Assembly (NCBI GenBank): GCA_032654705.1
Contig: JAULAZ010000003.1
Location: 2,695,571 to 2,759,570, forward strand
Length of the DNA: 64,000 nt
Source: Chitinophagaceae bacterium
Lineage (GTDB): Bacteria; Bacteroidota; Bacteroidia; Chitinophagales; Chitinophagaceae
Reading direction: 5' to 3'
Shown here: positions 1 to 64,000 of the stretch, in pieces
How the letters are laid out: each line of letters starts with the position of its first letter
Numbering within the stretch: position 1 is the first letter of the stretch
Made by a program: the position numbers and the translations under genes
The notes under the pieces: model-generated
Database searches by the model: none
What the model was told of the DNA's origin: nothing
What the model saw: only the letters and a program-made list of their open reading frames with translations

Positions 1-102
1 TGATGAGGAAAGATCTAAAACAACAACCCATTTCATTTACCGATGGAATGATGGTGAATGGTATTTATGGTTTGGTAAGAAAAAGATTGTAAAAAATATT
101 TA

Positions 103-795
103 TCAGTCTGGCCGGTAGTATTTTTTGAGAAGATCGCTAAGATATCCGGCATCAAACCGAATCTCCAGTTCCTGAATAATATGCTGAATGAGAGATGTAT
201 CAATCTCAAAACAAGTTCCTTTGTCAATTTCAATATAATTTGATCGGATGTTCAGAAAAGCTTCAATGGCTTCAACGATTTTTTTTACCGGATGATTTAC
301 GGGGTTTGCAATATTAATAACCTGGTTCGGGAAAAGGTTATGCTTGAGAATATGATCAATGATAAGGTAAGCATGATCGACATCAATGACGTTTCTGCAG
401 GCGTTTGTCCATAAGTCAAAATTTATTCCATTTTTTACATGGTTAAAAAAGAAGTTAAGCAACGTATTTGGGTTGGAGGAAATTCCCGCCAGGTTCGAAA
501 CCCGGAATATACGGTATTGCTTTACCCGGTTTTGAATATATTCTTCAATATGCAGCTTATGCTGCACATAGGCAGATTCTTTTTCCTGTAAGTCATAAAT
601 ACTGCAGGTGCTGAAATAAATTAAAGATTTGTTATCGTATTGCTGAAGACTGTCTTTAAGCAATTTCATTTCCCGGTTATATGCTTCGGGGTTTTTAGTT
701 TTAGAATTTGAAACGCCGGAAGCAAAGACCAGTAGGTTATCGTCGCCCTTGTATAAATCGAAACGCCTTGCAACTAATCCATTTCCAATAACCAT
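103..795 (-). CDS. NAD(P)-binding epimerase/dehydratase-like protein (tentative)
   Basis: 230-aa ORF with an ATG start. The N-terminal MVIGNGLVARRF looks like a degenerate Rossmann turn. It is co-oriented with three glycosyltransferase genes. The family call is by recollection only. Confidence 0.45.
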   Translation of the reverse strand: MVIGNGLVARRFDLYKGDDNLLVFASGVSNSKTKNPEAYNREMKLLKDSLQQYDNKSLIYFSTCSIYDLQEKESAYVQHKLHIEEYIQNRVKQYRIFRVSNLAGISSNPNTLLNFFFNHVKNGINFDLWTNACRNVIDVDHAYLIIDHILKHNLFPNQVINIANPVNHPVKKIVEAIEAFLNIRSNYIEIDKGTCFEIDTSLIQHIIQELEIRFDAGYLSDLLKKYYRPD

Positions 796-833
796 AAATC
801 AATTTTTTTTATTGCTTTAGTTTAAAACAAAAA

Positions 834-1799
834 TCATGAATTAGTTTTTTTCCACCAGGCTTTCTTTTTACCTGCCATTTGAAGGGGAAAGGGATAAGGT
901 AATGATTTAAACTTCTCATACCCGGCTTCCAGCAAGCCTTCCCTGTATTTTTGATAAACAGGAACCAATGAAGGAAAATTGGTGAAAGTCAACCAGGGCT
1001 CATCATAATAAACCAGTTTACCGGGCTCTTCTATTTTATATTTTGAAAAATGATACAAAACCAACGGCTGGTCATTTACAAAAAATGTTCCGTTCCTTTT
1101 TTCTACTTTTCGCTCAATCAGGTTCCAGATGGCTACATTATAACCGGGATTTTTATTGACATAAACATCATCAAAAAAAGAATGAACTAAATTCAACCAA
1201 AGCTGATCGGCAAAAAGATGCTCATCTGGTTTTTCATAACCCAGGTGTTGCAGCAATTTTTTCCACCAGTCTAAAAAAACAAATGCCTCCGGTTTCCGTT
1301 GCAATTCAAAGTAACCTGCATTGTACACTCCATAACGGTTCATTGAAATAACACTGTAATTTTTTGATTCCGGGAGGTACTCTGTATTTTTTGTCCGATG
1401 AGGGCTAAGTGTAATGGCGGCTTCAGTTAATGATGCAAAAGGGCCGAATACATACATATCGCTGTCCAGGTAAATGAGCCGTTGCACATTGCTGTGTTGT
1501 TCCAGGATATGAGTGGCAAAAAATGGTTTTAGGGCACAGTTCATTTCAAAAGGTTGGTATCGCCGGCTCATTCCTTCGATACGGCTATCGCTAAGTGAAT
1601 TGATAAAATAACAGTTGTCAACATTCAATTCCGGGCAATGGCTTTTATTTCCTAATATGCCAATAAAAAATTCAGCGTCCGTATTATGCTGTAAAAAAGA
1701 TTTTTTTAGCGAAATAGCATGTGCCAGGTAATTCGGCGTTACAACTGTAAATGCTGCCGTTGAAAAATTGCCGGAAGAATTATTTTTTTTATTTTCCAT
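834..1799 (-). CDS. Nucleotide-diphospho-sugar glycosyltransferase (GT8-like, DxD type)
   Basis: 321-aa ORF with an ATG start. It has a DSDMYVF (DxD) motif and FTVVTPNYL near the N-terminus, typical of retaining GT-A transferases. It lies in the glycan cluster. Confidence 0.55.
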   Translation of the reverse strand: MENKKNNSSGNFSTAAFTVVTPNYLAHAISLKKSFLQHNTDAEFFIGILGNKSHCPELNVDNCYFINSLSDSRIEGMSRRYQPFEMNCALKPFFATHILEQHSNVQRLIYLDSDMYVFGPFASLTEAAITLSPHRTKNTEYLPESKNYSVISMNRYGVYNAGYFELQRKPEAFVFLDWWKKLLQHLGYEKPDEHLFADQLWLNLVHSFFDDVYVNKNPGYNVAIWNLIERKVEKRNGTFFVNDQPLVLYHFSKYKIEEPGKLVYYDEPWLTFTNFPSLVPVYQKYREGLLEAGYEKFKSLPYPFPLQMAGKKKAWWKKTNS

Positions 1800-1818
1800 G
1801 CATGTTTATTCAAATAGA

Positions 1819-2034
1819 CTACCCTTTATGATTCTTCCGCCACCTGTAGGCAATAAAACCAACAATAGCAAATGGAGCAAAAGCGAGGTAGAGAATTCCG
1901 GAATTCAGGCCCTTGGCAGGTTTTTCACCCAATTGCTGGGCGGTTTTAGTACAAATGGAACACTGGGCGGAGGAATTGGTAGTGACTAATGAATAGTGAA
2001 TGGTGAACAGTAATATCAATCCCCACTTTTTCAT
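1819..2034 (-). CDS. Small secreted or membrane protein (hypothetical)
   Basis: I used the internal ATG (MKKWGLILLFTIHYSLV...), which gives a signal-like N-terminus and a C-terminal TM helix (ILYLAFAPFAIVGFIAY). The longer 99-aa form would overlap the GT4 gene end. Confidence 0.35.
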   Translation of the reverse strand: MKKWGLILLFTIHYSLVTTNSSAQCSICTKTAQQLGEKPAKGLNSGILYLAFAPFAIVGFIAYRWRKNHKG

Positions 2035-2063
2035 GTTTGCAAGATTTTTGCAAAGATAACGTT

Positions 2064-3209
2064 TCATTTTTTTTCTTTTACAAGTCTTTCGGCTATTTGT
2101 TGAAACCTGCGACCCCATTGATCCCAGTTGAGATTTTCTTCATAATATTTCCTGGCAGAAAGTTTTAAGTTTTGCAAAGCATCTTTATCAGCAAGTAACT
2201 GTCCTATTTTCACGGCATAGTCGTCAGCGCCGGCCTGTAATGAAAGAGTAAACCCATTCATATCATTCTTTACATAAGTACTCACTCCACCGGTATCTGT
2301 TGTAACAGACGGAATGCCATAAGCCGAAGCCTCACTGAAAACTACACCTGCACATTCTGCCCTGGTTGGAAGTAATAAAAAATCTGTTTCAAGAAAAATA
2401 GTATTCAGTTTGCTAAAATCATCCGGCTTGTTTTTATCAAGAAAAGGAATAACAGTAATATTTTTTTCTCCGGAAAGATCATGCGGCGGCACACAGCCAA
2501 TGATATGCAGATGCGGATTATTTCCTTTTTGTTTAAGTAATCGAAAAGTTTGCAGCGCAATTTCTCCTCCTTTTCTTTCCCATTCCACACCAAGGAACAG
2601 CAACCGGCATTGTAAAGAAGTTGTCGAAGTTAAATCTGCTGCAACCGGAATTTTATCAAGATTGGCCCCAAAGGGAACAACAGAAATTTTGCCGGAATCA
2701 ATTCCATAATCATGAATAGCAGAATTCTTATTCCATTCCGATGCCAGCATACAATGAGCTGTTTTTTGAAAAGCCTTTTTATCCAATGCTATTCCCTGCG
2801 CCACATTATATTTTGCAAGGTTGCTGAAATAAGGATAATATCCCTGCAGTTGCTGAAATGTAGCATCGGTCATGTAAACAACAGGTATATCTGTTTCGAG
2901 ATATGCGATCAGTTGGGAGGAAGCGGAAACAAACAAAATATCAACCGGTCTTTTCTTTAGTTCCTTTTGTAATTGCCTGCTGAAATATTTTGAATAAGAT
3001 TTTAAGAATTCAACCGCTGTTTGTTTCTTAAATAATCTTCTGTTCAAACTTTTTTGCATCGTCAGCCATTCCCGTACTCTCCACGACCAGTTGAAATGAA
3101 AAATTTCTACTTCATTATATTTTTTCAACTGCTGATAAGTGTAATAGTTAATTCCTGACCATGATTTTTTATCCAAAGGACTCCATCTTGCAGCAAAACC
3201 GATTTTCAT
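2064..3209 (-). CDS. Glycosyltransferase family 4 (GT-B, GT1/GT4 type)
   Basis: 381 aa. The C-terminal half carries the classic GT4 signature region LLLPTRAECAGVVFSEASAYGIPSV (an E-x7-E-like motif). Confidence 0.8.
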   Translation of the reverse strand: MKIGFAARWSPLDKKSWSGINYYTYQQLKKYNEVEIFHFNWSWRVREWLTMQKSLNRRLFKKQTAVEFLKSYSKYFSRQLQKELKKRPVDILFVSASSQLIAYLETDIPVVYMTDATFQQLQGYYPYFSNLAKYNVAQGIALDKKAFQKTAHCMLASEWNKNSAIHDYGIDSGKISVVPFGANLDKIPVAADLTSTTSLQCRLLFLGVEWERKGGEIALQTFRLLKQKGNNPHLHIIGCVPPHDLSGEKNITVIPFLDKNKPDDFSKLNTIFLETDFLLLPTRAECAGVVFSEASAYGIPSVTTDTGGVSTYVKNDMNGFTLSLQAGADDYAVKIGQLLADKDALQNLKLSARKYYEENLNWDQWGRRFQQIAERLVKEKK

Positions 3210-3229
3210 AAATTAAATATAGGTTTTTC

Positions 3230-3314
3230 AACACAGAGGTACGGAGAAACAAGGCAACACTGAGCCTTCATCTTTGAGTTTCTGTGAAACTCAACATCTT
3301 CGTTTCTCTGTGTT
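3230..3314. repeat. Composite palindromic intergenic element (acacagag...gagaaac / gtttctctgtgt arms with an inner hairpin tgagtttc-tgt-gaaactca)
   Basis: The outer arms at 3231-3250 and 3302-3313 are reverse complements, apart from a 5-nt insertion in the left arm. The inner 8-bp hairpin is at 3275-3293. The element fills the gap between two GT genes. Confidence 0.5.
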
Positions 3315-3345
3315 TATCATTTTCACCCTGGCAAGTTTAATCTTT

Positions 3346-4170
3346 TTATAAAAACCTTCTGGCAATGAGGTTATATGTTGTGTCTTCAGTTTTTATTTTT
3401 TCAACAGTTAGCTGAGATAAATAATTGTTCCATGAAAATGACTCCCATAAATGATGAAGGTACGCTTCGGGAAATTCTTTTACTTCTTCAAACATTGATT
3501 TCAAACCTGCTGCATCATATAACGGGTAATGAAAAGCATAAGGACTGAGTTGTGTGATCTTCTCCGGGTAAGCTGTCGCTAGTTTTTCAGGAACAAGCAC
3601 CGAATGTTCATTCCAGTATTTGTCCCTTCCTGTTGAACGAAAGGTTTTGTATTCATTCAGCCATAGGTTTACAAAATCACTATTCTTTTCTGACAACAAT
3701 ACTGCATTGCACAAACCTGTAGCTCCTTCTTTTGCTTTTATTAATCCCAAATTATATTTAAGTCTTTGCCGCCAGTTTTTTGGAACATAAGACGCCTTCA
3801 ATTCTTGCCCGATAGCAAATGAATGATTCAATAAATTGGTTAATGGTTTTACACTGATGGTATCCAGATCAAGATAAATGCCGCCGGTTTCTTTTAATGC
3901 CTGCAACCTAACTACATCTGCTTTATGCGCCACATGGAATAATGGCCGGCCCATAAAGGAGTCGGGTGCAATTATTTTATTGAGTGTAAGGAGTGGCTTT
4001 GCTTTCTCCCACCACTCTCCCTGTGGCTCATATTGATAATGAAAAATAGCAGCAGTGGGTTTATTTAATTCAACAGCCGATTTTACCGACAGGTAATGTG
4101 CCAGGGAGAATGGCTTGCCGCCAAAATCAGCAGCCATACCAAAAACAAAATGAAGGATGTTGGGGATCAT
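3346..4170 (-). CDS. Glycosyltransferase with DXD sugar-binding motif (GT32/OCH1-like)
   Basis: 274 aa. It has an IYLDLD motif preceded by ADVVRLQAL, typical of the Gly_transf_sug (GT32) region. Confidence 0.6.
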   Translation of the reverse strand: MIPNILHFVFGMAADFGGKPFSLAHYLSVKSAVELNKPTAAIFHYQYEPQGEWWEKAKPLLTLNKIIAPDSFMGRPLFHVAHKADVVRLQALKETGGIYLDLDTISVKPLTNLLNHSFAIGQELKASYVPKNWRQRLKYNLGLIKAKEGATGLCNAVLLSEKNSDFVNLWLNEYKTFRSTGRDKYWNEHSVLVPEKLATAYPEKITQLSPYAFHYPLYDAAGLKSMFEEVKEFPEAYLHHLWESFSWNNYLSQLTVEKIKTEDTTYNLIARRFL

Positions 4171-4319
4171 TGATCGTTACAGGTTACTATAAAGCTAAAA
4201 AAGTCCGGTGAAAAGATATGACTATAAAAAATACCGGCGGATGGCCCGAGGACAAGGTTATCCCGGAAGTTGTTTCAGATGGTAATTATATAGGTGTAGA
4301 CCCAAGGGGGTAAAAAAAT

Positions 4320-4514
4320 CTATTTATTTCTGAATACCTCTAAAACGGTATAGTTAATTTTCTTCTTACCATCGTGAATTATCCAATCTTCAGCCGCTTT
4401 TCTGTCTGGTAAAGAGGCGGCAAAAGTTAACCCGAAGGTTGCTCCAAATATAGATTGAGGCCAAATGCCCTTGACTTTATAAACTAAAAACGCATGATTT
4501 GTTGTCTGATTCAT
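4320..4514 (-). CDS. Hypothetical small protein
   Basis: 64-aa ORF with an ATG start in an otherwise empty gap next to typA. No motif was recognised. Confidence 0.3.
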   Translation of the reverse strand: MNQTTNHAFLVYKVKGIWPQSIFGATFGLTFAASLPDRKAAEDWIIHDGKKKINYTVLEVFRNK

Positions 4515-4575
4515 TTTATGAGGTTTAGATGAAGGTAACCTTTCACGTATATCGATGCCTAAAATTATTTATTCA

Positions 4576-6387
4576 TTACACCGCCTCTGTTTCCATCCTC
4601 TTCTGCACTTTCTTCCTTTCATCTTCATTCAATATCACTTTTCTCATACGAATGAAATTCGGCGTTACTTCAATGCACTCGTCCTCCTGGATATACTCCA
4701 TGCATTCTTCCAGTGTCATCAGTATTTTAGGAGCAATGCGGGTGGCATCATCACTGCCGCTGGCACGGTGGTTGGTTAATTTTTTTGGTTCCGTTGCATT
4801 CACCACCAGGTCGCCGGGTTTAATATTTTCTGCAATGATCTGCCCGGCATATACTTCTTCTGCAGGGTCCACAAAGAATCTTCCCCTGTCCTGCAATTTA
4901 TCAATGGAATAACCGGTTGTTTTATCTGTGTTTTTTGAAAGTAATACCCCATTGCTTCTTCCGGGAATCGGGCCTTTCCATGGTTTATATTCTGTAAACC
5001 GGTGAGCCATCACTGCTTCGCCGGTGGTAGCCGTAAGCATTTGTGTTCTTAAACCAACCAGTCCCCTGGAAGGAATTTCAAATTCCAAATGTTGCATCTC
5101 CCCTTTTGTTTCCATCACAAGCAATTCACCTTTGCGCCGGCTAACGAGGTCAATCACTTTGCTGGCAAATTCCTGAGGCACATCTACCACTAAGTTTTCG
5201 TAGGGCTCGCATTTTTTCCCGAAAAGTTCTTTTACAATTACCTGCGGCTGGCCTACAGTCAGTTCATATCCTTCCCGACGCATGGTTTCAATTAAAATTC
5301 CTAAATGAAGAATGCCACGGCCATATACCATTAAACTGTCTCCATCTTCACTGTCTTCTACTTTCAAAGCAAGATTTTTTTCTGTCTCTTTCATCAACCG
5401 GTCACGCAGGTGTCTTGATGTAACAAACTTGCCATCTTTTCCAAAGAATGGGGAATTGTTTACTGAGAAGAGCATGTTCATTGTTGGCTCATCTACACTG
5501 ATAATTGGCAATGCTTCCTGGGTTTCCGTATCCGAAATAGTATCGCCAATATTAAAATCTTCGATGCCCACTACCGCACACAGGTCACCGGCTATTACTT
5601 CCTTTACTTTCTTTTTACCCATCCCTTCAAATACATACAGCTCTCTTACTTTGGTTTTTTTAACACTGCCATCGGTCTGCATCAAAACAACATTCTGTCC
5701 TTCATTTAATACACCGCGGCTTACTTTTCCAATGGCAATACGGCCAAGGAAGGAAGAATAGTCCAGGGAAGTGATCTGCATCTGCACGGGTCCTTCGTTT
5801 ACTTTCGGTGGCGGTACATATTTAATTATCCCATCAAGCAATGGGATGATATTATCAATCTCTTCTAATGAATCATTGAACCAACCATGTTTACCTGAAC
5901 CATAATAAGTAGGAAAATCCAATTGTGCTTCGGTGGCGTCCAGGTTAAAAAATAATTCAAATATTGCATCATGCACTTCGTCAGGCCGGCAATTCGGCTT
6001 ATCCACTTTATTAATAACAACAATTGGTTTCAGATTCAGGTGTAAGGCTTTCTGCAACACAAATCTTGTCTGCGGCATTGGACCCTCAAAAGCATCAACC
6101 AATAATAATACCCCATCAGCCATTTTTAAAACCCTCTCCACTTCACCGCCAAAATCGGCGTGACCGGGAGTGTCAATCACATTAATCTTAACGTCATTGT
6201 ATACTACTGCTGCATTCTTACTAAAAATAGTAATGCCCCGTTCCTTTTCGAGGTCGTTACTATCCATGATCAGGTCACCGGTTTCCTGGTTATCCCTGAA
6301 AACCTTGGTGGTACGTAATATTTTATCAACCAGGGTAGTTTTACCGTGGTCAACGTGGGCTATTATTGCAATGTTTCTGATATCCAT
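4576..6387 (-). CDS. typA: Translational GTPase TypA/BipA
   Basis: 603 aa. It has the G1 motif AHVDHGKTT and the G3 motif DTPGHADF, and the EF-G-like domain order characteristic of BipA. Confidence 0.95.
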   Translation of the reverse strand: MDIRNIAIIAHVDHGKTTLVDKILRTTKVFRDNQETGDLIMDSNDLEKERGITIFSKNAAVVYNDVKINVIDTPGHADFGGEVERVLKMADGVLLLVDAFEGPMPQTRFVLQKALHLNLKPIVVINKVDKPNCRPDEVHDAIFELFFNLDATEAQLDFPTYYGSGKHGWFNDSLEEIDNIIPLLDGIIKYVPPPKVNEGPVQMQITSLDYSSFLGRIAIGKVSRGVLNEGQNVVLMQTDGSVKKTKVRELYVFEGMGKKKVKEVIAGDLCAVVGIEDFNIGDTISDTETQEALPIISVDEPTMNMLFSVNNSPFFGKDGKFVTSRHLRDRLMKETEKNLALKVEDSEDGDSLMVYGRGILHLGILIETMRREGYELTVGQPQVIVKELFGKKCEPYENLVVDVPQEFASKVIDLVSRRKGELLVMETKGEMQHLEFEIPSRGLVGLRTQMLTATTGEAVMAHRFTEYKPWKGPIPGRSNGVLLSKNTDKTTGYSIDKLQDRGRFFVDPAEEVYAGQIIAENIKPGDLVVNATEPKKLTNHRASGSDDATRIAPKILMTLEECMEYIQEDECIEVTPNFIRMRKVILNEDERKKVQKRMETEAV

Positions 6388-6388
6388 A

Positions 6389-6407
6389 CCCCTATCCCCT
6401 AAAGGGG
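6389..6407. repeat. GC-rich hairpin repeat, copy A (CCCC-TAT-CCCCT-aa-AGGGG)
   Basis: Sequence cccctatcccctaaagggg, 1 nt upstream of the typA start codon. It belongs to the CCCC-N2-3-CCCCT-loop-AGGGG family seen at least 5 times in the window. Confidence 0.6.
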
Positions 6408-6492
6408 AATATTTTTAGATTCTTTAATCACAACATGATCCCCCTGCACTCATACATGACAAAGATTTGATTGATGAATTTGTATTTTTTAC

Positions 6493-6513
6493 TCCCCTTC
6501 AGGGGCTGGGGGT
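6493..6513. repeat. GC-rich hairpin repeat, copy B (inverted relative to copy A)
   Basis: Sequence ctccccttcaggggctgggggt. Its reverse complement, cccccagcccctgaaggggag, matches the family consensus. Confidence 0.6.
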
Positions 6514-6626
6514 AAACGAGCGGCGAAGGTACGTTAATTAAGCGGGGGGAGCAAGCGAAACAGGCATTAATACAGGCTCAATCCTGTTTTAAACGGGGAT
6601 TAATGTAGTTTTATGAAAATAATTTT

Positions 6627-7619
6627 ATGAAATCCCTCAAATGGCTCGGTTTCCTCCTTTTACTGTTGATTGTGGTCTATTTCTTTGGCCCCCAGCCAGC
6701 ATTACCAAAATATTCAAATGAACTCCCTGCTATTCCTGCCGAACCGGTTACTCTGGAAAAATATATTAAAGACCATGAAGCGCAGCATAAACTAAAACCA
6801 GATAATGAAGCAAGAATTATCTGGCTGAATGATTCTTTAAAAGAAAAAACAGAATATGCTGTTGTGTACCTGCATGGATTTTCTGCCAGCCAGGAAGAAG
6901 GCGATCCGGTACATAAAGATTTTGCAAAAAAATTTGGATGTAATCTTTTTCTGAGCCGTCTTGATGCACACGGCATCGACACAACAGAACCATTAGCCAG
7001 TTTTACGGCTGATGGGGTTTGGAATTCTGCCAAAGAAGCTTATGCAATCGGCAAGCAGTTGGGTAAAAAAATTATTTTGATGTCCACTTCTACCGGTGGA
7101 ACACTGGCTTTAAAACTTTGCGCTGAATATCCGGATATAGCCGCCAACATTATGCTTTCTCCCAATATTGCCATCAACGATAGTAAAGCATGGATGCTGA
7201 ATAATCACTGGGGATTGCAAATTGCTGAAATGGTTACCGGCAAACACCGGACTGTTGATGACACTACTGCATTGTATGCTCAATACTGGAACAACAGGTA
7301 CTGTACAGTTTCAATAGTTCAGCTGGAAGAACTGTTAGAAACAACCATGAAAGAATCAACATTTAAGAAAGTAAAACAGCCTTCCTTGTTATTGTATTAT
7401 TATAAAGATGAACAACACCAGGACCCGGTAGTAAAAGTTTCGGCGATGAAAAGGATGTTTAGCCAATTAGGCACAGCAGATAGTTTAAAACGGCAAATGC
7501 CTTTACCCAATACTGGCAATCATGTTCTTGGTTCGCCAATCAAATCAAAAGATGTGGAATCGGTAAAGAGGGAGTGTGAGAAGTTTGGAGTGGAAGTGTT
7601 ACATCTTTCACTTAAGTAA
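6627..7619 (+). CDS. Alpha/beta hydrolase (esterase/lysophospholipase-like), membrane-anchored or secreted
   Basis: 330 aa. It has an N-terminal hydrophobic anchor, an oxyanion-region VYLHGFSAS, and a nucleophile-elbow-like MSTSTGG. Confidence 0.7.
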   Translation: MKSLKWLGFLLLLLIVVYFFGPQPALPKYSNELPAIPAEPVTLEKYIKDHEAQHKLKPDNEARIIWLNDSLKEKTEYAVVYLHGFSASQEEGDPVHKDFAKKFGCNLFLSRLDAHGIDTTEPLASFTADGVWNSAKEAYAIGKQLGKKIILMSTSTGGTLALKLCAEYPDIAANIMLSPNIAINDSKAWMLNNHWGLQIAEMVTGKHRTVDDTTALYAQYWNNRYCTVSIVQLEELLETTMKESTFKKVKQPSLLLYYYKDEQHQDPVVKVSAMKRMFSQLGTADSLKRQMPLPNTGNHVLGSPIKSKDVESVKRECEKFGVEVLHLSLK

Positions 7620-7708
7620 TAACATGATAAACCGGTTTTGAAATAGTTGCTGTTTAAAACAGTTTCATTTCCCGCACATTTCCTACCTTCCTCGCTCAAT
7701 TGTTTGCT

Positions 7709-8758
7709 ATGGTAAAAGCTAAAATCGCCGGTATCGGCATGTATGTGCCTGCCAATGTGGTAACCAACAATGACTTGCTGAAGTATATGGATACCAGCGA
7801 TGAGTGGATACAGGAACGTACCGGCATCAAAGAACGCCGCTATGCCCATCGCACTAATGAAACCACTACCACCATGGGTGTGGAAGCTGCTAAAATCGCC
7901 ATTGAAAGAGCCGGCCTTACTCCGCAGGATATTGATTTCATTGTCTTCGCTACACTAAGTCCTGATTATTATTTTCCCGGTTGTGGTGTGCTATTGCAAA
8001 GGGCATTGAAGATGAAAGAAATCGGCGCACTGGATGTAAGAAACCAATGCAGCGGTTTTGTGTATGCACTAAGTGTGGCCGACCAGTTCATTAAAACCGG
8101 CATGTATAAAAATATTTTAGTGGTGGGTGCTGAAAAACATTCTTTCGGCCTTGATCTTAGTACGAGAGGAAGAAATATTTCGGTGATATTTGGTGATGGC
8201 GCCGGCGCTGTTGTGCTTCAACCAACAGAAGACGTTAATCGTGGGATCCTTAGTACGCATTTACATAGTGATGGTAACAGCGCTGAAATATTAGCGATGT
8301 ATAACCCGGGCACACATGCCAATCACTGGACCGAACAAAAGCTGGCTGATTTTGACGAAGCAGAAATGGCTGAAATGTTCATGAGTCATGCCATGATAGA
8401 TAGGGCACAACTTTTTCCAAACATGGATGGCCCGGCTGTTTTTAAAAAAGCGGTAGAAAAATTTCCGGAAGTCATCATGGAGGCATTAAATAAAAACGGC
8501 CTTCAAACCTCCGACCTCCGGCTTCTGATTCCTCACCAGGCCAACCTCCGCATCAGCCAGTTTGTGCAAAAGAAACTCAGGTTAACTGATGAACAGGTAT
8601 ATAATAATATTCAAAAATATGGCAACACAACTGCCGCATCAATTCCTATTGCCTTATGCGAAGCATGGGAGCAGGGAAAAATAAAAGAAGGCGACCTGGT
8701 TTGCCTGGCTGCATTTGGCAGCGGGTTCACCTGGGCCAGTGCATTGCTAAAATGGTAA
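7709..8758 (+). CDS. fabH: 3-oxoacyl-ACP synthase III (FabH)
   Basis: Starts MVKAKIAGIGMYVP and has the active-site region NQCSGFVYAL (Cys), HQANLRI (His) and GNTTAASIP (Asn). I used the ATG at 7709; the ORF track begins at a TTG at 7700. Confidence 0.9.
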   Translation: MVKAKIAGIGMYVPANVVTNNDLLKYMDTSDEWIQERTGIKERRYAHRTNETTTTMGVEAAKIAIERAGLTPQDIDFIVFATLSPDYYFPGCGVLLQRALKMKEIGALDVRNQCSGFVYALSVADQFIKTGMYKNILVVGAEKHSFGLDLSTRGRNISVIFGDGAGAVVLQPTEDVNRGILSTHLHSDGNSAEILAMYNPGTHANHWTEQKLADFDEAEMAEMFMSHAMIDRAQLFPNMDGPAVFKKAVEKFPEVIMEALNKNGLQTSDLRLLIPHQANLRISQFVQKKLRLTDEQVYNNIQKYGNTTAASIPIALCEAWEQGKIKEGDLVCLAAFGSGFTWASALLKW

Positions 8759-8820
8759 TACATCATCGAGTTGGCATGATTATTTTATAACTTACAGTTG
8801 AATTGTAACATAAAAATAAA

Positions 8821-9237
8821 ATGAAAAACTTTGTTGCCTTAATCATACTATTGATGTCAACGCTTTTTACCAACGGTCAGGATAGCTGGAAAATTACCCT
8901 GAATAAAACAACTGTGTTAAGCAGTAGCAAGCCAGACGAATTGCTTAATTCAAAAAAAATAAAATCAACTGACTGGAAAAAAAACGGCTACCTGGAAGTT
9001 AGTTATAATGAAACCACACCCAGTAACTGGCGCCACTCAATTCAGTTCGCTGATGAAAAGGGCAATCCTGTTTTGACAAAAGACAGTACAACTGCTGCTA
9101 AAATACCCACCGCCACACTCAGGAAATTATTTGCGGGAAAGAAACAAATAAAAATTTACATGGTAACCGATCCGCCAAACCCGATGATGATGGCTCCTTC
9201 CCGTATGATCCATTTGGCAACACTCCGGCTGCCTTAG
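8821..9237 (+). CDS. Hypothetical secreted protein
   Basis: 138 aa with a clear signal peptide (MKNFVALIILLMSTLFTNGQ). It ends 3 nt before the lipid kinase gene. Confidence 0.5.
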   Translation: MKNFVALIILLMSTLFTNGQDSWKITLNKTTVLSSSKPDELLNSKKIKSTDWKKNGYLEVSYNETTPSNWRHSIQFADEKGNPVLTKDSTTAAKIPTATLRKLFAGKKQIKIYMVTDPPNPMMMAPSRMIHLATLRLP

Positions 9238-9240
9238 TTT

Positions 9241-10140
9241 ATGCGTAAAATTATTTATATCATCAACCCCATTTCTGGCACCAGGACAAAAAAAGACCTG
9301 CAACAATTCATTGAAAAAAAAACAACAGAACAAAAATTAGCATATCAGGTATTTCCTTCTGTGGCCAGCGGCGATTATTCTTTTCTTCATTCCATCATCA
9401 AAGAACAAAAGATAACGGATGTGGTAATTGCCGGTGGCGATGGCACGGTGAGCCAGGTGGTAAGCAGCCTGATGCATTGCAATGTAAACTTTGGCATCAT
9501 TCCCTGCGGTTCAGGAAACGGTTTAGCCTTCGCTGCCAAAATTCCCAAACAACCGGCCAAAGCTTTGAAAATTATTTTCAGTGGTAAAGCAGTTGAAACA
9601 GACGGGTTTTACATCAACGATTATTTTGCCTGTATGCTTTGCGGGTTGGGGTTTGATGCAAAAGTGGCGCATGATTTTACCAATGAACCAAAAAGAGGTC
9701 TGCTCACCTATATAAAATTATCGTTGAAGAATTTTTTCTCTATGAAACCTCACCGCTTTCAAATACAGATGGAAGAGGTGAAATTTGAAACAAAAGCATT
9801 TTTTATCAGCATTGCCAACAGTAACCAGTTTGGCAACAATTTCACCATTGCTCCCAAAGCAAGTCTTTCAGACGGGTTGCTGGATATTGTAATTGCCTCC
9901 AGTAAAAATAAAATCAGTTTTATCTGGCATACATTAAAGCAACTGGCCGGGTGGAATAAATTACAGGCCTCCTCCTTCATAAAAGAAAAAACAGGTATCA
10001 TTTATTTTCAAACAGATCAATTAAATATTAGTAACCTGTCAAATGCCCCGCTTCATCTTGATGGCGAACCGGCCGAAGCTGTTACTGAATTGAAAATAAA
10101 AATTAAGAAAAAATGTTTCCGGCTATTGCAGCCTGTCTGA
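9241..10140 (+). CDS. Diacylglycerol/lipid kinase family protein (YegS/BmrU-like)
   Basis: 299 aa. It has the DAGK catalytic-domain motif VIAGGDGTVSQVV and the downstream GSGNGLA. Confidence 0.8.
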   Translation: MRKIIYIINPISGTRTKKDLQQFIEKKTTEQKLAYQVFPSVASGDYSFLHSIIKEQKITDVVIAGGDGTVSQVVSSLMHCNVNFGIIPCGSGNGLAFAAKIPKQPAKALKIIFSGKAVETDGFYINDYFACMLCGLGFDAKVAHDFTNEPKRGLLTYIKLSLKNFFSMKPHRFQIQMEEVKFETKAFFISIANSNQFGNNFTIAPKASLSDGLLDIVIASSKNKISFIWHTLKQLAGWNKLQASSFIKEKTGIIYFQTDQLNISNLSNAPLHLDGEPAEAVTELKIKIKKKCFRLLQPV

Positions 10141-10161
10141 CCTGCTAACAAAAAACTATTA

Positions 10162-12438
10162 CTACCATAACCATGGTCTCAGAATATTTCTCCTTGACGT
10201 GTCTGGCAAAACTTTTCTATTAAACAATTCCAGTAGCTGCTGAAAACTTTTCTGGTTAAGAACAGAGTTAATAGATGACATAATATCTTTTTCTTCCCGC
10301 CGGGTAAGATGAAAATTTAATGCTGCCTTATTCTGCTCATTACCGGTTGTATATTGAAAAGCAATTTTGTAAACCGACATAGCGCTGCGGGTGGCATAAT
10401 AGCTAAGCATATCGTTTTGAAAATATTCCATCATCTTAAACCAGTTGTGCTGCAGCAACAAAAAAGGTTTGGTGGCATGATCGGTGATGTCGTCTGACAC
10501 ATAAGGCATTTCCCATCCCCCGGCTTGCCGGTCCCTTATCTGGAGAATCAGCACGCCTCTTGTATTTTCTTTTATCCAATCTTCAAAGGATGATAAAAAA
10601 CGAAGAGTGGTCTCCTGCCCGAAGTTATCCCTCAACCCTGCATCCATTACATCTATTACCGGGTTGGATGGCAGCCATACATTCGGCAGCACAATGGGAA
10701 AAGTGGCATTCATCCTCAGTGCAGAAAGAATACGGATATTGTAAGGATCCTGCTTCGCAAAAAAAGAAACAAAATCCACTGCATCAGGATCCATGGAAGG
10801 GATGTTGGAAGAATCAGAATGCCCCTGCATCATAAACCTTACCGGCTGTGAACAGATAATCATCTTGCGGCTATCTCTTGTTACTACGGAATTAAAAAAC
10901 ATCAAGGGGATATTAGCCGCTTTCTCATCCGCTACATAATCTTTCAACTGTTTATCTAAAAGTCCTCTTGTGTTGTCGCCAAGTTTTTGTTCAAAAGCAT
11001 AGCCCCTGTCTTTTACGTAACTGTATGGACCTACATTAAATTTTTGCGCCGGGGAAATCAGGTCTCTGGCAAAAAAAGAAGTGAATAAAGGATTCAGCAG
11101 GTCGCCGGCAATATCATCCACATATTCTTTATCCTGCAGGCGGATATTTTTTCCTTCCTGCCTTTGTTTATATAATTCCCGGAAGTAGGCAGCGCCAATC
11201 ATGCCTCCTGATGCGCCATTGATCAGAAATATTTTTTTCAGGATGGTGCCTTTTGTCAGGCTATCCAATTGCTGCAATATGCTGAAAGTAAATGTAGCGC
11301 TCCGGTGCCCGCCACCGCTCGTATTAATCAGGACAAGTAAAGGTTTATCACTGTCTTGTTTTTTCTTCCATGCATTTAAAATACCAATCATGTTTTGCCG
11401 GTCAGCTTCCACATTTTCTTTACTGCACAGGGCCAGTAACCCCTCTTTGCTGTATGATGGTCTTTCGGGTTTATTCCAATAATTGAGACCATAAGCTTTA
11501 TTGCGGGGATCAATCCAATCCTGTTGGTAAAAAATATTGAGCAGCAGTACAAGGCCAATGAGATAAGGGATACTCCAACTCTGCAGGAAATAAGTAATGG
11601 CTCCCGCCACTCCAATTAATACTGAAAAGAAAATGGTAATGCTGGCTCCGGCAGGTAATTGAAAAAAAGTATTGTCTTGTAAAAAGCCGATAATTAACAG
11701 GAACAGGAAAGCAGCAAACACAGAAAGAATGGCGGCAAAATGATGCCGTTTAAAAATAGATACAATAAACTCATGAGTATAGTGCGATACGTTCCGGGTG
11801 GGGCGCAGCCGCCACGGAGAATCGAAATACCATTTCGCATTGATAAGCGGCTTATCGTGATATATTTCTTTTACGGTGCCGAAATGTGTAATATAAGATT
11901 TGGGGTCGCTGATTGTAGGCATCAATTGCCGCTGAATGCTACGATCGGCTCTGAAAAAATAGATAAGGGACACAGCCAGCATTAAAATCAATCCTATCAA
12001 AAAACCGCCAAACAAAAAAAGAATCTCAGTTGTTGGTATCAATTCTTTAGAGTGATCAAATTGATAGGCTTTATAAAAATAGAACAGCACAAATATTCCC
12101 GGGATGACAGAATTGTTGATGCAGTATTTTAAAAAAGGATTGGTAGTGGCAGATAAAAAACGAAAATGCCTGCTGAATAAAATGAAAGTGGAAATATTCC
12201 AGCTCATAATAAACATGCCGACAGCCACCCCAACAATAGCCGTGCTGAGTGAATTTACATTACCCAGATACTCAGGCGCAAGAAACAATGATTCTGCCCC
12301 AAATGTTTTCATAAATGTTCCGTTCACGGTGCTGAACAGGATAAACCAGAACAACAACAGCGCCTGGTATTTCCTGAAATGCAGGAACACTAACTGTATG
12401 GGGAAGGAATAATAAAATCCTTTCAGCCAGGTTTTCAT
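10162..12438 (-). CDS. Membrane-anchored patatin-like phospholipase
   Basis: 758 aa. The N-terminal ~330 aa is polytopic. It is followed by an oxyanion motif SGGGHRS, the nucleophile GASGG (GxSxG) and the catalytic Asp in MDAGLRDN. Confidence 0.75.
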   Translation of the reverse strand: MKTWLKGFYYSFPIQLVFLHFRKYQALLLFWFILFSTVNGTFMKTFGAESLFLAPEYLGNVNSLSTAIVGVAVGMFIMSWNISTFILFSRHFRFLSATTNPFLKYCINNSVIPGIFVLFYFYKAYQFDHSKELIPTTEILFLFGGFLIGLILMLAVSLIYFFRADRSIQRQLMPTISDPKSYITHFGTVKEIYHDKPLINAKWYFDSPWRLRPTRNVSHYTHEFIVSIFKRHHFAAILSVFAAFLFLLIIGFLQDNTFFQLPAGASITIFFSVLIGVAGAITYFLQSWSIPYLIGLVLLLNIFYQQDWIDPRNKAYGLNYWNKPERPSYSKEGLLALCSKENVEADRQNMIGILNAWKKKQDSDKPLLVLINTSGGGHRSATFTFSILQQLDSLTKGTILKKIFLINGASGGMIGAAYFRELYKQRQEGKNIRLQDKEYVDDIAGDLLNPLFTSFFARDLISPAQKFNVGPYSYVKDRGYAFEQKLGDNTRGLLDKQLKDYVADEKAANIPLMFFNSVVTRDSRKMIICSQPVRFMMQGHSDSSNIPSMDPDAVDFVSFFAKQDPYNIRILSALRMNATFPIVLPNVWLPSNPVIDVMDAGLRDNFGQETTLRFLSSFEDWIKENTRGVLILQIRDRQAGGWEMPYVSDDITDHATKPFLLLQHNWFKMMEYFQNDMLSYYATRSAMSVYKIAFQYTTGNEQNKAALNFHLTRREEKDIMSSINSVLNQKSFQQLLELFNRKVLPDTSRRNILRPWLW

Positions 12439-12502
12439 GAATGAAGAAAATGATTACAACTAAAAATACTGATAAATGACTGGTTGGTCAAATGAACATA
12501 TT

Positions 12503-13579
12503 CTAACAGACGGTAACGGGTTTACTTCGAACAATATAAAACACCCATATTAATGAAATGAGCAACAACATAGCTACAAACTGGTGAGCCACTGCCAGCC
12601 AGAGAAAGTAATGCTGATCAGTAACATTTAAAACGGTAAGAACACCCAGCAACACCTGCAACAGCACAATCAGCAATGGCACTGTTTTTGTTTTTTGAAA
12701 AAATTTTGTTCCCTGCATTTTATTGGCTTTCCAAAACCAAATAAACACAAGAACAGAAATAATATAAGCAAGATTGCGGTGTATAAAATGAACAACCAAC
12801 GGATGATCAGTTAAAAATGAAAGTCCAGGAAAATTTCTGTCGCCAAATGAATGAAAGTTACCAGGGAACCAAACCCCATTCATCGTAGGCCAGGTAGGAG
12901 CATAAGGTGCGGCTTTCAACCCGGCCATAAAGGCGCCATAAATAAGTTGAATGACCAGCAGTACAATCAGCCAGCCGGTAAATTTTCGCAGCGGTTTATT
13001 TACAGTAATCTGTTCTGCGGGTATTAACAGCTCAAAGGCAAACCACAATGCATAACATAAAAGTATCAATGCAAGAATAAAATGTATGGCCAGTTTGTAA
13101 TGACTTACATATACCAGTTCCGAATCTTCCAACCCGCTTTGCACCATGATCCAGCCAATCAATCCCTGCAATGCTCCCAACAGAAAAAGAATCAGCATAG
13201 GCTTTACCATATCTTTCTTAAACCTGTTCTGAATAATAAAAATGATAAACGGGATAGCAAAGGCAACAGCAATCAGCCGGGCCCAAAGCCGGTGAAACCA
13301 TTCCCAGAAAAAAATAGATTTAAAATCAGCAAGAGTGAAAAACGGATTCACATATTTGAACTGGGCAATCTGTTTGTACTTTTCAAATGCAATATTCCAG
13401 TCCTGGTCATTCATAGGGGGTAATGTTCCCATAATAGGTTTCCATTCTGTGATAGAAAGACCCGATCCGGTTAATCTTGTGATGCCGCCCAGCAAAACCT
13501 GAATGATGATCATTCCCACACCCACCAGCAGCCAGATGGCCACGGGACGGGAAGGACGCCTCAAAAGTGAGATTTTCAT
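12503..13579 (-). CDS. ctaA: Heme A synthase (COX15/CtaA family)
   Basis: Polytopic protein with conserved His-containing helices (WFHRLWARL, HFIHRNLAY, VAHQF). I chose the ATG at 13579; the track ORF extends to 13630. Confidence 0.75.
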   Translation of the reverse strand: MKISLLRRPSRPVAIWLLVGVGMIIIQVLLGGITRLTGSGLSITEWKPIMGTLPPMNDQDWNIAFEKYKQIAQFKYVNPFFTLADFKSIFFWEWFHRLWARLIAVAFAIPFIIFIIQNRFKKDMVKPMLILFLLGALQGLIGWIMVQSGLEDSELVYVSHYKLAIHFILALILLCYALWFAFELLIPAEQITVNKPLRKFTGWLIVLLVIQLIYGAFMAGLKAAPYAPTWPTMNGVWFPGNFHSFGDRNFPGLSFLTDHPLVVHFIHRNLAYIISVLVFIWFWKANKMQGTKFFQKTKTVPLLIVLLQVLLGVLTVLNVTDQHYFLWLAVAHQFVAMLLLISLIWVFYIVRSKPVTVC

Positions 13580-13716
13580 ACGAACGCAAAGGTAAGCTGC
13601 CTTGTCTTTTGAATTTTTATTGTTGAACAAACAAAAAAAATTGAAGAAATTATTTTTTTTCGTAGCTTATCGGCCTTTTTGTAGAAACAAAATTTCATAA
13701 CTTAAACCCGATTGTT

Positions 13717-14415
13717 ATGTCAACCAACGATCTCAAATCAACAACTGACCGCCGCCGCTTTCTTGCAACACTGGCCACTGGCGCTGCCGCAGTCAGCCTT
13801 TCAACAATTCCTTCGGTAAATCTTAATGCCGAAGATCATTTTACTTCCGCCACCGATGACGACCCTGATGCATGGTTTAAAAAAATTAAAGGGAAACACC
13901 GGATTATATTTGATGCGACAAGACCACATGATATGCTGCCCTTTGCCTGGCCAAGAGTTTTCCTTATGACAAATGCCGGGACCGGCACCCCCGAAAAAGA
14001 TTGTGGTGTGGTCGTGGTCCTTCGGCATGATGCGATACCTTATGCTTTTGAGAGCAGGTTGTGGGAGAAATATAATTTTGGCGGAATGTTCGAAGCCGAA
14101 GATCCAAAAACGAAACAGCCTTCTATCAGGAATCCATTCTGGAAGCCGGAAAAAGGAGATTTTAAAGTGCCCGGTATCGGGGAAGTACAGATCGGTATTA
14201 ATGAACTACAGGCAAGCGGTGTTATGTTTTGCGTTTGCAATGCGGCCATGACAGTATATAGTGCCGTCGCGGCAGATAAGATGAAAATGGAAGCGGCTGA
14301 TGTAATGAAAGATTGGAAATCCGGGTTATTGCCGGGTATCCAGATTGTGCCATCAGGCGTTTGGGCTGTAGGCCGAGCGCAGGAATATGGATGCAAATAC
14401 TGCTTTGCAGGTTAA
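13717..14415 (+). CDS. Tat-signal periplasmic protein, function unknown (possibly DsrE-like fold)
   Basis: 232 aa with a twin-arginine leader, TDRRRFLATLATGAAAVSL. The DsrE-like guess is weak and rests only on recollection. Confidence 0.55.
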   Translation: MSTNDLKSTTDRRRFLATLATGAAAVSLSTIPSVNLNAEDHFTSATDDDPDAWFKKIKGKHRIIFDATRPHDMLPFAWPRVFLMTNAGTGTPEKDCGVVVVLRHDAIPYAFESRLWEKYNFGGMFEAEDPKTKQPSIRNPFWKPEKGDFKVPGIGEVQIGINELQASGVMFCVCNAAMTVYSAVAADKMKMEAADVMKDWKSGLLPGIQIVPSGVWAVGRAQEYGCKYCFAG

Positions 14416-14435
14416 ATTTAAATTGTACCCATAAT

Positions 14436-14467
14436 AAAAAATGCCCCGGTTCAACGAGGCATTTTTT
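14436..14467. terminator. Bidirectional hairpin between convergent genes
   Basis: aaaaaatgcc...ggcatttttt arms flank a short loop. The structure has an A-tract on one side and a T-tract on the other, and it overlaps the stop of the minus-strand gene. Confidence 0.4.
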
Positions 14468-15455
14468 ATTTTATTCCTTGTTTTGTTTTTTCAATTGCTT
14501 CTTTTATTGGTATAAATGGCCCGTATTTATGTTGCTGCTCAGAAAAGTGATCGGCGTAAGGACCAAAAGGATAATCAGGCGGTTTTGTTTCCAGTTTCGG
14601 CCAATCCTCCGGAAATTTTTTTTCCGGTCTCGATTTTGAAATGATTAAGGCAGCAACATCCCAAGCTTCTTCATCGGTCAATCGGGGTGATGATTGGGCC
14701 AGGTCAAAGGGCATATTGTGTTTAATGAACCCCGCCAGCCTTGAAAGACGATAAAGGCCCGCACTTATATTAAAACTCTGCGGCCCCCAGAGTGGTGGAT
14801 ACCTGTATGTTGCTGAGTCTTCATAAAAAATTCCTTCTCCATTACTGCCATGACAACGCCGACAGTTATTTTCATAAATAATTTTCCCCTGTTGCGGGTC
14901 AGCCGCCCTGCTCAAATAAGACATTTCAACTATTCCTGACCCGGGTGGTTTTGTTTTTGATGGCACCTCTTTTCCAATCCATTTAAAATAAGCTACAATG
15001 GCTCTCATTTCTTTGCTTAGACTGTCAATGCCTTTCCCATTGAGGCTTCTTTCCATACAATCATTAACCCTGAATTCAATGGATTCAACCGTACCACTTC
15101 TGTCTCTGTATTTTGGATAATTGGCCGCCACTGCGGAAAAATTGTTCCCAAATGATTTTGTACCTGCCCATAAATGACAGTTCTGACAATTCATTCCATT
15201 GGTAAGTGCTGCAATAGTTCCTTTTGGCCCAAAGTAAGTTGCTGTATTTACAATTAATTCCCTCCCATAACGGATCATTTCACCATCCGGAGTATGCGGG
15301 ACCAGGTTAATGTCGGGTGCATTCCACATTTCATCATTATTGTTGTTCACCTGCTTTTCATTGCCATGGGAATTAGAAACGGTATCAGCTAAGAAAGCGA
15401 CGAAGAAAATAATTCCAAGTAAAACAGGAAACCATGATGAATGGAATGATTTCAT
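14466..15455 (-). CDS. Diheme c-type cytochrome, TsdA/SoxA-like (tentative thiosulfate dehydrogenase family)
   Basis: 329 aa with a signal anchor and two CxxCH motifs (CQNCH, CRRCH). A conserved-looking RVNDCMERSLNG segment between the hemes resembles the Cys-ligand region of TsdA/SoxA as I recall it. Confidence 0.6.
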   Translation of the reverse strand: MKSFHSSWFPVLLGIIFFVAFLADTVSNSHGNEKQVNNNNDEMWNAPDINLVPHTPDGEMIRYGRELIVNTATYFGPKGTIAALTNGMNCQNCHLWAGTKSFGNNFSAVAANYPKYRDRSGTVESIEFRVNDCMERSLNGKGIDSLSKEMRAIVAYFKWIGKEVPSKTKPPGSGIVEMSYLSRAADPQQGKIIYENNCRRCHGSNGEGIFYEDSATYRYPPLWGPQSFNISAGLYRLSRLAGFIKHNMPFDLAQSSPRLTDEEAWDVAALIISKSRPEKKFPEDWPKLETKPPDYPFGPYADHFSEQQHKYGPFIPIKEAIEKTKQGIK

Positions 15456-15572
15456 AATTGGTTATTTGTTTCTTACCCTTTGCTAAACGACGAATTTACT
15501 GAATTCGCTTGTTTGTTGCTAATGAAAAAATAGTCTGCCACGTTAAAGCTTATTTTTGAAAAAAAATACAGC

Positions 15573-16169
15573 TTGCTGAAACCCTTTTACCAAACAGCAT
15601 TAATAGAAGCCGGATGTGATGAAGCAGGACGGGGTTGTTTTGCCGGACCCGTTTTTGCTGCGGCTGTTATTTTACCTGAAAAATTTTTTCATCCCTTACT
15701 CAACGATTCCAAACAGGTTTCTCCCAAAAACCGCAATGAATTAAGAGCCGTTATTGAATCGGAAGCTATTGCCTGGTCAGTAGCCAGTATAGATAATAAT
15801 GAGATTGATCTCATTAATATTCTTAAAGCTTCTTTCAAAGCCATGCACGCAGCGTTAGATAAATTAAAAATAAAACCCCAATTGCTGCTGATTGATGGTA
15901 ACCGGTTTGCCCGGTATAAAAAGATTCCGCACCATTGTATAGTAAAAGGCGATGAAATCTATACTTCTATTGCTGCGGCCAGCATCCTTGCTAAAACGCA
16001 CCGGGATGAATATATGCAACGCCTGCATAAAGAATTTCCCCAATATTCCTGGCATAAAAACAAAGGATATGGCACTGCGGAACATCGCCGTTCTATTGAG
16101 CAATTTGGTCTCTGCAAATACCATCGAAGGAGTTTTCGGTTATTACCGTGGCAGGCTGATTTGTTCTGA
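15573..16169 (+). CDS. rnhB: Ribonuclease HII
   Basis: 198 aa with [14 protein letters not shown] (the DEAGRG catalytic motif) and DSK. The start is TTG; no in-frame ATG lies nearby. Confidence 0.9.
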
Positions 16170-16285
16170 CCTGATATCACTTCATCAACGCTCCATATTA
16201 TTCAGGAAAATTCAACCTGTTGATTAAACCCCGCGGCGCCTGCCCCGTCTTAAACCCAAACAATTTTGAAACAACAACACTGATC

Positions 16286-16579
16286 ATGAAAAAGATTCTG
16301 TTATTCAGCTTTATGTTTGTATTCATATCAGCAACAGCCTCTGCACAAATACGACACCGGGAAGCTTTTCCCAATTTCAGATCCAATAGCAATCAGCTAA
16401 CATGGAATGAAAAAAAGGAGATTCGCAGAGATGCGGTACGCAACCACATGATAAAACGCAGGGCTTTAAGAGATGGTATAGTAACACCCATAGAAAGAAG
16501 AAAGATTCACCAGTCCAAATGCGATACACGTCGTGACCTGTTTCGTTTCAGGCATAATAGTCGTCGCATGATAATTTAG
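16286..16579 (+). CDS. Small basic secreted protein (hypothetical)
   Basis: I used the internal ATG, which gives the signal peptide MKKILLFSFMFVFISATASAQ. The mature part is very Arg/Lys rich. Confidence 0.45.
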   Translation: MKKILLFSFMFVFISATASAQIRHREAFPNFRSNSNQLTWNEKKEIRRDAVRNHMIKRRALRDGIVTPIERRKIHQSKCDTRRDLFRFRHNSRRMII

Positions 16580-16666
16580 TCCCCTTCTGCAAGCCACCAT
16601 ATGTACAACTACATCCTGTCAGTAACGGGGATATGTTGTACACGGCATGAATCTGTGATGGAATGT

Positions 16667-16697
16667 AAAAACGCCGCTTTTTAAGCGGCGTTTTTTT
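16667..16697. terminator. Bidirectional rho-independent terminator
   Basis: aaaaacgccgc-tttttaa-gcggcgttttttt. It has a perfect GC-rich stem flanked by an A-run and a T-run, and it lies between convergent genes. Confidence 0.65.
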
Positions 16698-16729
16698 GCC
16701 TTCATAAAAAAGAATTGAGTATAGTTTTA

Positions 16730-17758
16730 TTAAGCAATCGTCCAAACTTCACTACCCCGCAGCAGTTTATCAAGATCTGCCGGTTTTTTTGCTTTAGCCA
16801 GTTCTATTTGTGCCGTCATTTCATTCTCGTAGCAAGGCCGGTCAGTTTGATAAAATACACCAAAGGGTCTTGGCAGGTGGCCTTCAATTTTGGGGTCGTC
16901 AAATATGCGGGTTAATATCTGGGCTTTGTAAATATCCGCTTCATCATGTATCCATAAGTCATCGGCGCTATGTCCTTCATTAAGGTTTACCACAACTGGT
17001 TTGAATCCGTCCAGTTTTATTCCTTTATCAGCAGCAGCGCCAAAAATCAATGGCTTACCTTGTTGCAGAAACAAGGTTTCCTGTGCTTTTGAACTTTTTT
17101 CAGTAAAAATTTCAAAGGCTCCATCATTAAATATGTTGCAATTCTGGTAGATTTCAAGGAATGACGTCCCTTTATGCCCATTTGCTCTCAATAACATCGC
17201 CTGCATGTGTTTTGGATCCCTGTCCATGCTTCGTGCTACAAATGTTGAATCGGCCCCCAGTGCCAATGCCAATGGATTAAAAGGATGGTCAATACTTCCC
17301 ATCGGAGTTGACTTGGTTACTTTATGTTCTTCTGAAGTGGGAGAATATTGTCCTTTCGTCAGTCCATATATCTGGTTATTGAACAAAAGAACGTTAACAT
17401 CAAAATTTCTGCGTAGTAAATGAATGGTATGATTTCCACCAATACTTAGTCCATCGCCATCACCAGTTACAATCCATACACTTAATTCCGGTCTCGAAGC
17501 TTTCAGACCAGAGGCAACGGCTGCCGCACGGCCATGGATCGAGTGCATACCATAAGTGTTCATATAATACGGAAACCGGCTGCTGCAACCAATACCCGAT
17601 ACAATTACAACATTTTCCCGGGGAATCCCCAGCGTAGGCAATACTTTCTGCACCTGGGCAAGAATAGAATAGTCGCCGCATCCGGGGCACCAGCGAACTT
17701 CCTGGTCAGTGGCAAAATCTTTGGCGGATAAAGCAGCGGCTGTTATTGTTTCACTCAT
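16730..17758 (-). CDS. korB: 2-oxoacid (2-oxoglutarate):ferredoxin oxidoreductase beta subunit
   Basis: 342 aa with WCPGCGDYSIL (the Cys motif) and the TPP-binding GDGDGLSIGGNH. Confidence 0.9.
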   Translation of the reverse strand: MSETITAAALSAKDFATDQEVRWCPGCGDYSILAQVQKVLPTLGIPRENVVIVSGIGCSSRFPYYMNTYGMHSIHGRAAAVASGLKASRPELSVWIVTGDGDGLSIGGNHTIHLLRRNFDVNVLLFNNQIYGLTKGQYSPTSEEHKVTKSTPMGSIDHPFNPLALALGADSTFVARSMDRDPKHMQAMLLRANGHKGTSFLEIYQNCNIFNDGAFEIFTEKSSKAQETLFLQQGKPLIFGAAADKGIKLDGFKPVVVNLNEGHSADDLWIHDEADIYKAQILTRIFDDPKIEGHLPRPFGVFYQTDRPCYENEMTAQIELAKAKKPADLDKLLRGSEVWTIA

Positions 17759-18176
17759 ATAATATCAATTCGCTGCAAATTTACAGATTAGTTGCATTCA
17801 ATTCTTCCAAATACTCAACAACCCTTGCGGTATTTCGTAATGAGTATTTTTTATTTCCTAAGCAGATCATTGCTGCAAACCGGTCAACTATTAGCTAAAT
17901 AATGGAAATTGATACGGCCGTCTTAAGTAAACTTTGATTGGGTTATCTCAGGAAATGATTATTCATATCAATCGTATGATCACAATAAGTGAGATGGCAT
18001 AAAAACCCTCTGTTTATATTCCCGTATTATTACTTAATAAGAGCATGGTTTTACTGAATTTGGGTATAAACTCTTAGGTTTAAGCACTATGCATAAGTAT
18101 CATCCGTTAATAATGCAGAAGATTCCGTAAACAGACGTTGTCTTATTTTGAACCTTTTCTTGAAAATAAATAACAT

Positions 18177-18929
18177 ATGACCTGGAATTCTATCATGGGC
18201 TTTATTTCATCTCTTGCTCTTTTTTCACCCATATTTTTCATCCTGATTTTCAGACTGGGTACCTACAGAAGTTTCCCAATCCTTCTTACCTACTATGCTT
18301 TAGCTTTTATATACAACCTGATGACGGAGGGCTATATCAAAACCAACTTCAATGTGATGCACAACTTTGGAATAGTCCATAATTTTCTGGATGTACCCCT
18401 GATGTTGATTTTTCTTACTTATTTCAGCACATCTGCAAAATTCACCAGGCAGTTAAAAATGATGGCAATTTTATTCATTGTTTTTGATATAGCAGTAATT
18501 CTGCTGCGTGGGTTCAATATTGCTGCAATAACAATTGTATTAGGCCCGGGGATTTTCATGGTCTTCTCACTTTGTGTATACTTATTTTTCCACCAGTCAA
18601 AGATTACAGTGATGCACAGAAAAGCTACTGGCAAAACCCTGATTGCGGCCGCACTTGTTTTTGCCTACGGTAGCTATGGAATTATTTATACAATGTTCTA
18701 TCTTATTAAAACACCCTATAAAGCCGACACATTTCTCGTCTATTTTCTTGTCAGCACCTTTTCTTCAATCGTATTATGTACAGGAATCTTTTTTGAAAGA
18801 AAAAGGATTCAACGATTACATGAATTAAAATTAGCCCGCAAAGAACTGGCAGCTATTTATAAAGACACAAATAAAATTTCCTCCTTCAGGCCAGCCATGC
18901 TTGATTTTGATAAGGAAACCTGGGATTAA
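18177..18929 (+). CDS. Polytopic membrane protein (hypothetical)
   Basis: 250 aa with about 6-7 hydrophobic helices followed by a charged C-terminal tail. No motif was recognised. Its end overlaps the acyl-CoA dehydrogenase stop by 4 nt. Confidence 0.5.
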   Translation: MTWNSIMGFISSLALFSPIFFILIFRLGTYRSFPILLTYYALAFIYNLMTEGYIKTNFNVMHNFGIVHNFLDVPLMLIFLTYFSTSAKFTRQLKMMAILFIVFDIAVILLRGFNIAAITIVLGPGIFMVFSLCVYLFFHQSKITVMHRKATGKTLIAAALVFAYGSYGIIYTMFYLIKTPYKADTFLVYFLVSTFSSIVLCTGIFFERKRIQRLHELKLARKELAAIYKDTNKISSFRPAMLDFDKETWD

Positions 18930-20719
18930 TAACAATATTTCCCTTCTGCTATCATTTTATCAGCAATCCTTCTCCGGGCATCTTTACTGTTAAATGATTC
19001 TGCTTTGGTAAATCGCTTCAGGCCCATGAGTATCATCCGCTGCTCATCGCCATCCGCAAATGCATTAACTGCATCTTTTCCTGATTTATTTATTTTGTCT
19101 GCAGCATCATACAGGTATGTTCTCGTAATGTCCAGGTGAAGCTGACAAGCAGCTTCTCCCAATTTATCTGTCAGCTTCATCACCCGCAGCAACACACTTT
19201 CTGCATTGAATACTTCAATAGCCATATCAGCAATGTTCATCAACACTTCCTGTTCATTATCGATTTTCATCATGAGTTTTTGAACGGCGGCTCCGGATAC
19301 CATCAGGATGGCTTTCTTAAGATTGGCTACCAATTTTCTTTCTTTGGCAAAAGGAGCTTCATCTTCTGAACCAAAATCAGGAATATTCATCAGTTCTTTT
19401 TGTACCGCCATAGCAGGGCCCATCAGATCCAGCCGTCCTCCCATTGCTCTTTTTAATGTCATATCCAAAATAAGCAACCGGTTAATTTCGTTTGTTCCCT
19501 CATAAATACGATTGATCCGGCTGTCACGATAAGCCCTTGAAATATTATACTCAGCACTATAACCATTCCCACCATGTATCTGTACCCCTTCATCTACAAC
19601 AAAATCGAGCACTTCGCTTCCATATACTTTCAGTATAGCACATTCAATAGCAAATTCTTCAGCACCGCCTAATAATGCTTCGTTAAATGGTTTACCTGCA
19701 GAAAGTAGTTCATGTTCTTTTTCATCAATCCACCTGGCAGTACGATACAAAGCTGATTCGCCGGTAAAAGTCCGGATAGCCATTTCGGCCAGCTTATGTT
19801 TTATCGCTCCAAAATTTGCAATAGGTTGTTTAAACTGTTCTCTTGTTTTTGCATATTCAATGCTGCTGTTCAAAGCCATTTTAGCGCCACCAATAGCAGC
19901 AGCAGCCAGTTTCAAACGGCCCAGGTTGAGAATATTAAAAGCAATCCGATGTCCTTTGCCAATTTCGCCCAGCAGATTTTCAACCGGCACTTTACAATCC
20001 TGGAAATATAACTGTACTGTTGAAGAACCTTTGATACCCATTTTATGTTCTTCAGGTCCCTGTGTAAATCCTTCTGTTCCTCTTTCAACAATAAATGCAG
20101 AAAACTTGTCTCCGTCCACTTTTGCAAATACAGTATAAACCTGTGCAAAACCACCATTGGTTATCCAGCATTTTTGTCCGTTCAATATATAATACTTGCC
20201 GTCATCGCTCAGCTTTGCAGATGTTTTTCCGCTTAGTGCATCACTGCCGCTGTTGGGTTCAGTTAATCCATAAGCACCAGCCCATTCGCCGGTAATGAGT
20301 TTTGGAATATATTTTTGTTTTTGAGCCGGTGTTCCAAAATACAGAATGGGCAATGTGCCGATGCCTGTATGTGCGGCAATAGCTACAGAGAAAGAAAATC
20401 CCGCACCAAGATATTCATTGATGATAGTTGATGTTACAAAGTCTTTGCCCAGTCCGCCATATTCTTCAGGAAAAGAAGTGGCCAGTAATCCCTGTTCGCC
20501 TGCTTTAGTCACAAGCGACTTCATCAGGCCGGGCTCCATACTATCAATCCTGTCAAGTATTGGATAAACTTCTGCCGCCACAAACTGATTACACATATCC
20601 TTAATCATCAGTTGTTCTTCACTGAAATCATCGGCAGTAAATGTTTCAAACGGGGATGATTCCTTTACCATCCATTCGCCGCCTTTTAAAACGGTCTTTG
20701 TTGCAGCTTCTGTACTCAT
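18926..20719 (-). CDS. Acyl-CoA dehydrogenase (long, FadE-type with C-terminal extension)
   Basis: 597 aa. Motifs include GLTEPNSGSDA, CWITNG and the C-terminal catalytic region IYEGTNEINRL. Confidence 0.9.
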   Translation of the reverse strand: MSTEAATKTVLKGGEWMVKESSPFETFTADDFSEEQLMIKDMCNQFVAAEVYPILDRIDSMEPGLMKSLVTKAGEQGLLATSFPEEYGGLGKDFVTSTIINEYLGAGFSFSVAIAAHTGIGTLPILYFGTPAQKQKYIPKLITGEWAGAYGLTEPNSGSDALSGKTSAKLSDDGKYYILNGQKCWITNGGFAQVYTVFAKVDGDKFSAFIVERGTEGFTQGPEEHKMGIKGSSTVQLYFQDCKVPVENLLGEIGKGHRIAFNILNLGRLKLAAAAIGGAKMALNSSIEYAKTREQFKQPIANFGAIKHKLAEMAIRTFTGESALYRTARWIDEKEHELLSAGKPFNEALLGGAEEFAIECAILKVYGSEVLDFVVDEGVQIHGGNGYSAEYNISRAYRDSRINRIYEGTNEINRLLILDMTLKRAMGGRLDLMGPAMAVQKELMNIPDFGSEDEAPFAKERKLVANLKKAILMVSGAAVQKLMMKIDNEQEVLMNIADMAIEVFNAESVLLRVMKLTDKLGEAACQLHLDITRTYLYDAADKINKSGKDAVNAFADGDEQRMILMGLKRFTKAESFNSKDARRRIADKMIAEGKYCY

Positions 20720-20793
20720 GATTATAAGTTTAAAATTTTTAGGATTAATTTTTTTTCTCTCTACTCAATGCAATATTCTTATTCATCTGTTTA

Positions 20794-21234
20794 CTATTTC
20801 AAGTTGTCATACACAATCTGCAACACCTCTTTACAAACATCAATCTTTTCAGGCGGCACAGTTTCCAATGCTTCGTTTAATGTTGCTTCTGCCAGCACCA
20901 TTGTTTCCTCCTGCAATTTCTGTGCTTGCTTTGTCAGGTATATTAAGTTGATCCGCCTGTCATTTTCAGAGGCTACTCTTTTTACCAGGTTTAATTTTTC
21001 AAGATTATCTACCAGTCGTGTTATGCTGGGCTTATCTCTGAATGTTGCATTGCATAATTCCTGCTGGCTGATACCCTCCTGTTTCCATAAATGATACAGC
21101 ACACTCCATTGCTCAATAGTAATATTCAATCCGGAAGCATTTAATTTTTTTTGTAACCTGCGGGCAATAGCAGTAGAAGCTTTCCCGGTGATAAAGCTGT
21201 ATAACTCTCCTTTCTTAAATTGGTTGTTTGGCAT
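20794..21234 (-). CDS. MarR family transcriptional regulator
   Basis: Winged-HTH pattern (ISQQELCNATFRDKPSITRLVDNLEKLNLVKR). I used the ATG at 21234; the TTG at 21258 is the track start. Confidence 0.8.
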   Translation of the reverse strand: MPNNQFKKGELYSFITGKASTAIARRLQKKLNASGLNITIEQWSVLYHLWKQEGISQQELCNATFRDKPSITRLVDNLEKLNLVKRVASENDRRINLIYLTKQAQKLQEETMVLAEATLNEALETVPPEKIDVCKEVLQIVYDNLK

Positions 21235-21317
21235 ATAGTTGTTTGTGCAACTATTCAAAATTAATAACTATATTTGAAATGTTCGTCATATTTTTTGATA
21301 AATTTTTTTCTTTCCAA

Positions 21318-22145
21318 ATGGAACCTCCACGGCTTAGCTACAGAAATTCTAACATCGGGTATTATCAATTCGGGTCAGGCCCAAAGCCTGCGCTATGCTT
21401 TCATGGTTATGGTGAAGACGCATCTATGTATAATTTTTTGGAGAAATATGTTGGTAATCAATACACTTTCTACGCTATTGATCTTCCTTTTCATGGCAGG
21501 ACTGAATGGAAGGAAGGTTTAAACTTCAGCCATAAAGACCTTATTCAAATCGTTGAAGAAATTCTCAACCTTGGAAGCCAGCAGCCAGAAACCGGCAACC
21601 AGAAACTTACACTTCTTGGCTTCAGTCTTGGTGGTCGTGCTGCATTAAGTCTTTGCCAGGCTATGCCGGAAAAAATTGAAAAAATGGTTTTGCTGGCGCC
21701 TGATGGGCTGAAAGTAAATTTCTGGTACTGGCTAGCTACACAAACATGGATTGGAAATAGATTCTTCCGCTTTACCATGAAACACCCGGGCTGGTTTTTT
21801 GGTTTCCTGAAAATGCTGAATAAATTAAAACTGGTCAATGCAAGTATTTTCAAATTTGTCAATTTCTATATTGGTAGGGCGGAAGCAAGACAGTTATTAT
21901 ATGCCCGGTGGACCACCCTTCGAAAACTAAAACCTGATATAACGAGTATAAAATCTTTCATCAGGGAAAATAACATTCAAACCAGGCTAATTTATGGAAA
22001 GCTTGATCGGATTATTTTATCATCAGTCGGGGAAAGATTCAGGAAGGGAATTGAAGAACAATGTTCGCTGTCTGTGATTCACTCCGGCCACCAGGTTCTG
22101 CATGAAAAACATATTGATGAAATATTAGCGTCTTTGCTGCACTGA
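21318..22145 (+). CDS. Alpha/beta hydrolase
   Basis: HGYGED oxyanion region and nucleophile elbow GFSLGG, with a C-terminal H in GHQVLHE. I chose the ATG at 21318; the track ORF starts earlier, at 21228. Confidence 0.75.
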   Translation: MEPPRLSYRNSNIGYYQFGSGPKPALCFHGYGEDASMYNFLEKYVGNQYTFYAIDLPFHGRTEWKEGLNFSHKDLIQIVEEILNLGSQQPETGNQKLTLLGFSLGGRAALSLCQAMPEKIEKMVLLAPDGLKVNFWYWLATQTWIGNRFFRFTMKHPGWFFGFLKMLNKLKLVNASIFKFVNFYIGRAEARQLLYARWTTLRKLKPDITSIKSFIRENNIQTRLIYGKLDRIILSSVGERFRKGIEEQCSLSVIHSGHQVLHEKHIDEILASLLH

Positions 22146-22172
22146 TTGCAATGATTAGTTTTGCCTGACTAC

Positions 22173-23315
22173 ATGATACTTCTCTATATCATCATAGCGT
22201 TATTTTTTCTCTACAGTTGCCTGATTATTTATTATTGGCTGGCGTGGAAATCTATTCCAGGTTTCATTTCTTCTATTTCATCGCCACAAACAAAAATAAG
22301 TGTCATTATTCCCGCCAGAAACGAAGAAGAAAATATCGGGCATTTGCTACAGGCACTGCAGAAACAAACTTATCCGTCTGCATTATTTGAAGTAATTGTA
22401 ATAGACGATCATTCAACAGACGAAACTGCCAGCATTATTGCGAAATATCCTTCAGTTAAATTATTACAATTAAAAGCAGACGCCATCAACTCGTATAAAA
22501 AGAAAGCTATCGAAAAAGGGATTGCTGCAGCTACAGGAGATTTGATCGTTACAACCGATGCCGATTGCCTGCCCTTGCCAAACTGGTTAAAAACAATTGC
22601 CGCCTTTAAAGAAGAAAAAGAATCAGTTTTTATTGCAGCGCCTGTTGTCCTCACCCCCAACCCCATTCCACTTCGTGGCGAGGGGAGCAACAGCCTTCTT
22701 TCCATATTTCAGCAGCTTGATTTTATGGTATTACAGGGCATAACTGGTGCCGCTGTTTTTAAAAAGCAGCTTTCTATGTGCAATGGCGCCAATCTTGCCT
22801 ATGAACGAAATTCTTTTCATGCAGTAAATGGATTTGCAGGCATAGATAATATTGCATCGGGTGATGATATGCTGCTGATGCATAAAATAGCGAAGCAATA
22901 TCCTGATAAAATTCATTACCTGAAATCAAAAGAAGCCATAGTATCTACACATCCTGTGAAGAGTTGGAAAGATTTTTTAAACCAGCGCATCCGCTGGGCC
23001 AGCAAAGCAGGGAAATATGATGACAAGCGAATCATTTTTGTTTTATTGCTGGTGTATTTTTTCAATCTTTCATTTCTGGCATTGGCAATCGCCGGTTTCT
23101 TCTGTTATCATTACTGGCTTTTTCTTGCTGGTCTTTGGTTGGCAAAAACAATTGTTGAGCTTCCGTTTGTTTTTTCGGTGGCGGGTTTCTTCAACAAACA
23201 ATCATTACTAAAGTATTTTTTCATTTTTCAACCACTTCATATATTCTACACAATTGTATCAGGTCTGTTTGGGCAGTTTGGGAAGTATGAGTGGAAAAGC
23301 AGAAGGGTGAGCTAA
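22173..23315 (+). CDS. Glycosyltransferase family 2 with C-terminal TM helices
   Basis: Motifs are IIPARNEE, DDHSTDET, TDADC and QRIRWASK (QxxRW). It is interrupted in frame by a GC-rich hairpin repeat (see 22654-22685). Confidence 0.8.
   Translation: MILLYIIIALFFLYSCLIIYYWLAWKSIPGFISSISSPQTKISVIIPARNEEENIGHLLQALQKQTYPSALFEVIVIDDHSTDETASIIAKYPSVKLLQLKADAINSYKKKAIEKGIAAATGDLIVTTDADCLPLPNWLKTIAAFKEEKESVFIAAPVVLTPNPIPLRGEGSNSLLSIFQQLDFMVLQGITGAAVFKKQLSMCNGANLAYERNSFHAVNGFAGIDNIASGDDMLLMHKIAKQYPDKIHYLKSKEAIVSTHPVKSWKDFLNQRIRWASKAGKYDDKRIIFVLLLVYFFNLSFLALAIAGFFCYHYWLFLAGLWLAKTIVELPFVFSVAGFFNKQSLLKYFFIFQPLHIFYTIVSGLFGQFGKYEWKSRRVS
22654..22685. repeat. GC-rich hairpin repeat, copy C, in frame inside the GT2 CDS
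   Basis: Sequence cccccaaccccattccacttcgtggcgagggg. It is translated as PNPIPLRGEG. Confidence 0.55.
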
Positions 23316-23320
23316 GAGAA

Positions 23321-23463
23321 AGCCAGAAGGAGAAAAGGAGTAGGAAAGAGTATAATTCGTTATTGTCTTCCCAATTCAAACTTTCATTTTGTTTTTATCT
23401 TTCATAATCTGCTCAAAACTCTTTTTCTTCTTTTCTCTTTTATTCTCTTAGCTTATCTTTCCT
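23321..23463. repeat. Long imperfect inverted repeat with a polypurine left arm and a polypyrimidine right arm
   Basis: The left arm is gctaagagaaagccagaaggagaaaaggagtaggaaagag and the right arm is ctctttttcttcttttctcttttattctcttagc. The terminal 10 nt (gctaagagaa / ttctcttagc) are perfect complements. The repeat fills the whole GT2-to-permease gap. Confidence 0.45.
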
Positions 23464-23465
23464 GC

Positions 23466-24545
23466 ATGAGCCAGTCTCAATCATTCCAGGCGGCAGCATG
23501 GCGGCGGCTGAAAAAAAACAAAGGCGCAATATTTGGGTTAATTATTATAGCCTTATCTGTGCTGGTTGCTCTTTTTGCTTATTTCATTGCGCCTGACTCT
23601 TCACCTAATGCCAATCGCATTATACTTGAAATCGGCGGAGAGAAACCGGGTTTCAAACAAACATTTATTAAAATAAAAAAAGAGAAAGATGTTGGAGCAA
23701 CTAGTTTTTTCACGCAATTAATAAAAGGCAAAGAAGATGATTGTTACTTTATACCAATAAAAGAGTATGGATATTCAGATGACAGTTTTTTTGTTAAAAA
23801 ATATATTGATGAAGATGTATATGAATCATTGTCTTTTCCAAGAAAAGCTGTAAAAGATATTGCTTTCAAAAAATATCTCCTTGGCACAGATAAATATGGC
23901 CGTGATATATTTAGCAGATTAATAGTTGGCACAAGGGTTAGTTTAAGTGTCGGCCTGATCACCGTAATCATTTCATTAAGCATTGGCTTGATACTCGGTT
24001 CTCTGGCAGGTTATTACCGTGGAAAAACAGATGATGTCATTATGTGGTTTATTAATGTTATCTGGAGTATTCCAACTTTGCTACTAGTGTTTGCCATTAC
24101 ACTTGCACTGGGCAAAGGTTTCTGGCAGGTGTTTATCGCCGTGGGATTAACCATGTGGGTAAGTGTGGCAAGATTGGTTCGGGGACAAGTGCTGGCTGCA
24201 AGGGAACAGGAATATGTGGAAGCAACAAGAGCATTGGGATTTTCCAATTTCAGAACGATTGTCCGGCATATATGGCCCAATATTATGGGACCTGTGATGG
24301 TAGTTGCCGCATCCAATTTTGCTTCTGCTATTGTAATTGAAGCAGGGTTGAGTTTTCTTGGTGTTGGTGTACAACCTCCCCAGCCAAGCTGGGGATTAAT
24401 GATAAAAGAAAATTATAATTTTATCATCACGCAAAATCCAATGCTGGCACTGGCGCCCGGCTTTGCTATCATGCTGCTGGTACTGGCTTTTAATTTATTG
24501 GGCAACGGGTTACGAGATGCCCTCAATGTCAGGGGAAGAGTCTGA
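23466..24545 (+). CDS. ABC transporter permease (DppC/OppC-type peptide permease)
   Basis: 359 aa. It has the EAA-loop region EYVEATRALGFSNFRTIVRHIWPN, typical of OppC/DppC. Confidence 0.85.
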   Translation: MSQSQSFQAAAWRRLKKNKGAIFGLIIIALSVLVALFAYFIAPDSSPNANRIILEIGGEKPGFKQTFIKIKKEKDVGATSFFTQLIKGKEDDCYFIPIKEYGYSDDSFFVKKYIDEDVYESLSFPRKAVKDIAFKKYLLGTDKYGRDIFSRLIVGTRVSLSVGLITVIISLSIGLILGSLAGYYRGKTDDVIMWFINVIWSIPTLLLVFAITLALGKGFWQVFIAVGLTMWVSVARLVRGQVLAAREQEYVEATRALGFSNFRTIVRHIWPNIMGPVMVVAASNFASAIVIEAGLSFLGVGVQPPQPSWGLMIKENYNFIITQNPMLALAPGFAIMLLVLAFNLLGNGLRDALNVRGRV

Positions 24546-25964
24546 GTCTTTTTTTGTATTTATATCAGTAATAACAAGTGTGGCTAAACATAAAAAGAAA
24601 AGACTTCCAATTTTATCAGTTTCAATAAGATCACTTAAAAAATTTACGACGATAATCATTGTTACAATTACACCAACCGTTATGGCTGTTGTTTTATAAA
24701 AAATATCTTTCACCCGGTGATATAAATACTGGGCATAGTATAACATGCCGCCTATTAAAACAACAAAAAATAATAACCCGGGAAGACCTTGTTCAATGGC
24801 TGTAAGCAAAAAATAATTATGAACCGTTGAATGATCTTTATTATCACTTACCCATGTTTTAAAAGCGGGAACAGCATATCCCTTATAATTATCATAAAAC
24901 GTATTGGGGCCATACCCGGTAAGCCGGTTATCTTTTATCATCCTTACTCCTGCTATCCAACGGTAAAATCGTTCAGCTGTGGAAACGTCCTTCAATTTAT
25001 AAGTAGCTACCAGATGCTCAGCAAAGTTATTGTGAAAAATTGTCGTCTTATAATCATTAGAATACCGAAGGTACCTGTCATTATTTTTTAACCAAATCAA
25101 TGACCCGGCAACAAGTATGATTGAAGCAAGAAATGCATAAATAAGCAATCTCTTTTTTATCAGCCAATAAGCAATCATTCCTACAAACAGCGCCAGCCAG
25201 GCGCCCCTGGCATAAGAAAAAAACAGCGCAATGAAAGTTATAAGAATGGCACAAGCCATCAATAGTTTCAGATTTTTTGTTTTGCCGGTTGAAAAAAATG
25301 CGAACAAAATTGGTATAGTACATACCAGCATCGCCGAATAATTGACATGGTTGCGGAAGAACGGATAAACGGCATCATTAATATTTGCAAAGCGGAATTC
25401 ATAATAATAATGCCGCAGCAGGGCAATAACGGCAATGAGAAACATAGAACCGGCAATTGCTGCAGCAGCAAGCTTAATGGATTTCTTTTCTTTGAAAATA
25501 ATTAATGGGGCAATGACAAAAGCACCGGCATACCAACATTTAGCCAATAAGTATTTTAATGAAAGAAAAGATTCAGTTGAAAACAAAACAGTAATTACCA
25601 GCCAACCAAAACTGATAAACAACAAAAGAAGTAAAGGGTGTTTTAAACTTTTTTTAGAAATCGCTTCCGGCGAAAAAACCCAATAAGCTATAAACAATCC
25701 CGAAACAAAAATCATCAAAAGCTCATCCGGAATATCTGTTCCAAGGCTGGAAGAAAAACTATATTCAAAAGAAAGCGGAAGGGAAAAAAGCAACAAATAA
25801 AAAACTGCTTCTTTGTTTCGCCATCCTGCAAAAAAAATAAGCGCCGCAAAGGGGATTAAGACCAGTAAATAGTGTTCCGTGTAAATGGCGGCTCCTGCCA
25901 AAACAATAAACAGTCCGGCTAAAAAAGTAAACAGGAATTTGTCTTTATGAATTGAAGCAATCAC
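24510..25964 (-). CDS. O-antigen ligase / Wzy-like polymerase family membrane protein
   Basis: 484 aa with at least 10 TM helices and a Wzy_C-like FFSYARGAWLALF segment. The start is GTG. Confidence 0.7.
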   Translation of the reverse strand: MIASIHKDKFLFTFLAGLFIVLAGAAIYTEHYLLVLIPFAALIFFAGWRNKEAVFYLLLFSLPLSFEYSFSSSLGTDIPDELLMIFVSGLFIAYWVFSPEAISKKSLKHPLLLLLFISFGWLVITVLFSTESFLSLKYLLAKCWYAGAFVIAPLIIFKEKKSIKLAAAAIAGSMFLIAVIALLRHYYYEFRFANINDAVYPFFRNHVNYSAMLVCTIPILFAFFSTGKTKNLKLLMACAILITFIALFFSYARGAWLALFVGMIAYWLIKKRLLIYAFLASIILVAGSLIWLKNNDRYLRYSNDYKTTIFHNNFAEHLVATYKLKDVSTAERFYRWIAGVRMIKDNRLTGYGPNTFYDNYKGYAVPAFKTWVSDNKDHSTVHNYFLLTAIEQGLPGLLFFVVLIGGMLYYAQYLYHRVKDIFYKTTAITVGVIVTMIIVVNFLSDLIETDKIGSLFFLCLATLVITDINTKKDSDSSPDIEGIS

Positions 25965-25966
25965 AT

Positions 25967-26812
25967 TCAGGATTTTTTCCTTCTTTCCATTACCAATGCT
26001 GCTAATAATGCAAAAAGAAAACTAAGCACGGCTGTGGCAATCATGATCTGCATTCTTTTGGGTTTGTCCGGGCATTTGGATGGTCTTGCTTTTTCTACCA
26101 CAATAAGTACGGGCGGTTTATTATCCACCATCAGTTGGTATTCGCTGATTAGTTTTTCGTACTGTGGTAATTGTTCTGTCAATGATTTTCGTTCGGCACC
26201 CAGACTATCAGCAATCTTCCTTTCAACAAGTGCTTTACTTAAATAATTATTAATACTGTCTATCCGGTTCCAGATTTTCTTATGTCTCGATTTTATCCCA
26301 TTCAATACAGCATCATTTCCCGCACTTTGCAGGTTCTGATGAATGGACTGTAATTCAGCCATAATTGCATTTGCCAGTTGCGGCGCCAGGTTTTTATCAG
26401 TGTCCCACACTTTTATCTTCAATTCACCATACTCACTCTTCATCACCCGGGTATTTTTTTTCAGCAATAAAGCAGCGCTGGTTCTTGCAGTATCTCCCTT
26501 TTCTTTCGTCTTATAATGATCAAAAAGATTAAACTGGTCAGTAACAAAAAGGTAAACCGTATCAAGGTTGGCAGTTCCCAAAATCATGTCAAGGTCATCC
26601 GGAGTGCCCAGTGTTGAATACAACGCCTGAATATTTTCATTAAAAACCCTTGCCTTATCTGAGGCAAAAGAACTGGCTGGAACAGCCGTCGTCACAGAAA
26701 GATATTGTCGTGGTTTTAAAAAAGTGATAACGCCAACTGTCAGCAATGACAATGCCATTACAGCGAGTATCTGTTTCCACCATCGGGCAAAAAGATCAAA
26801 AATGTCGGGCAT
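25967..26812 (-). CDS. Chain-length-determinant (Wzz-like) protein
   Basis: 281 aa. It has an N-terminal TM helix, a coiled periplasmic region and a C-terminal TM helix, which is the Wzz topology. It lies directly upstream of the ligase-like gene. Confidence 0.55.
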   Translation of the reverse strand: MPDIFDLFARWWKQILAVMALSLLTVGVITFLKPRQYLSVTTAVPASSFASDKARVFNENIQALYSTLGTPDDLDMILGTANLDTVYLFVTDQFNLFDHYKTKEKGDTARTSAALLLKKNTRVMKSEYGELKIKVWDTDKNLAPQLANAIMAELQSIHQNLQSAGNDAVLNGIKSRHKKIWNRIDSINNYLSKALVERKIADSLGAERKSLTEQLPQYEKLISEYQLMVDNKPPVLIVVEKARPSKCPDKPKRMQIMIATAVLSFLFALLAALVMERRKKS

Positions 26813-26952
26813 ATAATTTTTTTATCTGTTGGTAAATAAAATTCGTTGTATCCAATCAAAAATCATCAATGAATGTAGCAATTCCTGGCAAATAATTGAA
26901 TCAAACATGTATCGGCATTAAATAAAAATTATCTGCATAATCTAAAATGGCA

Positions 26953-27417
26953 TTACATCACTTTTACATTACGGTTAAAGCTTTCATCCAAAGAAATAAA
27001 TGTTTCGGTACGTTCAATGCCTTTTATTTTCTGCAACTGGTCATGCAGCACAAATTTCAACTGCGAAATATCTTTACAAACAATTTCTGCAAACATGCTG
27101 TAATTGCCCGTGGTATAATTCAACCGTACAATCTCAGATATTTTCTGCAATTCTTTAGCCACGGAATCATACAAGGAACTTTCTTTCAGGTAAATCCCAA
27201 TAAAAGCAATAACATCATGCCCCATTTGCTTCAGATCTATCTTAAGCCTTGAACCTGTTACCACTCCTGCCTCCTGCAGTTTCTTAATACGAACATGAAT
27301 GGTGCCACCGGACACAAATAGTTTCTTTCCCAGATCAGCATAAGATATCTCTGCATTCTCCATCATGTGCTGGATAATCTGCAGATCCAATTTGTCAAGA
27401 TTTAATTTAGCAGGCAT
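26953..27417 (-). CDS. Lrp/AsnC family transcriptional regulator
   Basis: 154 aa with an N-terminal HTH (LDLQIIQHMMENAEISYADLGKKLFVSGGTIHVRIKKL) and a C-terminal RAM/AsnC_trans_reg domain. Confidence 0.9.
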   Translation of the reverse strand: MPAKLNLDKLDLQIIQHMMENAEISYADLGKKLFVSGGTIHVRIKKLQEAGVVTGSRLKIDLKQMGHDVIAFIGIYLKESSLYDSVAKELQKISEIVRLNYTTGNYSMFAEIVCKDISQLKFVLHDQLQKIKGIERTETFISLDESFNRNVKVM

Positions 27418-27507
27418 TTTGAATATGCTTTTTGAATATTTTCAAAATAATCAGCAAATATTTGAAAAATTTCTATAGTTTCAAAATAAGTGTTTGAAAA
27501 TTTTGAA
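27418..27507. promoter_or_regulatory. Array of TTTGAA/TTCAAA half-sites upstream of the Lrp gene (candidate operator region)
   Basis: TTTGAA occurs at 27418, 27431, 27461, 27493 and 27502. TTCAAA occurs at 27441 and 27480. The array includes the perfect 16-nt palindrome TTTGAATATTTTCAAA at 27431-27446. Confidence 0.4.
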
Positions 27508-27533
27508 CAAAACTGCTTACCCGCCTATATTTG
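27503..27533 (+). promoter_or_regulatory. Bacteroidota-type promoter (TTG -33 / TATATTTG -7)
   Basis: A TTG at 27503-27505 is followed 20 nt later by TATATTTG at 27526-27533. This matches the TTG-N(17-23)-TAnnTTTG consensus known for Bacteroidota sigma-A promoters. Confidence 0.45.
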
Positions 27534-27539
27534 GGCTAT

Positions 27540-27806
27540 CAAGTTCTTGATAATACTGTGGGGTGATGAAATGACGTAAGTCTGGCAGACATGCCCTCTT
27601 GTCTCGGGGGTGGGGAAAACAGAATAAACGTTGCATAACGCCGATCCGCCGACGGGCGGACCGACTGGGGTTGACCACCAGTAGGTTGAGAGTAGCACTC
27701 TCTATTCATTTGTGCAACAGCTAACTGCCCCGTGGAGGTTCGAACCCTTCCCCTACAGCTTGTATTGCTTTTTTTAAGCCCTCATATTCAAATGAGGGCT
27801 TTTTTA
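27540..27806 (+). ncRNA. Candidate structured RNA of undetermined class (tRNA-like T-arm, tmRNA-like 5' end), either stand-alone or a 5' leader
   Basis: No ORF is present. The segment is GC-enriched relative to its flanks. It has a promoter upstream and an intrinsic terminator at its end. Perfect hairpins lie at 27645-27660 and 27688-27702. A T-arm GGAGG-TTCGAAC-CCTTC lies at 27734-27750. A 7-bp closing helix pairs 27557-27563 with 27751-27757. Confidence 0.4.
27776..27806 (+). terminator. Rho-independent terminator
   Basis: aagccctcat-attcaa-atgagggctt followed by TTTTTATT. Confidence 0.7.
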
Positions 27807-27846
27807 TTCCGGGCTTTTCCGAAAAAAAATTTCCGAAATTTACATC

Positions 27847-28731
27847 ATGAAAAAAATACCACTACTCATTAGCCTTGTCGCCATTGGATTATTTACTCAT
27901 GCTCAAAAAGAAAAAATATATACTTCACTGGATGAGGCGCTGAAGCATTCTTCAGAAGTTTATATCCTTTCATTAAATAATCAAAAGCTGAAGGCTATTC
28001 CGGAAACTATTACACGGCTAACCAATCTTACCACCCTTAATGTGGCCGGCAACAAACTTACCTCTGTGCCTGAAAGCATTACCCGGATGGAAAATCTGAA
28101 AGAGCTAAACCTTAGTTTTAATAAGTTTAATTTCATACCAGAAACGGTTACCAGTATGCCCAACCTTACTGCACTGGATCTTAGCAATAATCATATTTCA
28201 TTTCTTCCCGAGTCAATTACCAAACTCATCAATCTCAAAAAGCTTTACCTGAATAATAACCTGCTAACCTCTCTTCCTGAATATTTTTCCAAAATGACCA
28301 GCCTTAATGAAATATATTTTTATGGCAACCTGCTGCGGTTTATCCCGGAAAGCATTTCCAATCTCAGCAAGCTGAATGAAATAGGGGTTGGTGGTAACTT
28401 GCTGACTTCGCTTCCTGAAAGTATGGACAAACTTGTTAACCTTAAATACCTTGCTTTGCCTTATAACCAGTTTACAACATTTCCGTCCTGCATTACCCAT
28501 CTTACATCACTTACCGTGCTGGACCTGAACGGAAACAAACTCGACTCACTACCAGAAAATATCAATAATCTAAAAGCGCTTACTGAATTATATCTTGAAT
28601 CAAATAAACTTACATCATTGCCCGAGTCTATAATAGAGTTGAGCCAGTTAACAATAATTAACCTGAAAAAGAATAGTTCTCTGAAGCTATCTCCTGCTGT
28701 AAAAAAATTTATTGAGAATAAAAAAATCTAA
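27847..28731 (+). CDS. Secreted leucine-rich repeat (LRR) protein
   Basis: 294 aa with a signal peptide followed by about 11 tandem 23-aa LRR units (LxxLxLxxNxLxSLPESIxxLxxL). Confidence 0.85.
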   Translation: MKKIPLLISLVAIGLFTHAQKEKIYTSLDEALKHSSEVYILSLNNQKLKAIPETITRLTNLTTLNVAGNKLTSVPESITRMENLKELNLSFNKFNFIPETVTSMPNLTALDLSNNHISFLPESITKLINLKKLYLNNNLLTSLPEYFSKMTSLNEIYFYGNLLRFIPESISNLSKLNEIGVGGNLLTSLPESMDKLVNLKYLALPYNQFTTFPSCITHLTSLTVLDLNGNKLDSLPENINNLKALTELYLESNKLTSLPESIIELSQLTIINLKKNSSLKLSPAVKKFIENKKI

Positions 28732-28823
28732 AATTTTCCTGTCAGGTAATAAGCAGGATATGCTACTTTACTATTCAGTAAAGGCTACGCAATTTTTTTT
28801 ACACATCCTTATCTTTGCCGGTC

Positions 28824-29525
28824 ATGGGTCAAAAAAAACTGGAACGGTTTGCTGAGCTGAACACTTTTTCTAATGTGCTCCAGTTTCCGAAAGACATGGC
28901 AGGCAATTGGAATGATTTTTTTAAAAACAATCACTCCATCATTCTTGAACTGGCCTGTGGCAAAGGAGAATATGCTGTTGGCCTGGGGCAATTATTTCCT
29001 TCCAAAAATTTTATTGGAATTGATTTAAAAGGAAACCGCATCTGGGTGGGGGCCAAAAAAGCATTACAAAATAATTTAATCAATGTAGCTTTTCTTCGAA
29101 CAGAAATAGACCAGGTAACGGAATACTTTGCCAAAGATGAAGTTGCTGAAATATGGATTACTTTTCCCGACCCGCAACTACGAAAATCAAAAGCCAAAAA
29201 GCGGCTTACGCATCCAAAATTTTTACGGCTGTATAAACAATTTTTAGCCCCCGGTGGTTTAATACACCTGAAAACCGATAGCCCGGATCTATACCGGTTT
29301 ACCAAACTGGTAATTGAGTTATATGGTTGTTATTTAAAAAAAGATTCAGATAATATTTATATAGAAGAATCTGTTGACGAAGAGTTGAAAATAAAAACTC
29401 ATTACGAATCATTGGATATTTCCGGAAGTAAAAAAATTCATTATCTCTGTTTTTCTTTGCCCGAAAACTTACCCGGCAAAGAAAAAGATGATGAACTAAA
29501 ACAGCTGCTTAAAGAAACTGACTGA
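28824..29525 (+). CDS. trmB: tRNA (guanine46-N7)-methyltransferase TrmB
   Basis: LELACGKGEY SAM-binding motif, and FPDPQLRKSKAKKRL, typical of TrmB. I used the ATG at 28824; the track start is a TTG at 28815. Confidence 0.85.
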   Translation: MGQKKLERFAELNTFSNVLQFPKDMAGNWNDFFKNNHSIILELACGKGEYAVGLGQLFPSKNFIGIDLKGNRIWVGAKKALQNNLINVAFLRTEIDQVTEYFAKDEVAEIWITFPDPQLRKSKAKKRLTHPKFLRLYKQFLAPGGLIHLKTDSPDLYRFTKLVIELYGCYLKKDSDNIYIEESVDEELKIKTHYESLDISGSKKIHYLCFSLPENLPGKEKDDELKQLLKETD

Positions 29526-29562
29526 TGGCAGGTGAGTCAAAAAATGAAACTATATTTATAGT

Positions 29563-29952
29563 ATGACCTCAAAGAAAAAATCATCTGAAAAAATAAAATC
29601 AATACGACCCTCCGGTAAAAGAGAAGAGAATTTTTTTGAACTGGTTTTTGAAGTAGCCCGGCAAATACCGAAGGGAAGAGTAACCTCTTATGGCGCTATT
29701 GCCGCCTGTCTTGGCGCCAAATCATCAGCCCGCATGGTAGGCTGGGCCATGAATGGTTGTCATCGTGTAAGACCGAAAGTGCCGGCACATCGTGTGGTGA
29801 ATCGTTTGGGTATTTTATCAGGCAAGCATCATTTTTCTCCGCCCGGTATGATGGAAAAATTATTAAAGAAAGAAGGCGTTAAGGTAAAGAACGACCAGGT
29901 AGTTGATTTTAAAAAACTCTTTTGGGATCCGGTTGAGGAAATGGGATTTTAA
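29563..29952 (+). CDS. MGMT-family DNA-binding protein lacking the acceptor cysteine (alkyltransferase-like, ATL/YbaZ type)
   Basis: 129 aa. It has the YGAIA helix-turn-helix region and VPAHRVVN where true MGMTs carry PCHRV (Cys replaced by Ala). Confidence 0.75.
   Translation: MTSKKKSSEKIKSIRPSGKREENFFELVFEVARQIPKGRVTSYGAIAACLGAKSSARMVGWAMNGCHRVRPKVPAHRVVNRLGILSGKHHFSPPGMMEKLLKKEGVKVKNDQVVDFKKLFWDPVEEMGF
29848..29952 (+). repeat. Direct repeat copy 1: the native 3' end of the ATL gene
   Basis: Encodes MMEKLLKKEGVKVKNDQVVDFKKLFWDPVEEMGF*. Homologous copies lie at 30907-30977, 33389-33491 and 34119-34161. Confidence 0.8.
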
Positions 29953-30024
29953 ACTTTACTATTTTCATTTGTTGTAGGTAAGGGTTATAAGAACGGTTAA
30001 TGAATTATTGATTAATTTTAAAAC

Positions 30025-30330
30025 ATGGAAACGCCCAAACCCAAACCTGTATTCAATCGCCGCATCTTCTGGGATGTAAATTTTGACAAATTAGATTATG
30101 ATGGCAAAGCCTCTTTTATCATCGAAAGGGTTTTTGAACGGGGCGATGTGGATGACATTCGCCAGTGCCGGAGATATTACGGGGATGAGAAAGTGACTGA
30201 AGTTTTACTAAATGCAAAATACTTACCTGAAAGAAGACTTCATTTGGCCGCTGCTGTTATTGATAAACCTGTTACCGAATTCAGATGCTACATCTTGAGA
30301 CAGTCGAACCCGGGACTTTTTCCGTATTAA
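30025..30330 (+). CDS. DUF6922-like small protein (putative antitoxin partner of the AbiEii-like gene)
   Basis: 101 aa. The IFWDVNFDKLDYDGKASFIIERVFERGDVDD... pattern is one I recall from small ORFs that precede Bacteroidota AbiEii-family genes. It overlaps the next ORF by 46 nt. Confidence 0.55.
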   Translation: METPKPKPVFNRRIFWDVNFDKLDYDGKASFIIERVFERGDVDDIRQCRRYYGDEKVTEVLLNAKYLPERRLHLAAAVIDKPVTEFRCYILRQSNPGLFPY

Positions 30331-30911
30331 AACGTTTGATGCGCCTGAAAGCGTTGCTGCCCTTTTCATTAGTGGGCGGCACTGCTTTATCATTACGGTA
30401 TGGCCATCGCACATCTGTTGATATTGATTTATTTTATGAAAATAAATTTGATCATGAGCCCATTGTAAAGGCCCTAAAGAAAGAATTCGGAAAAGGATAT
30501 GGCACAGAAAGCCGGTATTATCGCTGGGGGATATTCTGTTATCTCGATGGGGTGAAAGTGGATATTGTGCATCATCCTCACCCGTTAATTTGGGAAACTG
30601 AAGTAGTTGATGGTATCAGGATCTATGACGACAGGGACATTATTGCCATGAAGATAAATGCGATACTAGGCCGGGGAAAAAAGAAAGACTTCTGGGATTT
30701 GTATGAGTTGCTGCATCATTATTCATTAAAAGAGATAATTGCATTCCACGAACAAAAATTTCCTGAACAAAACTTGCTTATCACTATCCCACAGGCCATC
30801 ACTTATTTTGATGATGCGGATGAAAGCGAAGACCCCATCAGCCTGAAAGGACAAACCTGGGAAACCGTGAAAAAATTTATTCAGCAAAAAGTAAGTGATT
30901 TTTTACGCTGA
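30285..30911 (+). CDS. Nucleotidyltransferase AbiEii/AbiGii toxin-family protein
   Basis: 208 aa. It has the N-terminal LVGGTALSLRYGHRTSVDIDLF (GG...S.DIDLF NTase motif). Confidence 0.7.
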   Translation: MLHLETVEPGTFSVLKRLMRLKALLPFSLVGGTALSLRYGHRTSVDIDLFYENKFDHEPIVKALKKEFGKGYGTESRYYRWGIFCYLDGVKVDIVHHPHPLIWETEVVDGIRIYDDRDIIAMKINAILGRGKKKDFWDLYELLHHYSLKEIIAFHEQKFPEQNLLITIPQAITYFDDADESEDPISLKGQTWETVKKFIQQKVSDFLR

Positions 30912-30977
30912 CAAAATTTTTGCAGGCGGTAGTTGGGTTTAAAAAATTGGGGCCCGGTAGATGAATTTGGATTTTAA
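30907..30977 (+). repeat. Direct repeat copy 2: degenerate ATL 3'-end fragment (internal deletions and a frameshift)
   Basis: tgacaaaatttttgcag / gcggtagttgggtttaaaaaa / ccggtagatgaatttggattttaa aligns with the ATL tail. The last 24 nt differ from copy 1 at 4 positions by my count. Confidence 0.7.
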
Positions 30978-31089
30978 TTACTAAATGCCTCTTTCTTCCT
31001 TTCACCATATCTTTAAGTAATTAATAATTAACAGGCAGGAAGACAAGATAATAATTTATTCGCCGTTCTAATATGCCAGCAGACACTAT

Positions 31090-33327
31090 ATGAAAAAAAT
31101 CCTGATTATATTTTTTTGCTTTTATGCTTCCGTAAATACATCCGGGCAGCAAAATAACCCCCGCCCTAAAATTGGCCTTGCCTTAAGTGGTGGTGGCGCC
31201 AAGGGCCTGGCACATATCGGGATTTTAAAAGCTATCGATTCTGCCGGGTTAAAAATTGATTATATCACCGGCACCAGTATGGGCGCCGTTATCGGGTCGT
31301 TGTATGCTATTGGCTACTCCGCCAACCAGATTGAAGCCATGAGCCGGAAAATTGACTGGGATATATTATTGAGCAACCAATTATCCCTGCGTTCCTTATC
31401 CATGGAAGAAAAAGATGAATATGGGAAATATGCCATCGAACTTCCTTATATCAATAATAAACTGAAATTGCCCGGCGGTATTATTGATGGGCAGGAATTA
31501 AGGTTTAAGTTTTCTGAGTTGTACTATCCTGTACAACGAATCAAGGATTTCAACAAATTTTCTATCCCTTTTAAATGTATTGCTTCAGATATTTCCAACG
31601 GGCAGGCCATTGTCTTTGACAAAGGCGATATTGTTACAGCCGTTCGTGCCAGCATGACCATTCCTTCCTTATTTACACCCGTAGATTATAATGGTTACCG
31701 GCTGGTTGATGGAGGGCTGGTCAGAAATTTTCCGGTAACAGATGTTAAAGACATGGGCGCTGATATAGTAATTGGCAGCAGCGTAACCACCGGAACATCA
31801 CCCAAAGAAAGATTAAACTCCGCACCGGAAATATTATTGCAACTGGCCTTTTTTAGAGAGGCAGAAGATTATAAAAAAGAAGTGCCGCTTTGTGATATAT
31901 ATGTTTTCCAGCCTTTGCAGGGATATACGATGGGAAGTTTTAACAAGGCAGACAAGCTGATAGATATCGGACTGGAAGAGGGAAGAAAATTATTTCCAGT
32001 ATTCAAACACCTGGCCGATTCATTAAACCAGTTATACGGAACATTATCCTTAAAAACCGAACGGTTGCCTGCGCCTGATTCTGTTTTTATCAGTTCGTAT
32101 GAAATAATTGGCCTTGAAAAAACAAAGAAAGAATTTTTTTTACATGCCATGAATTTTCAAACTAACAAAACGTATGCAGAAGCAAGTCTTTCAAAATTGA
32201 TCCGCCGGGTTTTTGGTACACTTTATTACAGCAGTATTAATTATTCATTGGAACCACTGGCAGACGGTACAACAAAAATTATTTTTACAGTAAAAGAAAA
32301 TTCATCCACTTACGCTAAAGTGGGGTTGCATTATAATGCTTTCTCCGGAATCAGTATCATTACCAACCTCACCACCCGTGATTACCTGGCCCGTTATTCA
32401 AGAAGTATGGCTACTATCAATATCGGCGAAAACTTCCGGATCAAAGGCGAGCATCTCCAGTATTTTGCATTCAGAAAAAACATTGCCATTATACCTTCTG
32501 TGCAGCTCGAAAGCTTTAAAATAAATACCTATACAGGGTTTAGAAAAAGCGGGCAATACCGGCAGGTTTATTTTAATGGAGAATTAAAAGCACAATATTC
32601 CGGCAACAGAAATACTACTGCCGGCATCGGAACCCGCTATGAACGTATTGATTTTAAACCGCTGATTTTATCGAGCCTGGAAGCAAAAGGTAAAAATGAC
32701 TTCTTTACTTCCTTTGTATATTTTAATATGAATACCACTGATAAAATCTTCTATCCGCATAGAGGAATAAAGTTAAATGCTGAACTTGGCCTTTTATTTA
32801 ACCAGCGACCCAATGTCACTTTCTTTTCCAATGGAATACCAGTAACCAATATTGATTCATTCGGGGTTAATTATGATAATTACCAGCGGGCCTTCATCAA
32901 AGCAGAATCTTATTCGCCTTTTTCAAAGCAGCTTACTTTTTATACCTTATTCCAGATGGGTATAAATTTTAATTACAAACAAAACCTCGTCAATAATTTT
33001 CAGATAGGAGGATTGACCAATACGGTAAGGAACCAGGTTCTTTTCGCCGGGCTGGATGAAACTACGGTAAGCACTCCCAGTGTTACTTCGCTTTTGTTGG
33101 GATTAAATTTACAACTGTCAAAAAATACTTACCTCATGGCCAGGACCAATGCCGCAGTCATCAACTTTATCAGCGGCGATGAAAAGATACATTTAAAAAA
33201 CTGGCTTACCGGCCATGCCCTTACGTTTGCTTACAATACACTTATTGGCCCGTTGGAATTCAGCCTGGAATATAGCGAACAATCAAAAAAAGTAATTACT
33301 TATGTAAATTTTGGAATTCCGTTTTAA
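31090..33327 (+). CDS. Patatin-like phospholipase fused to POTRA and an Omp85 beta-barrel (PlpD-like, type Vd)
   Basis: 745 aa with a signal peptide. The patatin motifs are SGGGAKG, GTSMG and DGG. The C-terminal ~300 aa is beta-strand rich and ends in F, the aromatic terminal residue typical of outer-membrane beta-barrels. Confidence 0.85.
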   Translation: MKKILIIFFCFYASVNTSGQQNNPRPKIGLALSGGGAKGLAHIGILKAIDSAGLKIDYITGTSMGAVIGSLYAIGYSANQIEAMSRKIDWDILLSNQLSLRSLSMEEKDEYGKYAIELPYINNKLKLPGGIIDGQELRFKFSELYYPVQRIKDFNKFSIPFKCIASDISNGQAIVFDKGDIVTAVRASMTIPSLFTPVDYNGYRLVDGGLVRNFPVTDVKDMGADIVIGSSVTTGTSPKERLNSAPEILLQLAFFREAEDYKKEVPLCDIYVFQPLQGYTMGSFNKADKLIDIGLEEGRKLFPVFKHLADSLNQLYGTLSLKTERLPAPDSVFISSYEIIGLEKTKKEFFLHAMNFQTNKTYAEASLSKLIRRVFGTLYYSSINYSLEPLADGTTKIIFTVKENSSTYAKVGLHYNAFSGISIITNLTTRDYLARYSRSMATINIGENFRIKGEHLQYFAFRKNIAIIPSVQLESFKINTYTGFRKSGQYRQVYFNGELKAQYSGNRNTTAGIGTRYERIDFKPLILSSLEAKGKNDFFTSFVYFNMNTTDKIFYPHRGIKLNAELGLLFNQRPNVTFFSNGIPVTNIDSFGVNYDNYQRAFIKAESYSPFSKQLTFYTLFQMGINFNYKQNLVNNFQIGGLTNTVRNQVLFAGLDETTVSTPSVTSLLLGLNLQLSKNTYLMARTNAAVINFISGDEKIHLKNWLTGHALTFAYNTLIGPLEFSLEYSEQSKKVITYVNFGIPF

Positions 33328-33355
33328 ATAATAATAGTAAATATGTCATTGGTAT

Positions 33356-33382
33356 TGTGTGCCTGCCTGCGGTAGGCACACA
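33356..33382. other. 9-bp GC-rich hairpin abutting repeat copy 3
   Basis: tgtgtgcct-gcctgcggt-aggcacaca. No T-run follows, so it is not a classic terminator. Confidence 0.5.
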
Positions 33383-33388
33383 ACACTG

Positions 33389-33491
33389 CGTGATGTTTTT
33401 TTTGGAACACCTGCCAAGGGAGAAAAAAAACGACCGGGTAGTTGATTTTAAAAAACCGTTTGGGTATCCTGTAGATGAATTGGGATTTTAA
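33389..33491 (+). pseudogene. Direct repeat copy 3: orphan ATL 3'-end fragment, still open for 32 codons
   Basis: Translates as MFFLEHLPREKKNDRVVDFKKPFGYPVDELGF*. The last 63 nt align without gaps to 29890-29952, with 9 mismatches by my count. Confidence 0.8.
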
Positions 33492-33503
33492 ATTTCCTTT
33501 CTA

Positions 33504-33995
33504 TTACAGTTGAAACTGATATCCAATATTAACTCCTATCCAAGATCTATATGAAGCTCTATTAATTCTGACCGAGATGTCAAAACCACTGCCAGATTTG
33601 TTTTTTATTAAATAACCCAATTCTCCACCATAAGTAAATCTTGAAGGACCATTCCAATAACCCGTATAAACAGCCAATCCTGCATCACCTTGTGCATATA
33701 ATCCTTCTGCAATAAAATGCCTGTACCCAATTCTTGGTAAAAAGAGTCCGCTATTATTATTAGCATCCTGAACCTTCCATCCTGTTATTCCAACAGAAAA
33801 AAGCACACTCCCATCTTTACTGACACTATAATAGTCTGTTGCATAAATACCCCACCCGGTTTTGTATCCTTCTTTAAAAATACCAAGGGGCATTTCAACT
33901 CCTCCATGAATTTTTATAAAATTCATTTTTTTCTGTGTTAAGCCCTTAACAGAAAAAAGGAAACACAATCCAAGGAGAAATAATTTGTATTTCAT
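33504..33995 (-). CDS. Small outer-membrane beta-barrel protein (hypothetical)
   Basis: 163 aa with a signal peptide, an alternating hydrophobic/aromatic strand pattern rich in G/Y, and a C-terminal YQFQL. Confidence 0.55.
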   Translation of the reverse strand: MKYKLFLLGLCFLFSVKGLTQKKMNFIKIHGGVEMPLGIFKEGYKTGWGIYATDYYSVSKDGSVLFSVGITGWKVQDANNNSGLFLPRIGYRHFIAEGLYAQGDAGLAVYTGYWNGPSRFTYGGELGYLIKNKSGSGFDISVRINRASYRSWIGVNIGYQFQL

Positions 33996-34087
33996 ATAAT
34001 TTTATTAAGAACTGAAATTACAGTAAATTACTTCTGCCCAAAAAATAATTCTTTTGCCGCTGTTGGTCTTTCCGAATCTTTAAACAG

Positions 34088-34118
34088 CCGTTGATTTCTA
34101 TGTTATAGAAATCAACGG
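34088..34118. terminator. 13-bp hairpin downstream of the cox-associated operon, abutting repeat copy 4
   Basis: ccgttgatttcta-tgtta-tagaaatcaacgg. Confidence 0.5.
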
Positions 34119-34161
34119 TGTGATGCTTTTTCGAAATACCTGCAAGAACAAGAATTCATAA
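34119..34161 (+). repeat. Direct repeat copy 4: 5' stub of the ATL-tail repeat
   Basis: gtgatgctttttcgaaatacctgcaagaacaagaa aligns with gtgatgttttttttggaacacctgccaagggagaa of copy 3. It begins at the same TGATG boundary. Confidence 0.5.
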
Positions 34162-34176
34162 AAAATCTTAAGCCTT

Positions 34177-34761
34177 CTAATGATAATACGGGCTAATCAT
34201 CCAGTACACCAGCACACCCGTTACCGCCACATAAAACCAGATGGGCCAGGTAATGCGTACTAATTTTTTGTGTTTGTCAAATTCTCCCGTCAATGCCCTG
34301 TAAGCGGAGAATAAAATAAAAGGAAGAATAATACCCGCTAGCGGAATATGAGTGCCCAGTAAAATATAATAGATCATCCGGCTGCTGCCAACGGCTGCTT
34401 TTTCAACATCAGTAACGATGCCATCGTGGTTCACATCCCCAAACCTTGTTTCACCGGCAAATAAATGATGACAGATATAGCTTATTAAAAAAAGAACAGA
34501 CAGAAACATGGCCGTCAGCATGATGTTCTTATGCAGTATATAGTTTTTTGTTTTTACAGCAATCAATGCAATAATCAATAATATGGCTACGCAGGAATTT
34601 ATAAATGCATTGGCAGTGGCAAACAAATGCACATCAAACCCCAGGTTCGCATTCCACTTTACCCGGCTCAGCAGCATCACCGCGGCAAATACAATGGCAG
34701 AAAAACTAAAGATGATGATCCTTGCTTTCTTATCATTTTTTTTCCAGGCAGCCGATAGCAT
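34177..34761 (-). CDS. DUF420 membrane protein (cytochrome oxidase-associated)
   Basis: 194 aa with 4-5 TM helices. Its position after SCO in a cox operon is the usual context for this family as I recall it. Confidence 0.65.
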   Translation of the reverse strand: MLSAAWKKNDKKARIIIFSFSAIVFAAVMLLSRVKWNANLGFDVHLFATANAFINSCVAILLIIALIAVKTKNYILHKNIMLTAMFLSVLFLISYICHHLFAGETRFGDVNHDGIVTDVEKAAVGSSRMIYYILLGTHIPLAGIILPFILFSAYRALTGEFDKHKKLVRITWPIWFYVAVTGVLVYWMISPYYH

Positions 34762-34763
34762 GT

Positions 34764-35573
34764 TTATGAATTTTTTCTAAGGAAATAAAAAAATAATCCC
34801 ACGCCGAATATGGTAATTAAAAGTACCACGGCAATCAGTTGCAGTTTACCGGCAAAAAAACTTTTTGCATTCGGATCTTTTTCCATCGTAAGTAACACCA
34901 GGTCTTTTGATAATTGCGACAGCGAGGCCGCCTCAAGGCCATGATAATATCCCCGCACATGCCGGGTGCTGTCAATAAGTACAAAATGATCGGTGTGCAT
35001 AAAGTTTGTATCAATGCCCTGCCCGTCATCCACCGGAATTTTCATTTCATGGATGATAAGATCATAGATCATTTTCTTATCGCCGGTAAGCAGCCACCAT
35101 TTTTCCGGGTTAACCTGGAATCGGTCGGCCCAGTTTTTTAATTGCTTCACCGAATCCCTTTCCGGGTCAATGCTGAAAGAAAGAAAGTGAACCAGTTTAT
35201 TGGTTTTATCACCAACCCGTTCACCATTATTAATGGACTCTGCCAGCTTCTTCATATTTCTTGTAAGCCCCGGACAGATTGTAGGACAACGGGTAAAAAA
35301 GAAATCTGCAATTACAATTTTTCCTTTCAGGCTATCCCATGAAACAGTTTTATTTTCCTGGTTGGTTAGTTTGAAATTGGCCAGTTGATGCCAGATGGTA
35401 TCTGAAACTCTTTTGCCCTTTTTAGTTATTGTAACAACAGAGTCCGGCAGATAATGCTTCGGCATAGCCACCGCATTTTCACTTTTTCCTTTCACAATGA
35501 AATAGGAAACAAGCGGCAGCAATATGGCCAGCATCACCGCATATAAAGCTTTTTTGTTCACAATAATTCTCAA
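34764..35573 (-). CDS. SCO1/SenC copper chaperone
   Basis: FFFTRCPTICP (a CxxxC motif) in a thioredoxin-like fold, with N- and C-terminal TM segments. The start is a TTG at 35573; an alternative ATG lies at 35534. Confidence 0.85.
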   Translation of the reverse strand: MRIIVNKKALYAVMLAILLPLVSYFIVKGKSENAVAMPKHYLPDSVVTITKKGKRVSDTIWHQLANFKLTNQENKTVSWDSLKGKIVIADFFFTRCPTICPGLTRNMKKLAESINNGERVGDKTNKLVHFLSFSIDPERDSVKQLKNWADRFQVNPEKWWLLTGDKKMIYDLIIHEMKIPVDDGQGIDTNFMHTDHFVLIDSTRHVRGYYHGLEAASLSQLSKDLVLLTMEKDPNAKSFFAGKLQLIAVVLLITIFGVGLFFYFLRKNS

Positions 35574-35576
35574 TTA

Positions 35577-35612
35577 AAAACCATCCCGACGTTCACAGTC
35601 GGGATGGTTTTG
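35577..35612 (-). terminator. Intercistronic hairpin/terminator after the subunit IV gene
   Basis: aaaaccatcccgac-gttcaca-gtcgggatggtttt. Confidence 0.55.
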
Positions 35613-35639
35613 TGATATGAATACTATTAAAAGAACTGA

Positions 35640-36086
35640 TTATTTTCCCCCGGGGTTTTCTACCGGTGTAATGAATTTAGCCTGGTTTTCCGGCAATGAT
35701 CTTTCTTTAAAATGCAAATCATATTTGTTCCGGAGATTCTTATATGAATTTCCATCGGTAATAAAAGCAATGATAAACCAGATAAACAGCGCCAGCGGCA
35801 CTACAATGGTCATGATCAGGTTTCTTATTTCATCACCCAGGTGCATAAAAACAGAAACAATGAAATATGCCTTGGCCAGTGAAAGAACAATGATCACTCC
35901 TTTTATAAGCAGTCGCCTCAGGTCATCCGGAAGGCTCAGCGCATACAATAAAAGACCAAGGCCCAGTTCAATCATCGTAATAATAAGTAATACCCAGAAA
36001 ATTTTCCAGATACGTTTTACATTACCCGCCGCAGGGGCATGATGAAAAGAAATTTCAGATGATACCGCTTGATGTTCCATACTCAT
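35640..36086 (-). CDS. Cytochrome c oxidase subunit IV family protein (bacterial aa3/caa3 type)
   Basis: Small protein with 3 TM helices directly after the subunit III genes. I chose the ATG at 36086; the track TTG is at 36095. Confidence 0.6.
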   Translation of the reverse strand: MSMEHQAVSSEISFHHAPAAGNVKRIWKIFWVLLIITMIELGLGLLLYALSLPDDLRRLLIKGVIIVLSLAKAYFIVSVFMHLGDEIRNLIMTIVVPLALFIWFIIAFITDGNSYKNLRNKYDLHFKERSLPENQAKFITPVENPGGK

Positions 36087-36108
36087 AGTATTCAAATAAT
36101 TTTATTTA

Positions 36109-36855
36109 TCAAATCAGGTAAAAACATAAAAATACAAATACCCAAACCAGGTCAACAAAGTGCCAGTATAAGCCAGCTTTTTCAACCATCAGGTAATGTC
36201 CTTTTCTGTCAAACACACCTTTATATGCCATTATCAGCATAATTGTATTAATAATAACTCCTGAAAAAACATGGAATCCGTGAAAGCCGGTGATGCCAAA
36301 AAAGTATCCGCCAAATGCCACTGGCCCGGGTGTTGATACAGTATGCCCGTGATAAGCTACTCCTTCCACAACAGATCCCCATGGATTATGCGCCATATTC
36401 TGTCCCCATATTTCCACTTGCCCGTTTACCAGTACAGCATGTTCACTGGTAATAAGGTGATGCCACTCCCAGGCCTGGCAGCCAAGAAAAGCTAATCCTC
36501 CGACAATTGTCCATGCAAGCCATTTTATAACTCCTTTGCGATTTCCCTGGTGACCCTCATGCACAGCCAGTACCATGGTAACTGAACTCATGATAAGTAT
36601 AAACGTCATCACACTCACAAAAGCCAAAGGCAGGTTGGCATGACCCGCTCCGGGAAAAGCATTGAATACCACGTTGGGATTAGGCCAGTAGTTCTGGCTG
36701 AAACGAATGGAACCATAAGAAATCAGGAATGCACCAAAAGTGAAAGCATCACTCATTAAAAAATACCACATCATCAGCTTGCCATACTCAACGTTAAAAG
36801 GGCTTTTGCCCCCGCTCCACCATTTGGTCTGATGTACTGTTGCTTGTGTTGACAT
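36109..36855 (-). CDS. ctaE: Cytochrome c oxidase subunit III
   Basis: 248 aa. It has the HGFHVFSGV and YWHFVDLVWVFVF motifs of the Cox3 family. Confidence 0.85.
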   Translation of the reverse strand: MSTQATVHQTKWWSGGKSPFNVEYGKLMMWYFLMSDAFTFGAFLISYGSIRFSQNYWPNPNVVFNAFPGAGHANLPLAFVSVMTFILIMSSVTMVLAVHEGHQGNRKGVIKWLAWTIVGGLAFLGCQAWEWHHLITSEHAVLVNGQVEIWGQNMAHNPWGSVVEGVAYHGHTVSTPGPVAFGGYFFGITGFHGFHVFSGVIINTIMLIMAYKGVFDRKGHYLMVEKAGLYWHFVDLVWVFVFLCFYLI

Positions 36856-36890
36856 ATTTATTAATATTCCAGATTAAAAATATACTTACT

Positions 36891-37457
36891 TTATCCAACC
36901 AGTAAAAAAAATATCATCAGGTAAATCCATAACAAATCAACAAAATGCCAGTAGGTTGCCATTACTTCTGCCGGAACCGAACTGTATAATTTTGCTTTCC
37001 CGGCAAATCCTTTAACGGATATTATCATTAAAGCAATTACACCACCAATTACATGCAGTCCGTGTAAACCAAATATCACATACAAAAATTGTCCGGCACC
37101 TGAGCCTTTGAAGGTTATCCCTTGCTCCCATAGTTGCTGAAATCCCCTCCATTGAAAAAACAGGAACGCTATTCCCAGCAACAATGAAATACCCAACAGT
37201 AACCGGTACCAGTTCCACTTTTTTTGCTTAAAAGAACTTACTGCCAGCTGGAGAGTTACACTGCTGATGATTATTACAGCAGTTGAAATCCAGAACATTT
37301 TCGGCATGGTTATCTGCAAAAAATTTGTCTGTTTGCTTTTTACGATAAAAGCACTGGTCAATCCGGCAAACATCATGACAATGCTGCCAATGGCCACCCA
37401 TAGTGTAAACTTGTATGGATGAATTTTGTTTTTTTGTTCTATACTCACTGTACTCAT
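36891..37457 (-). CDS. Cytochrome c oxidase subunit III-like protein (second, short copy)
   Basis: 188 aa with HGLHVIGGV and YWHFVDLLWIYL motifs. Confidence 0.8.
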   Translation of the reverse strand: MSTVSIEQKNKIHPYKFTLWVAIGSIVMMFAGLTSAFIVKSKQTNFLQITMPKMFWISTAVIIISSVTLQLAVSSFKQKKWNWYRLLLGISLLLGIAFLFFQWRGFQQLWEQGITFKGSGAGQFLYVIFGLHGLHVIGGVIALMIISVKGFAGKAKLYSSVPAEVMATYWHFVDLLWIYLMIFFLLVG

Positions 37458-37540
37458 ATAATCAAATTCAAAACTAAAAAGTCAAAAAAGGAAGCCTAAC
37501 AAACAGCTTAGTTTGATTTTAATTTTTTAATTTTTACTTA

Positions 37541-38422
37541 TCAAGCCTTACTCAATAAAAAAGCCAACATCACCACCGGCAAATACATATAACTGCCAAA
37601 CATCACTTTCCTTGCAGCACCAACATCCATTTTCCGGTACAACATCACACATCTTCCAATCATAAATAAATTTGCCAACCCGATCAACCCCAAACTTATT
37701 TTTCCCTGCATATTATCGTAACTGCATATTCCTGTAAAATAAGGCGCCAGTGTAACCGGTATTAATAACAGCGAATACATAATGGTTTGCATCGCTGTAA
37801 ATTTTGTTGGTCCTTCATCTGCTGGCAGCAACTTAAACCCAACCGAAGAATAATCTTTGTGTGCCAGCCAGGCAATGGCCCAAAAATGCGGGAACTGCCA
37901 AAAAAACTGGAAAGCAAACAATACCCATCCTCCCGTTGACAATTCATTATCTCCCGCTGCCCAGCCAATCAGGCAAGGCAATGCGCCCGGCACAGCACCC
38001 ATTAACACAGCAATTGAATTTACTTTTTTCAACGGCGTATAAATAAATGCGTACAGAAATAAGCTAAACGCTGCTAATCCTGCTGTCAGCCAGTTGAAAA
38101 AATAGCCCAGCACAAATACACCAGCCACTCCTGTGATGATAGCAAAGGCCCATCCTTCCTGCACACTCAAACGGCCTGATGCCACCGGGCGATTCGCAGT
38201 CCGTTTCATTTTAGCATCCGTATCTTTTTCAACTACCATGTTGATGGCATTGGCGCTGCCTGTTACCAGTATCCCACCTGCAAAGAGCAATAATATCATC
38301 TTCCAGAAGTTCACATAGCTCTCTGAGCCTTTTGTCAATGCAAAACTCATTACACTACTGAACACCACCATGATACTCAGCGAAGGCTTAATCAACAACA
38401 AAAAATCTTTAAACTTCTTCAT
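37541..38422 (-). CDS. ctaB: Protoheme IX farnesyltransferase (heme O synthase)
   Basis: UbiA-family motifs: NMVVEKDTDAKMKRTANRP and the second Asp-rich-region equivalent. It is polytopic. I used the ATG at 38422; the GTG at 38428 is the track start. Confidence 0.9.
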   Translation of the reverse strand: MKKFKDFLLLIKPSLSIMVVFSSVMSFALTKGSESYVNFWKMILLLFAGGILVTGSANAINMVVEKDTDAKMKRTANRPVASGRLSVQEGWAFAIITGVAGVFVLGYFFNWLTAGLAAFSLFLYAFIYTPLKKVNSIAVLMGAVPGALPCLIGWAAGDNELSTGGWVLFAFQFFWQFPHFWAIAWLAHKDYSSVGFKLLPADEGPTKFTAMQTIMYSLLLIPVTLAPYFTGICSYDNMQGKISLGLIGLANLFMIGRCVMLYRKMDVGAARKVMFGSYMYLPVVMLAFLLSKA

Positions 38423-38575
38423 CACCACATTCGCTTATTATATAAAGAACATAAAAATTTATTTTCCCAACACCAGTGCTACTATCATCGTCTGTTGTGT
38501 CACTCACTTCATCTTTCGGTAATTCTATTCAGCAACCCACCCTATTTACCTAAATTTTAAAGAACCCTTATTTCA

Positions 38576-38597
38576 CCCCTCCCAGGGGGATGAGCCC
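38576..38597. repeat. GC-rich hairpin repeat, subfamily CCCCTCCCAGG..GGGGATGA..CCC (copy D)
   Basis: cccctcccagggggatgagccc. It is nearly identical to 46028-46052. Confidence 0.6.
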
Positions 38598-38654
38598 TAA
38601 ATTCAAAATACTAACATCATCATATTAAATTCCAAACAATCAAACTCTTCTTAA

Positions 38655-38681
38655 GCCCTCCTTCGGAGGGATTTGGGGAGG
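38655..38681. repeat. GC-rich hairpin repeat, copy E, 3 nt after the ctaD stop
   Basis: ccctccttcggagggatttggggagg. Its reverse complement, cctccccaaatccctccgaaggaggg, fits the CCCC-N3-(C)CCT-loop-AGGG family. Confidence 0.6.
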
Positions 38682-38683
38682 CC

Positions 38684-40483
38684 TTAGTGTGGCTTCTCAC
38701 CCTCTCCAACCGGCTCCGTCTGCGGAATATTTTCTCTTCCGTCTTTACTATAATCATATGGCCAGCGGTGAACTTCAGGAATTTCTCCTTCCCAGTTTCC
38801 GTGACCCGGGCGAATAGGCGTTGTCCATTCCAATGTATTGGCTCCCCATGGATTTTGTGTAGTAACTTTTCTTCCTTTAAAAACAGAATAGAAGAAATTA
38901 AGTAAAAACAACAATTGAATCGCAAATACTATTATTGAAACAACAGTGATCATTTTATCCAGATCGCCAAACTGGTTAAAAGAAACCCAGCCTCTTTTAT
39001 CCAGGTATCGCCTTGGCATACCGGCTAATCCTTCATAGTGCATTGGCCAGAAAATAAGATAGGCCCCAATTATGGTGATCCAAAAATGAATATAGCCGAG
39101 AGAATTATTCAGGTAACGCCCAAACATTTTTGGAAACCAGTGATAAATTCCTGCAAACATTCCAAATATCCCGGCAACGCCCATCACAATATGGAAGTGT
39201 GCCACTACAAACATTGTGTCGTGTAGTTGAATATCAATGGTGGAGTTGCCGAGAAAAATACCTGTTAATCCGCCTGAAATAAATAAACTAACAAAGCCCA
39301 CAGCAAATAATGTAGCTGGAGTAAACCGTATGTTACCTCTCCAGAGTGTCGTCAACCAGTTAAATACCTTAATAGCAGATGGCACAGCAATCAGCAGGGT
39401 GAGCAATACGAATACGGAACCAAGAAAAGGATTTAGTCCTGTTACAAACATATGGTGCGCCCAGACCAGGAACCCCAGAACGGTGATGGCAAATAAAGAT
39501 CCCACCATGGCCATATAACCAAAAATGGGTTTGCGGGAATTAACGGAAAGTACTTCTGAAACAATTCCCATCGCCGGCAAAATAATGATGTACACTTCAG
39601 GGTGACCCAGGAACCAGAACAAGTGCTGGAATAAGATGGCGCTTCCGCCTTCATTGGGTAATATTTGTCCGTTCACCACAATATCACTCAGGTAAAAACT
39701 GGTACCAAGATTACGATCAAACAATAACAGGATTAAACCGGAAAGTAATACCGGGAATGACAATACACCAAGAATAGCAGTAAAGAACATGGCCCAAATT
39801 GTCAATGGCATTCTTGTCATGCTCATTCCTTTTGTACGCAGATTGAGAATGGTTGAAATATAATTTAACCCGCCAAGCAATGCTGACACTACGAACATAG
39901 CCATGCTCACAATCCATAGATCCATTCCCATTTTGGAGCCTTGCGATGCCTGACCCAAAGCGCTAAGCGGCGGATATACTGTCCATCCACCAGCAGCAGG
40001 ACCTGTAGAAATAAATAAAGAAGAAGTCATGATCACACTGGCCAAAAAGAAAAACCAATATGAAAGCATATTCAGAAATGGAGAAGCCATATCCCTTGCT
40101 CCCAATTGTAAGGGAATAAGAATATTGGCAAACGTTCCGCTCAATCCTGCTGTTAACACAAAAAACACCAGTACGGTGCCATGCATGGTAATTAACGCAT
40201 AATAAAATTCTGGTTTTATTTGTCCGCCCTCAGCCCATTTGCCGAATATTGTTTCCAGAATAGGGAATGACTGATCAGGATAGCCTAATTGCAAACGAAA
40301 TAACACCGAAAACAATCCTCCTACAACAGCCCAGATAATGCCGGTAATCAAAAACTGCTTGCCGATCATTTTATGATCCTGGCTGAAGATGTATTTTGTA
40401 ATGAAAGTTTCTTTGTGGTGATGCACATGGTGCTCAGCATGTGTTGTTACCATTTCCGGATGTACATTCATTGCTTCAGTCAT
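38684..40483 (-). CDS. ctaD: Cytochrome c oxidase subunit I
   Basis: 599 aa. It has the canonical heme-copper motifs WFFGHPEVY-like (HLFWFLGHPEVYIIILP) and HHMFVTG, and the VAHFHIVMG region. Confidence 0.95.
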   Translation of the reverse strand: MTEAMNVHPEMVTTHAEHHVHHHKETFITKYIFSQDHKMIGKQFLITGIIWAVVGGLFSVLFRLQLGYPDQSFPILETIFGKWAEGGQIKPEFYYALITMHGTVLVFFVLTAGLSGTFANILIPLQLGARDMASPFLNMLSYWFFFLASVIMTSSLFISTGPAAGGWTVYPPLSALGQASQGSKMGMDLWIVSMAMFVVSALLGGLNYISTILNLRTKGMSMTRMPLTIWAMFFTAILGVLSFPVLLSGLILLLFDRNLGTSFYLSDIVVNGQILPNEGGSAILFQHLFWFLGHPEVYIIILPAMGIVSEVLSVNSRKPIFGYMAMVGSLFAITVLGFLVWAHHMFVTGLNPFLGSVFVLLTLLIAVPSAIKVFNWLTTLWRGNIRFTPATLFAVGFVSLFISGGLTGIFLGNSTIDIQLHDTMFVVAHFHIVMGVAGIFGMFAGIYHWFPKMFGRYLNNSLGYIHFWITIIGAYLIFWPMHYEGLAGMPRRYLDKRGWVSFNQFGDLDKMITVVSIIVFAIQLLFLLNFFYSVFKGRKVTTQNPWGANTLEWTTPIRPGHGNWEGEIPEVHRWPYDYSKDGRENIPQTEPVGEGEKPH

Positions 40484-40497
40484 ATTCGTTTATTTTA

Positions 40498-40515
40498 CCC
40501 CCGGCATGCCGGGGG
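40498..40515. other. Perfect 18-nt GC palindrome between the subunit II and subunit I genes
   Basis: CCCCCGGCATGCCGGGGG, in an otherwise AT-rich 77-nt spacer. Confidence 0.7.
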
Positions 40516-40560
40516 GTTTCTAATTTCTTATAGTTTCTTTAGCGCCGGTTACAGCGTTTG

Positions 40561-41628
40561 TTATTTATTATTTGTAATTACAGTTAGAGTTCTGGTTGTA
40601 TCAGTTGCCATTTTTTGTGATGCCGGGTCTTTATCAGGATTAGCCACAAAATATTGTGGTTTTTTACGGGATATCCAGGCATCAAATTCTTGCTGTGATT
40701 CCACGATGATTTCACCCCTCATGCTCCAGTGTCCTTTACCACACATCTGGTCGCATGAAATTTCATAAACAAAATCAGGGTTGGCTGTTTTTTGTTTCAT
40801 TTCTTTAGTAGTGAACCTTGGCGTGAACCACATAGTGGTGGGTGTACCCGGTACTGCATCCATTTTCATTCTGAAATGTACAAGGCCCACATTATGTATT
40901 ACGTCTTTTGAACCAATTACAAGTTTCACCGGTTTATTTACTACCAGGTGCATCGGCTCACCGCTTATATACACATCATCGTGGTTGGCTGCATCATCCC
41001 AAATCTGGCCCAAAGGATTATTGTTTGCAGGATCAATATTTTTGAAATATTTTTTTCCTAATATACCCATACCGCCCGGGCCGTCTTTGCCGGGATAACG
41101 AAACTCCCATTTAAACTGGCTTCCCGTTACCTCTACTACCATTGCATCTTTAGGAGCATTGCCTGTAATCTTGTACCAATAAAACAAACCAAAACCCACC
41201 AGCACGGTTAATGCAATTGCAGGGATTACTGTCCAGATCAATTCTAATTTATTGCTATGAGGAAAGAAAAAGGCTTTGCGGGTATCAGAAGCCTGGTATT
41301 TATAAGCAAACCAGAACAAGGTAATTTGTGTAACCACAAAAACAAATCCTGTCAGTGCAAGAGTGATCCACATCATCCGGTCGATGTCCACTCCCTGCAC
41401 AGAGGCAGATTCTCCCAATATTTTTCCTTTCAATTTTACATTGCAATAATAAACTCCTATCATACCAATAATAAGAAAAGCCATTAGCATGAAGGCGTTA
41501 ATCCGGTTAGATCTTTTCTTTGCCTTTTCTTCTCCACGCAATATGGCCACATATTCGCTGGCTTTAGCAATCTGAAAGACAATCAGAAAGACAAAAGCCA
41601 GAACTGCAATTATTAAAAATGCTTGCAT
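40561..41628 (-). CDS. ctaC: Cytochrome c oxidase subunit II (CuA type)
   Basis: Two N-terminal TM helices and the CuA motif CDQMCGKGHWSM, with HNVGLVHF upstream. I chose the ATG at 41628 (MQAFLIIAVL...); the track ORF starts at 41715. Confidence 0.9.
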   Translation of the reverse strand: MQAFLIIAVLAFVFLIVFQIAKASEYVAILRGEEKAKKRSNRINAFMLMAFLIIGMIGVYYCNVKLKGKILGESASVQGVDIDRMMWITLALTGFVFVVTQITLFWFAYKYQASDTRKAFFFPHSNKLELIWTVIPAIALTVLVGFGLFYWYKITGNAPKDAMVVEVTGSQFKWEFRYPGKDGPGGMGILGKKYFKNIDPANNNPLGQIWDDAANHDDVYISGEPMHLVVNKPVKLVIGSKDVIHNVGLVHFRMKMDAVPGTPTTMWFTPRFTTKEMKQKTANPDFVYEISCDQMCGKGHWSMRGEIIVESQQEFDAWISRKKPQYFVANPDKDPASQKMATDTTRTLTVITNNK

Positions 41629-41763
41629 ACTTCTTAAATCTAAATGTTTCGTAAAAACGCATTTTTTGGCGTATCTACCAAAAATAATTTTGTGCCCCCA
41701 ACATGCCCGCTGCAATTATTGTTGCAGAGACGCAAAATTCAGCGCCTCTGCAACAAAACAGAA

Positions 41764-42993
41764 TTACGTATGATGAATTACACTTTCTTTGATAAAAGGA
41801 TGATTTTTTGCCAGCAACGGGGCCTTGCTTAATGCCCTGCCGGTTACAAACATAATCAGCCCGACAAATCCCAATGCTATAGCAAAGTCATATAGCAGCA
41901 TTGGTACATGATCCGGTGAAGGTCCGGGAAAAACCATTTGATAAAAATCCAGCCAATGTCCAAAAATGATTAACAAGGCCATAAAAGTGATCGTTGTATA
42001 ATTTCTCTTCGATCCTCTCTTCATTAATATTAATAACGGCGCCAGAAAATTGATGATAAACATCAGCCAGAAAATGCCACTGTATATTCCCTGTGCTCTT
42101 GGTTTGAAATAAGTAGTTTCTTCCGGAATGTTAGCATACCAGATAAGCATGAACTGGGAAAACCACAAGTAAGTCCAGAAAATTGAAAAAGCAAACATAA
42201 ATTTCCCGATATCATGCAGGTGTTCTTCATTGGTAAGCTCCAGGTAGCCTGAATTTTTAAGATAAACCACAAATAAACAGATCAATGACATCCCGGCAAC
42301 AAATGAACTGGCAAAAGTGTACCAGCTATACATCGTGCTGTACCAGTGTGCATCAATACTCATCAGCCACAGCCAGGGAATAGATGACATTACTGTTAGT
42401 GCAAACACAATAATAAATAAGGCTGCCCACACGGTGTTGTTCCAGATATATTTTTTTCCTTCTTCTCTTGTTGCCAATGGCTTTTCGTCAAGGCTGCGGG
42501 AAAGTTTTCTCATCTTCCATCCCAGCAGCGACCAGGCTGCAATGGTGAAGATTGTTACACCCGCAAAAAAGTTTTTATTCAGAAAGCCCGACTTCCATTG
42601 TAAGGTTTCATCTCCTGCTACCACTTTTGAATCTGTCCAGTGGTAAAGCACATGGCTATCGCTGAAACATATCAATAAAAGAATAATGCCACTTATAGTT
42701 CCGATTACAGGTACCACGGCAGAAATAGCTTCCGGCACCCGGCGAAATGCCATTTGCCAACCACCCCATGCCAATGTGGTGGCGCAAATAAAAAACATTG
42801 ACGCATTTACCACCAGCAAAAAGTAAACACTGTTGTGCAACATGGCTGCCCAGAACCGGGCCTGTTTGTGTACGTCACTTTTTGCGCCATGTGTTACATA
42901 CAAACCAACGATAGCCAGCAAACCGACTACCATTAAGGCTATTGCAATGGTGTTGTATCTCTTTGGTATGATGAATCGCTCCCGTATTGACAT
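41764..42993 (-). CDS. actF: Alternative complex III subunit ActF-like membrane protein
   Basis: 409 aa and polytopic. It is the last gene of the act cluster, the position and size expected for ActF. Confidence 0.7.
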   Translation of the reverse strand: MSIRERFIIPKRYNTIAIALMVVGLLAIVGLYVTHGAKSDVHKQARFWAAMLHNSVYFLLVVNASMFFICATTLAWGGWQMAFRRVPEAISAVVPVIGTISGIILLLICFSDSHVLYHWTDSKVVAGDETLQWKSGFLNKNFFAGVTIFTIAAWSLLGWKMRKLSRSLDEKPLATREEGKKYIWNNTVWAALFIIVFALTVMSSIPWLWLMSIDAHWYSTMYSWYTFASSFVAGMSLICLFVVYLKNSGYLELTNEEHLHDIGKFMFAFSIFWTYLWFSQFMLIWYANIPEETTYFKPRAQGIYSGIFWLMFIINFLAPLLILMKRGSKRNYTTITFMALLIIFGHWLDFYQMVFPGPSPDHVPMLLYDFAIALGFVGLIMFVTGRALSKAPLLAKNHPFIKESVIHHT

Positions 42994-43055
42994 CAGTGTT
43001 CGTTTTATTTTTATTATCAGAGACGCATCCTTCGACCAGCTCAGGACTTGCGTCT

Positions 43056-43694
43056 TTACGGTTTTACTGTTTTGATACTGTCTTTTGCAGGCGCCGGTGT
43101 TGCACTAACATTTGCCGCCTGCTTTTCTTTTATATAATGAATAATCATCCAACGCTGTTCAGGACTTAACTGGGAAGCATAACTTCCCATTAAATTTCTA
43201 CCATAGGTAACAGAATGAAACATGGTTCCCTCTGCCATATTGGTAACTACCGGGTCAGTTAAGAAATTCCTGGGGGCAGCAGGAAAAGGGCCATCTCCTC
43301 CTTTCCACAAAGGTCCATTGCCATCCAATTTATCTCCATGACAAATACCGCAATAAATCAAATACATCCTTGATGCTTCTTTAAATTGTACAGCAGTCAA
43401 CGGAGGCAATGGATTGATGACATTTTTGGAATTGGCATACCCCGCCGAATCATTTTTATAGGGATATACTGCGAGTGAGTCGCCGCGGGCAATTGTTCCC
43501 TCCACCGGCATGGCGTTGTAATTAATTCCTTTATTCTTCAAAGCCTCTGTTGATGCATAAGTTTCATAAGCACGGCTGTAAGCCATATCGGGCATATAGG
43601 CCCTTCCGGGATTACGCTGAATACTACTACAACTTACCAGTGCAGCTCCTGCTATTAAACAACCTGCTATTATCCAATATTTTTTCATCGTCAT
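43056..43694 (-). CDS. actE: ACIII monoheme cytochrome c subunit ActE (lipoprotein)
   Basis: Lipobox-like AALVSCSS and a single CGICH heme motif. Confidence 0.8.
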   Translation of the reverse strand: MTMKKYWIIAGCLIAGAALVSCSSIQRNPGRAYMPDMAYSRAYETYASTEALKNKGINYNAMPVEGTIARGDSLAVYPYKNDSAGYANSKNVINPLPPLTAVQFKEASRMYLIYCGICHGDKLDGNGPLWKGGDGPFPAAPRNFLTDPVVTNMAEGTMFHSVTYGRNLMGSYASQLSPEQRWMIIHYIKEKQAANVSATPAPAKDSIKTVKP

Positions 43695-43720
43695 TTATTA
43701 TATAATTTCGAATGACCTGC

Positions 43721-44299
43721 TTAGGATTTTCTTTCAAACCTTTTTGTTTCTTTATCATAACGGCCCAGCCACCATTCTGTTTCTTTATACTGCACCTGCA
43801 CTTCTGCAGCGCCAAGGTTTTTTAAAAAACTCATTGCTTCTTCATCATTGGTTTTATCCGTACACTCCAGCGCCATTACAAATGTGTCATCTGTTGACCG
43901 GAGATTAAAATGATCTTTTCTTACAAATGGCGCCAGCTGGCACAAATAGCAAAAAGTAAGTACCATACCGACAGAGGCAAACAGTACGGTCAGCTCAAAC
44001 GTAATAGGAATCCATGCCGGTAAGGAAAAGAACGGCTTACCTCCAAAGTTTAACTGCCAGTCCACTGTCAATGCCCAGGTAATAAAACCCACTGCAGTAG
44101 AGGTGCCGGTAATACCATAAATAAATCCGGCAGTATGCAGGCTGGTATCCCGAAGACCCATGGCTTTATCCAATCCATGAATAGGAAATGGCGTAAAGAT
44201 GTCATGAATCTTGTACCCTGCACGGCGAGTCTTCTTTACAGCGGGGAACAACACCGCCTCATCATAAAAATTTCCTGTTATAAATTTTTTTACAGCCAT
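43721..44299 (-). CDS. actD: ACIII subunit ActD (DUF3341-type)
   Basis: 192 aa with two central TM helices. It lies between the actC and actE equivalents. Confidence 0.75.
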   Translation of the reverse strand: MAVKKFITGNFYDEAVLFPAVKKTRRAGYKIHDIFTPFPIHGLDKAMGLRDTSLHTAGFIYGITGTSTAVGFITWALTVDWQLNFGGKPFFSLPAWIPITFELTVLFASVGMVLTFCYLCQLAPFVRKDHFNLRSTDDTFVMALECTDKTNDEEAMSFLKNLGAAEVQVQYKETEWWLGRYDKETKRFERKS

Positions 44300-44403
44300 T
44301 TTTTTAGCTTTTAGCCGCTAGCTTAACTTTATTTTTTATAAACTCTTCAACTCTTTGATACCTGCCTGCTAATAGCTTATGGCTATTAGCTAACAGCTTT
44401 TCT

Positions 44404-45858
44404 CTATGCTCCATGATCATGCCCATGCTTTTCTCCAAATTCGCTCACACTTTCATGCTCTAATTCATCCATCTTTTCTTTATAATTTCCTCCACTTCTT
44501 TTTAATATATGTTTGATCTCTGCTAACGCAATAACCGGGAAGAATTTGGAAAACAGGAAATAACAGGTGAAGAACAATCCAAACGTTCCCATATAAAATC
44601 CAACTTCCCAGATAGTCGGCCGGTAATAGGTACTCCAGGCACTTGGCAAAAAATCCCTGTAAACAGAAGTCACGATAATTACAAACCTTTCGAACCACAT
44701 ACCAATGTTGATCAATATTGACATGAAGAATGTAAGCAAAATATTTCTTCTCATCTTTTTGAACCAGAATATCTGCGGCGATAGTACGTTACATCCCATC
44801 ATAATCCAATAGCTCCACCCATAAGGGCTCAACAGGTTTAACCTGTTTTCTTTAAATGCAAACCATTCATATGACGAATGGGAATACCAGGCCATAAACA
44901 ATTCGGTCAGGTAGGCAATACCAACAATGGAACCAGTCAGCACTATTACTTTATTCATCGACTCAACATGCTCAAGTGTAATGTATTCTTCCAATGCCAG
45001 CACTTTTCTTGTAACAATCAGCAGTGTTTGCACCATGGCAAATCCAGAAAAAATAGCTCCTGCAACAAAGTAAGGAGGAAAGATAGTCGTATGCCATCCC
45101 GGCACCACTGAAGTTGCGAAGTCGAAGGATACAATAGTGTGTACTGATAATACCAGTGGTGTACTTATCCCCGCCAATACCAATGCCAAAGCTTCATGTC
45201 TTTGCCAGTGTTTGGTACTTCCTGTCCAACCAAAAGCTGCAACACCATAAAATACTTTTCTCCATTTCTTTTTGGCCCTGTCACGAAGAGTGGCAAGGTC
45301 AGGTATCAAACCACTGTACCAGAATAATAATGATACAGTGAAATAAGTTGATATCGCAAATACATCCCAAAGCAATGGTGAGTTAAAGTTTACCCATAAC
45401 GGGCCTCTTGTATTGGGATAAGGAAGAACAAAAAATGCATTCCATACTCGACCCATATGCCAGATAGGAAACTGGCCTGCACACATTACCGCAAAAATTG
45501 TCATGGCCTCCGCTGCCCGGTTCACACCTGTTCTCCAGCCCTGTCGGAATAATAATAAGATAGCAGAGATCAGTGTTCCTGCGTGACCAATTCCGATCCA
45601 CCATACAAAGTTGGTAATATCCCATCCCCAACCAACCGTCTTATTCAGGTTCCATTGTCCCGTTCCATAAATAACCTCAACGGTAACGGAAATAATACCG
45701 AAAACAAGGAAAGCAACAGAGATCAAAAAACCAATCCACCATGCACGGGTAGGTCTGGCCTCTACCGGCCGGCAAATATCTTCGGTTATCTGGTGATAAT
45801 CCTTATCGCCCTCAACCAGCGGCGGTCTTACCTGTGATTCGTATCTGAGTAATGCCAT
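44404..45858 (-). CDS. actC: ACIII quinol-interacting membrane subunit ActC (NrfD/PsrC family)
   Basis: 484 aa with about 10 TM helices and NrfD-like composition. It lies directly after the actB-like gene. Confidence 0.85.
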   Translation of the reverse strand: MALLRYESQVRPPLVEGDKDYHQITEDICRPVEARPTRAWWIGFLISVAFLVFGIISVTVEVIYGTGQWNLNKTVGWGWDITNFVWWIGIGHAGTLISAILLLFRQGWRTGVNRAAEAMTIFAVMCAGQFPIWHMGRVWNAFFVLPYPNTRGPLWVNFNSPLLWDVFAISTYFTVSLLFWYSGLIPDLATLRDRAKKKWRKVFYGVAAFGWTGSTKHWQRHEALALVLAGISTPLVLSVHTIVSFDFATSVVPGWHTTIFPPYFVAGAIFSGFAMVQTLLIVTRKVLALEEYITLEHVESMNKVIVLTGSIVGIAYLTELFMAWYSHSSYEWFAFKENRLNLLSPYGWSYWIMMGCNVLSPQIFWFKKMRRNILLTFFMSILINIGMWFERFVIIVTSVYRDFLPSAWSTYYRPTIWEVGFYMGTFGLFFTCYFLFSKFFPVIALAEIKHILKRSGGNYKEKMDELEHESVSEFGEKHGHDHGA

Positions 45859-46027
45859 ATTCGTTTAGCTTTTAGCTATTATCCGCCAGTTGGCGGACGT
45901 AGCTTTTTATTTTATTAGTCAACTTCCTGTTCTTTGATCGTCGTCTCTTGTGACGCTCCGTTCATCTTTCTGTTCTTTGCTCATCAACCCACCCCATTTT
46001 CTCACAGTATTAATTTTCCTTATCTCG

Positions 46028-46052
46028 CCCCTCCCAGGAGGGGATGAATCCC
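46028..46052. repeat. GC-rich hairpin repeat, subfamily copy F
   Basis: cccctcccaggaggggatgaatccc. It lies in the actB|actC spacer, on the same strand and in the same order as 38576-38597. Confidence 0.6.
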
Positions 46053-46106
46053 GAATTAATTTTCTTTTCTCTCACTTTCTCATTCCTCATTTCTTATTCC
46101 TTATTT

Positions 46107-49100
46107 CTAATGCGTTTCTTCTGGTTTTGTTGCTGCCGGCATAGTTGCCTCTGCTTCTTTTGCACCACCATTTTTACTTTCTATCACTTCATCAGTATTT
46201 CTCACTTTGGCCAGGTAAGTGATATTGGGCAGCACATGCAATTGCTCCAACACATAAAAACCACGTTGCTTATTTTCTTCACGAACTTTATTCACTGAAC
46301 TTTCTTTATCGTGAGCATTGCCAAACACAATTGCGTTAGTCGGGCAGGCTGTCTGGCAAGCTGTTTTCACATCATCACCGCCCAGCACCCGGTTTTCTTT
46401 CTTGGCGTCCAGTTTGGCAGCCTGTAGTTTTTGAACACAGAATGTACACTTCTCCATTACACCACGGCTGCGAACAGTTACATCAGGGTTTAATACCATC
46501 CTGGTCAAATCATCATTCATCTGTTCAATCACACTATCTAATTTTCCTACTAATTGCTGATCCCTGTTGTTCGGGAAACTGTCTGCTCCTGTATAATCAG
46601 CCCAGTTGAAACGGCGAACTTTAAACGGACAGTTTTGTGCGCAATATCTTGTACCGATACAACGATTATAGGCCATCTGGTTGATACCTTCGGTACTGTG
46701 ATTGGTGGCAGCAACCGGACAAACATTTTCGCAGGGTGCATTATCACAATGCTGGCAAAGCATCGGCTGAAATACAACTCCCTTCAGGCTGTCCGGATTA
46801 TTTTCATCAGAAATAAAATAGCGGTCAATACGAAGCCAGTGCATATCGTGATAACGAAGCACTTCTCTTTTACCAACTACCGGAACATTGTTTTCAGCAT
46901 GACAGGATACTACGCAGGCATTACAACCCGTGCAGCTGTTCATATCAATACTCATTCCCCACTTGATCTCGTGGCTGCGGGTATTTGGATCGGGATATAA
47001 AGTGGCATTAGTACGAAAATCATTGTTGGATTTCTCAAAATATTCATCTGCCAGCTCTTTGCGATATTCCGGAATAACGTCTGGTTCTTTTTTGAAAGTA
47101 GCCAGCGTTGTTTCTCTTACTACTTCCAAACGGCCTTCGTAAGAATTATGTTTTTGAGTTTGTGCAAGCTTATATTTCTTATGCAGATTCGTTGTTGTTA
47201 CGCCGGCCACATGGTAATCAACCGTTGTTCCATTAAAAGATGTCCAGGCGTAAGCATTTTTGCCAACACCGGCTGCTGTCACACCGATACCTTCACTTCT
47301 TCCATAACCAACTGCCACGGCAATGGTATCGGCATTCATTCCCGGAATAACAAGAACAGGTAATTCAACTTTATTCTTACCGATCGTTAATTCAATTACC
47401 GGTTTTTCGGGGTAATACTCATAATCGTTATTCAGTTCAATCCCCAATTCTTTGGCCTTTGCCATAGAAATTAATGCATAGTTGTCCCAAGTGGCTTTTG
47501 AAACCGGATCAGGCAATTCCTGTAACCAGGGATTGCCAGCTTGCGAACCAGTACCAATAGAAACTTTTTGATAAAGCACTATTTCCGTACCCGTTTCTTT
47601 TTTATAGGAAGCAATTGCTGATGAGGCTTCTGCTACCGGCCCGACAGTATACGAACCTGCTGAAGCTGCAGCCGGAGTTTCTTCTTTTATTCCATCCCGC
47701 AATACCTTATTATAATCAGCACCAAGCAGGCCGTTCCAGTATGTTTTAAAATAATCTTCGTAGTCTGTATTAACACCACCTGCCTGTCCGGTAGGCTGGC
47801 TCCATTTTAATAATGAAGTTTGATAAGAACGGGTTTTAAATAATGGATTGATAGTTGGCTGAAGAAAACTGGTTACTCCGCTTTTTGGTTCAGCATCTCC
47901 CCAGCTTTCCAGGTAATGATGTGTGGGAATAAGGTATTCGCAGAGTTCAGTGGTTTCATCCATTTTTCCACTGAACGAAACAGACAGTTTTACTTTTTTT
48001 AATGCCGCTTTAAATCTGTCAGCATTATAATATGTATAAGCGGGGTTAGCATCATAAATCATTAATGTGCCAACAGTTCCTGCTTCCATTTCAGCTATCA
48101 GTTCTTCAATACTGTTGGCGCCGCTGTCAACTCCCTGGCGATAGTTTATTGTGGTACCCCAGTCAATGGTTTTACCAAAAGCACCGATGACATTATTAAT
48201 TGCATTAACAACAACCTGAACATTCTTATCGTTACTTCCGCAAACAACTAATGCAGTGCCAATATTTGCTTTTAAATCTGCTGCAACTTTTTTAATAGCT
48301 GCTTCCAGTTTTGCATCGCTGATGGTTGTTGTTCCTTCCACTCCATTAACTGCATTTAATAAATCCAGTGCTACAGTGCCGGTTTCCGAAAAACGATGTG
48401 TAAATCTTTCATCCGCATTGCTTCCAGTCAGGCTCAGTTGACTTTCAAACTGGTAATGCTTGCTCATGGAAGGATTCTTTTCATCAATCTTTCTTCCTTT
48501 TGAATATCCTCTGGCAAATTCAACCGGGCTGAGCCAGGTACCGAGGAAATCAGCGCCAAGGCTTACAATTACTTTTGCTGCATCAAATTTATATGAAGGA
48601 AGTTTCCTCCCAAACCCGCAGGCTTCATTTGCCAGCAACATACCGCTATAAGAAACGGCATCATATTGAACATGTTTTAGATTGGAAAACTCAGCAATAA
48701 TTTTTTTAGTGGTTGGGGAAACAATTGTTGAACTTAGTAATACCACAGAGCCACCGGCAGCTTTCATCGCATCGCTTACCATCTTATCAAACTGCTCAAA
48801 GGAAGGAACTTCTTCAAATTTATCCTTCACTTTATGTTGAGGGAACTTCAGGCGATACATATCATACAGGTCAAGCACCGAGGCCTGAGCTCTTGCTGAA
48901 GTGCCACCGGCAGCATATAAACTGCCCTCTAATTTATTTTCATCAATTTTAATAGGACGGCCATCTCTTACTTTAGCCACTACCGGTACCACATCTCCAT
49001 CCTGAACATAAGTGGTGGCATAATATTTTGCTACTCCCGGGGTAATGTTTTCCGGTTTGTTGGCATAGGGAATAATATTTCTTACCGGTACTTTACAACT

Positions 49101-49298
49101 GGCAGCCAGCGTAGCGGCGGCGGTACTGAAACCAAGGTACTTTAAGAAATCACGACGAGGAGCTTTGGCATCAATCAGCCCTTTATCATCAAACCCTTCA
49201 AAAGGCAATTCCTCCTGAAATTCATCCAGCGACCTGTTTTTGAAATTCTCCGGGTCGTTCACTTCGCCGAAACTTTGCCAATATTTTTTTTCGCTCAT
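46107..49298 (-). CDS. actB: ACIII subunit ActB (molybdopterin-oxidoreductase-like domain fused to a 4Fe-4S cluster domain)
   Basis: It has a Tat-like RRDFLKYLGFSTAAATLAA and ferredoxin-type Cys clusters (CTGCNACVVSC, CQHCDNAPCENVCP, CIGTRYCAQNCP, ACQTACP). I used the ATG at 49298; the track TTG is at 49307. Confidence 0.9.
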   Translation of the reverse strand: MSEKKYWQSFGEVNDPENFKNRSLDEFQEELPFEGFDDKGLIDAKAPRRDFLKYLGFSTAAATLAASCKVPVRNIIPYANKPENITPGVAKYYATTYVQDGDVVPVVAKVRDGRPIKIDENKLEGSLYAAGGTSARAQASVLDLYDMYRLKFPQHKVKDKFEEVPSFEQFDKMVSDAMKAAGGSVVLLSSTIVSPTTKKIIAEFSNLKHVQYDAVSYSGMLLANEACGFGRKLPSYKFDAAKVIVSLGADFLGTWLSPVEFARGYSKGRKIDEKNPSMSKHYQFESQLSLTGSNADERFTHRFSETGTVALDLLNAVNGVEGTTTISDAKLEAAIKKVAADLKANIGTALVVCGSNDKNVQVVVNAINNVIGAFGKTIDWGTTINYRQGVDSGANSIEELIAEMEAGTVGTLMIYDANPAYTYYNADRFKAALKKVKLSVSFSGKMDETTELCEYLIPTHHYLESWGDAEPKSGVTSFLQPTINPLFKTRSYQTSLLKWSQPTGQAGGVNTDYEDYFKTYWNGLLGADYNKVLRDGIKEETPAAASAGSYTVGPVAEASSAIASYKKETGTEIVLYQKVSIGTGSQAGNPWLQELPDPVSKATWDNYALISMAKAKELGIELNNDYEYYPEKPVIELTIGKNKVELPVLVIPGMNADTIAVAVGYGRSEGIGVTAAGVGKNAYAWTSFNGTTVDYHVAGVTTTNLHKKYKLAQTQKHNSYEGRLEVVRETTLATFKKEPDVIPEYRKELADEYFEKSNNDFRTNATLYPDPNTRSHEIKWGMSIDMNSCTGCNACVVSCHAENNVPVVGKREVLRYHDMHWLRIDRYFISDENNPDSLKGVVFQPMLCQHCDNAPCENVCPVAATNHSTEGINQMAYNRCIGTRYCAQNCPFKVRRFNWADYTGADSFPNNRDQQLVGKLDSVIEQMNDDLTRMVLNPDVTVRSRGVMEKCTFCVQKLQAAKLDAKKENRVLGGDDVKTACQTACPTNAIVFGNAHDKESSVNKVREENKQRGFYVLEQLHVLPNITYLAKVRNTDEVIESKNGGAKEAEATMPAATKPEETH

Positions 49299-49354
49299 GT
49301 ATATCAATTTGATAATTCGAAAATGTGCTGCTTTGCAGATTAACCGGTATTATA

Positions 49355-50620
49355 TTAATAATGACATTTCTGACATTCCAGTCCACCAATATCTTTTACC
49401 GTCACGCTGTCCATTTTACCTGCCTTAATATCATTATGAAACTTCTCGTAAATACTGTAAAACTTATTGCCCTTTCCTGTACTGTAATCAAAGTCCACTT
49501 TAGTTTGGCGGTGACAGTTTACACACCAGCCCATACTCAGTTCTGCTACCTGCTTTACTTCATCCATCGCTGTTATTTCCCCATGGCAGGTCTGGCATTG
49601 TACTTTGCCCGCCCTGATATGTTGTGAGTGATTGAAATAAACATGATCTGGCAGGTTATGAATTTTGATCCATTCAATTGGTTTGGCTTTTGACGGATCC
49701 CATTTGGCCGGATTTTTAGGATCAAACCCTGAAGCTTTATATAGTTTAGCAATCTCGGCAGTTCCGTTTATTTCATCTCCATTTACATCATAAAGTTTTG
49801 GACCTTTGACATATTCACTGATTGCCTTGTGGCAGTTCATGCAAATATTCTCTGCGGGAACACCGGCTGTTTTACTTTCCCAGGCCGAGCCATGACAGTA
49901 TAAACAGTTGATCTGGTTAATACCAGCATGTATTCTGTGCGAATAATAGATTGGCTGTACAGGCTGATACCCTTTCTGGCGGCCCAGTCCAATAGCTCCT
50001 TTGGTTACTAAATATCCTCCTACGATAAAAAGGAGAATAGAAATCATTGCTATGTAAACTTTATTCTTATAAAAAGGAACGGGCTCCGGACGAACAATTC
50101 CTTCCGCATCGTCACTCATTTTTTTCAACTTGCTGTTAACCTGCATTAATATCAGGGCGATGATGGCAAGAATAAGTGAGATAATTCCAAAGATGATCGT
50201 GTTTTGACTATCCTTCTTAGGCCCCCCGGTATCATTGGTAGTCGTTGTAGTAACTAATGGAGTGCTGGTGTATTTTATAATAGCATCGACTTCGGCATTA
50301 GTGAGAGCTGATTCAGGAAATTCCAACATCGGTGCACCAAATTTTTTCTGCAGCCCCATGTAATATTGATCAGATTTCAGGAGGGAATTTACATTCCTGA
50401 GCCATTTGTAAATTTTGGTAATATCTCCATTATATGGATCTCTGTCCAATACGCCCCGCAGTTTTGGACCCGTTAAATCTTTGTCTAACTGGTGGCAGGC
50501 AGCGCACCTGCTATTAAAGAGGGCTTTACCATCCTGTGCCGAAACATTTACAATAGATAAAACGAAAAGAAAAAGAAATAAAATAGTCAGTTTTTGTCCG
50601 GTTGGCTTACAAGGAATCAT
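49355..50620 (-). CDS. actA: ACIII multiheme cytochrome c subunit ActA with an extra N-terminal heme domain
   Basis: 421 aa with six CxxCH motifs (CAACH, CLYCH, CMNCH, CQTCH, CVNCH, CQKCH) and one central TM helix. Confidence 0.85.
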   Translation of the reverse strand: MIPCKPTGQKLTILFLFLFVLSIVNVSAQDGKALFNSRCAACHQLDKDLTGPKLRGVLDRDPYNGDITKIYKWLRNVNSLLKSDQYYMGLQKKFGAPMLEFPESALTNAEVDAIIKYTSTPLVTTTTTNDTGGPKKDSQNTIIFGIISLILAIIALILMQVNSKLKKMSDDAEGIVRPEPVPFYKNKVYIAMISILLFIVGGYLVTKGAIGLGRQKGYQPVQPIYYSHRIHAGINQINCLYCHGSAWESKTAGVPAENICMNCHKAISEYVKGPKLYDVNGDEINGTAEIAKLYKASGFDPKNPAKWDPSKAKPIEWIKIHNLPDHVYFNHSQHIRAGKVQCQTCHGEITAMDEVKQVAELSMGWCVNCHRQTKVDFDYSTGKGNKFYSIYEKFHNDIKAGKMDSVTVKDIGGLECQKCHY

Positions 50621-50912
50621 AGACGCAATTGATACTGTAAAATGTGGGTAAAATCAGTTAGTTAGGCGCAAAAATAAGGCAGGAACTTAACAAAACACCA
50701 ACAGCTCAAAAAATTTTTTAACCCGCTGCCAGACTGCGTTTCAGAAGATTTATCGGAGTTTTGACAAACAGCGCATACCTGCTAAACTCAAATAGGTTAA
50801 TAAGCTAATCTGGCTGATTTAATATAAAAATGGCTGACGCTGTTGAATGTTTTTTCCTGACTTTTGCGGCTCTTCCCTGTGTCACGGTTTCAAACCTTGA
50901 TGCAGATCAATT

Positions 50913-51842
50913 ATGTTTGAGCAATTACAAAAAAAATGGAACGTCGGAGGCCTGCAAATGGCTCTTATCATTAGCACCTTCGCCATTGGAGGTAGCCTTA
51001 CCGGCTATGCGGGCAAAAAAATCATGAATCTGTTAGGTGTGCAACAAGATTGGTTATGGACGGTCGCTTACATCTTGCTTATTATTATTATCTGGCCACT
51101 GGCAGTGTTGCTTATTAGTATTCCATTGGGTCAGTATTCCTTTTTTATAAGCTATATACGAAAGATTGGCAAAAGAATGGGATTGGTTAGTAGTCGGGAG
51201 TCAGTAGACGGGAGTCCGGAAAATCATACGTCACTATTGACTCCTGACTCACGACTCACGACTAATATTGCCATCTTCGCCTCCGGGACTGGATCGAATG
51301 CTCAAAAGATAATTGATTATTTCAGAAATCATTCTTTTATCAAAGTAGCAATCATTGTCAGTAATAATAAAGAAGCAGGCGTTTTACAAATTGCGGCAAA
51401 AGAAAATATCCCTGCCCTGATTATTGAAAAAGAAAAATTCTTCAGCACCGATGTCTATATAAAGGAATTAAAAGAAAAAAAAATCGGTTTAATCGTACTG
51501 GCCGGTTTTCTCTGGAAGGTTCCTGCTATATTAATAAAAGAGTTTCCCGGATATATCATCAATATACACCCTGCTTTGTTACCCAAATTCGGCGGCAGGG
51601 GAATGTATGGACAGGCAGTACATGAAGCGGTAATTACAGGCAAAGAAAAAGAAAGCGGCATTAGCATTCATTATGTGGATGAATTATATGATCATGGTAA
51701 AATAATCTTTCAGGCTAAGTGCCCTGTTCTTGAGAATGATACAGCAGTTTCATTGGCGAAGCGTATTCATGCGCTGGAGCATGAGCATTATTCTGCAGTA
51801 ATAGAAAATCTGATAAAGAAACAACAGTCAAATAAGCCGTAA
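50913..51842 (+). CDS. purN: Phosphoribosylglycinamide formyltransferase (PurN) read in one frame with an upstream small 2-TM membrane-protein module
   Basis: The PurN domain runs from about 51264 (NIAIFASGTGSNAQ, NIHPALLP, HYVDELYDHG). The N-terminal ~90 aa look like a separate small membrane protein. The two are joined through a palindromic repeat with no in-frame stop. Internal candidate starts are the ATG at 51177 and the TTG at 51237. Confidence 0.75.
   Translation: MFEQLQKKWNVGGLQMALIISTFAIGGSLTGYAGKKIMNLLGVQQDWLWTVAYILLIIIIWPLAVLLISIPLGQYSFFISYIRKIGKRMGLVSSRESVDGSPENHTSLLTPDSRLTTNIAIFASGTGSNAQKIIDYFRNHSFIKVAIIVSNNKEAGVLQIAAKENIPALIIEKEKFFSTDVYIKELKEKKIGLIVLAGFLWKVPAILIKEFPGYIINIHPALLPKFGGRGMYGQAVHEAVITGKEKESGISIHYVDELYDHGKIIFQAKCPVLENDTAVSLAKRIHALEHEHYSAVIENLIKKQQSNKP
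51188..51264. repeat. Imperfect palindromic element (agtcgggagtcagtagacgggagtc ... gactcctgactcacgactcacgact)
   Basis: The two ~26-nt arms are approximate reverse complements around a 22-nt loop. The element is translated as SSRESVDGSPENHTSLLTPDSRLTT in the fused ORF. Confidence 0.55.
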
Positions 51843-51916
51843 AGGTCATTAAGAGTTAATTATTTGCCCCCATTTGACGAATATGACCTGCTAACCAACT
51901 GACTTTATACTTCCTT

Positions 51917-52717
51917 TTGCATTTTCTTTTGTTACTTGCCGGCAATAAAATTATTTTGCAAAAGCAATTTTTCAATATATCAATTCTTATTGTTACCAGT
52001 TTACTTTTTACCGGCATTTCAGCCCGGGCACAATCCTTTAAGATAAGAGGCACGGTATATGACAGCAGCCGCAATTACCCGATGGTAGCAGTAAGTGTGT
52101 TAAGTACTTCCGGCAAAGGAACCATGACCAATGGCGAAGGACATTATGAAATTGAAGTGGAAGAAAAAGATTCCATTTGGTTCAGTTACCTGAATAAGCC
52201 GACAAAAAAATTTCCAGTGCTGAAAATCATCACCCCTTTTGAATTTGATATTTCGCTACAGGTAAATGTGGCAGTGCTGAAAGAAGTGAAAATAAGGCCA
52301 AAGAATTATAAACTTGATTCCCTTCGAAACAGGAGTGATTATGCCAAAATCTTTAATTACCAAAAGCCAAAACTATCTCCAACCATTAATGGAATGGGCG
52401 TTGGATTTGACCTGGATGAAATCATCAATATGTTCCGTTTCCGGCGAAACAGGAGTATGGCTGCATTCCGGCAAAGATTATTGCTGGAAGAACAGGAAAA
52501 ATTTGTTGATCACCGTTTCAACAAGGCATTAGTTCGCCGCCTCACCCTGCTTGACGGGAATGAACTGGACAGTTTCATGCGGGTGTTCCGGCCTTCCTAT
52601 ATATTTACACAACTATCCGGGGATTACGAGTTTCAGCAATACATAAAAACTTCACTTTACCGTTTCAAAAGAGGATTGCCCCCGCAACCGATGCTGAAAG
52701 AAGATGAGAAAGAATAA
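51917..52717 (+). CDS. CarboxypepD_reg-like domain protein (hypothetical, secreted)
   Basis: A signal-like segment is followed by IRGTVYDSSRNYPMVAVSVLSTSGKGTMTNGEGHYEIEV, the typical carboxypeptidase-regulatory-like beta-sandwich signature. The start is TTG. Confidence 0.55.
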   Translation: MHFLLLLAGNKIILQKQFFNISILIVTSLLFTGISARAQSFKIRGTVYDSSRNYPMVAVSVLSTSGKGTMTNGEGHYEIEVEEKDSIWFSYLNKPTKKFPVLKIITPFEFDISLQVNVAVLKEVKIRPKNYKLDSLRNRSDYAKIFNYQKPKLSPTINGMGVGFDLDEIINMFRFRRNRSMAAFRQRLLLEEQEKFVDHRFNKALVRRLTLLDGNELDSFMRVFRPSYIFTQLSGDYEFQQYIKTSLYRFKRGLPPQPMLKEDEKE

Positions 52718-52845
52718 CTCTTCTATGTAATTTTGCAACGTCAATCCGAAAAAGAAAAGTAAATTACTTTTCTTAATTCCATTATTCATCTATTCCCTGC
52801 GAAATAAAAACATTCATTCCTGTTTTTCACAGCTAAACGTTATGT

Positions 52846-54369
52846 ATGAAAAAAAATCTTATCATCCTGCTTTTTGTTTTTACACAAACAGGATTTGCTC
52901 AAAACGATTCGGTTCCATCATTTGTAAAAGACAGCCTTGACTCTTATGTAAACAGGGCCTTATCCGACTGGCAGATTCCCGGGGCTTCTGTTTGCATTGT
53001 AAAAAATGGAAAAGTTGTCATGATGAAAGGCTATGGTGTAAAAGAAACAGGAACGGATGACAAAGTGGATGAAAACACATTATTCATGATCGGCAGCAAC
53101 AGCAAGGCCTTTACTGCAACAGCTTTAGCTATGCTTGATGCAGAAAAGAAATTAAGCCTTGATGATAAAGTACAAAAATGGTTGCCGGATTTTAAGCTAT
53201 ATGATCCATGGGTGGCTAAAGAAGCTCTTATAAGAGATTTGCTTTGTCATCGCCTTGGCTTTGAAACTTTCCAGGGAGATTTTATGTACTTCGATTCAGA
53301 TTTAACTACAGCTGAAGTAAGGGAAAAGATGGGAAAGCTGAAGCCCCTGTATAGCTTTCGCAGCAAGTGGGGATATACCAACTGCGCTTTTATGACTGCC
53401 GGCGAAATTATTCCGAAAGTAACGGGAAAGAGTTGGGCTGATTTTGTAACGGAAAGAATTTTCAAACCGCTTGGTATGAATAATACGTTGGCATTGTCAA
53501 AAGACATAAAAGCTGCTGGCAACAAATGTTCGGCACACACGGTAGTCATGGGTGAGTTGAAAAAAATTCCTTACGGAAATATTGACAACCTTGCCCCGGC
53601 CGGCAGTATTTCGTCAAGTGCAAACGATATGGGTAAATGGGTGATGATGCTGCTAAACAATGGAAAGCTGGACGGGAAACAAATAATTCCTGCCGCTGCC
53701 ATTGCACAAACCAGAATGCCACAATCTATATTAGGCAATGGCGGACACATGTTCAATAAATCACATTTCAGCTTATATGGTCTTGGCTGGTTTTTAGAAG
53801 AATATGCCGGAAGAAAAATAGTAGCACACACCGGCGGTGTAAATGGATTTGTGACCAGCGTATGTTTGATTCCCGAAGAAAAATTGGGCATCATTGTATT
53901 AACCAACACCGATGCCAATAATTTTTACGAAGCGCTGCGCAATGAAATTGAAGATGCTTATCTCGGGTTGCCTTATCGCAATTACAGTAAAATTTATCTC
54001 AGTTTCCAACAGGCTGATGAGAAAGAAAAAGAAAATCAATGGAAGGCCACGAGGGATACTGTTGCCATGATTCCAAAAACATATTTACCACTTTCATCTT
54101 ATGCGGGAGAATATATGCATGAGGTATATGGTAAAATGAATATAAAGATTGAAGAAGGCAAGCTTATCATGCGGTTTGAACATCACAAAGGAAGATATGG
54201 CCTGCTGGAGCCTTTGGGAGGTAATCGTTTCTTCTGTACTTACAACGACCCGCTATATGGAATGAAAAAATTAGAATTTACTGTCGCTGACAAAAAAGTA
54301 AAATCATTAACTGTTAAAGTGGCCGACTTTGTTGAGTTTACTCCGTATCAATTTATAAAAACAAAATAA
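52846..54369 (+). CDS. Secreted serine hydrolase of the beta-lactamase / PBP (class C-like) family
   Basis: Signal peptide ending in FAQ. It has the SxxK motif in IGSNSKAFTA, a YTN-like YxN motif (WGYTNCAF) and HTGG in place of KTG. Confidence 0.85.
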   Translation: MKKNLIILLFVFTQTGFAQNDSVPSFVKDSLDSYVNRALSDWQIPGASVCIVKNGKVVMMKGYGVKETGTDDKVDENTLFMIGSNSKAFTATALAMLDAEKKLSLDDKVQKWLPDFKLYDPWVAKEALIRDLLCHRLGFETFQGDFMYFDSDLTTAEVREKMGKLKPLYSFRSKWGYTNCAFMTAGEIIPKVTGKSWADFVTERIFKPLGMNNTLALSKDIKAAGNKCSAHTVVMGELKKIPYGNIDNLAPAGSISSSANDMGKWVMMLLNNGKLDGKQIIPAAAIAQTRMPQSILGNGGHMFNKSHFSLYGLGWFLEEYAGRKIVAHTGGVNGFVTSVCLIPEEKLGIIVLTNTDANNFYEALRNEIEDAYLGLPYRNYSKIYLSFQQADEKEKENQWKATRDTVAMIPKTYLPLSSYAGEYMHEVYGKMNIKIEEGKLIMRFEHHKGRYGLLEPLGGNRFFCTYNDPLYGMKKLEFTVADKKVKSLTVKVADFVEFTPYQFIKTK

Positions 54370-54371
54370 CG

Positions 54372-55577
54372 ATGAACATTTTTTCCCGACATTCTCTTTT
54401 GCTTTTTATCCTGTTCACCTCAGCAACTGCTTTTGCCCAACGGTCAAAAAAAATTCATTTCAAATCTGTTTTAATAGATACCCATAATGACTTTCCTGAA
54501 AAAGCCCTTGACAAAGGTTTAAGTTTTGATCAGTCATTAAAGGGTAAAACACATTCTGATCTGCAACGGATGAAAGAAGGTGGTGTGGATGCACAATTTT
54601 TTTCAATCTGGTGCGATGGACAGGAAAAAGCACCCTATGCTATGGCCAACCGGCAGATGGATACAGTAATGGCGTGGACCAACCGTAATCCGGATAAAAT
54701 GGGACAGGCATTTACGGCGAAAGACATCATTAAAATTACCAAACAAAAAAAGCTCGCCGTGTTATTTGGCGTTGAAGGTGGCCACATGATAGAAAATGAT
54801 TTAGGCAAATTAGATGCGCTTTATAAAAGAGGCGTCCGATATATGACACTTACCTGGAACAATTCTACTGATTGGGCTACATCGGCAGCATACGAAGCTT
54901 CCCCAAACCCCTCACAAGAAGGGGCTTTAGAACCCGAAAGAAAGAAAGGGCTTACTGATTTTGGAAAACAAGTTGTTCATCATATGAATGAACTTGGAAT
55001 GCTGATTGATTTATCACATGTAGGCGAACAGACATTCTGGGATGTAATTAATACCACAACAAAACCAGTTCTTGTTTCTCATAGTTGTGTATACAAACTT
55101 TGTCCGCACCGGAGAAACTTAAAAGATGAACAGATAAAAGCAGTGGCAAAGAATGGCGGTGTTATCCATCTTAATTTTTACAGCGGTTTCCTAGACTCCA
55201 CTTTTGAAACAAGAAGCGATGCGTTCATTGAAAAACATAAAATAGAAATGGATTCACTAAAGAAAATAAACCCTGAGCCTTATTTTATGCAGTTTTATCT
55301 CTTTGATAAATATCCGGATGAAGTAAAGGGGTTGCGACCGCCATTATCATTGCTGCTTGACCATCTTGATTACATTGTAAAATTAGTGGGAGTGGATTAT
55401 GCAGGTCTTGGCAGCGATTTCGACGGCGTTAATTCATTGCCAGAGGGATTGGAAGGTGTGGAAGACTTTCCAAAGATCACAGAAGAATTGGTGAAAAGAG
55501 GATATAGTAAGAAAGATATCCGGAAAATTCTGGGTGGCAATTTGCTTCGGGTGTTGAAGGCGAATGAAGTAAAATAA
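54372..55577 (+). CDS. Secreted membrane-dipeptidase family enzyme (peptidase M19)
   Basis: Signal peptide ending in FAQ. Motifs are IDTHND, FGVEGGH, MTLTWNN, IDLSHV and GSDFDG. It carries an in-frame GC-rich hairpin repeat at 54901-54924. Confidence 0.9.
   Translation: MNIFSRHSLLLFILFTSATAFAQRSKKIHFKSVLIDTHNDFPEKALDKGLSFDQSLKGKTHSDLQRMKEGGVDAQFFSIWCDGQEKAPYAMANRQMDTVMAWTNRNPDKMGQAFTAKDIIKITKQKKLAVLFGVEGGHMIENDLGKLDALYKRGVRYMTLTWNNSTDWATSAAYEASPNPSQEGALEPERKKGLTDFGKQVVHHMNELGMLIDLSHVGEQTFWDVINTTTKPVLVSHSCVYKLCPHRRNLKDEQIKAVAKNGGVIHLNFYSGFLDSTFETRSDAFIEKHKIEMDSLKKINPEPYFMQFYLFDKYPDEVKGLRPPLSLLLDHLDYIVKLVGVDYAGLGSDFDGVNSLPEGLEGVEDFPKITEELVKRGYSKKDIRKILGGNLLRVLKANEVK
54901..54924. repeat. GC-rich hairpin repeat, copy G, in frame inside the dipeptidase CDS
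   Basis: ccccaaacccctcacaagaagggg, translated as PNPSQEG. Confidence 0.55.
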
Positions 55578-55599
55578 TTTATACCTGTAGTTATTTTTT

Positions 55600-55710
55600 A
55601 TGTATGACCAAAACAACAAATCAGCCTGGAAGGGTTGGTTGCTGAAATTTATCCTTTATATCGCCGTAGGATTTCTCTGTGCTTTTTTATATCACCAGTT
55701 AAAAAAATAA
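55600..55710 (+). CDS. Possible 36-aa single-TM micro-ORF upstream of the paralog array
   Basis: ATG-to-TAA ORF MYDQNNKSAWKGWLLKFILYIAVGFLCAFLYHQLKK. Its K-x-x-W plus TM layout loosely echoes the N-termini of the four downstream paralogs. There is no other support. Confidence 0.2.
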   Translation: MYDQNNKSAWKGWLLKFILYIAVGFLCAFLYHQLKK

Positions 55711-55719
55711 TTTTCATTT

Positions 55720-56487
55720 ATGGAAGTACATGCACACACTCATACGCCAAGAAAAAAATGGACCCATTATTTTTTTGAATTCTTTATGCTTTTCCTGGCT
55801 GTGACACTTGGTTTTTTTATGGAAAACCAGCGGGAGCATATCGTTGAAAAAAAGAGAGCCCACCAGTTTTTGCAAAGTATGTTGCTGGATGTACGAACGA
55901 ATATGAAAAACCTGGACTCGCTGATGCAACAAGACCGTGGGATCATTGTCAATCATGATTTGCTGGTAAATTGGTTATTGGCCGACAGCTCAACAATAGA
56001 CAGGGCAGCTTTTTCGAAAAAAATGGGAGCCGTTTGGGTAAGAAATTTTCTGGTGCGGAAAGAAACGTATGAGCAAATGAAATCCTCCGGTTCGCTGCGT
56101 TATGTAGGTGATATTGAATTCCTGAAAAAAATGATGGACTATGAACGCATCACCAATTTTGCGCAATACCGGAACCAGGAGTTTGAAAAAAAATATTATA
56201 CAGAGTTATTTATTCCTGCTCTTTACAGAAGCTATGATCTCACCTGCCAGATCAACCTGGACACAAGCAATCATTCCGATCCATTCAAAATGGAAAAGGT
56301 AGCTCGCCACCATGATGTGCTGAGCGGAAATGATGCAGCCATTTTTCGTCATGATATGGGTGCTGCTTTGACATTGCGATTGGAAAGATTGAGAAGAAGT
56401 CTCGATGCGTTCAGGAATGCAAGAACGGCATGTGTAGAAATGGAGCAATTAATAATGAAACAATTGGGGGGAAAAATTAAAGATTAA
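55720..56487 (+). CDS. Paralog 1 of an uncharacterised HxHxH-N-terminus single-TM protein family
   Basis: 255 aa, starting MEVHAHTHTPRKKWTHYFFEFFMLFLAVTLGFFMENQREH. It is the most divergent member and lacks the C-terminal EYHL. Confidence 0.7.
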   Translation: MEVHAHTHTPRKKWTHYFFEFFMLFLAVTLGFFMENQREHIVEKKRAHQFLQSMLLDVRTNMKNLDSLMQQDRGIIVNHDLLVNWLLADSSTIDRAAFSKKMGAVWVRNFLVRKETYEQMKSSGSLRYVGDIEFLKKMMDYERITNFAQYRNQEFEKKYYTELFIPALYRSYDLTCQINLDTSNHSDPFKMEKVARHHDVLSGNDAAIFRHDMGAALTLRLERLRRSLDAFRNARTACVEMEQLIMKQLGGKIKD

Positions 56488-56492
56488 CTTAT

Positions 56493-57236
56493 ATGGAAGT
56501 ACATGCACACACACATACGGAAAGGAAAAAATGGACCCATTATTTCTGGGAGTTTTTAATGCTGTTCCTTGCTGTGTTCTGCGGGTTTTTGGCAGAGAAC
56601 ATAAGAGAGCATTCCGTGGAAAGACACAGGGAAAAAGAATACATGGTTGCGCTGATCAAAGACTTACAAAGTGACATTACCGGGTTAAGTGATGCAGCTG
56701 CTACAAAATTGAAAAGAATCGCAATGGCCGATTCAATCAATCATCTTTTTGAAAAAGGAGATTTCAAAAACTCTTCGGCTGAAATTTATTTTTTAGGAGC
56801 CCACCTGGGATTCCGGTCCTATTTTAATCCGAACGAAGGCACGATACAGCAATTGAAAAATGCAGGAGGCCTGCGGCTGATAAAAAAAAGAGATGTGGTG
56901 GACAGCCTGCAGCGCTACACAAGCTTCATGCAGGAGTTTCTAAAGTTGCAGGAGCTGGAAGAAAACCAGCTGGAAGAATATATAAAAACAATGAGCAATG
57001 TTTTTGATGCCACTGTTTTGAACCAAATGCTTCCGGGCAAGGGAAAACCAGGTGTTACCAAGTCTGCTGTCAATCTCCCCCTAATGACAGATGATCCGCA
57101 AAAAATTAATGACCTGAACATGAATATCCTTCTCATAAAAGCTAACCGGATGAGTCAACTGGAATATTTTTTGGTGTTAAACAATTATTCCACTTCCCTG
57201 ATTCGTCAGATTAAAGAAGAGTATCACCTGAAATAA
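56493..57236 (+). CDS. Paralog 2 of the same family
   Basis: 247 aa, starting MEVHAHTHTERKKWTHYFWEFLMLFLAV. It has the mid motif QQLKNAGGLRLIKKRDVVDS and the C-terminus EEYHLK. It starts 5 nt after the stop of paralog 1. Confidence 0.75.
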   Translation: MEVHAHTHTERKKWTHYFWEFLMLFLAVFCGFLAENIREHSVERHREKEYMVALIKDLQSDITGLSDAAATKLKRIAMADSINHLFEKGDFKNSSAEIYFLGAHLGFRSYFNPNEGTIQQLKNAGGLRLIKKRDVVDSLQRYTSFMQEFLKLQELEENQLEEYIKTMSNVFDATVLNQMLPGKGKPGVTKSAVNLPLMTDDPQKINDLNMNILLIKANRMSQLEYFLVLNNYSTSLIRQIKEEYHLK

Positions 57237-57330
57237 AAAACCATGATAAATGCTGTATGCTAAATTTTGAATTCCCTGTCAATTTGAAATTCATATAACA
57301 TTCAGCAATTAAAATTCAAAATAATAAATT

Positions 57331-58068
57331 ATGGAAGTACATGCACACACCCATACCGCCCGAAAAAGATGGACCCACTATTTCTGGGAATTTTTTATGC
57401 TGTTCCTTGCCATTACCCTTGGATTTTTTATGGAAAACCAACGGGAGCATTATGTAGAAAGAGAACGGGAAAAGCAATACATCAATTCTATGATCAATGA
57501 CCTGAAAACGGATACCGCTTTCTTTTCATCCGCCATTGCTTCAAACAGTGCCAACCAGCTCAGAATGGATTCACTGAAAATGCTGCTGAAAAATTATACC
57601 TGGGGTCATCCCACTGTTGATATCTATTACCTGGCACGAAGGATCACCTACCTGAGTGAACGGATGCAATACAATAACCGGACATTTGAGCAACTGAAAA
57701 ATTCTGGCGGGCTGCGACTTATCCGCCGCCATAATATCCTGGATTCAATCAGCCAGTATTACGAATCGCTGAGATGGATGGATGTAGAGATTGAACAAAA
57801 AGCCCAGTTGATCAGTAACCTTGTTTTTGCCAATGAAGAAATGTTTGATGCCTGGACTATGATTGCTATTTCTGAATCGGGGTTTAACCGACCTTCAGAA
57901 ACACCTCCGCTGCTTCAGAATGACAAGCTGGTGTTGAACAGGTATATTTACCGTTTGGGGTTTTTTAAAGCCGTAGACAATTCTATACTATCCAAAACAA
58001 AAGAAGAATTTCTGCCCAATGCCATTCGGCTGATCGGGTTATTAAGATCGGAATATCATCTGAATTGA
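57331..58068 (+). CDS. Paralog 3 of the same family
   Basis: 245 aa, starting MEVHAHTHTARKRWTHYFWEFFMLFLAI. It has the mid motif EQLKNSGGLRLIRRHNILDS and the C-terminus SEYHLN. Confidence 0.75.
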   Translation: MEVHAHTHTARKRWTHYFWEFFMLFLAITLGFFMENQREHYVEREREKQYINSMINDLKTDTAFFSSAIASNSANQLRMDSLKMLLKNYTWGHPTVDIYYLARRITYLSERMQYNNRTFEQLKNSGGLRLIRRHNILDSISQYYESLRWMDVEIEQKAQLISNLVFANEEMFDAWTMIAISESGFNRPSETPPLLQNDKLVLNRYIYRLGFFKAVDNSILSKTKEEFLPNAIRLIGLLRSEYHLN

Positions 58069-58138
58069 GAGGAGCAATAAGCTGTTAGCTGCGGGTCACA
58101 AGAAAAAAATAACTAAAAATCAATAACAAGCTACCAAT

Positions 58139-58876
58139 ATGGAAGTACATGCACACACTCACACCGAAAGAAAAAAATGGCACCATTACTTTTGGGAATT
58201 TTTTATGCTGTTCCTGGCGGTTACGCTTGGGTTTTTTGTAGAAAACCAACGGGAGCATCTGGTGGAGCATCGCAGAGAAAAAGAATCCATGGTTTCTCTT
58301 GTAAAAGACCTTGAACTGGACACTGCACAATTGTCAAGGATCAGAAACTACCGTCTCGATAAGTTACATACAATAGATTCATTAATCATGTTCTTTGTGG
58401 ACCATCCCGGTGGAGTAGTCCCTGCTTATGGATATACATTAGCGAAAAAACTTTTCGGACATGCCGCTTTTTTCCAAAATAGCGGCACACTCGACCAGTT
58501 AAAAAATGCAGGTGGGCTTCGATTAATCCGGCACAGAAATGCAGTTGACTCCATTGAGTCCTATGACCAGCAGGTAAAACGTATTGCTTTGCGGGATATT
58601 TATGAAACTAATTTTTTTATTGACAATAACAAACTTCTTGAGCAATTATTTGATGGTAGGGCCTTGTTAAAAATTTATGCAGATACCACTTATTATAAGA
58701 AGCCTGTATCTCCGTCGGCTGCAATAAAACTGAATGAACAATATGCAGGCGAATACCTGAATAGCCTGAGAACTTTTCAATTTTTGGTGCGGCAGAATAT
58801 GGAACTTCAAGCAACGGTTAAGGCAAAAGCTGCCCGCCTGATCACATTGATCAAAAAAGAATATCACCTGGATTAA
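58139..58876 (+). CDS. Paralog 4 of the same family
   Basis: 245 aa, starting MEVHAHTHTERKKWHHYFWEFFMLFLAV. It has the mid motif DQLKNAGGLRLIRHRNAVDS and the C-terminus KEYHLD. Confidence 0.75.
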   Translation: MEVHAHTHTERKKWHHYFWEFFMLFLAVTLGFFVENQREHLVEHRREKESMVSLVKDLELDTAQLSRIRNYRLDKLHTIDSLIMFFVDHPGGVVPAYGYTLAKKLFGHAAFFQNSGTLDQLKNAGGLRLIRHRNAVDSIESYDQQVKRIALRDIYETNFFIDNNKLLEQLFDGRALLKIYADTTYYKKPVSPSAAIKLNEQYAGEYLNSLRTFQFLVRQNMELQATVKAKAARLITLIKKEYHLD

Positions 58877-58886
58877 CAATAGCTGT

Positions 58887-61118
58887 ATGAAAAAATTATT
58901 CTTTCTCCTTGTACTGCCCGTTCAACTCTTTGCCCAGAATTTTTCCAAAGAAGAAATTTCCCGATGGGAAAAACAATCTGAACAAGTAACTATCATAAGA
59001 GATAACTGGGGCATCCCGCATATCTATGGCAAAACAGATGCTGATGCTGTTTTCGGACTGATGTATGCCCAATGCGAAGATGATTTTAAGCGGGTAGAGA
59101 TGAACTATATTGAAAAGCTGGGAAGGATGAGTGAAGTAAAAGGCGAAACTGAATTATATTACGACCTCCTTATCCGGATGATTATTGATTCTTCAGATGC
59201 GATTACGGATTATAAAAAATCTCCCGGCTGGTTGAAAAAACTCTGCAACGCATTTGCTGATGGCATTAATTATTATATATATAAACATCCGGACGATAAG
59301 CCGGTATTGCTTTCCCGTTTCAAATCCTGGTATCCTTTATTATGGACAGATGGAAGCATCGGCGCTATCAATACTGCAGACCTTAATGCCTCTGATCTGA
59401 AAAATCTTTATTCCGATACAAATGATATTAGTCATGCCGGGCCTGACCCGGCATCTTTCTCACAAAAAGTAAGAGAAGAAGATGACCCAACCGGCTCCAA
59501 TGGCTTCGCTTTTTCTCCATCAATAACAGAATCGCATAATGCCATTTTATATATCAACCCGCATGTTACTTTTTATTTTCGCCCGGAAGTGCATATGGTG
59601 AGTGAAGAAGGATTAAATGTTTACGGAGCTGTTACCTGGGGTCAGTTCTTCGTGTACCAGGGCTTTAATGAACATGGCGGATGGATGCATACCAGCAGCT
59701 ATGTGGATGCGGCAGATACCTACATTGAAAAATTATCGAAAAAAAACAATGAATGGGTGTATGAGTATGATGGCAAACAAAAACCGGTGAAGGAAGAAAA
59801 AATTGTATTAAAATATAAAAGCGGAAATGAAATTAAATCAAAAACTATTGATGCATTATTCACTCGTCATGGCCCCATCATGGCAAAACGAAATGGCGAT
59901 TACCTGAGTGTAAGGGCTGATAATAGAATCTTGAATGGCCTGGTACAATGCTGGCAACGGAATAAAACAACCAGCTTTGATGATTTTAAAAAAACACTGG
60001 ATTTAAAAGGAAATATCTCCAACAACACCGTGTATGCCGATGCGGAAGGCAATATTGCTTACTGGCATGGCAACCGCATTCCTGAACGAGATACAAAATA
60101 CGACTGGAGCAAGCCGGTGGATGGAACAACCCCCGCCACAGAATGGAAAGGATATCATAGCATCAGTGAAATAGTTCAATGTATTAATCCGCCGAATGGC
60201 TGGCTGCAGAATTGTAATTCCACTCCTTTTACCGTGGCCGGAACTAACAGTCCGAAAAAAGAAAACTATCCCAACTACATGGCGCCTGACGGAGAAAATT
60301 TCCGCGGCATCAATGCGGTGAGAGTTTTAAATGAAGAGAAAAAATATACTATTGATAAAGTAATTCAAGCCGGGTATGATACACGTCTTTCAGCATTTGA
60401 AGTATTGATTCCAGCTCTTGTAAAAGCATTTGATAACAGTGTTTCTTATCAGGATTCATTGTATGCATATCTCATCGGTCCGGTGACGCTGCTAAAACAC
60501 TGGAATTATAAATGTGGTGAAAATTCAATCGCTACCACACTGGCTGTGGAGTGGGGACAAAAATTATTGCCCGCTATCTTCCGCACCAAAGTGGTGGGCG
60601 ATGAAGAAGATGACCAGGTAAACAGGACAAAACAATTTGCCGCTACTGCATTGCCACAGGAGTTACTTGAACCGATGATGACTACCATTAATGATCTCAA
60701 TGAAAAATTTGGGCGATGGCAGATGCCCTGGGGAAAGATTAACCGCTTCCAGCGCATTTCATCTGACATCGATAATAAATTTAACGACAACAAAGCAAGC
60801 ATCCCTGTTGGTTTTGTATCTTCCACATGGGGAATGCTGCCTTCTTATACCAGCAAAATATTTCCCGATACTAAAAAAAGATATGGCGTAAATGGAAATA
60901 GTTTTATTTGCGCTGTAGAATTTGTCCGCAAGGACTCCTTTGGAGGCAAAAGAATAAAAGCAAAATCATTACTGGCCGGCGGAGAAAGTGGCGATGAGAA
61001 CTCCAAACATTTTTTTGACCAGGGAATGATGTACAGCAAAGGACAGTTCAAAGATGTATTGTTTTACAAAGAAGATGTGCTGAAGCATGCAGAGAGAAGT
61101 TATCATCCGGGAGAATAA
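58887..61118 (+). CDS. Secreted penicillin/cephalosporin/AHL acylase family protein (Ntn hydrolase, peptidase S45)
   Basis: 743 aa with a signal peptide ending in FAQ. It has the N-terminal RDNWGIPHIYGKTDADAVFGLMYAQCEDDF and the internal GSNGFAF, the expected autoproteolytic Ser nucleophile context. Confidence 0.85.
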   Translation: MKKLFFLLVLPVQLFAQNFSKEEISRWEKQSEQVTIIRDNWGIPHIYGKTDADAVFGLMYAQCEDDFKRVEMNYIEKLGRMSEVKGETELYYDLLIRMIIDSSDAITDYKKSPGWLKKLCNAFADGINYYIYKHPDDKPVLLSRFKSWYPLLWTDGSIGAINTADLNASDLKNLYSDTNDISHAGPDPASFSQKVREEDDPTGSNGFAFSPSITESHNAILYINPHVTFYFRPEVHMVSEEGLNVYGAVTWGQFFVYQGFNEHGGWMHTSSYVDAADTYIEKLSKKNNEWVYEYDGKQKPVKEEKIVLKYKSGNEIKSKTIDALFTRHGPIMAKRNGDYLSVRADNRILNGLVQCWQRNKTTSFDDFKKTLDLKGNISNNTVYADAEGNIAYWHGNRIPERDTKYDWSKPVDGTTPATEWKGYHSISEIVQCINPPNGWLQNCNSTPFTVAGTNSPKKENYPNYMAPDGENFRGINAVRVLNEEKKYTIDKVIQAGYDTRLSAFEVLIPALVKAFDNSVSYQDSLYAYLIGPVTLLKHWNYKCGENSIATTLAVEWGQKLLPAIFRTKVVGDEEDDQVNRTKQFAATALPQELLEPMMTTINDLNEKFGRWQMPWGKINRFQRISSDIDNKFNDNKASIPVGFVSSTWGMLPSYTSKIFPDTKKRYGVNGNSFICAVEFVRKDSFGGKRIKAKSLLAGGESGDENSKHFFDQGMMYSKGQFKDVLFYKEDVLKHAERSYHPGE

Positions 61119-61143
61119 AATTTTTAATCATAATTAAATTATT

Positions 61144-61689
61144 ATGGAACAGACAACACTTGGTATCGGCACACGGTTACAACACACCCATCACGGCCCG
61201 GGTGTGATAGTAGGCATACGTTATGCTACTTATCTTATTTCTTTTATCAATGTGGGAGTAAAAGAAATTGATAAAACAGATGATAAGCTGGATGAAATTA
61301 TTCCGGAAAATGTAACGGAAGAAATAGAAACGCACAGCGAGGTCGAGAAATCGTTACTGAAAATTTTACGACTCTGGGGCGGGTTAACAGAAAATGTGCC
61401 GTTGGGTGATAAATGGCACGGCGGTATGATGCTGCTTCAGCCGGCTGATAAATCACTGAAGCCTAAGGAAATTCCTATTGCTGATTTTTTTCATAAAGTA
61501 GTGATGCTGCATGACCGGCTGCGGGTGCTGGAGCAAAACATCAACAGTAATAAAAAACTGAGCGACGAAGACAAAGCCAACATCCAGCAATACATTACCC
61601 GCTGCTATGGCTCATTGACCACCTTCAATGTGTTATTTAAAAATAAAGAGCAGTGGTTTGTGGGAGAGAAGGGAAGCAAGGAAGATTGA
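61144..61689 (+). CDS. Hypothetical cytoplasmic protein
   Basis: 181 aa with no signal peptide. No motif was recognised. It is tightly packed between the acylase and the D-aminoacylase. Confidence 0.5.
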   Translation: MEQTTLGIGTRLQHTHHGPGVIVGIRYATYLISFINVGVKEIDKTDDKLDEIIPENVTEEIETHSEVEKSLLKILRLWGGLTENVPLGDKWHGGMMLLQPADKSLKPKEIPIADFFHKVVMLHDRLRVLEQNINSNKKLSDEDKANIQQYITRCYGSLTTFNVLFKNKEQWFVGEKGSKED

Positions 61690-61742
61690 GCCCTGCCAAA
61701 TGAAATGTTAAACAGCTACGCCACATTTCTTAACTTTCCGAA

Positions 61743-63323
61743 ATGAAATGGTTGTTTTTTCTTTTACTCTTCCCTTTTTTTGCGGAAGCACAGGACCCGA
61801 TAGCTATCGGGTGTGATATTCTTATTACCAATGGAAAAATTATTGATGGCACCGGTAACAGTTGGTATTATGGAAACATCGCTGTTAAAGACGGAAAAAT
61901 TATTAAGGTTGGAAGAGAAGTGAATCTTTCAGCCAGAAAAATTATTGATGCAAAAGGATTGATTGTGGCTCCCGGTTTTATTGATGTGCATACCCACCTG
62001 GAAGGCGATGAAAGCAAAGACCCCGAAGCAAAAAGTTTTATTTATGACGGCGTAACTACCTGCATTACCGGCAACTGCGGCTCTTCTAATATTGATATCG
62101 GCAAGTATTTAAAATGGATTGATTCATTAAAACTTTCTATCAACATTGCAACACTGATCGGGCATAATGATGTAAGAAAAAAAGTGATGGGCCGTGCCAA
62201 CCGGGATGCAACACCCGATGAAATGAAACAAATGGAAAATATTGTTGACAAAGCAATGAAGGATGGTGCCGTGGGTTTTTCAACCGGGCTGATTTATATA
62301 CCGGGCACTTATACCAAAACTCCTGAGATCGTTGAGCTGGCAAAAATTGCTGCAAGGTATAACGGTGTTTATGCCACACACATGCGGGATGAAGGTGATA
62401 GTGTTACTTATGCCATCAATGAAGCATTGACGATTGGAAGAGAAGCAAAAATTCCGGTGGAGATTTCCCATTTTAAATTAAGTGGTCAGCAAAACTGGGG
62501 ACGCAGCAAAGAAACCGTGCCGATGATTGAAGCGGCGAGAAAAGAAGGGATCGAAGTTACGATTGATCAATACCCTTACACCGCCAGCAGCACTTCCATC
62601 AGCACATTAATACCGGATGAAATACTGGCCGACGGGCAGGACTCTGTTAATGCAAGATTAGAAAAAAGGGAAATAAAAAAATACGTCATCAGTTCTTTGC
62701 TGAAGCGGCTGAAAAAAAGAAAGCTGAAACATTTCAGCTATGCAGTAGTAGCTTATTATTCTCCCGACACCACCTATAATGGCAAAAGCATTGAGCAGAT
62801 CAATTTAATGAAAGGCAAAAAACATAAAAGAAAAGCCGAAGCAGAAACCATTATAGACATTATGAAGACTGGTGGCGCCAGCGCTATATTCCATGGTATG
62901 AGTGAGGAGGATATAAAACGAATTATGAAATACCCGTTCAATATGTTTGCCAGCGATGCCACCATCAGAACATTGGGATCGGGCATGCCGCATCCAAGAG
63001 GTTATGGCACCAATGCAAGAGTGCTGGCAAAATATGTGCGGGATGAAAAAATTATTTCTCTTGAAGAAGCCATCAGAAGAATGACTTCATTACCTGCTCA
63101 GAAATTTCAATTGAACAACCGGGGACTGCTTCGTGAAGGTTACGCTGCCGATATTGTGATCTTTGATGAAAAAGAAGTGCAGGATGTTTCTACGTATGAT
63201 AAGCCGCATGCCTATTCAAAAGGTTTTCATTTTGTATTGGTGAATGGAGTGTTGACAGTGGAAAATGAAAAGCATATCGGTGCAAGGGCAGGTCAAGCAT
63301 TATATGGTCCAGCTGTTCATTAG
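61743..63323 (+). CDS. Secreted N-acyl-D-amino-acid deacylase (D-aminoacylase) family amidohydrolase
   Basis: 526 aa with a signal peptide ending in AEAQ. It has the metal-binding PGFIDVHTH and family-typical segments GFSTGLIYIPG and ISHFK. Confidence 0.85.
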   Translation: MKWLFFLLLFPFFAEAQDPIAIGCDILITNGKIIDGTGNSWYYGNIAVKDGKIIKVGREVNLSARKIIDAKGLIVAPGFIDVHTHLEGDESKDPEAKSFIYDGVTTCITGNCGSSNIDIGKYLKWIDSLKLSINIATLIGHNDVRKKVMGRANRDATPDEMKQMENIVDKAMKDGAVGFSTGLIYIPGTYTKTPEIVELAKIAARYNGVYATHMRDEGDSVTYAINEALTIGREAKIPVEISHFKLSGQQNWGRSKETVPMIEAARKEGIEVTIDQYPYTASSTSISTLIPDEILADGQDSVNARLEKREIKKYVISSLLKRLKKRKLKHFSYAVVAYYSPDTTYNGKSIEQINLMKGKKHKRKAEAETIIDIMKTGGASAIFHGMSEEDIKRIMKYPFNMFASDATIRTLGSGMPHPRGYGTNARVLAKYVRDEKIISLEEAIRRMTSLPAQKFQLNNRGLLREGYAADIVIFDEKEVQDVSTYDKPHAYSKGFHFVLVNGVLTVENEKHIGARAGQALYGPAVH

Positions 63324-63510
63324 CAATTTAATAATTTCTGGATTGTTTCATCATGCCCTGCTTTCGTCAAAAAATTATTTTCCGGCTCAACATTAAAGGG
63401 CATAAGCGTATCTAAAGATGTACAACGCATCAAAGGTGAGTTTAATAACCCCAAACACTTTTCTGCAATCCATGTTGCATTTACTGCTGCAGATGTTTAA
63501 GAAAGGACTG

Positions 63511-64000
63511 TTACAATTGCTTCAGGTAACTGAGTTTGAAAATAGCATGATCTTCTGTCTGCCGTTTCATCTGTGTGTTATCAAAACCACGATGATTAAA
63601 TACAAGGTAGATATAAGACAGGGGCTGGTATTCCCATGACAACCGTATATTATAATTGTCAAGTTTGCTTTGCGAATTCTTCTGGTAAAAACCGATCAAC
63701 TGTAATCTTGGGTTCAGAGCAATGCGGCCGGAGATGCTGTACAGGTCTGCGGTTATTGATTCTTTATTATCGCCCACTTTTTTGAAATGGTTCCTGTTAA
63801 ATTGCCCTGTCACCGAAAAATGAGGCACGGGTGAAAAACGAAGGGAAATACTTACGGTATTCAGTTTGCCATTAAAATAGGAACCGGTCTCGAGGCTGGA
63901 GTTCAACCCGATTATCTTCGAAGGATCGGTGCTGTAATAATACTGGTGCCGCAAATAATGATAAGTTCCTTCAGAAATAACTATACCCAATGGTGCGAAG
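63511..64000 (-). CDS. Partial CDS (C-terminal part; the frame stays open to the window edge), beta-strand-rich hypothetical protein
   Basis: The frame remains open beyond the track start at 63990 (a TTG). It shows an alternating aromatic/polar strand pattern and ends in YLKQL. The family was not recognised with confidence. Confidence 0.45.
   Translation of the reverse strand, partial: FAPLGIVISEGTYHYLRHQYYYSTDPSKIIGLNSSLETGSYFNGKLNTVSISLRFSPVPHFSVTGQFNRNHFKKVGDNKESITADLYSISGRIALNPRLQLIGFYQKNSQSKLDNYNIRLSWEYQPLSYIYLVFNHRGFDNTQMKRQTEDHAIFKLSYLKQL

Follow-up and report, generated by a model that had tools for sequence, protein, structure and literature searches.

The gap between two protein genes in the 64,000-nt stretch of DNA analysed here (the window) contains a stand-alone RNA gene that, together with its cloverleaf fold, is almost certainly real. 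The RNA is a complete tRNA cloverleaf with a GUC (Asp) anticodon arm and a branched arm of about 120 nt replacing the variable loop. It represents an RNA family without an entry in Rfam 15, missed by both Rfam and the tRNA finders. Based on its conserved identity marks, its links to GatB and to an AsnC-like gene, and its placement in tRNA arrays, we propose that the RNA may be a tRNA mimic under AsnC control, which AspRS would charge with aspartate and GatCAB would amidate to asparagine off the ribosome. We regard this proposal as evenly balanced. The wider reading is slightly more tentative: a tRNA look-alike withdrawn from translation would serve as an AsnC-regulated cofactor on which AspRS and GatCAB make asparagine, and a rare sister RNA with a Glu anticodon might play the corresponding part for glutamine; phages of these bacteria have copies of their own.

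The RNA gene occupies positions 27557–27759 of the plus strand, and its product is about 205 nt long. It lies in the 27418–27846 gap between an Lrp/AsnC-family gene (26953–27417, minus strand) and an LRR gene (27847–28731, plus strand). The original prediction had picked out an ORF-free segment of this gap as a structured RNA candidate running from promoter to terminator, and this is supported: the segment is ORF-poor and the RNA a discrete one. About 240 nt carry no credible ORF, a promoter and a terminator flank them, and the helices between are conserved and covary in relatives. The promoter, the terminator with its stem and T run, the hairpins at 27645–27660 and 27688–27702, the T arm and the closing helix were all found where they had been predicted; the T arm is of genuine tRNA type, and the closing helix is the acceptor helix (Table 1). 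The plus strand folds more stably than dinucleotide shuffles (z = -3.2), and the locus is single copy in the 3.66-Mb genome. Relatives have terminators at the same place that are non-homologous, and the downstream LRR gene is local to this genome. The region shared by the RNA gene and the divergent regulator gene is, judging by its sequence, a likely candidate for an AsnC operator.

Table 1. Features of the RNA gene and its flanks, in window coordinates.
Feature	Position	Strand	Remarks
AsnC-like transcription regulator gene, 154 aa	26953–27417	-	Divergent from the RNA gene; Pfam AsnC_trans_reg and HTH_AsnC
AT-rich shared control region	27418–27502		Repeated TTTGAA/TTCAAA half-sites; read from the sequence
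Bacteroidota-type promoter, TTG-N20-TATATTTG	27503–27533	+	Read from the sequence; promoter-like scan match at 27503–27531
Predicted 5' leader	27540–27556	+	Between the -7 box and acceptor U1; partly conserved in the genus
Acceptor stem, 5' strand UGUGGGG (U1, G2, U3, G4–G7)	27557–27563	+	7 bp with 27751–27757; pairs 3–7 covary
D arm	27566–27592	+	3-bp stem AUG/CAU (27566–27568 with 27590–27592); 21-nt loop
Anticodon arm	27594–27610	+	Stem CCCUC/GGGGG (27594–27598 with 27606–27610); loop UUGUCUC; GUC 27601–27603, U37 27604, C38 27605
Giant variable arm	27611–27733	+	Compensatory changes in nearly every pair
Variable arm, base helices	27612–27615/27728–27731 and 27620–27622/27725–27727	+	
Variable arm, conserved internal loop AAUAAAC/AGCUAA	Above the base helices, before helix 27631–27639/27709–27717	+	
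Variable arm, helix	27631–27639/27709–27717	+	
Variable arm, three terminal hairpins	27642–27663, 27666–27680, 27688–27702	+	
T arm GGAGG, UUCGAAC, CCUUC	27734–27750	+	Canonical 5-bp stem and 7-nt loop; pair 50–64 covaries
Acceptor stem, 3' strand CCCUACA, with G73 (27758) and C74 (27759)	27751–27759	+	CCA not encoded; G73 and C74 invariant
Intrinsic terminator	27776–27806	+	10-bp stem and 6-nt loop (27776–27801), then T run

Covariation in three alignments supports the fold; two of these were counted over 47 pairs. In the first, made from 25 BLAST-derived sequences, 97.8% of the pair cells hold standard pairs and 22 of the 47 pairs show compensatory changes, compared with 45–55% pairing in slid controls. 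Loci fetched by an anticodon-arm pattern are biased in that arm, where their invariance arises partly by construction. A covariance model was therefore built, and 27 of its most divergent true matches were aligned. In this second set, 96.5% of the cells are paired and compensatory changes occur in 26 of the 47 pairs, the D stem included. All four arms of an elongator cloverleaf are present and 96–98% paired in the two sets (25 and 27 sequences), against about 50% in slid controls, and the acceptor, D and T stems all show compensatory changes. Two alternative hairpins suggested by RNAalifold (GGCA/UGCC and CUCUUG/CGGGGG) were dropped, because the cloverleaf fits all observed substitutions, including the D-stem covariation in the divergent set.

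The arms differ in how much they vary. In the acceptor stem, U1–A72 and G2–C71 are invariant in all 27 divergent members, and U1–A72 also in all 25 close relatives. The D stem is invariant among close relatives and covaries in the divergent set, where A–U becomes G–C and U–A becomes C–G. The D loop of the window RNA contains an invariant GGCAG and a lineage-specific hairpin (27573–27582). Across the family this loop measures 11–23 nt, larger than in any tRNA. The anticodon stem is 100% paired, with its U·G pair becoming C–G or U–A. The length of the whole RNA varies from 112 to 230 nt, mostly through the variable arm, which is branched and spans about 40–150 nt; its internal loop (AUAAA/CUAA) is nearly invariant across members. 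As for single-stranded joints, the window RNA has U8 and G9 between the acceptor and D stems, and G26 between the D and anticodon stems.

Several elements of the original prediction take on a different meaning in the cloverleaf. An AGACA/TGTCT stem with a CCC–GGGGG pseudoknot is better read as the 3' strand of the D stem followed by the anticodon stem-loop, and what had looked like a tmRNA-type 5' end consists of the acceptor strand and the D arm. The prediction had missed the complete cloverleaf, the GUC anticodon arm and the giant variable arm.

The RNA matched no entry in the RNA catalogues searched. Rfam 15 gave no match for the RNA at gathering thresholds over the whole window, and only terminator-like noise at E <= 10 over positions 27400–27900. 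ARAGORN in normal mode reported neither a tRNA nor a tmRNA in the window. Its intron mode offered a 'tRNA-Asn(att)' with a 112-nt intron, which was discarded as spurious and forced. These runs lend nothing to the tmRNA, ydaO or Y RNA-like classes that had been considered. No description of this RNA was found in the literature searched.

BLASTN found homologues of the RNA in 27 of 36 congeners; among other families of the order, 24 were sampled and 8 yielded homologues. A 29-nt pattern taken from the most conserved stretch matched at least 120 named genomes and five viral contigs. Nearly all of these genomes are assigned to Chitinophagales, with Chitinophagaceae, Saprospiraceae, Lewinellaceae and Haliscomenobacter among the names; for a few, the assignment stops at phylum or class level or reads Sphingobacteriales. 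Cultured carriers include Chitinophaga pinensis, Niabella defluvii and Terrimonas. Among the matches listed, the closest to the window is a Chitinophagaceae MAG. In a phylum-wide sample, the RNA turned up outside the order only in a single additional family of the class (2 of 2 genomes) and in one genome of another class. A rare sister form carries a Glu anticodon (UUC), and some genomes have tandem copies of the RNA.

All five viral contigs carry true members of the family (121–130 bits). On one phage contig (L157) the RNA stands within an array of 17 tRNAs, right behind tRNA-Asp and tRNA-Asn; another (L159) carries a tmRNA, tRNAs and the RNA. Placement in phage tRNA arrays fits tRNA-type processing, and phage carriage shows that the RNA is useful enough for phages to keep.

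For the phyletic distribution, one sample of 151 genomes was drawn from the order, each with a completeness of 90% or more. The covariance model separates true RNAs (at least 97 bits) from class II tRNAs (33–58 bits), which are its only cross-matches. The RNA occurs in 75 of the 151 genomes. AsnRS is present in 149, GlnRS in 81 and GatB in 124; with AsnRS so widespread, GatCAB is never needed for making Asn-tRNA-Asn. GatB accompanies the RNA in 74 of the 75 genomes, the one exception being a fragmented assembly. The association is clearest in the 81 genomes that have both GlnRS and AsnRS, where translation does not need GatCAB. Here GatB is found in 51 of the 51 genomes that have the RNA and in 6 of the 30 that lack it; the remaining 24 lack both, and none has the RNA without GatB. 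The nominal Fisher p value of 3e-15 for these 81 genomes is not a true probability, since relatives are not independent. The RNA and GatB are jointly absent in at least 10 lineages, and these include contrasts within genera (genome G040 set against G065, and G169 against six congeners). Within families f1 and f25, each genome has either all three of the RNA, GatB and the AsnC-like gene or none of them.

The six genomes that have GlnRS, AsnRS and GatB without the RNA count against the synthesis proposal. In five of them, a repeated search with a lax filter still did not find the RNA. Genomes with AsnRS, GlnRS and GatCAB have been explained in the literature by a non-discriminating AspRS acting on tRNA-Asn (PMC4206432). 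The genome's own tRNA-Asn also has U1–A72, and such an AspRS could explain GatCAB without the RNA. The genome studied here has GatB, GlnRS, AsnRS and one bacterial-type AspRS. The idea that a second, non-discriminating AspRS accompanies the RNA fails in this genome, which has a single AspRS.

The gene divergent from the RNA gene is, by its sequence, specifically AsnC-like rather than Lrp-like. Its best solved relative is E. coli AsnC (2cg4; 123 bits), the next scoring 68 bits and Lrp 41 bits. The NCBIfam AsnC model gives 162 bits, below its cut-off of 227 bits, compared with 52 bits for Lrp. In a set of 119 RNA loci separate from the 151-genome sample, a 156-aa AsnC-like gene lies directly upstream of and divergent from the RNA in 84. 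The only other recurrent neighbours are trmB, encoding the TrmB tRNA methyltransferase (27 of 119), and an Ogt-like gene (18 of 119), both downstream. Within the 151 genomes, an AsnC-like gene occurs in 75 of 75 with the RNA versus 17 of 76 without it; in families f4 and f25 it is not adjacent to the RNA, which weighs against the synthesis proposal.

The identity marks of the RNA were compared with those that AspRS and GatCAB recognize. None of the 27 divergent covariance-model members departs from U35, C36, C38, G73 or C74, and 25 of them have G34. In bacteria, Asp identity is set by G73, G10, G34, U35, C36 and C38, with G2–C71 as a minor element (PMC9976931). G73, G34, U35, C36 and C38 are all present in the window RNA. 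Two positions count against the synthesis proposal: position 10 is A (G in a few members) instead of the AspRS determinant G10, and pair 1–72 is U–A instead of the G–C of bacterial tRNA-Asp. AspRS enzymes that charge tRNA-Asn tolerate U1–A72 (PMC4206432). Bacterial GatCAB requires U1–A72 only and ignores whether position 36 is C or U; once a tRNA-Asp is given U1–A72 and loses U20A, its amidation is roughly on a par with that of tRNA-Asn (PMC1635274). U20A, one extra base in the D loop, is a GatCAB antideterminant (PMC1635274), and the 11–23-nt D loops of the RNA family might therefore block amidation. In this genome, the canonical tRNA-Asp has G1–C72 and tRNA-Asn has U1–A72. Both genes end in G73–C74 without an encoded CCA, as does the RNA.

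The anticodon loop carries further signs. In the divergent set, U, C and G all occur at position 33, and position 37 has U or C apart from one member with G. U33 and a purine at position 37 are near-universal in decoding tRNAs. The variable position 33 and the mostly pyrimidine position 37 therefore argue against decoding.

We propose the following sequence of events. The divergent AsnC-like regulator, by its position and homology, would set transcription of the RNA according to asparagine. RNase P would remove the 5' leader and 3' nucleases would trim the other end, after which CCA would be added as for the other tRNAs of the genome; the acceptor/T minihelix and the G73–C74 end suggest this processing. 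The single bacterial-type AspRS would then load aspartate, for which the determinants G34-U35-C36, C38, G73 and G2–C71 are conserved. GatCAB, whose required U1–A72 pair is invariant, would turn the aspartate into asparagine. Non-canonical bases at positions 33 and 37, together with the giant arm, would hold the RNA off the ribosome, so that no asparagine would enter at Asp codons. Finally, asparagine would be freed or passed on. In sum, the RNA would be a dedicated cofactor that makes a discriminating AspRS and GatCAB into a regulated asparagine synthase.

The relation to known asparagine synthetases sets a bound on this proposal. AsnB-family genes are present in 134 of the 151 genomes (68 of 75 with the RNA versus 66 of 76 without), which rules out the simple idea that the RNA replaces all asparagine synthetases; no anticorrelation is seen. 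The genome studied here has two AsnB-family genes, one in a glycosyltransferase cluster and the other beside cystathionine gamma-synthase. The latter, in its amino-acid-metabolism context, may be a true asparagine synthetase. Given the AsnB-family genes, the RNA is not the sole possible route to asparagine. AsnA was not found in this genome and is rare in the order (10 of 151). It shows weak local complementarity in family f4, where it occurs in 4 of 4 genomes without the RNA versus 3 of 10 with it. The expectation that AsnA adjoins the AsnC-like gene where the RNA is missing fails in G124 and G065.

The closest known parallel is the tRNA-Asn of tRNA-dependent asparagine synthesis by AspRS and GatCAB (Thermus, Deinococcus, Bdellovibrio, Neisseria). 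The two RNAs share U1–A72, G73, an anticodon arm recognizable by AspRS, and an occurrence alongside GatCAB in genomes already equipped with AsnRS and GlnRS. In contrast to that cofactor, the RNA described here has the anticodon GUC rather than GUU, so that a discriminating AspRS would suffice. It also has an arm of about 100–120 nt, an enlarged D loop, non-decoding positions 33 and 37, an AsnC-type regulator and a proposed action off the ribosome. The gene arrangement has a parallel of its own. In the asnC-asnA divergon of E. coli, an AsnC-type regulator is divergent from the asparagine-supply gene that it controls; here, the RNA gene stands where asnA would.

Other RNAs share parts of the architecture. 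Class II tRNAs (Leu, Ser, bacterial Tyr), tRNA-Sec and allo-tRNAs likewise fold as cloverleaves in which a helical arm stands between the anticodon arm and the T arm. However, their arms are about 10–25 nt long and unbranched, and these tRNAs decode, whereas the arm of the present RNA is branched, about 40–150 nt long and carries a conserved internal loop. The tRNA-like domain of tmRNA also has an acceptor/T-arm minihelix closing a large insert, and phages carry both RNAs. It differs in lacking an anticodon arm and in having the G3·U70 Ala identity and a tag frame, while the present RNA has a complete anticodon arm, which bears Asp marks, and lacks a supported frame. Like the present RNA, YrlA and other tRNA mimics are non-coding RNAs that imitate tRNA elements. 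YrlA pairs with Rsr/Ro and has a long Ro-binding stem, whereas the conserved partner gene here is AsnC-like. There was no Rfam Y-RNA match for the RNA, and no Rsr-like protein among the annotated neighbours in the window.

The family is abundant and easily recognized, and thus adds a new RNA gene to genome annotation in at least 120 named genomes, nearly all Chitinophagales, and in phages. It also bears on a standing puzzle, the keeping of GatCAB despite AsnRS and GlnRS, as this retention tracks the RNA almost perfectly in the order. If the synthesis proposal is correct, it would give a reason why many Bacteroidota retain GatCAB, and amino-acid biosynthesis would have its first RNA cofactor separate from the decoding tRNA pool. 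tRNA-dependent amino-acid synthesis would then be uncoupled from decoding, which would bear on the divergence of metabolic and translational tRNAs. The 100-nt arm and its invariant internal loop point to a new RNA–protein or RNA–RNA recognition module.

The foremost alternative is that the RNA is a regulatory tRNA mimic, acting as a sensor, sponge or scaffold that binds AspRS, GatCAB or another tRNA-binding protein and delivers no amino acid. Such an RNA might, for example, report the Asp/Asn charging state. The conserved AspRS and GatCAB recognition marks and the co-occurrence with GatB and the AsnC-like gene suit this role equally, the near-invariant internal loop resembles a partner-binding site, and the AsnB-family genes mean that a biosynthetic role is not forced. 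Conversely, a chargeable 3' end is in keeping with the invariant G73–C74, the acceptor/T minihelix and the RNA's place in phage tRNA arrays, and an invariant U1–A72, which matters for the catalytic step of GatCAB, would be needless for a pure decoy. We consider this alternative unlikely.

It is also conceivable, if rather improbable, that the RNA is an aminoacyl donor, with Asp-RNA or Asn-RNA feeding a non-ribosomal transferase for cell-wall, lipid or peptide modification. The tRNA-like and non-decoding design would suit such a donor, and the tandem multi-copy arrays of some genomes suggest high demand. Dedicated non-proteinogenic tRNAs have a precedent in some Gram-positive bacteria; the staphylococcal non-proteinogenic tRNA-Gly serves Fem transferases. 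However, no transferase is a conserved neighbour of the RNA, only the AsnC-like gene and, in 27 of 119 loci, trmB. Asparagine metabolism offers a better account of the specific tie to GatB and AsnC.

Even less probable is that the RNA works as an elongator tRNA whose class II arm is oversized, reading Asp codons on the ribosome and delivering aspartate or, by regulated recoding, asparagine. The complete cloverleaf, the 7-nt anticodon loop with GUC, the GG of the D loop, a T loop capable of forming the elbow, and the company of ordinary tRNAs in phage arrays would all be expected of an elongator. Positions 33 and 37, as described above, are not, and the arm is 5–6 times longer than that of any class II tRNA. 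In addition, the genome already has a canonical tRNA-Asp(GUC), and ARAGORN rejects the locus.

The last alternative, a short tmRNA-like RNA with a mini-tag or a ydaO-like cis leader or riboswitch for the LRR gene, is scarcely credible: the tmRNA-like minihelix formed by its two ends, the short frame ending in a stop at 27612–27638 ('GENRINVA') and the terminator 3' of the structure speak for it, but the RNA has the full anticodon arm that tmRNA lacks, the frame lies inside paired, covarying strands of the variable arm, Rfam gives no match, the downstream gene varies among the 119 loci, and copies of the RNA are found in tandem and within phage tRNA arrays. The original prediction had been right to doubt a tmRNA and to leave the class open. 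A whole-genome search with RF00023 did not return the RNA locus among its matches; the canonical tmRNA of this genome lies elsewhere, at C3:676682-677053 (372 nt, 108 bits), and encodes the tag GNTQFAMAA.

TTTGAA/TTCAAA half-sites are densely arrayed between the AsnC-like regulator gene and the promoter of the divergently transcribed tRNA-shaped RNA gene (window 27418-27507). Because this array overlaps the -33 TTG of the RNA promoter, it is likely, judging from its sequence, to be an operator. In two families of the 151-genome order sample (f4 and f25), the AsnC-like gene is present yet apart from the RNA gene, whereas the two are adjacent in most other families. For example, in genome G039 the RNA lies at C1:1663650 and the AsnC-like gene at C2:669231.

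The GUC (Asp) anticodon is replaced by UUC (Glu) in both of the two tandem family members found in G311, a genome of the same class and another order (L192:11-123 and L192:233-344). Both members retain U1-A72, G73 and the remaining frame. Glu, too, is amidated by GatCAB on tRNAs with U1-A72, so the UUC form may, by analogy, represent a glutamate/glutamine counterpart of the GUC RNA.

The RNA gene is single in the source genome of the window, and some genomes carry three to five head-to-tail copies (table). The second tandem copies at two fetched loci, L011:1455-1700 (-) and L018:1240-1493 (-), are missing the acceptor 5' strand and the 5' part of the D arm, and in the L011 copy an unrelated GC hairpin takes the place of the T arm. 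From their sequences, these second copies resemble duplicates undergoing decay, or else processed variants.

Coordinates of multi-copy RNA arrays and of further genes in the window
Feature	Location	Strand	Remark
Multi-copy RNA array	G149:C55:81332-82228
Multi-copy RNA array	G106:C137:14486-15084
Multi-copy RNA array	G134:C3:247143-247663
Multi-copy RNA array	G038:C218:28234-28625
TrmB, tRNA m7G46 methyltransferase gene	window 28815-29525	+	237 bits
Ogt-like DNA-binding domain gene	window 29563-29952
Small ORF	window 30025-30330	+	precedes AbiEii-type gene
AbiEii-type nucleotidyltransferase toxin gene	window 30285-30911	+

The TrmB gene is a recurrent downstream neighbour of the RNA (27 of the 119 loci in the neighbour-gene set), an association that may be mere local synteny. 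Position 46, the target of TrmB, falls in the variable region, exactly the part that is remodelled in the RNA. Further along the window, the small ORF and the AbiEii-type gene probably form a type IV toxin-antitoxin pair.

Viral contigs also carry the RNA within tRNA arrays. In L157:1-2903 it belongs to an array of 17 tRNAs, immediately preceded by tRNA-Asp together with tRNA-Asn; in L159:278-2963 it adjoins a phage tmRNA. Outside the window, the source genome has a cluster of atypical tRNA genes (C3:186011-186487), among them a second tRNA-Asp(GUC) gene and one for tRNA-Asn(GUU) with G1-C72-type stems; this cluster could represent the tRNA array of a prophage or island.

What the first reader, a model, noticed from the sequence alone, without database searches (positions are those of the whole stretch)
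29848..34161. Four same-strand copies of the ATL gene's 3' end delimit three unrelated cargo modules: a cassette-accretion site with no recombinase in view
The last ~35 codons of the ATL/MGMT-like CDS (29848-29952, MMEKLLKKEGVKVKNDQVVDFKKLFWDPVEEMGF*) recur three more times downstream in the same orientation. Copy 2 (30907-30977) keeps two blocks, ggtagttgggtttaaaaaa and ccggtagatgaatttggattttaa, and has internal deletions and a frameshift. Copy 3 (33389-33491) is still an open 32-codon frame, MFFLEHLPREKKNDRVVDFKKPFGYPVDELGF*. Its last 63 nt align without gaps to the gene copy with 9 mismatches by my count. Copy 4 (34119-34161) is a 5' stub, gtgatgctttttcgaaatacctgcaagaacaagaa. All four begin at the same point (TGATG, or TGAC in copy 2), which argues for a defined crossover site rather than random duplication. 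The copies partition the region into three modules. Module (i) is the DUF6922-like/AbiEii-like pair. Module (ii) is the 745-aa patatin-POTRA-Omp85 gene. Module (iii) is a small beta-barrel gene on the opposite strand. Immediately after copy 4 the conserved DUF420-SCO-cox operon resumes. Copies 3 and 4 are each directly preceded by a strong hairpin (33356-33382 and 34088-34118). Copies 2 and 3 share gtagatgaatt, where the gene copy has gttgaggaaat. This suggests the tails came from different donors. The layout is what repeated site-specific integration into the 3' end of a gene leaves behind: each incoming element supplies a replacement gene end and pushes older ends downstream. Here, however, the units are only 0.6-2.4 kb and there is no integrase. 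That resembles cassette capture with the recombinase acting in trans more than it resembles a classical genomic island. I do not know of this being described for ATL genes.
Basis: partly seen in the sequence, partly recalled or inferred. Interest (0 to 1): 0.85.

Follow-up and report, generated by a model that had tools for sequence, protein, structure and literature searches.

The report
Gene cassettes stacked behind ATL gene tails
Between two conserved genes of a Chitinophagaceae bacterium, three unrelated gene modules sit one behind another, each led by a leftover copy of the last ~20-35 codons of the neighbouring DNA-repair-like (ATL) gene; related genomes carry the same modules singly or in other combinations, which makes this a real, small-scale gene-stacking hotspot probably built by ordinary homologous recombination.

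Summary
The core observation holds. Copies 1-3 of the ATL tail are real (0 of 2000 shuffles reach the scores). They occur nowhere else in the 64 kb window.

Copy 4 is not detectably ATL-like on its own. Synteny rescues it: it ends in TTCTAA at the ancestral ATL stop, overlapping the DUF420 stop.

Many are empty (ATL and DUF420 stops overlap). Single-cassette arrays exist for each window module: L166 [toxin-antitoxin (TA)], L162 [patatin], L170 [barrel]. Other stacks also occur (L167, L164, L169).

Each relic is the former working gene end of such a simpler arrangement.

Against a site-specific, trans-recombinase mechanism:
- Relic left boundaries are sharp but differ (-67, -90, at least -105 nt from the stop).
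- Only the right boundary, the stop codon, is constant.
- No recombinase motif lies within 10 kb of ATL in any locus.
- No phage or plasmid carries the tail.
- Cargo GC matches the flanks.

Best reading (0.55): one-sided or unequal homologous recombination between haplotypes with different genes behind ATL. A short ATL 3' fragment is carried along with each module.

It is a new variant of gene-end accretion. The mechanism is unproven.

The parts
29563..29952 (+). ATL (alkyltransferase-like) gene. Its last 67-105 nt (29848/29886-29952) are 'copy 1', the working gene end, which is linked to the toxin-antitoxin (TA) module behind it.
   Evidence: PF01035 hit with E 3e-20. The motif is PAHRV, not PCHRV. 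The TrmB-ATL arrangement converging on DUF420-SCO-cox is conserved in most of about 160 Chitinophagaceae loci.
29953..30911 (+). Cassette 1: a spacer plus the DUF6922/AbiEii toxin-antitoxin pair.
   Evidence: Pfam and PADLOC hits. The spacer is orthologous to the spacer behind the tail in L166 and L167 (score 60, 0/1000). The same pair sits alone between ATL and DUF420 in L166.
30928..30977 (+). Copy 2: a decayed ATL tail relic made of two blocks with a 5-nt deletion. It is the former working gene end of an ATL-patatin arrangement.
   Evidence: Scores 47 and 54 against copies 1 and 3, both 0/2000. The sequence behind it (30978-31089) is orthologous to the spacer from the ATL stop to patatin in L162 and L164 (score 80, 0/1000).
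30978..33327 (+). Cassette 2: a spacer plus the 745-aa patatin-POTRA-Omp85 gene.
   Evidence: Pfam hits. Orthologues of 85% and 83% identity lie directly behind ATL in L164 and L162. Orthologues of 72% and 67% lie elsewhere without ATL tails.
33352..33424 (+). A hairpin (33352-33386) followed by a 'head', GTGATG-T8-GGAACACCTGCCAAG. This is non-ATL sequence directly 5' of copy 3.
   Evidence: The fold has z = -4.1. The head matches 34119-34146 (0-5 of 2000-3000 shuffles). It resembles the L082 head more weakly (44/3000).
33425..33495 (+). Copy 3: an ATL tail relic (85% over 71 nt, frame still open). It is the former working gene end of an arrangement in which ATL converges on the barrel gene.
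   Evidence: In L170 and L171 the working ATL tail ends 13 nt from the barrel gene's stop. Here copy 3 ends 12 nt from it.
33504..33995 (-). Cassette 3: a 163-aa outer-membrane 8-stranded beta-barrel gene.
   Evidence: No Pfam, NCBIfam or PADLOC hit. The AlphaFold model has pLDDT 87.5 with 8 strands. Foldseek finds OmpX, Ail and OmpW.
34088..34180 (+). A hairpin (34088-34118) and then copy 4 (34119-34180): a head and a heavily deleted remnant of the original ATL tail, ending in the ancestral stop (TTCTAA, 34175-34180) that overlaps the DUF420 stop.
   Evidence: The stem is a perfect 14 bp. The end is identical to the L003 gene end TTCTAATGATAATAC, and the L082 relic sits in the same place. There is no significant similarity to copy 1.
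34177..35573 (-). DUF420 and SCO, the first genes of the conserved cox cluster. They form the fixed right border of the array.
   Evidence: Pfam hits. Synteny in relatives.

Best explanation
The interval between ATL and DUF420 is a small flexible islet. In one genus-level Chitinophagaceae clade, gene modules are stacked in it by recombination inside the last ~20-40 codons of ATL.

Shown:
- The ancestral state is ATL and DUF420 converging with overlapping stops.
- Each window module also exists as the only module at this site in a relative.
- Each internal ATL fragment is the former working gene end that preceded the module behind it.
- The most distal fragment sits at the ancestral stop.

Inferred mechanism:
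1. DNA from a related haplotype that carries a different gene behind ATL recombines with the resident chromosome.
2. One crossover uses a long homologous anchor, either TrmB-ATL on the left or DUF420-SCO-cox on the right.
3. The other join takes one of two forms. It can be an unequal homologous crossover between a working tail and a displaced relic. Or it can be an illegitimate join inside the tail, as in homology-facilitated illegitimate recombination or a Campbell-type single crossover of a circularised fragment.
4. Homology between haplotypes ends at the ATL stop codon, so the duplicated piece always ends there.
5. The other join can fall anywhere, so its left end varies.

ATL stays intact throughout. 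Displaced tails decay or are trimmed. Recombination between tail copies can also delete modules. Only short repeats survive, because long ones would quickly recombine the cargo out. No dedicated recombinase is required.
For: Family-wide pattern:
- The empty state has overlapping stops in L001, L003, L006 and many other loci. Elsewhere in the family unrelated genes are inserted at this junction without any tail relic.

Arrays in the close clade (TrmB 81-85%, ATL 82-90% identical to the window; L169 and L170 were not in that comparison):
- L166 [TA]
- L167 [348 aa-MBOAT][TA], with an intact in-frame 90-nt internal tail
- L162 [patatin]
- L164 [patatin], then a relic, then [139 aa]
- L169 [139 aa, truncated][TA][YoeB/YefM][PepSY]
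- L170 [barrel]
- L082, a 190-nt mini-insert plus a relic

Boundaries and spacers:
- Spacers behind a tail are orthologous within a cassette type and unrelated between types, so the right edge of every repeat is the stop codon.
- Left edges are sharp and different: -67, -90 and at least -105.

Signs of exchange between tail copies:
- The L167 internal tail is 90% identical to the TA-linked tail of L166 and 83% to its own gene tail.
- The window copies are mosaic. Copies 1 and 3 differ at 1 of the first 28 nt but at 8 of the next 35. Copies 2 and 3 share the right block. All three share GGTAGTTG.

No sign of a mobile element:
- No recombinase-like ORF lies within 10 kb of ATL in 170 loci covering 1.9 Mb.
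- No phage, plasmid or viral contig carries the tail.
- Cargo GC equals that of the flanks.
- There are no tRNA genes in the window, no Rfam match reaching a family's gathering score in 27000-36000, and no attC-type core pairs.

Homology-facilitated illegitimate recombination is an established RecA-dependent route (PMC6382021, citing de Vries & Wackernagel 2002).
Against: - Tail duplication is confined to one clade, although insertions at this junction occur across the family. That could point to a clade-specific factor such as a recombinase.
- Three relics (copy 3, copy 4 and the L082 relic) share the same ATL boundary (equivalent to about 29883-29886). They also share a similar non-ATL 'head' after a hairpin. 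This looks like a recurrent element end. I explain it by common descent from an L082-like founder, but that is inference.
- All repeats are 125 nt or shorter. Random fragment ends would not predict this without the added assumption that longer repeats are unstable.
- The donor junctions are unknown, so microhomology could not be tested.
- Natural competence in these bacteria is not established here.
- The recombinase screen was a motif regex and covered only +/-10 kb.
- Global tail identity by genome or by cargo shows no signal.
Confidence: 0.55

Rival explanations
1. Cassette capture by a site-specific recombinase encoded elsewhere in the genome. This would resemble an integron, Xer/dif modules or ICE/CIME accretion. 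Small circles of [ATL tail + cargo] would integrate at a core site in the ATL tail and push older tails downstream.
For: - The layout is compact: single genes or pairs, each with a tail on its left, and ATL is always restored.
- Modules reappear in different orders and combinations in relatives.
- Copy 3, copy 4 and the L082 relic share a junction: hairpin, then GTRATG plus a T-run, then ATL from about 29883.
- Tail duplication is clade-specific.
- Toxin-antitoxin cargo is typical of cassette arrays.
Against: - Sharp left boundaries differ between events: -67, -90 and at least -105 nt.
- The sequence behind patatin's stop differs in L162, L164 and the window. One cassette type therefore has no constant right end.
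- The TA module in L169 has no tail at all.
- There is no recombinase motif within 10 kb in 170 loci.
- There are no attC-type cores.
- No phage, plasmid or viral carrier of the tail was found.
- Nucleotide identity between the window and L166 does not step up at the tail, as a recently moved cassette would show. It rises only inside the TA genes.
Confidence: 0.17
2. One founding duplication plus a safe harbour. An ancestor acquired a short insert that duplicated the ATL tail, a state like L082. The gap between the tail and its relic then became the only harmless intergenic spot. Genes landed there by illegitimate recombination, and unequal crossing-over between tail and relic stacked them.
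For: - L082 shows exactly such an 'empty' state.
- It explains why copy 3, copy 4 and the L082 relic share a boundary and a head.
- It explains the window order as patatin-haplotype relic crossing over with barrel-haplotype tail.
- It needs no special enzyme.
Against: - The relics in L164 and L167 start further upstream (at least -105 and -90) with clear ATL sequence and no head. At least two or three independent duplications are therefore needed anyway.
- No shared spacer remnant lies behind the stop codons of different cassettes.
- The L082 spacer shows no homology to any cassette.
- This rival overlaps largely with the best explanation. It differs only in how the duplications first arose.
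Confidence: 0.15
3. Remains of classical integrase-bearing islands or prophages that targeted the ATL 3' end and later lost their integrase and most other genes.
For: Integration into a gene's 3' end with a replacement end, followed by tandem accretion of decayed elements, is well documented (PMC5704250; bioRxiv 10.1101/2020.12.28.424599).
Against: - No integrase, integrase fragment or phage gene appears in any array of about ten array-bearing loci or in the 170 loci overall.
- The modules are single ordinary chromosomal genes. Their orthologues lie elsewhere in more distant relatives.
- Cargo GC equals that of the flanks.
- There is no fixed core.
Confidence: 0.05

Closest known systems
Tandem accretion of integrative elements and their decayed derivatives (ICE / IME / CIME) at the 3' end of a gene, for example ICESt1-type elements (reviewed in PMC5704250)
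   Same: - The target is the 3' end of a conserved gene, and the gene end is restored.
- Older att-bearing ends are pushed downstream.
- Elements that lack their own recombinase sit in tandem.
- Relatives are polymorphic.
   Different: - No integrase was found in the 64 kb window or within 10 kb of ATL in any related locus, and no transfer genes appear in any array.
- The units are single ordinary genes of 0.5-2.4 kb.
- The repeats are 50-125 nt of diverged coding sequence with variable left ends, not a short identical core.
Tycheposon islands of Prochlorococcus, where partial tRNA copies separate successive integrations (bioRxiv 10.1101/2020.12.28.424599)
   Same: Arrays in which a partial copy of the target gene separates neighbouring cargo units. 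The authors interpret them as successive integrations that push older units inward.
   Different: - The target there is a tRNA gene.
- Those elements carry tyrosine recombinases, and degenerate integrases are found in the islands.
- Here the target is a protein-coding gene end and no recombinase or remnant was found.
Integron cassette arrays (from my own knowledge of the system)
   Same: Compact units of one or two genes, toxin-antitoxin cargo, a repeated element between units, and stacking at one site.
   Different: - There is no intI next to the array.
- The repeated element is a gene tail, not an attC hairpin.
- No RYYYAAC...GTTRRRY pairs are present.
- One cassette is inverted, and each module has its own spacer or promoter region.
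Homology-facilitated illegitimate recombination and Campbell-type single-crossover insertion (PMC6382021 and the papers it cites: de Vries & Wackernagel 2002; Prudhomme 2002; Meier & Wackernagel 2003)
   Same: One homologous anchor plus one non-homologous or short-homology join, RecA-dependent, with no dedicated recombinase. It can add foreign genes next to the anchor and duplicate part of it.
   Different: It is known from laboratory transformation experiments. A natural, repeatedly used site with stacked modules delimited by hitch-hiking gene ends has, to my knowledge, not been described. Microhomology at the joins could not be checked here.

Membership tests
Integrase-mediated genomic island / ICE-IME-CIME accretion | A tyrosine or serine recombinase gene in at least one element at the site | tested here: not met
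   A motif screen of all ORFs of at least 180 aa in 170 loci (1.9 Mb, +/-10 kb around ATL) and in the window found only SCO false positives. The Pfam labels of called genes in L162-L170 show none. The screen is crude and local.
Integrase-mediated genomic island / ICE-IME-CIME accretion | Direct repeats that share one fixed core (crossover) position | tested here: not met
   Homology ends sharply at -67 (copy 3), -90 (L167) and at least -105 nt (L164) from the stop.
Integrase-mediated genomic island / ICE-IME-CIME accretion | Insertion in the 3' end of a conserved gene with the gene end restored, and empty sites in relatives | tested here: met
   ATL is intact in all arrays. Empty sites occur in L001, L003, L006 and others.
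Integron | An intI gene and attI next to the array | tested here: not met
   Upstream lie TrmB, an LRR protein and an AsnC-type regulator. No recombinase motif was found.
Integron | An attC site (imperfect hairpin with RYYYAAC / GTTRRRY cores) at the 3' end of each cassette | tested here: not met
   No core pair occurs in 29901-34200 on either strand. The two strong hairpins are perfect stems, and one lies 5' of its gene. No attC covariance model was available.
Xer-dependent modules (IMEX, pdif modules) | 28-bp dif-like sites (11-6-11) flanking each module | not tested
   I had no dif consensus for this lineage. No obvious 11-6-11 dyad was seen by eye in the tails.
REP / MITE-type dispersed repeat | Many copies dispersed in the genome, unrelated to a gene | tested here: not met
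   The blocks occur only at the three tail positions in 64 kb. The profile search finds relics only behind ATL.
Homology-facilitated illegitimate / unequal homologous recombination product | The repeat ends where donor and recipient homology ends, and the other end is variable | tested here: met
   The right edge is the stop codon in all cassette types. Left edges vary.
Homology-facilitated illegitimate / unequal homologous recombination product | Microhomology of 3-10 bp at the illegitimate join, and RecA dependence | not testable with these tools
ATL (alkyltransferase-like) proteins | An MGMT-type DNA-binding domain with the active-site cysteine replaced | tested here: met
   PF01035 hit with E 3e-20. 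The motif is PAHRV instead of PCHRV.

The most novel reading that the evidence does not exclude
A dedicated recombination system encoded elsewhere in these genomes uses the 3' end of the ATL gene as its attachment site. It would capture ordinary single chromosomal genes as tail-led cassettes. This would be an integron-like platform whose 'attC' is a protein-coding gene end, or a long-duplication integrase analogous to CRISPR repeat duplication. The recurrent junction (hairpin, GTGATG, T-run, then ATL from about 29883) would be its footprint.
Probability: 0.15. Interest if true: 0.85.

Novelty: new variant of a known kind. Interest (0 to 1): 0.6.

Why it matters
It gives an unusually readable record of how a flexible islet grows gene by gene. 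Each displaced gene end marks one event, and relatives preserve the intermediate states: empty, single, double and triple.

If the homology-only reading is right, modular 'cassette arrays' can arise without any integrase or transposase. That bears on how recombinase-free arrays of defence and accessory genes are interpreted, and on the habit of inferring mobile elements from repeated gene ends.

If a trans-acting recombinase is involved instead, it would be a new cassette-capture system in Bacteroidota.

Tried and rejected
- Tandem duplication of [tail + DUF420 3' end]. The spacers behind the tails show no similarity to the DUF420 3' flank.
- Duplication extending past the stop codon. A shared ACATGTCTTT between the 139-aa and patatin spacers is not significant (65-80 of 1000).
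- The L082 mini-insert as a deleted barrel cassette. No homology was found.
- A head in front of copy 2 (GTGATTTTTT at 30893). Not significant.
- The head of copy 3 or copy 4 as diverged ATL sequence. At chance level against the gene. It remains unexplained.
- A dispersed repeat. The tail blocks occur only at the three tail positions in 64 kb. Head-derived patterns find nothing in the 81 loci then held and no further head-like unit in the window.
- Tail relics in about 160 other loci. Protein HMM, blastn-short and nhmmer searches found only the window and L082, plus the tandem ATL paralogue in L078.
- Carriers of the tail. There were 0 hits in viral contigs, plasmids and phages.
- attC cores, Rfam and tRNA searches, and a compositional anomaly were all negative.
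- A global test of whether tails resemble each other more within a genome or within a cargo type. It gave no signal (0.74, 0.73 and 0.74). Those claims therefore rest on specific sites and on spacer orthology only.
- A sharp identity step at the cassette edge between the window and L166. None was found. The high identity lies inside the TA genes.


Full report
**What is there.** The region reads as follows:
- TrmB 28815-29525(+)
- ATL 29563-29952(+)
- DUF6922 30025-30330(+) and AbiEii 30285-30911(+)
- patatin-POTRA-Omp85 31090-33327(+)
- a 163-aa gene 33504-33995(-)
- DUF420 34177-34761(-), SCO 34764-35573(-), then the cox genes

ATL carries PAHRV in place of the methyltransferase PCHRV. The 163-aa protein matches no family in three libraries. 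Its model has a signal helix plus eight strands (pLDDT 87.5) and resembles OmpX, Ail and OmpW.

**The repeats.**
- Copies 1, 2 and 3 of the ATL tail are real. Local scores are 90, 47 and 54 against shuffles of about 17-18 +/- 3, with none of 2000 shuffles reaching them.
- Their two conserved blocks occur three times in 64 kb and nowhere else.
- ATL homology of copy 3 ends abruptly at 33425 (equivalent to 29886). Further upstream, identity is 2-4 of 10. Copy 2 starts at 30928.
- Copy 4 is not similar to copy 1 (602 of 2000 shuffles do as well). It does match the 29 nt in front of copy 3's ATL homology (0-5 of 2000-3000). In both places this 'head' (GTGATG, a T-run, GRAAYACCTGC.AAG) follows a strong hairpin.

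**The family-wide background.** I fetched about 160 loci around ATL orthologues from Chitinophagaceae genomes and metagenomes.
- The ancestral layout is TrmB-ATL converging on DUF420-SCO-cox.
- In many loci, including the fairly close L001, L003 and L006, the ATL and DUF420 stop codons overlap. These are empty sites.
- Many other loci carry 0.5-10 kb of unrelated genes at this junction.
- None of those carries an ATL tail relic by protein profile, blastn-short or nhmmer. The only exceptions are the window and L082, plus a tandem ATL paralogue in L078.

**The close clade.** I followed the cargo proteins to their nearest homologues and the contigs that encode them. This uncovered a group of relatives about as distant from the window as each other (TrmB 81-85%, ATL 82-90%, DUF420 87-92% identity). 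Their ATL-DUF420 interval is modular:

| Locus | Content between ATL and DUF420 |
|---|---|
| L166 | [toxin-antitoxin (TA)] |
| L167 | [348 aa-MBOAT], an intact in-frame 90-nt ATL tail, then [TA] |
| L084 | the same 348-aa module behind the same ISELGF tail as L167 |
| L162 | [patatin] |
| L164 | [patatin], an ATL tail relic, then [139-aa membrane protein] |
| L083, L004 | [139 aa] directly behind ATL |
| L169 | [139 aa, truncated][TA][YoeB/YefM][PepSY_TM] |
| L170, L171 | [barrel] |
| L082 | a 190-nt insert: a new tail, about 105 nt with a hairpin and head, then the old tail abutting DUF420 |

(L169 and L170/L171 were not in the identity comparison.)

More distant orthologues of patatin (72% and 67%), of the TA pair (74%) and of the barrel (53%) lie at unrelated loci without ATL tails.

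**What each window relic is.**
- Copy 2 with the 112 nt behind it is orthologous to the working ATL tail plus spacer in front of patatin in L162 and L164 (score 80, 0/1000).
- Copy 3 ends 12 nt from the barrel gene's stop. The working tail does the same in L170, at 13 nt.
- Copy 4 ends ...TTCTAA|TGATAATACGGG. This is the gene end of L003 and the position of the L082 relic, overlapping the DUF420 stop.
- Copy 1 with its spacer is orthologous to the tail plus spacer in front of the TA pair in L166, and to the internal tail of L167 (score 60, 0/1000).

So the window is L166 + L162 + L170 stacked in that order on the original tail. A Logan contig from another data set repeats the TrmB-to-patatin part exactly. 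This speaks against a misassembly.

**Boundaries.**
- The right edge of every tail copy is the stop codon, give or take up to 4 nt. Behind it, sequence is cassette-specific.
- The left edges are sharp but differ: -67 nt (copy 3), exactly -90 nt (L167), at least -105 nt (L164), about -50 nt (copy 2), and only 8-12 nt in several 'mini relics' next to DUF420.
- The sequence behind patatin's stop differs in all three genomes that carry it.
- The TA module in L169 has no tail.
- This is not what one crossover core would give.

**Signs of exchange between tails.**
- The L167 internal tail is closer to the TA-linked tail of L166 (81 of 90) than to its own gene tail (75 of 90).
- In the window, copies 1 and 3 differ at 1 of the first 28 positions but at 8 of the next 35.
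- Copies 2 and 3 share the right block.
- All three window copies share GGTAGTTG, which the 15 relatives' tails aligned with them lack.
- Copies 2 and 3 are closer to copy 1 than to any of 80 orthologous tails.
- A global identity test by genome or by cargo shows nothing. These points are therefore indicative only.

**No mobile-element signature.**
- No recombinase motif lies within 10 kb of ATL in 170 loci or in the window. This is a crude regex screen.
- Nothing recombinase-like appears among the Pfam-labelled neighbours.
- There are no tRNA genes in the window and no Rfam match reaching a family's gathering score in 27000-36000.
- There are no attC-type cores.
- Cargo GC equals that of the flanks.
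- No viral contig, plasmid or phage carries the tail.
- Identity between the window and L166 does not step up at the tail. It rises only inside the TA genes, which are mosaic.

**Mechanism (inference).** A repeat has a right end at the point where haplotypes stop being homologous, and a left end that varies by event. That is the expected product of one long homologous anchor plus a second join inside the ATL tail. The second join could be any of three kinds:
- an unequal crossover between a working tail and a relic;
- an illegitimate join (homology-facilitated illegitimate recombination; PMC6382021 and the papers it cites);
- a single crossover of a circularised fragment.

The window's distal half fits unequal crossing-over between two haplotypes, each derived from an L082-like founder: [patatin-hairpin-head-relic] crossing over with [tail-barrel-hairpin-head-relic]. 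This would explain why copy 3, copy 4 and the L082 relic share a boundary and a head. The relics of L164 and L167 need separate events. I put 0.55 on this homology-driven family of mechanisms.

The main rival is a recombinase acting in trans (0.17). It is favoured by the clade restriction of tail duplication and by the recurrent hairpin-head junction. It is disfavoured by the variable boundaries and the negative searches.

**Comparison with what is known.** The layout works like tandem accretion at a gene's 3' end (ICE/IME/CIME, PMC5704250) and like the partial-tRNA arrays of tycheposon islands (bioRxiv 10.1101/2020.12.28.424599). It fails their defining features, which are an integrase and a fixed core. 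It also fails the integron features tested. I therefore file it as a new variant of gene-end accretion.

**Caveats.**
- Most relatives are metagenome contigs.
- I saw only +/-10 kb of each locus.
- The rest of the genomes could not be searched.
- The head motif remains unexplained.

Noticed in passing
window 55720-58876: Four tandem paralogous genes of about 245-255 aa, all starting MEVHAHTHT.RKKWTHYF.EF.MLFLA. This is a local gene family expansion of unknown function.
   Followed up: no
window 29526-29562; L162 7250-7441, L164 1833-2024, L167 2423-2614: Close relatives have a 63-aa DUF5522 gene overlapping the end of TrmB, just upstream of ATL. The window has only 37 nt there, so the gene has been lost. 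L166 has in addition an 1113-aa ORF inserted between DUF5522 and ATL (L166 3869-7210). The left side of ATL is therefore also variable.
   Followed up: partly
window 30216-30800 vs L166 and L167: The toxin-antitoxin genes are mosaic. AbiEii is 93-98% identical in nucleotides to L166, while the tail and spacer are 70-83% identical. Against L167, the DUF6922 part is 90-100% identical but mid-AbiEii only 60-73%. This points to recent recombination inside the TA genes, independent of the cassette edges.
   Followed up: partly
window 33389-33418 and 34119-34146; L082 10498-10530: A shared 'head' (GYGTRATG, a T-run of 5-8, GRAA.A.C) follows a hairpin directly in front of three ATL relics. It is not detectably ATL-derived. 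It could be a terminator retained from a founder insert, or an element end.
   Followed up: partly
L078 10001-10746: Flavitalea sp. BT771 has two tandem ATL paralogues, the second only 45% identical to the window's ATL. This is a whole-gene duplication at the same locus.
   Followed up: no
L169 6672-8119: A second toxin-antitoxin pair (YoeB/YefM) and a PepSY_TM gene sit at the same ATL-DUF420 site on the opposite strand. The islet collects TA systems.
   Followed up: no
L170 3923-4282: A gene of the 23S rRNA intervening-sequence protein family (PF05635) is inserted inside the cox cluster, between the UbiA-family gene and COX3. The window lacks it.
   Followed up: no
window 35577-35611: A perfect 14-bp hairpin lies between SCO and the next cox gene. 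It overlaps a weak Rfam hit (RF02901, 29.6 bits, far below the 97-bit gathering score) and is probably just a terminator.
   Followed up: no

Follow-up and report, generated by a model that had tools for sequence, protein, structure and literature searches.

Tandem arrays of His-headed single-pass membrane proteins beside secreted hydrolases in Bacteroidota, and their relation to DUF6090

Closest described families

The closest described relative of the proteins reported here is Pfam DUF6090 (PF19578), a family itself uncharacterised and of which we found no mention in the literature searched. Its centre of distribution is in Flavobacteriaceae or Saprospiraceae, while that of the present family, called His-headed below, is in Chitinophagaceae. 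Members of both are about 250 aa long and have a short tail and a single transmembrane (TM) helix, which begins at a conserved Glu and leaves the membrane in a polar stretch (NNWNE in DUF6090, ENxRE in the His-headed family). The central motifs, T..E..NSGxLxLIS in DUF6090 and T..QLKNSGGLRLI in the His-headed proteins, have SGxLxL(I/V) in common as a feature of the shared architecture. DUF6090 genes are also found in same-strand tandem arrays, one of them directly behind genes for an Amidohydro_3 protein and a C45 acyl-hydrolase, although the spacing in a Polaribacter array is 35-156 nt against 5-7 nt in the His-headed arrays. The heads differ, MEVHxHxH..RKKWTHYFWEF in one family and MIKFFRKIRQNLL..KYxKYAIGEI in the other, the DUF6090 tail being basic (MIKFFRKIRQ) and free of His, and a C-terminal EYHL sets the His-headed family apart.

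That the His-headed family is a remote sister of DUF6090 was shown by profile comparison and is new here. Using hhalign, the family alignment matched 16 full-length DUF6090 proteins with a probability of 98.2% (E 3.8e-14, 126 columns; 94.1% and E 1.3e-7 with a shallower alignment), the match setting in at the C-terminal half of the TM helix, covering helix A and reaching as far as the central motif. The PF19578 model gave no match at E<=1 to the four proteins of our array, hit 1 of 45 family members at E 0.0055 and 5 of 150 family representatives at E<=0.1 (best 8.4e-4), all of these hits below the gathering score. The preliminary description of this DNA had recognised no characterised domain, and indeed nothing characterised matched, but it had missed this relative. 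Pfam and NCBIfam models missed the His-headed family, and profile searches of the PDB found nothing.

Some better known envelope proteins resemble the family in layout. In the 4HB_MCP/TarH and CHASE3 sensors, four-helix-bundle periplasmic domains of chemoreceptors and histidine kinases, a TM helix at the N-terminus is prolonged outside the membrane as one long helix of an up-down bundle, conserved near the membrane and variable distally. By our model and the conservation pattern the His-headed proteins would be similar. The His-headed proteins have neither a second TM helix nor a cytoplasmic signalling domain, and their cytoplasmic part would be only about 16 residues long. Structural matches to these sensors were faint (an MCP ligand-binding domain at E 0.47 in Foldseek, a 4HB-MCP protein at E 0.15 in BFVD), CHASE3 was matched by 1 of 150 members (E 0.0013) and Pfam 4HB_MCP by none. 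Membership in 4HB_MCP/TarH was rejected, given no significant sequence or fold match and no TM2 leading to a signalling module. YycH and YycI, and likewise MzrA, are bitopic accessory proteins whose TM helix modulates a partner in the membrane, WalK and EnvZ respectively. They also consist of a single N-terminal TM anchor and an extracytoplasmic domain, without an output domain of their own, and the strongly conserved TM helix of the His-headed family suggests a similar contact with a partner inside the membrane. However, no partner kinase is encoded near the arrays, there is no sequence similarity, and YycH/YycI and MzrA are single genes whereas the His-headed genes form arrays of 4-29 paralogs. 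The Borrelia PFam12 protein BBH37 belongs to another multi-copy, tandemly arrayed paralog family of helical-bundle envelope proteins, and its chains took ranks 2-7 of the Foldseek list with insignificant scores (E 0.05-0.08, TM-scores 0.26-0.37). BBH37-type proteins are spirochaete lipoproteins, and no motif is held in common. A type IV pilin-like nature was discarded as well, there being no Gly before the helix (..KKWTHYFWEF) and the body being all-helical rather than of the alpha/beta pilin fold.

The family is not phage-borne and is not a known defence gene. PADLOC gave no matches to known defence families, PHROGs gave no significant ones, and no relatives were found in 2.9 million viral contigs. 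An anti-phage defence or toxin-immunity array was rejected on the missing family match, on the neighbours, which are Sec-exported catabolic hydrolases, and on the paralogs, which are ancient and not of fast turnover.

The array and its family

The window, i.e. the whole stretch of DNA that was analysed, comprises 64,000 nt from a Chitinophagaceae bacterium (GCA_032654705.1, contig JAULAZ010000003.1, positions 2,695,571-2,759,570 of the forward strand). The features are given below with their coordinates in the window.

52728..52735, + strand: candidate promoter, Bacteroidota-type -7 box TAATTTTG (exact motif match, prediction)
52846..54369, + strand: beta-lactamase-family (S12-type) serine hydrolase with DUF3471 (Pfam), signal-peptide-like N-terminus
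54372..55577, + strand: secreted M19 dipeptidase (Pfam, Peptidase_M19)
55720..56487, + strand: copy 1, 255 aa (ORF and alignment)
55720-55863, + strand: conserved head of copy 1, codons 1-48
56493..57236, + strand: copy 2, 247 aa, with head MEVHAHTHTERKKW and TM helix, QLKNAGGLRLI and C-terminal EYHLK
57331..58068, + strand: copy 3, 245 aa (ORF and alignment)
58139..58876, + strand: copy 4, 245 aa (ORF and alignment)
58887..61118, + strand: secreted S45 penicillin-amidase-family acylase (Pfam, Penicil_amidase)
61144..61689, + strand: 181-aa protein, no Pfam match
61743..63323, + strand: secreted Amidohydro_3 protein, D-aminoacylase-like (Pfam)

ORF calls and the protein alignment bore out the earlier picture of four tandem genes on one strand, separated by 5, 94 and 70 nt, with the same first 20 nt (ATGGAAGTACATGCACACAC), a near-invariant head and a variable body. 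Residues 1-43 are nearly invariant (the head is given as 48 residues) and the remainder is about 30% identical. The central motif QLKN(A/S)GGLRLI...DS had been described for all four copies and the C-terminal EYHL for all except the first. Both are present in copies 2-4, and EYHL is indeed absent from copy 1, but there the motif is also degenerate (QMKSSGSLRYVG). Copy 1 represents a subfamily without EYHL, with a much lower rate of evolution and one copy in each genome sampled. Its best 120 database matches are all at 77-86% identity, orthologs of about 80% identity occur in four of the loci compared (L013, L040, L005 and L052), and genes of this type open the array in two others (L080 and L081). 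Copy 2 starts 5 nt past the copy 1 stop, as expected from the modal spacing of the family. The closest relatives of copy 3 among the loci are 55-57% identical, and copy 4, the query for most analyses, retrieved 5,582 homologs.

The family belongs to the Bacteroidota and exceeds 4,300 clusters at 50% identity, with Chitinophagaceae as the main source. Its genes form tight same-strand arrays with gaps that have their mode at 5-7 nt and are <=10 nt in 71% of cases. Copy number is variable, from 1 to 24 genes per locus, and one MAG carries at least 29 copies. The conserved head combined with a variable body proved to be a family trait, MEVHxHxH recurring in 378 of the 413 unique members that 78 other loci supplied, with M1, E2, V3, H4, H6 and H8 each conserved at 96-100%. 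The head opens with a His-rich tail (MEVHxHxH..RKKW), goes on with the TM helix, which has conserved Glu20 and Glu35 on its two sides, and closes with a juxtamembrane helix (ENxREHxxE..RE). Conservation is extreme in the TM helix and in the stripe E35/E39/E43/E47 with R38/R46. In the body, conservation is limited to the central T..QLKNxGGLRLI..D..Y motif and the EYHL, which follows directly on the last bundle helix and ends the protein at about 245 aa.

The array had first been likened to diversified families, but diversification in the sense of rapid evolution does not fit these data. The best identity within a genome is about 40% against about 71% between orthologs, the closest relative is in a different genome for 98% of the members, and pairs from the same genome never exceed 70% identity. 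Head and body are both under purifying selection (dN/dS 0.05 and 0.10, respectively), and the paralogs are ancient and each individually maintained. Such constraint implies a large number of different specificities and makes junk or an arms race a poor explanation of the variation.

The shared 5' DNA had been read as a sign of gene conversion or of a functional nucleic-acid element that reaches over the start codons, and we now consider either most unlikely. The 20 nt are common to all four copies, codon 2 is GAA in 98% of members (background 71%) and codon 3 GTA in 82% (background 33%), and identical codons are used somewhat more often within genomes than between them at codons 1-9 (0.65 vs 0.57) and 10-48 (0.57 vs 0.505), with no difference in the body. 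However, ortholog dS does not differ between head (1.40) and body (1.41), Rfam gave no match, and among pairs with the same first six residues the DNA is identical in about 20% within genomes and 18% between them. Strong synonymous bias is found only at codons 2-3, some 9 nt past the ATG, as expected of the A-rich unstructured starts of Bacteroidota, whose start regions lack Shine-Dalgarno sites. At His codons 4, 6 and 8, CAT and CAC are used interchangeably, so that selection acts on the amino acid. The identical 5' DNA thus mostly reflects peptide selection on the head plus a start-proximal codon preference, and the 20-mer is a mild outlier of this array without counterpart as a family-wide property.

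Predicted fold and hydrolase neighbourhood

The AlphaFold models of these single-pass proteins show the TM helix followed by a helical bundle. In copy 4 (AF2, pLDDT 86, pTM 0.72) the helices span residues 14-88, 133-170 and 200-242, and copy 1 has the same topology (pLDDT 77). A Foldseek search returned no significant neighbour, only generic helical bundles. DSSP of the copy 4 model places a beta-bridge between 93-95 and 195-198, which puts both loop ends distal, so that the motif at 117-142 and the C-terminus would be at the membrane-proximal base. The bundle would then run up-down-up-down, with the conserved motifs meeting at the base and the distal part specific to each paralog; this order was read from the DSSP helices and the bridge, the covariation signal for the geometry being noisy.

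Under the charge-difference rule the tail with its His residues is probably on the cytoplasmic side, which would place the body in the periplasm. The net charge of the TM flanks is +1.7 on the N side and -0.8 on the C side, three basic residues immediately precede the helix, and the strong linkage to exported enzymes suits a periplasmic body. In the reversed topology, with a periplasmic His tip, the protein would be a cytoplasmic helical body on a membrane anchor, and the hydrolase neighbourhood would be incidental. The nearly tied K+R counts of the flanks (3.0 vs 3.5), by themselves not decisive for topology, are compatible with this arrangement, as is a body that has no conserved disulfide and lacks any Cys in 61% of members, but against the charge difference and the linkage we consider it unlikely.

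The neighbours had been named correctly from the letters, since Pfam confirmed the M19 dipeptidase, the S45 acylase and the D-aminoacylase-like protein. The block starts with the beta-lactamase-family gene, first of the predicted transcription unit; no other neighbour family is as frequent beside the arrays (38 genes in 28 loci). The M19 gene follows after 2 nt and lies 142 nt ahead of copy 1; M19 adjoins arrays in 5 loci. The S45 gene begins 10 nt past copy 4, and its family recurs in 11 loci. Orthologs of the 181-aa protein, 80-87% identical, are located directly downstream of arrays in 7 loci, and Amidohydro_3 is near arrays in at least 12. Upstream of the block, the + strand has a single exact -7 box, TAATTTTG at 52728..52735. 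It is a candidate for the promoter from which everything between the beta-lactamase-family hydrolase and the D-aminoacylase, both included, would be transcribed. No exact -7 box was found in the spacers preceding copies 1, 3 or 4, and no intergenic terminator-like site on the + strand of the window. The array genes, co-oriented with the periplasmic enzymes, are probably also co-transcribed with them.

The association with secreted hydrolases turned out to be general. We considered six families (beta-lactamase-family, D-aminoacylase, S45, S41, S58 and M19), which make up 40% of the direct neighbours of family genes vs about 10% at >=4 genes away (odds ratio 4.8, p 3e-9, a statistic that ignores the shared ancestry of the loci), almost always co-oriented with the arrays. 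Paralog lineages and hydrolase types did not pair off one to one in a consistent way across loci. Nor did the arrays share a transducer gene as a constant neighbour; about 17 loci contain HGSNAT/DUF418 membrane proteins and about 7 a cyclase-TPR gene, neither of them present in this window.

Possible roles of the array

With conserved motifs that would meet at the membrane base and a distal part that would be paralog-specific, the array would encode a repertoire of binding or adaptor modules. We tentatively propose that these modules are co-expressed, anchored in the membrane with the tail in the cytoplasm and the body in the periplasm, and work with the co-transcribed hydrolases. Every module would recognise a ligand or partner protein of its own, and all would present one common docking or signalling interface made of the invariant TM helix and tail. 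They would cooperate with the periplasmic enzymes that cleave D-amino-acid peptides, N-acyl amino acids and beta-lactam-like amides. Points against this reading are the insignificant Foldseek matches, the missing constant transducer gene, the lack of a fixed pairing between paralogs and hydrolases, and an excess of family genes over hydrolase genes that reaches 24 to 1. In a wider version, decidedly more speculative, the His-headed family and DUF6090 would be an unrecognised Bacteroidota envelope system, a "library" of recognition modules on one partner that directs, tethers or regulates a set of periplasmic hydrolases of D-amino-acid peptides, N-acyl amino acids and beta-lactam-like compounds. 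Dozens of individually conserved periplasmic modules would plug into this partner by their invariant TM helix and cytoplasmic tail.

The same neighbourhood would suit dedicated membrane tethers, inhibitors or immunity-like guards of the adjacent hydrolases, for example proteins holding the enzymes at the inner membrane or shielding the cell's own peptidoglycan precursors from enzymes that cleave D-peptides. Adjacency and co-orientation are strong, the body is probably periplasmic and one predicted unit joins proteins and enzymes. However, a single hydrolase gene may be accompanied by as many as 24 family genes, a ratio far from 1:1, for some arrays (e.g. L040, L015 and L055) the surrounding 10 kb are free of hydrolase genes, the type of enzyme beside a paralog is not constant among its orthologs and known immunity or defence families are unmatched, so that we regard such a role as improbable. 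Less probable again is a co-assembly of the paralogs, through the invariant TM helix and juxtamembrane module, into a hetero-oligomeric envelope stalk or lattice with the copy-1 type as common subunit, in place of binders that work independently. The extreme conservation of the helix and its Glu/Arg stripe, the 5-7 nt spacing that suggests coupled, equimolar expression, and the slow evolution and single copy of the copy-1 type all agree with it, but copies per genome ranging from 1 to at least 29 are hard to square with a fixed complex.

The preliminary description had raised, as pure inference, a metal-handling or hydrolase-partner role for the HxHxH tip beside secreted metallohydrolases. In metal handling the tip would bind Zn, Ni or Cu and supply or sense metal for these enzymes. 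H4, H6 and H8 are conserved at 96-99%, H16 is common, tails have a mean of 4.5 His, the CAT/CAC variation places the amino acid under selection, and M19 and Amidohydro_3 are Zn enzymes. Yet the tail is predicted to be cytoplasmic and the hydrolases carry signal peptides, while four of the six associated families, the commonest partners (beta-lactamase-family, S45, S41 and S58), are Ser/Ntn enzymes with a Ser/Thr nucleophile and not metalloenzymes. DUF6090 has the same architecture and arrays with a His-free tail, so that metal binding is not the core function of the superfamily, and we give this role very little credence.

The superfamily comprises thousands of sequence clusters, can account for 20-30 genes of a single genome among the Bacteroidota that abound in soil and fresh water, and has so far had no name (except DUF6090 for the sister clade), structure, literature or proposed function. 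Thousands of "hypothetical proteins" would gain an annotation from a Pfam or NCBIfam model of the His-headed clade, and the homology with DUF6090 makes results transferable between culturable Flavobacteriaceae and Chitinophagaceae. If the hydrolase link is functional, the arrays would add a new organisational layer to the scavenging or detoxifying of unusual peptides such as peptidoglycan fragments, non-ribosomal peptides and beta-lactams. Sphingobacteriales (L045 and L060) and Cytophagales, there in a cultured strain (Aquirufa, L065), show the link as well.

The four-gene array and its surroundings

The four same-strand paralogs of the preliminary description, with identical 5' ends and a conserved head, were confirmed by the ORFs and by alignment. 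Pfam agrees with their location between M19 and S45 genes and with the presence of a D-aminoacylase-like gene nearby. The region is organized as follows:

52846, +, beta-lactamase-family hydrolase with DUF3471 (Pfam)
54372, +, M19 dipeptidase (Pfam)
55720-56487, +, copy 1, ORF of 255 aa
56493-57236, +, copy 2, ORF of 247 aa
57331-58068, +, copy 3, ORF of 245 aa
58139-58876, +, copy 4, ORF of 245 aa
58887, +, S45 penicillin amidase (Pfam)
61144-61689, +, 181-aa protein lacking both a Pfam match and a signal peptide
61743, +, Amidohydro_3 (D-aminoacylase-like) protein (Pfam)

The copies are separated by spacers of 5, 94 and 70 nt, share the 5' start ATGGAAGTACATGCACACAC and carry a His-rich N-terminal tail. 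In the protein alignment residues 1-43 are near-identical and identity beyond them is ~30%. The central motif QLKN(A/S)GGLRLI...DS and the C-terminal EYHL, attributed initially to the array as a whole save for the EYHL of copy 1, hold for copies 2-4; in copy 1 the motif is degenerate and the C-terminus differs. Two antisense ORFs of 80-81 aa (55714-55956 and 58085-58330, both on the - strand) lie across the starts of copies 1 and 4 and end in a common C-terminal peptide (..SVCMYFH); they mirror the conserved DNA that encodes the head and are almost certainly not genes.

All four hydrolase neighbours (beta-lactamase-family, M19, S45 and Amidohydro_3) have signal-peptide-like N-termini. A scan of the window for exact + strand TAnnTTTG boxes upstream of the block gave a single one, at 52728, before the beta-lactamase-family gene; the spacers before copies 1, 3 and 4 have none. 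No + strand intergenic terminator-like site was found in the window either. Taken together, this lone box, the spacers lacking one and the missing terminators lead us to predict a single transcription unit spanning 52846 to 61118 or beyond. Scans for sigma-70 promoters and for terminators, which are unsuited to Bacteroidota, performed at chance level. The 181-aa protein may belong to the same unit; it has counterparts with 80-87% identity directly downstream of family arrays in seven other loci (for example 13861-14403 in L038 and 11510-12052 in L056, L-numbers being the genomic loci of relatives compared with the window).

Across the whole 64 kb, TAnnTTTG, the Bacteroidota -7 motif, is strongly depleted (44 occurrences vs 83.5 +/- 8.7 in shuffles, every one of which exceeded the window's count), consistent with selection against spurious promoter boxes. 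Upstream of the block, a PurN-like formyltransferase (Formyl_trans_N; 50913-51842, +) has an N-terminal DUF6787 membrane segment, a fusion that is unusual for a purine-biosynthesis enzyme. The 421-aa ORF at 49355-50620 (-) is a multi-haem cytochrome c, judging by its several CxxCH haem-binding motifs and the TM segment at its centre; it adjoins a 1,066-aa ORF (46107-49307), possibly as part of a respiratory complex.

Family size, age and the common 5' DNA

The array is real, and its scale is more striking than could be seen from the window. Copy 4 has 5,582 homologs at E<=1e-3 (clusters at 90% identity); where a name is given it is always 'hypothetical', and Pfam domains are absent from all of them. 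Against 1.84 billion representatives, a profile search gave 4,378 family clusters at 50% identity; 1,155 reach E<=1e-30, and nearly all are ~245 aa long. Scanning species-representative genomes provided at least 539 relatives, from which 78 loci were kept for comparison, chiefly from Chitinophagaceae metagenome-assembled genomes (MAGs) and also from Sphingobacteriales, one Flavobacteriales bin, Sediminibacterium and the cultured Aquirufa echingensis. These are very abundant dark-matter proteins with clear, testable genomic associations. No relative was found in 2.9 million viral contigs, ruling out a phage origin, and the MEVHxHxH head was on no other architecture in about 1 Mb of loci.

The family genes of the 78 loci form same-strand arrays, for example of 24 copies in 20.7 kb (L013), 17 (L005), 16 (L031) and 15 (L040), and a MAG can contain up to at least 28-29 copies. 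Copy number thus varies from 1 to 24 per locus, and the scattered single genes considered initially as a possible outcome correspond to only 8 of the 78 loci, the remainder being arrays. The distance between consecutive genes peaks sharply at 5-7 nt, and in 71% of cases it is <=10 nt, which indicates probable tightly coupled operons; the upstream context of the genes is A/T-rich and G-poor.

For 98% of the members the closest relative sits in another genome (median identity 71%), while the best paralog in the same genome has a median identity of 40% and none exceeds 70%. Head and body of ortholog-like pairs have dN/dS values of 0.048 and 0.099. The arrays are therefore old, and each paralog is maintained individually. 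The pattern of a conserved head and a variable body is real, yet the body, variable as it is between paralogs, is not fast-evolving. The copy 1 lineage is notably slow: its best 120 matches are all 77-86% identical, while the list for copy 4 drops to 52%. The copy-1 type is present once per best-sampled genome and leads the array in independent contigs.

The identical 5' ends had suggested gene conversion or a functional nucleic-acid element. Of the members, 98% use GAA at codon 2 and 82% use GTA at codon 3, against backgrounds of 71% and 33%; the His codons 4, 6 and 8 vary near background. The use of identical codons at identical residues is modestly above expectation in the head and slightly higher within than between genomes: 0.65 vs 0.57 for codons 1-9 (~0.47 expected), 0.57 vs 0.505 for codons 10-48 and 0.42 vs 0.42 for the body. 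Paralog pairs that agree in all of their first six residues have identical DNA in 20% of cases within and 18% between genomes, and one 20-mer across all copies is found only in the genome of the window. In ortholog-like pairs dS is equal in the two parts of the gene (head 1.40, body 1.41), and Rfam has no RNA family in the window. From these data, peptide selection, a start-proximal preference for A-rich codons and at most little local homogenisation account for the 5' identity. It does not mark a discrete nucleic-acid element, against which the equal dS, the free His codons and the Rfam result speak.

Protein anatomy and kinship with DUF6090

Among 413 unique members M1, E2, V3, H4, H6 and H8 are each 96-100% conserved, and likewise K12, K13, W14, Y17, E20, F21, M23-V28, G31, F32, E35, E39, H40, E43 and R46. 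Beyond the head only D61, T117, Q120, G125, R128, Y142 and Y242 exceed 85%, and the other positions are hypervariable. The AlphaFold2 model of copy 4 is confident (pLDDT 86, pTM 0.72) and has one helix at 14-88 that includes the TM segment (~17-34), short elements, and helices at 133-170, 173-184 and 200-242; the copy 1 model has the same topology with lower confidence. In the copy 4 model a DSSP beta-bridge (93-95/195-198) sets both loops at the far end, from which we infer an up-down-up-down bundle. The central motif (117-142) and EYHL would then return to a membrane-proximal base beside the conserved juxtamembrane helix, the distal part of the bundle being the variable region. In mean-field DCA of 767 sequences gap and indel artefacts dominate, and the 47-135 and 73-148 couplings alone agree, weakly, with the bundle. 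Three other readings were rejected: a type IV pilin-like signal, since the head has no Gly-1/Glu+5 site; an M2-like ion channel, since the TM core offers no polar pathway; and RiPP precursor arrays, since each product is a folded protein of 250 aa.

Scans of the four proteins and 45-150 relatives against Pfam, NCBIfam, PADLOC and PHROGs gave nothing above threshold, with zero matches to the family in the last two. Frequent sub-threshold matches to YwiC, DUF1980 and Innexin cover only the TM helix and were set aside as hydrophobic-segment noise. Sequence-profile searches of the PDB, and Foldseek with two models against PDB and BFVD, returned only insignificant generic helical bundles. The initial statement that no characterised domain could be recognized holds, with the qualification that there is remote homology to the uncharacterised DUF6090 (PF19578). 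Sub-threshold PF19578 matches were obtained for 5 of 150 diverse representatives (best E 8e-4). A DUF6090-like N-terminus, used purely as bait, retrieved genuine PF19578 proteins, and full-length genes were drawn from four genomic contexts. When the family alignment was compared with these profile to profile, the match scored 94% (E 1.3e-7) for four full-length sequences and 98.2% (E 3.8e-14) for sixteen. The matched region begins late in the TM helix, continues through helix A and includes the central motif, aligning T..QLKNSGGLRLI of the family to t.eel.sSG.l..isN of DUF6090.

Both are alike in size and plan, whereas the DUF6090 head is basic (MIKFFRKIRQNLL) and that of the family His-rich. 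DUF6090 genes are also found in tandem arrays, with at least 12 genes or fragments directly behind Amidohydro_3 and C45 acyl-hydrolase genes in a Saprospiraceae contig and at least nine in Polaribacter. The family is sister to DUF6090 and fits best as a divergent clade, so far unrecognised, within this catalogued, uncharacterised superfamily. In the literature library that was searched, no paper mentions DUF6090 and nothing relevant came up on such arrays or their combination with hydrolases. In the DUF6090 array of L085 (Saprospiraceae, JADKGI010000011.1, 8187-20228), many copies are truncated (71-157 aa) and transposase genes (Y1_Tnp and DDE_Tnp_1) are present, as if the array were decaying or being rearranged; 'DUF6090 family' fragments of only 54-97 aa are very common in databases.

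Hydrolase neighbours and possible role

Genes inside and flanking the arrays were clustered and annotated with Pfam, and the recurrent families nearly always share the strand of the array.

Table. Recurrent neighbour families of the arrays.
Beta-lactamase family: 38 genes in 28 loci
HGSNAT/Acyl_transf_3-like membrane proteins: 12 loci
Amidohydro_3: 12 loci
Penicillin amidase: 11 loci
Tricorn-like S41: 10 loci
Guanylate_cyc+TPR protein: 6 loci
DmpA/S58: 6 loci
DUF418: 5 loci
M19: 5 loci
DcuC: 4 loci

Of the genes directly adjoining family genes, 40% belong to six hydrolase families; the share falls to 23% at distance 2 and to ~10% from distance 4 onwards (odds ratio for adjacency 4.8, p 3e-9, for loci that are not phylogenetically independent). 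The association is also found outside Chitinophagales (L045, L060 and L065). The co-occurrence with M19, S45 and D-aminoacylase-like genes noticed in the window is therefore recurrent (5, 11 and 12 loci). What emerges is a tandem multigene family of ancient origin, whose bitopic helical-bundle products are each conserved as separate paralogs and whose genes are embedded in probable operons with periplasmic hydrolases.

As to what these proteins do, we tentatively favour a periplasmic binding or adaptor repertoire, although we hold this reading to be somewhat short of an even chance. The bodies would be periplasmic modules, each with a distinct specificity, and the invariant TM segment, tail and base would provide a common docking or signalling interface. 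Their function would be tied to periplasmic peptide and amide processing (D-amino-acid peptides, N-acyl amino acids, beta-lactam-like amides). The charges flanking the TM segment (N side net +1.7 with 4.5 His, C side -0.8) speak for the tail being cytoplasmic and the body periplasmic; K+R counts alone leave both flanks almost tied, and the reverse topology is a rival arrangement. The His tail had also prompted the idea of metal handling, which is weakened by the predicted cytoplasmic position of the tail, by partner enzymes that are mostly non-metallo and by the sister family DUF6090 lacking the His tail. The proteins might instead be dedicated tethers or inhibitors of the adjoining hydrolases; when ortholog groups were compared with enzyme types, paralog lineages did not pair consistently, one to one, with hydrolase types (single-linkage clustering at 55% chained too much to be useful here). 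The remaining rival is a hetero-oligomeric envelope assembly. A candidate membrane partner is the multi-pass HGSNAT_cat/Acyl_transf_3-like or DUF418 protein that often ends the arrays on the same strand in ~17 loci (among them L031, L037, L042, L027, L028, L072, L076 and L080; for example 7311-8540 in L037 and 14686-15876 in L080), absent from the 64-kb window.

The Guanylate_cyc+TPR genes, with products of 640-685 aa, lie inside or beside arrays in at least seven loci, mostly convergent with them (L060 4594-6648 and L080 15978-17894; also L005, L017, L022, L027 and L039). A FAD oxidoreductase of the DAO family (PF01266), which includes D-amino-acid oxidases, is divergent from a first array gene of the copy-1 type in L080 (8695-9864) and L081 (3142-4311). 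In Aquirufa echingensis (L065) an 838-aa protein with two Beta-lactamase domains (12290-14803) is located directly downstream of a three-gene family array, with a second beta-lactamase-family gene upstream and four more family genes nearby on the opposite strand.
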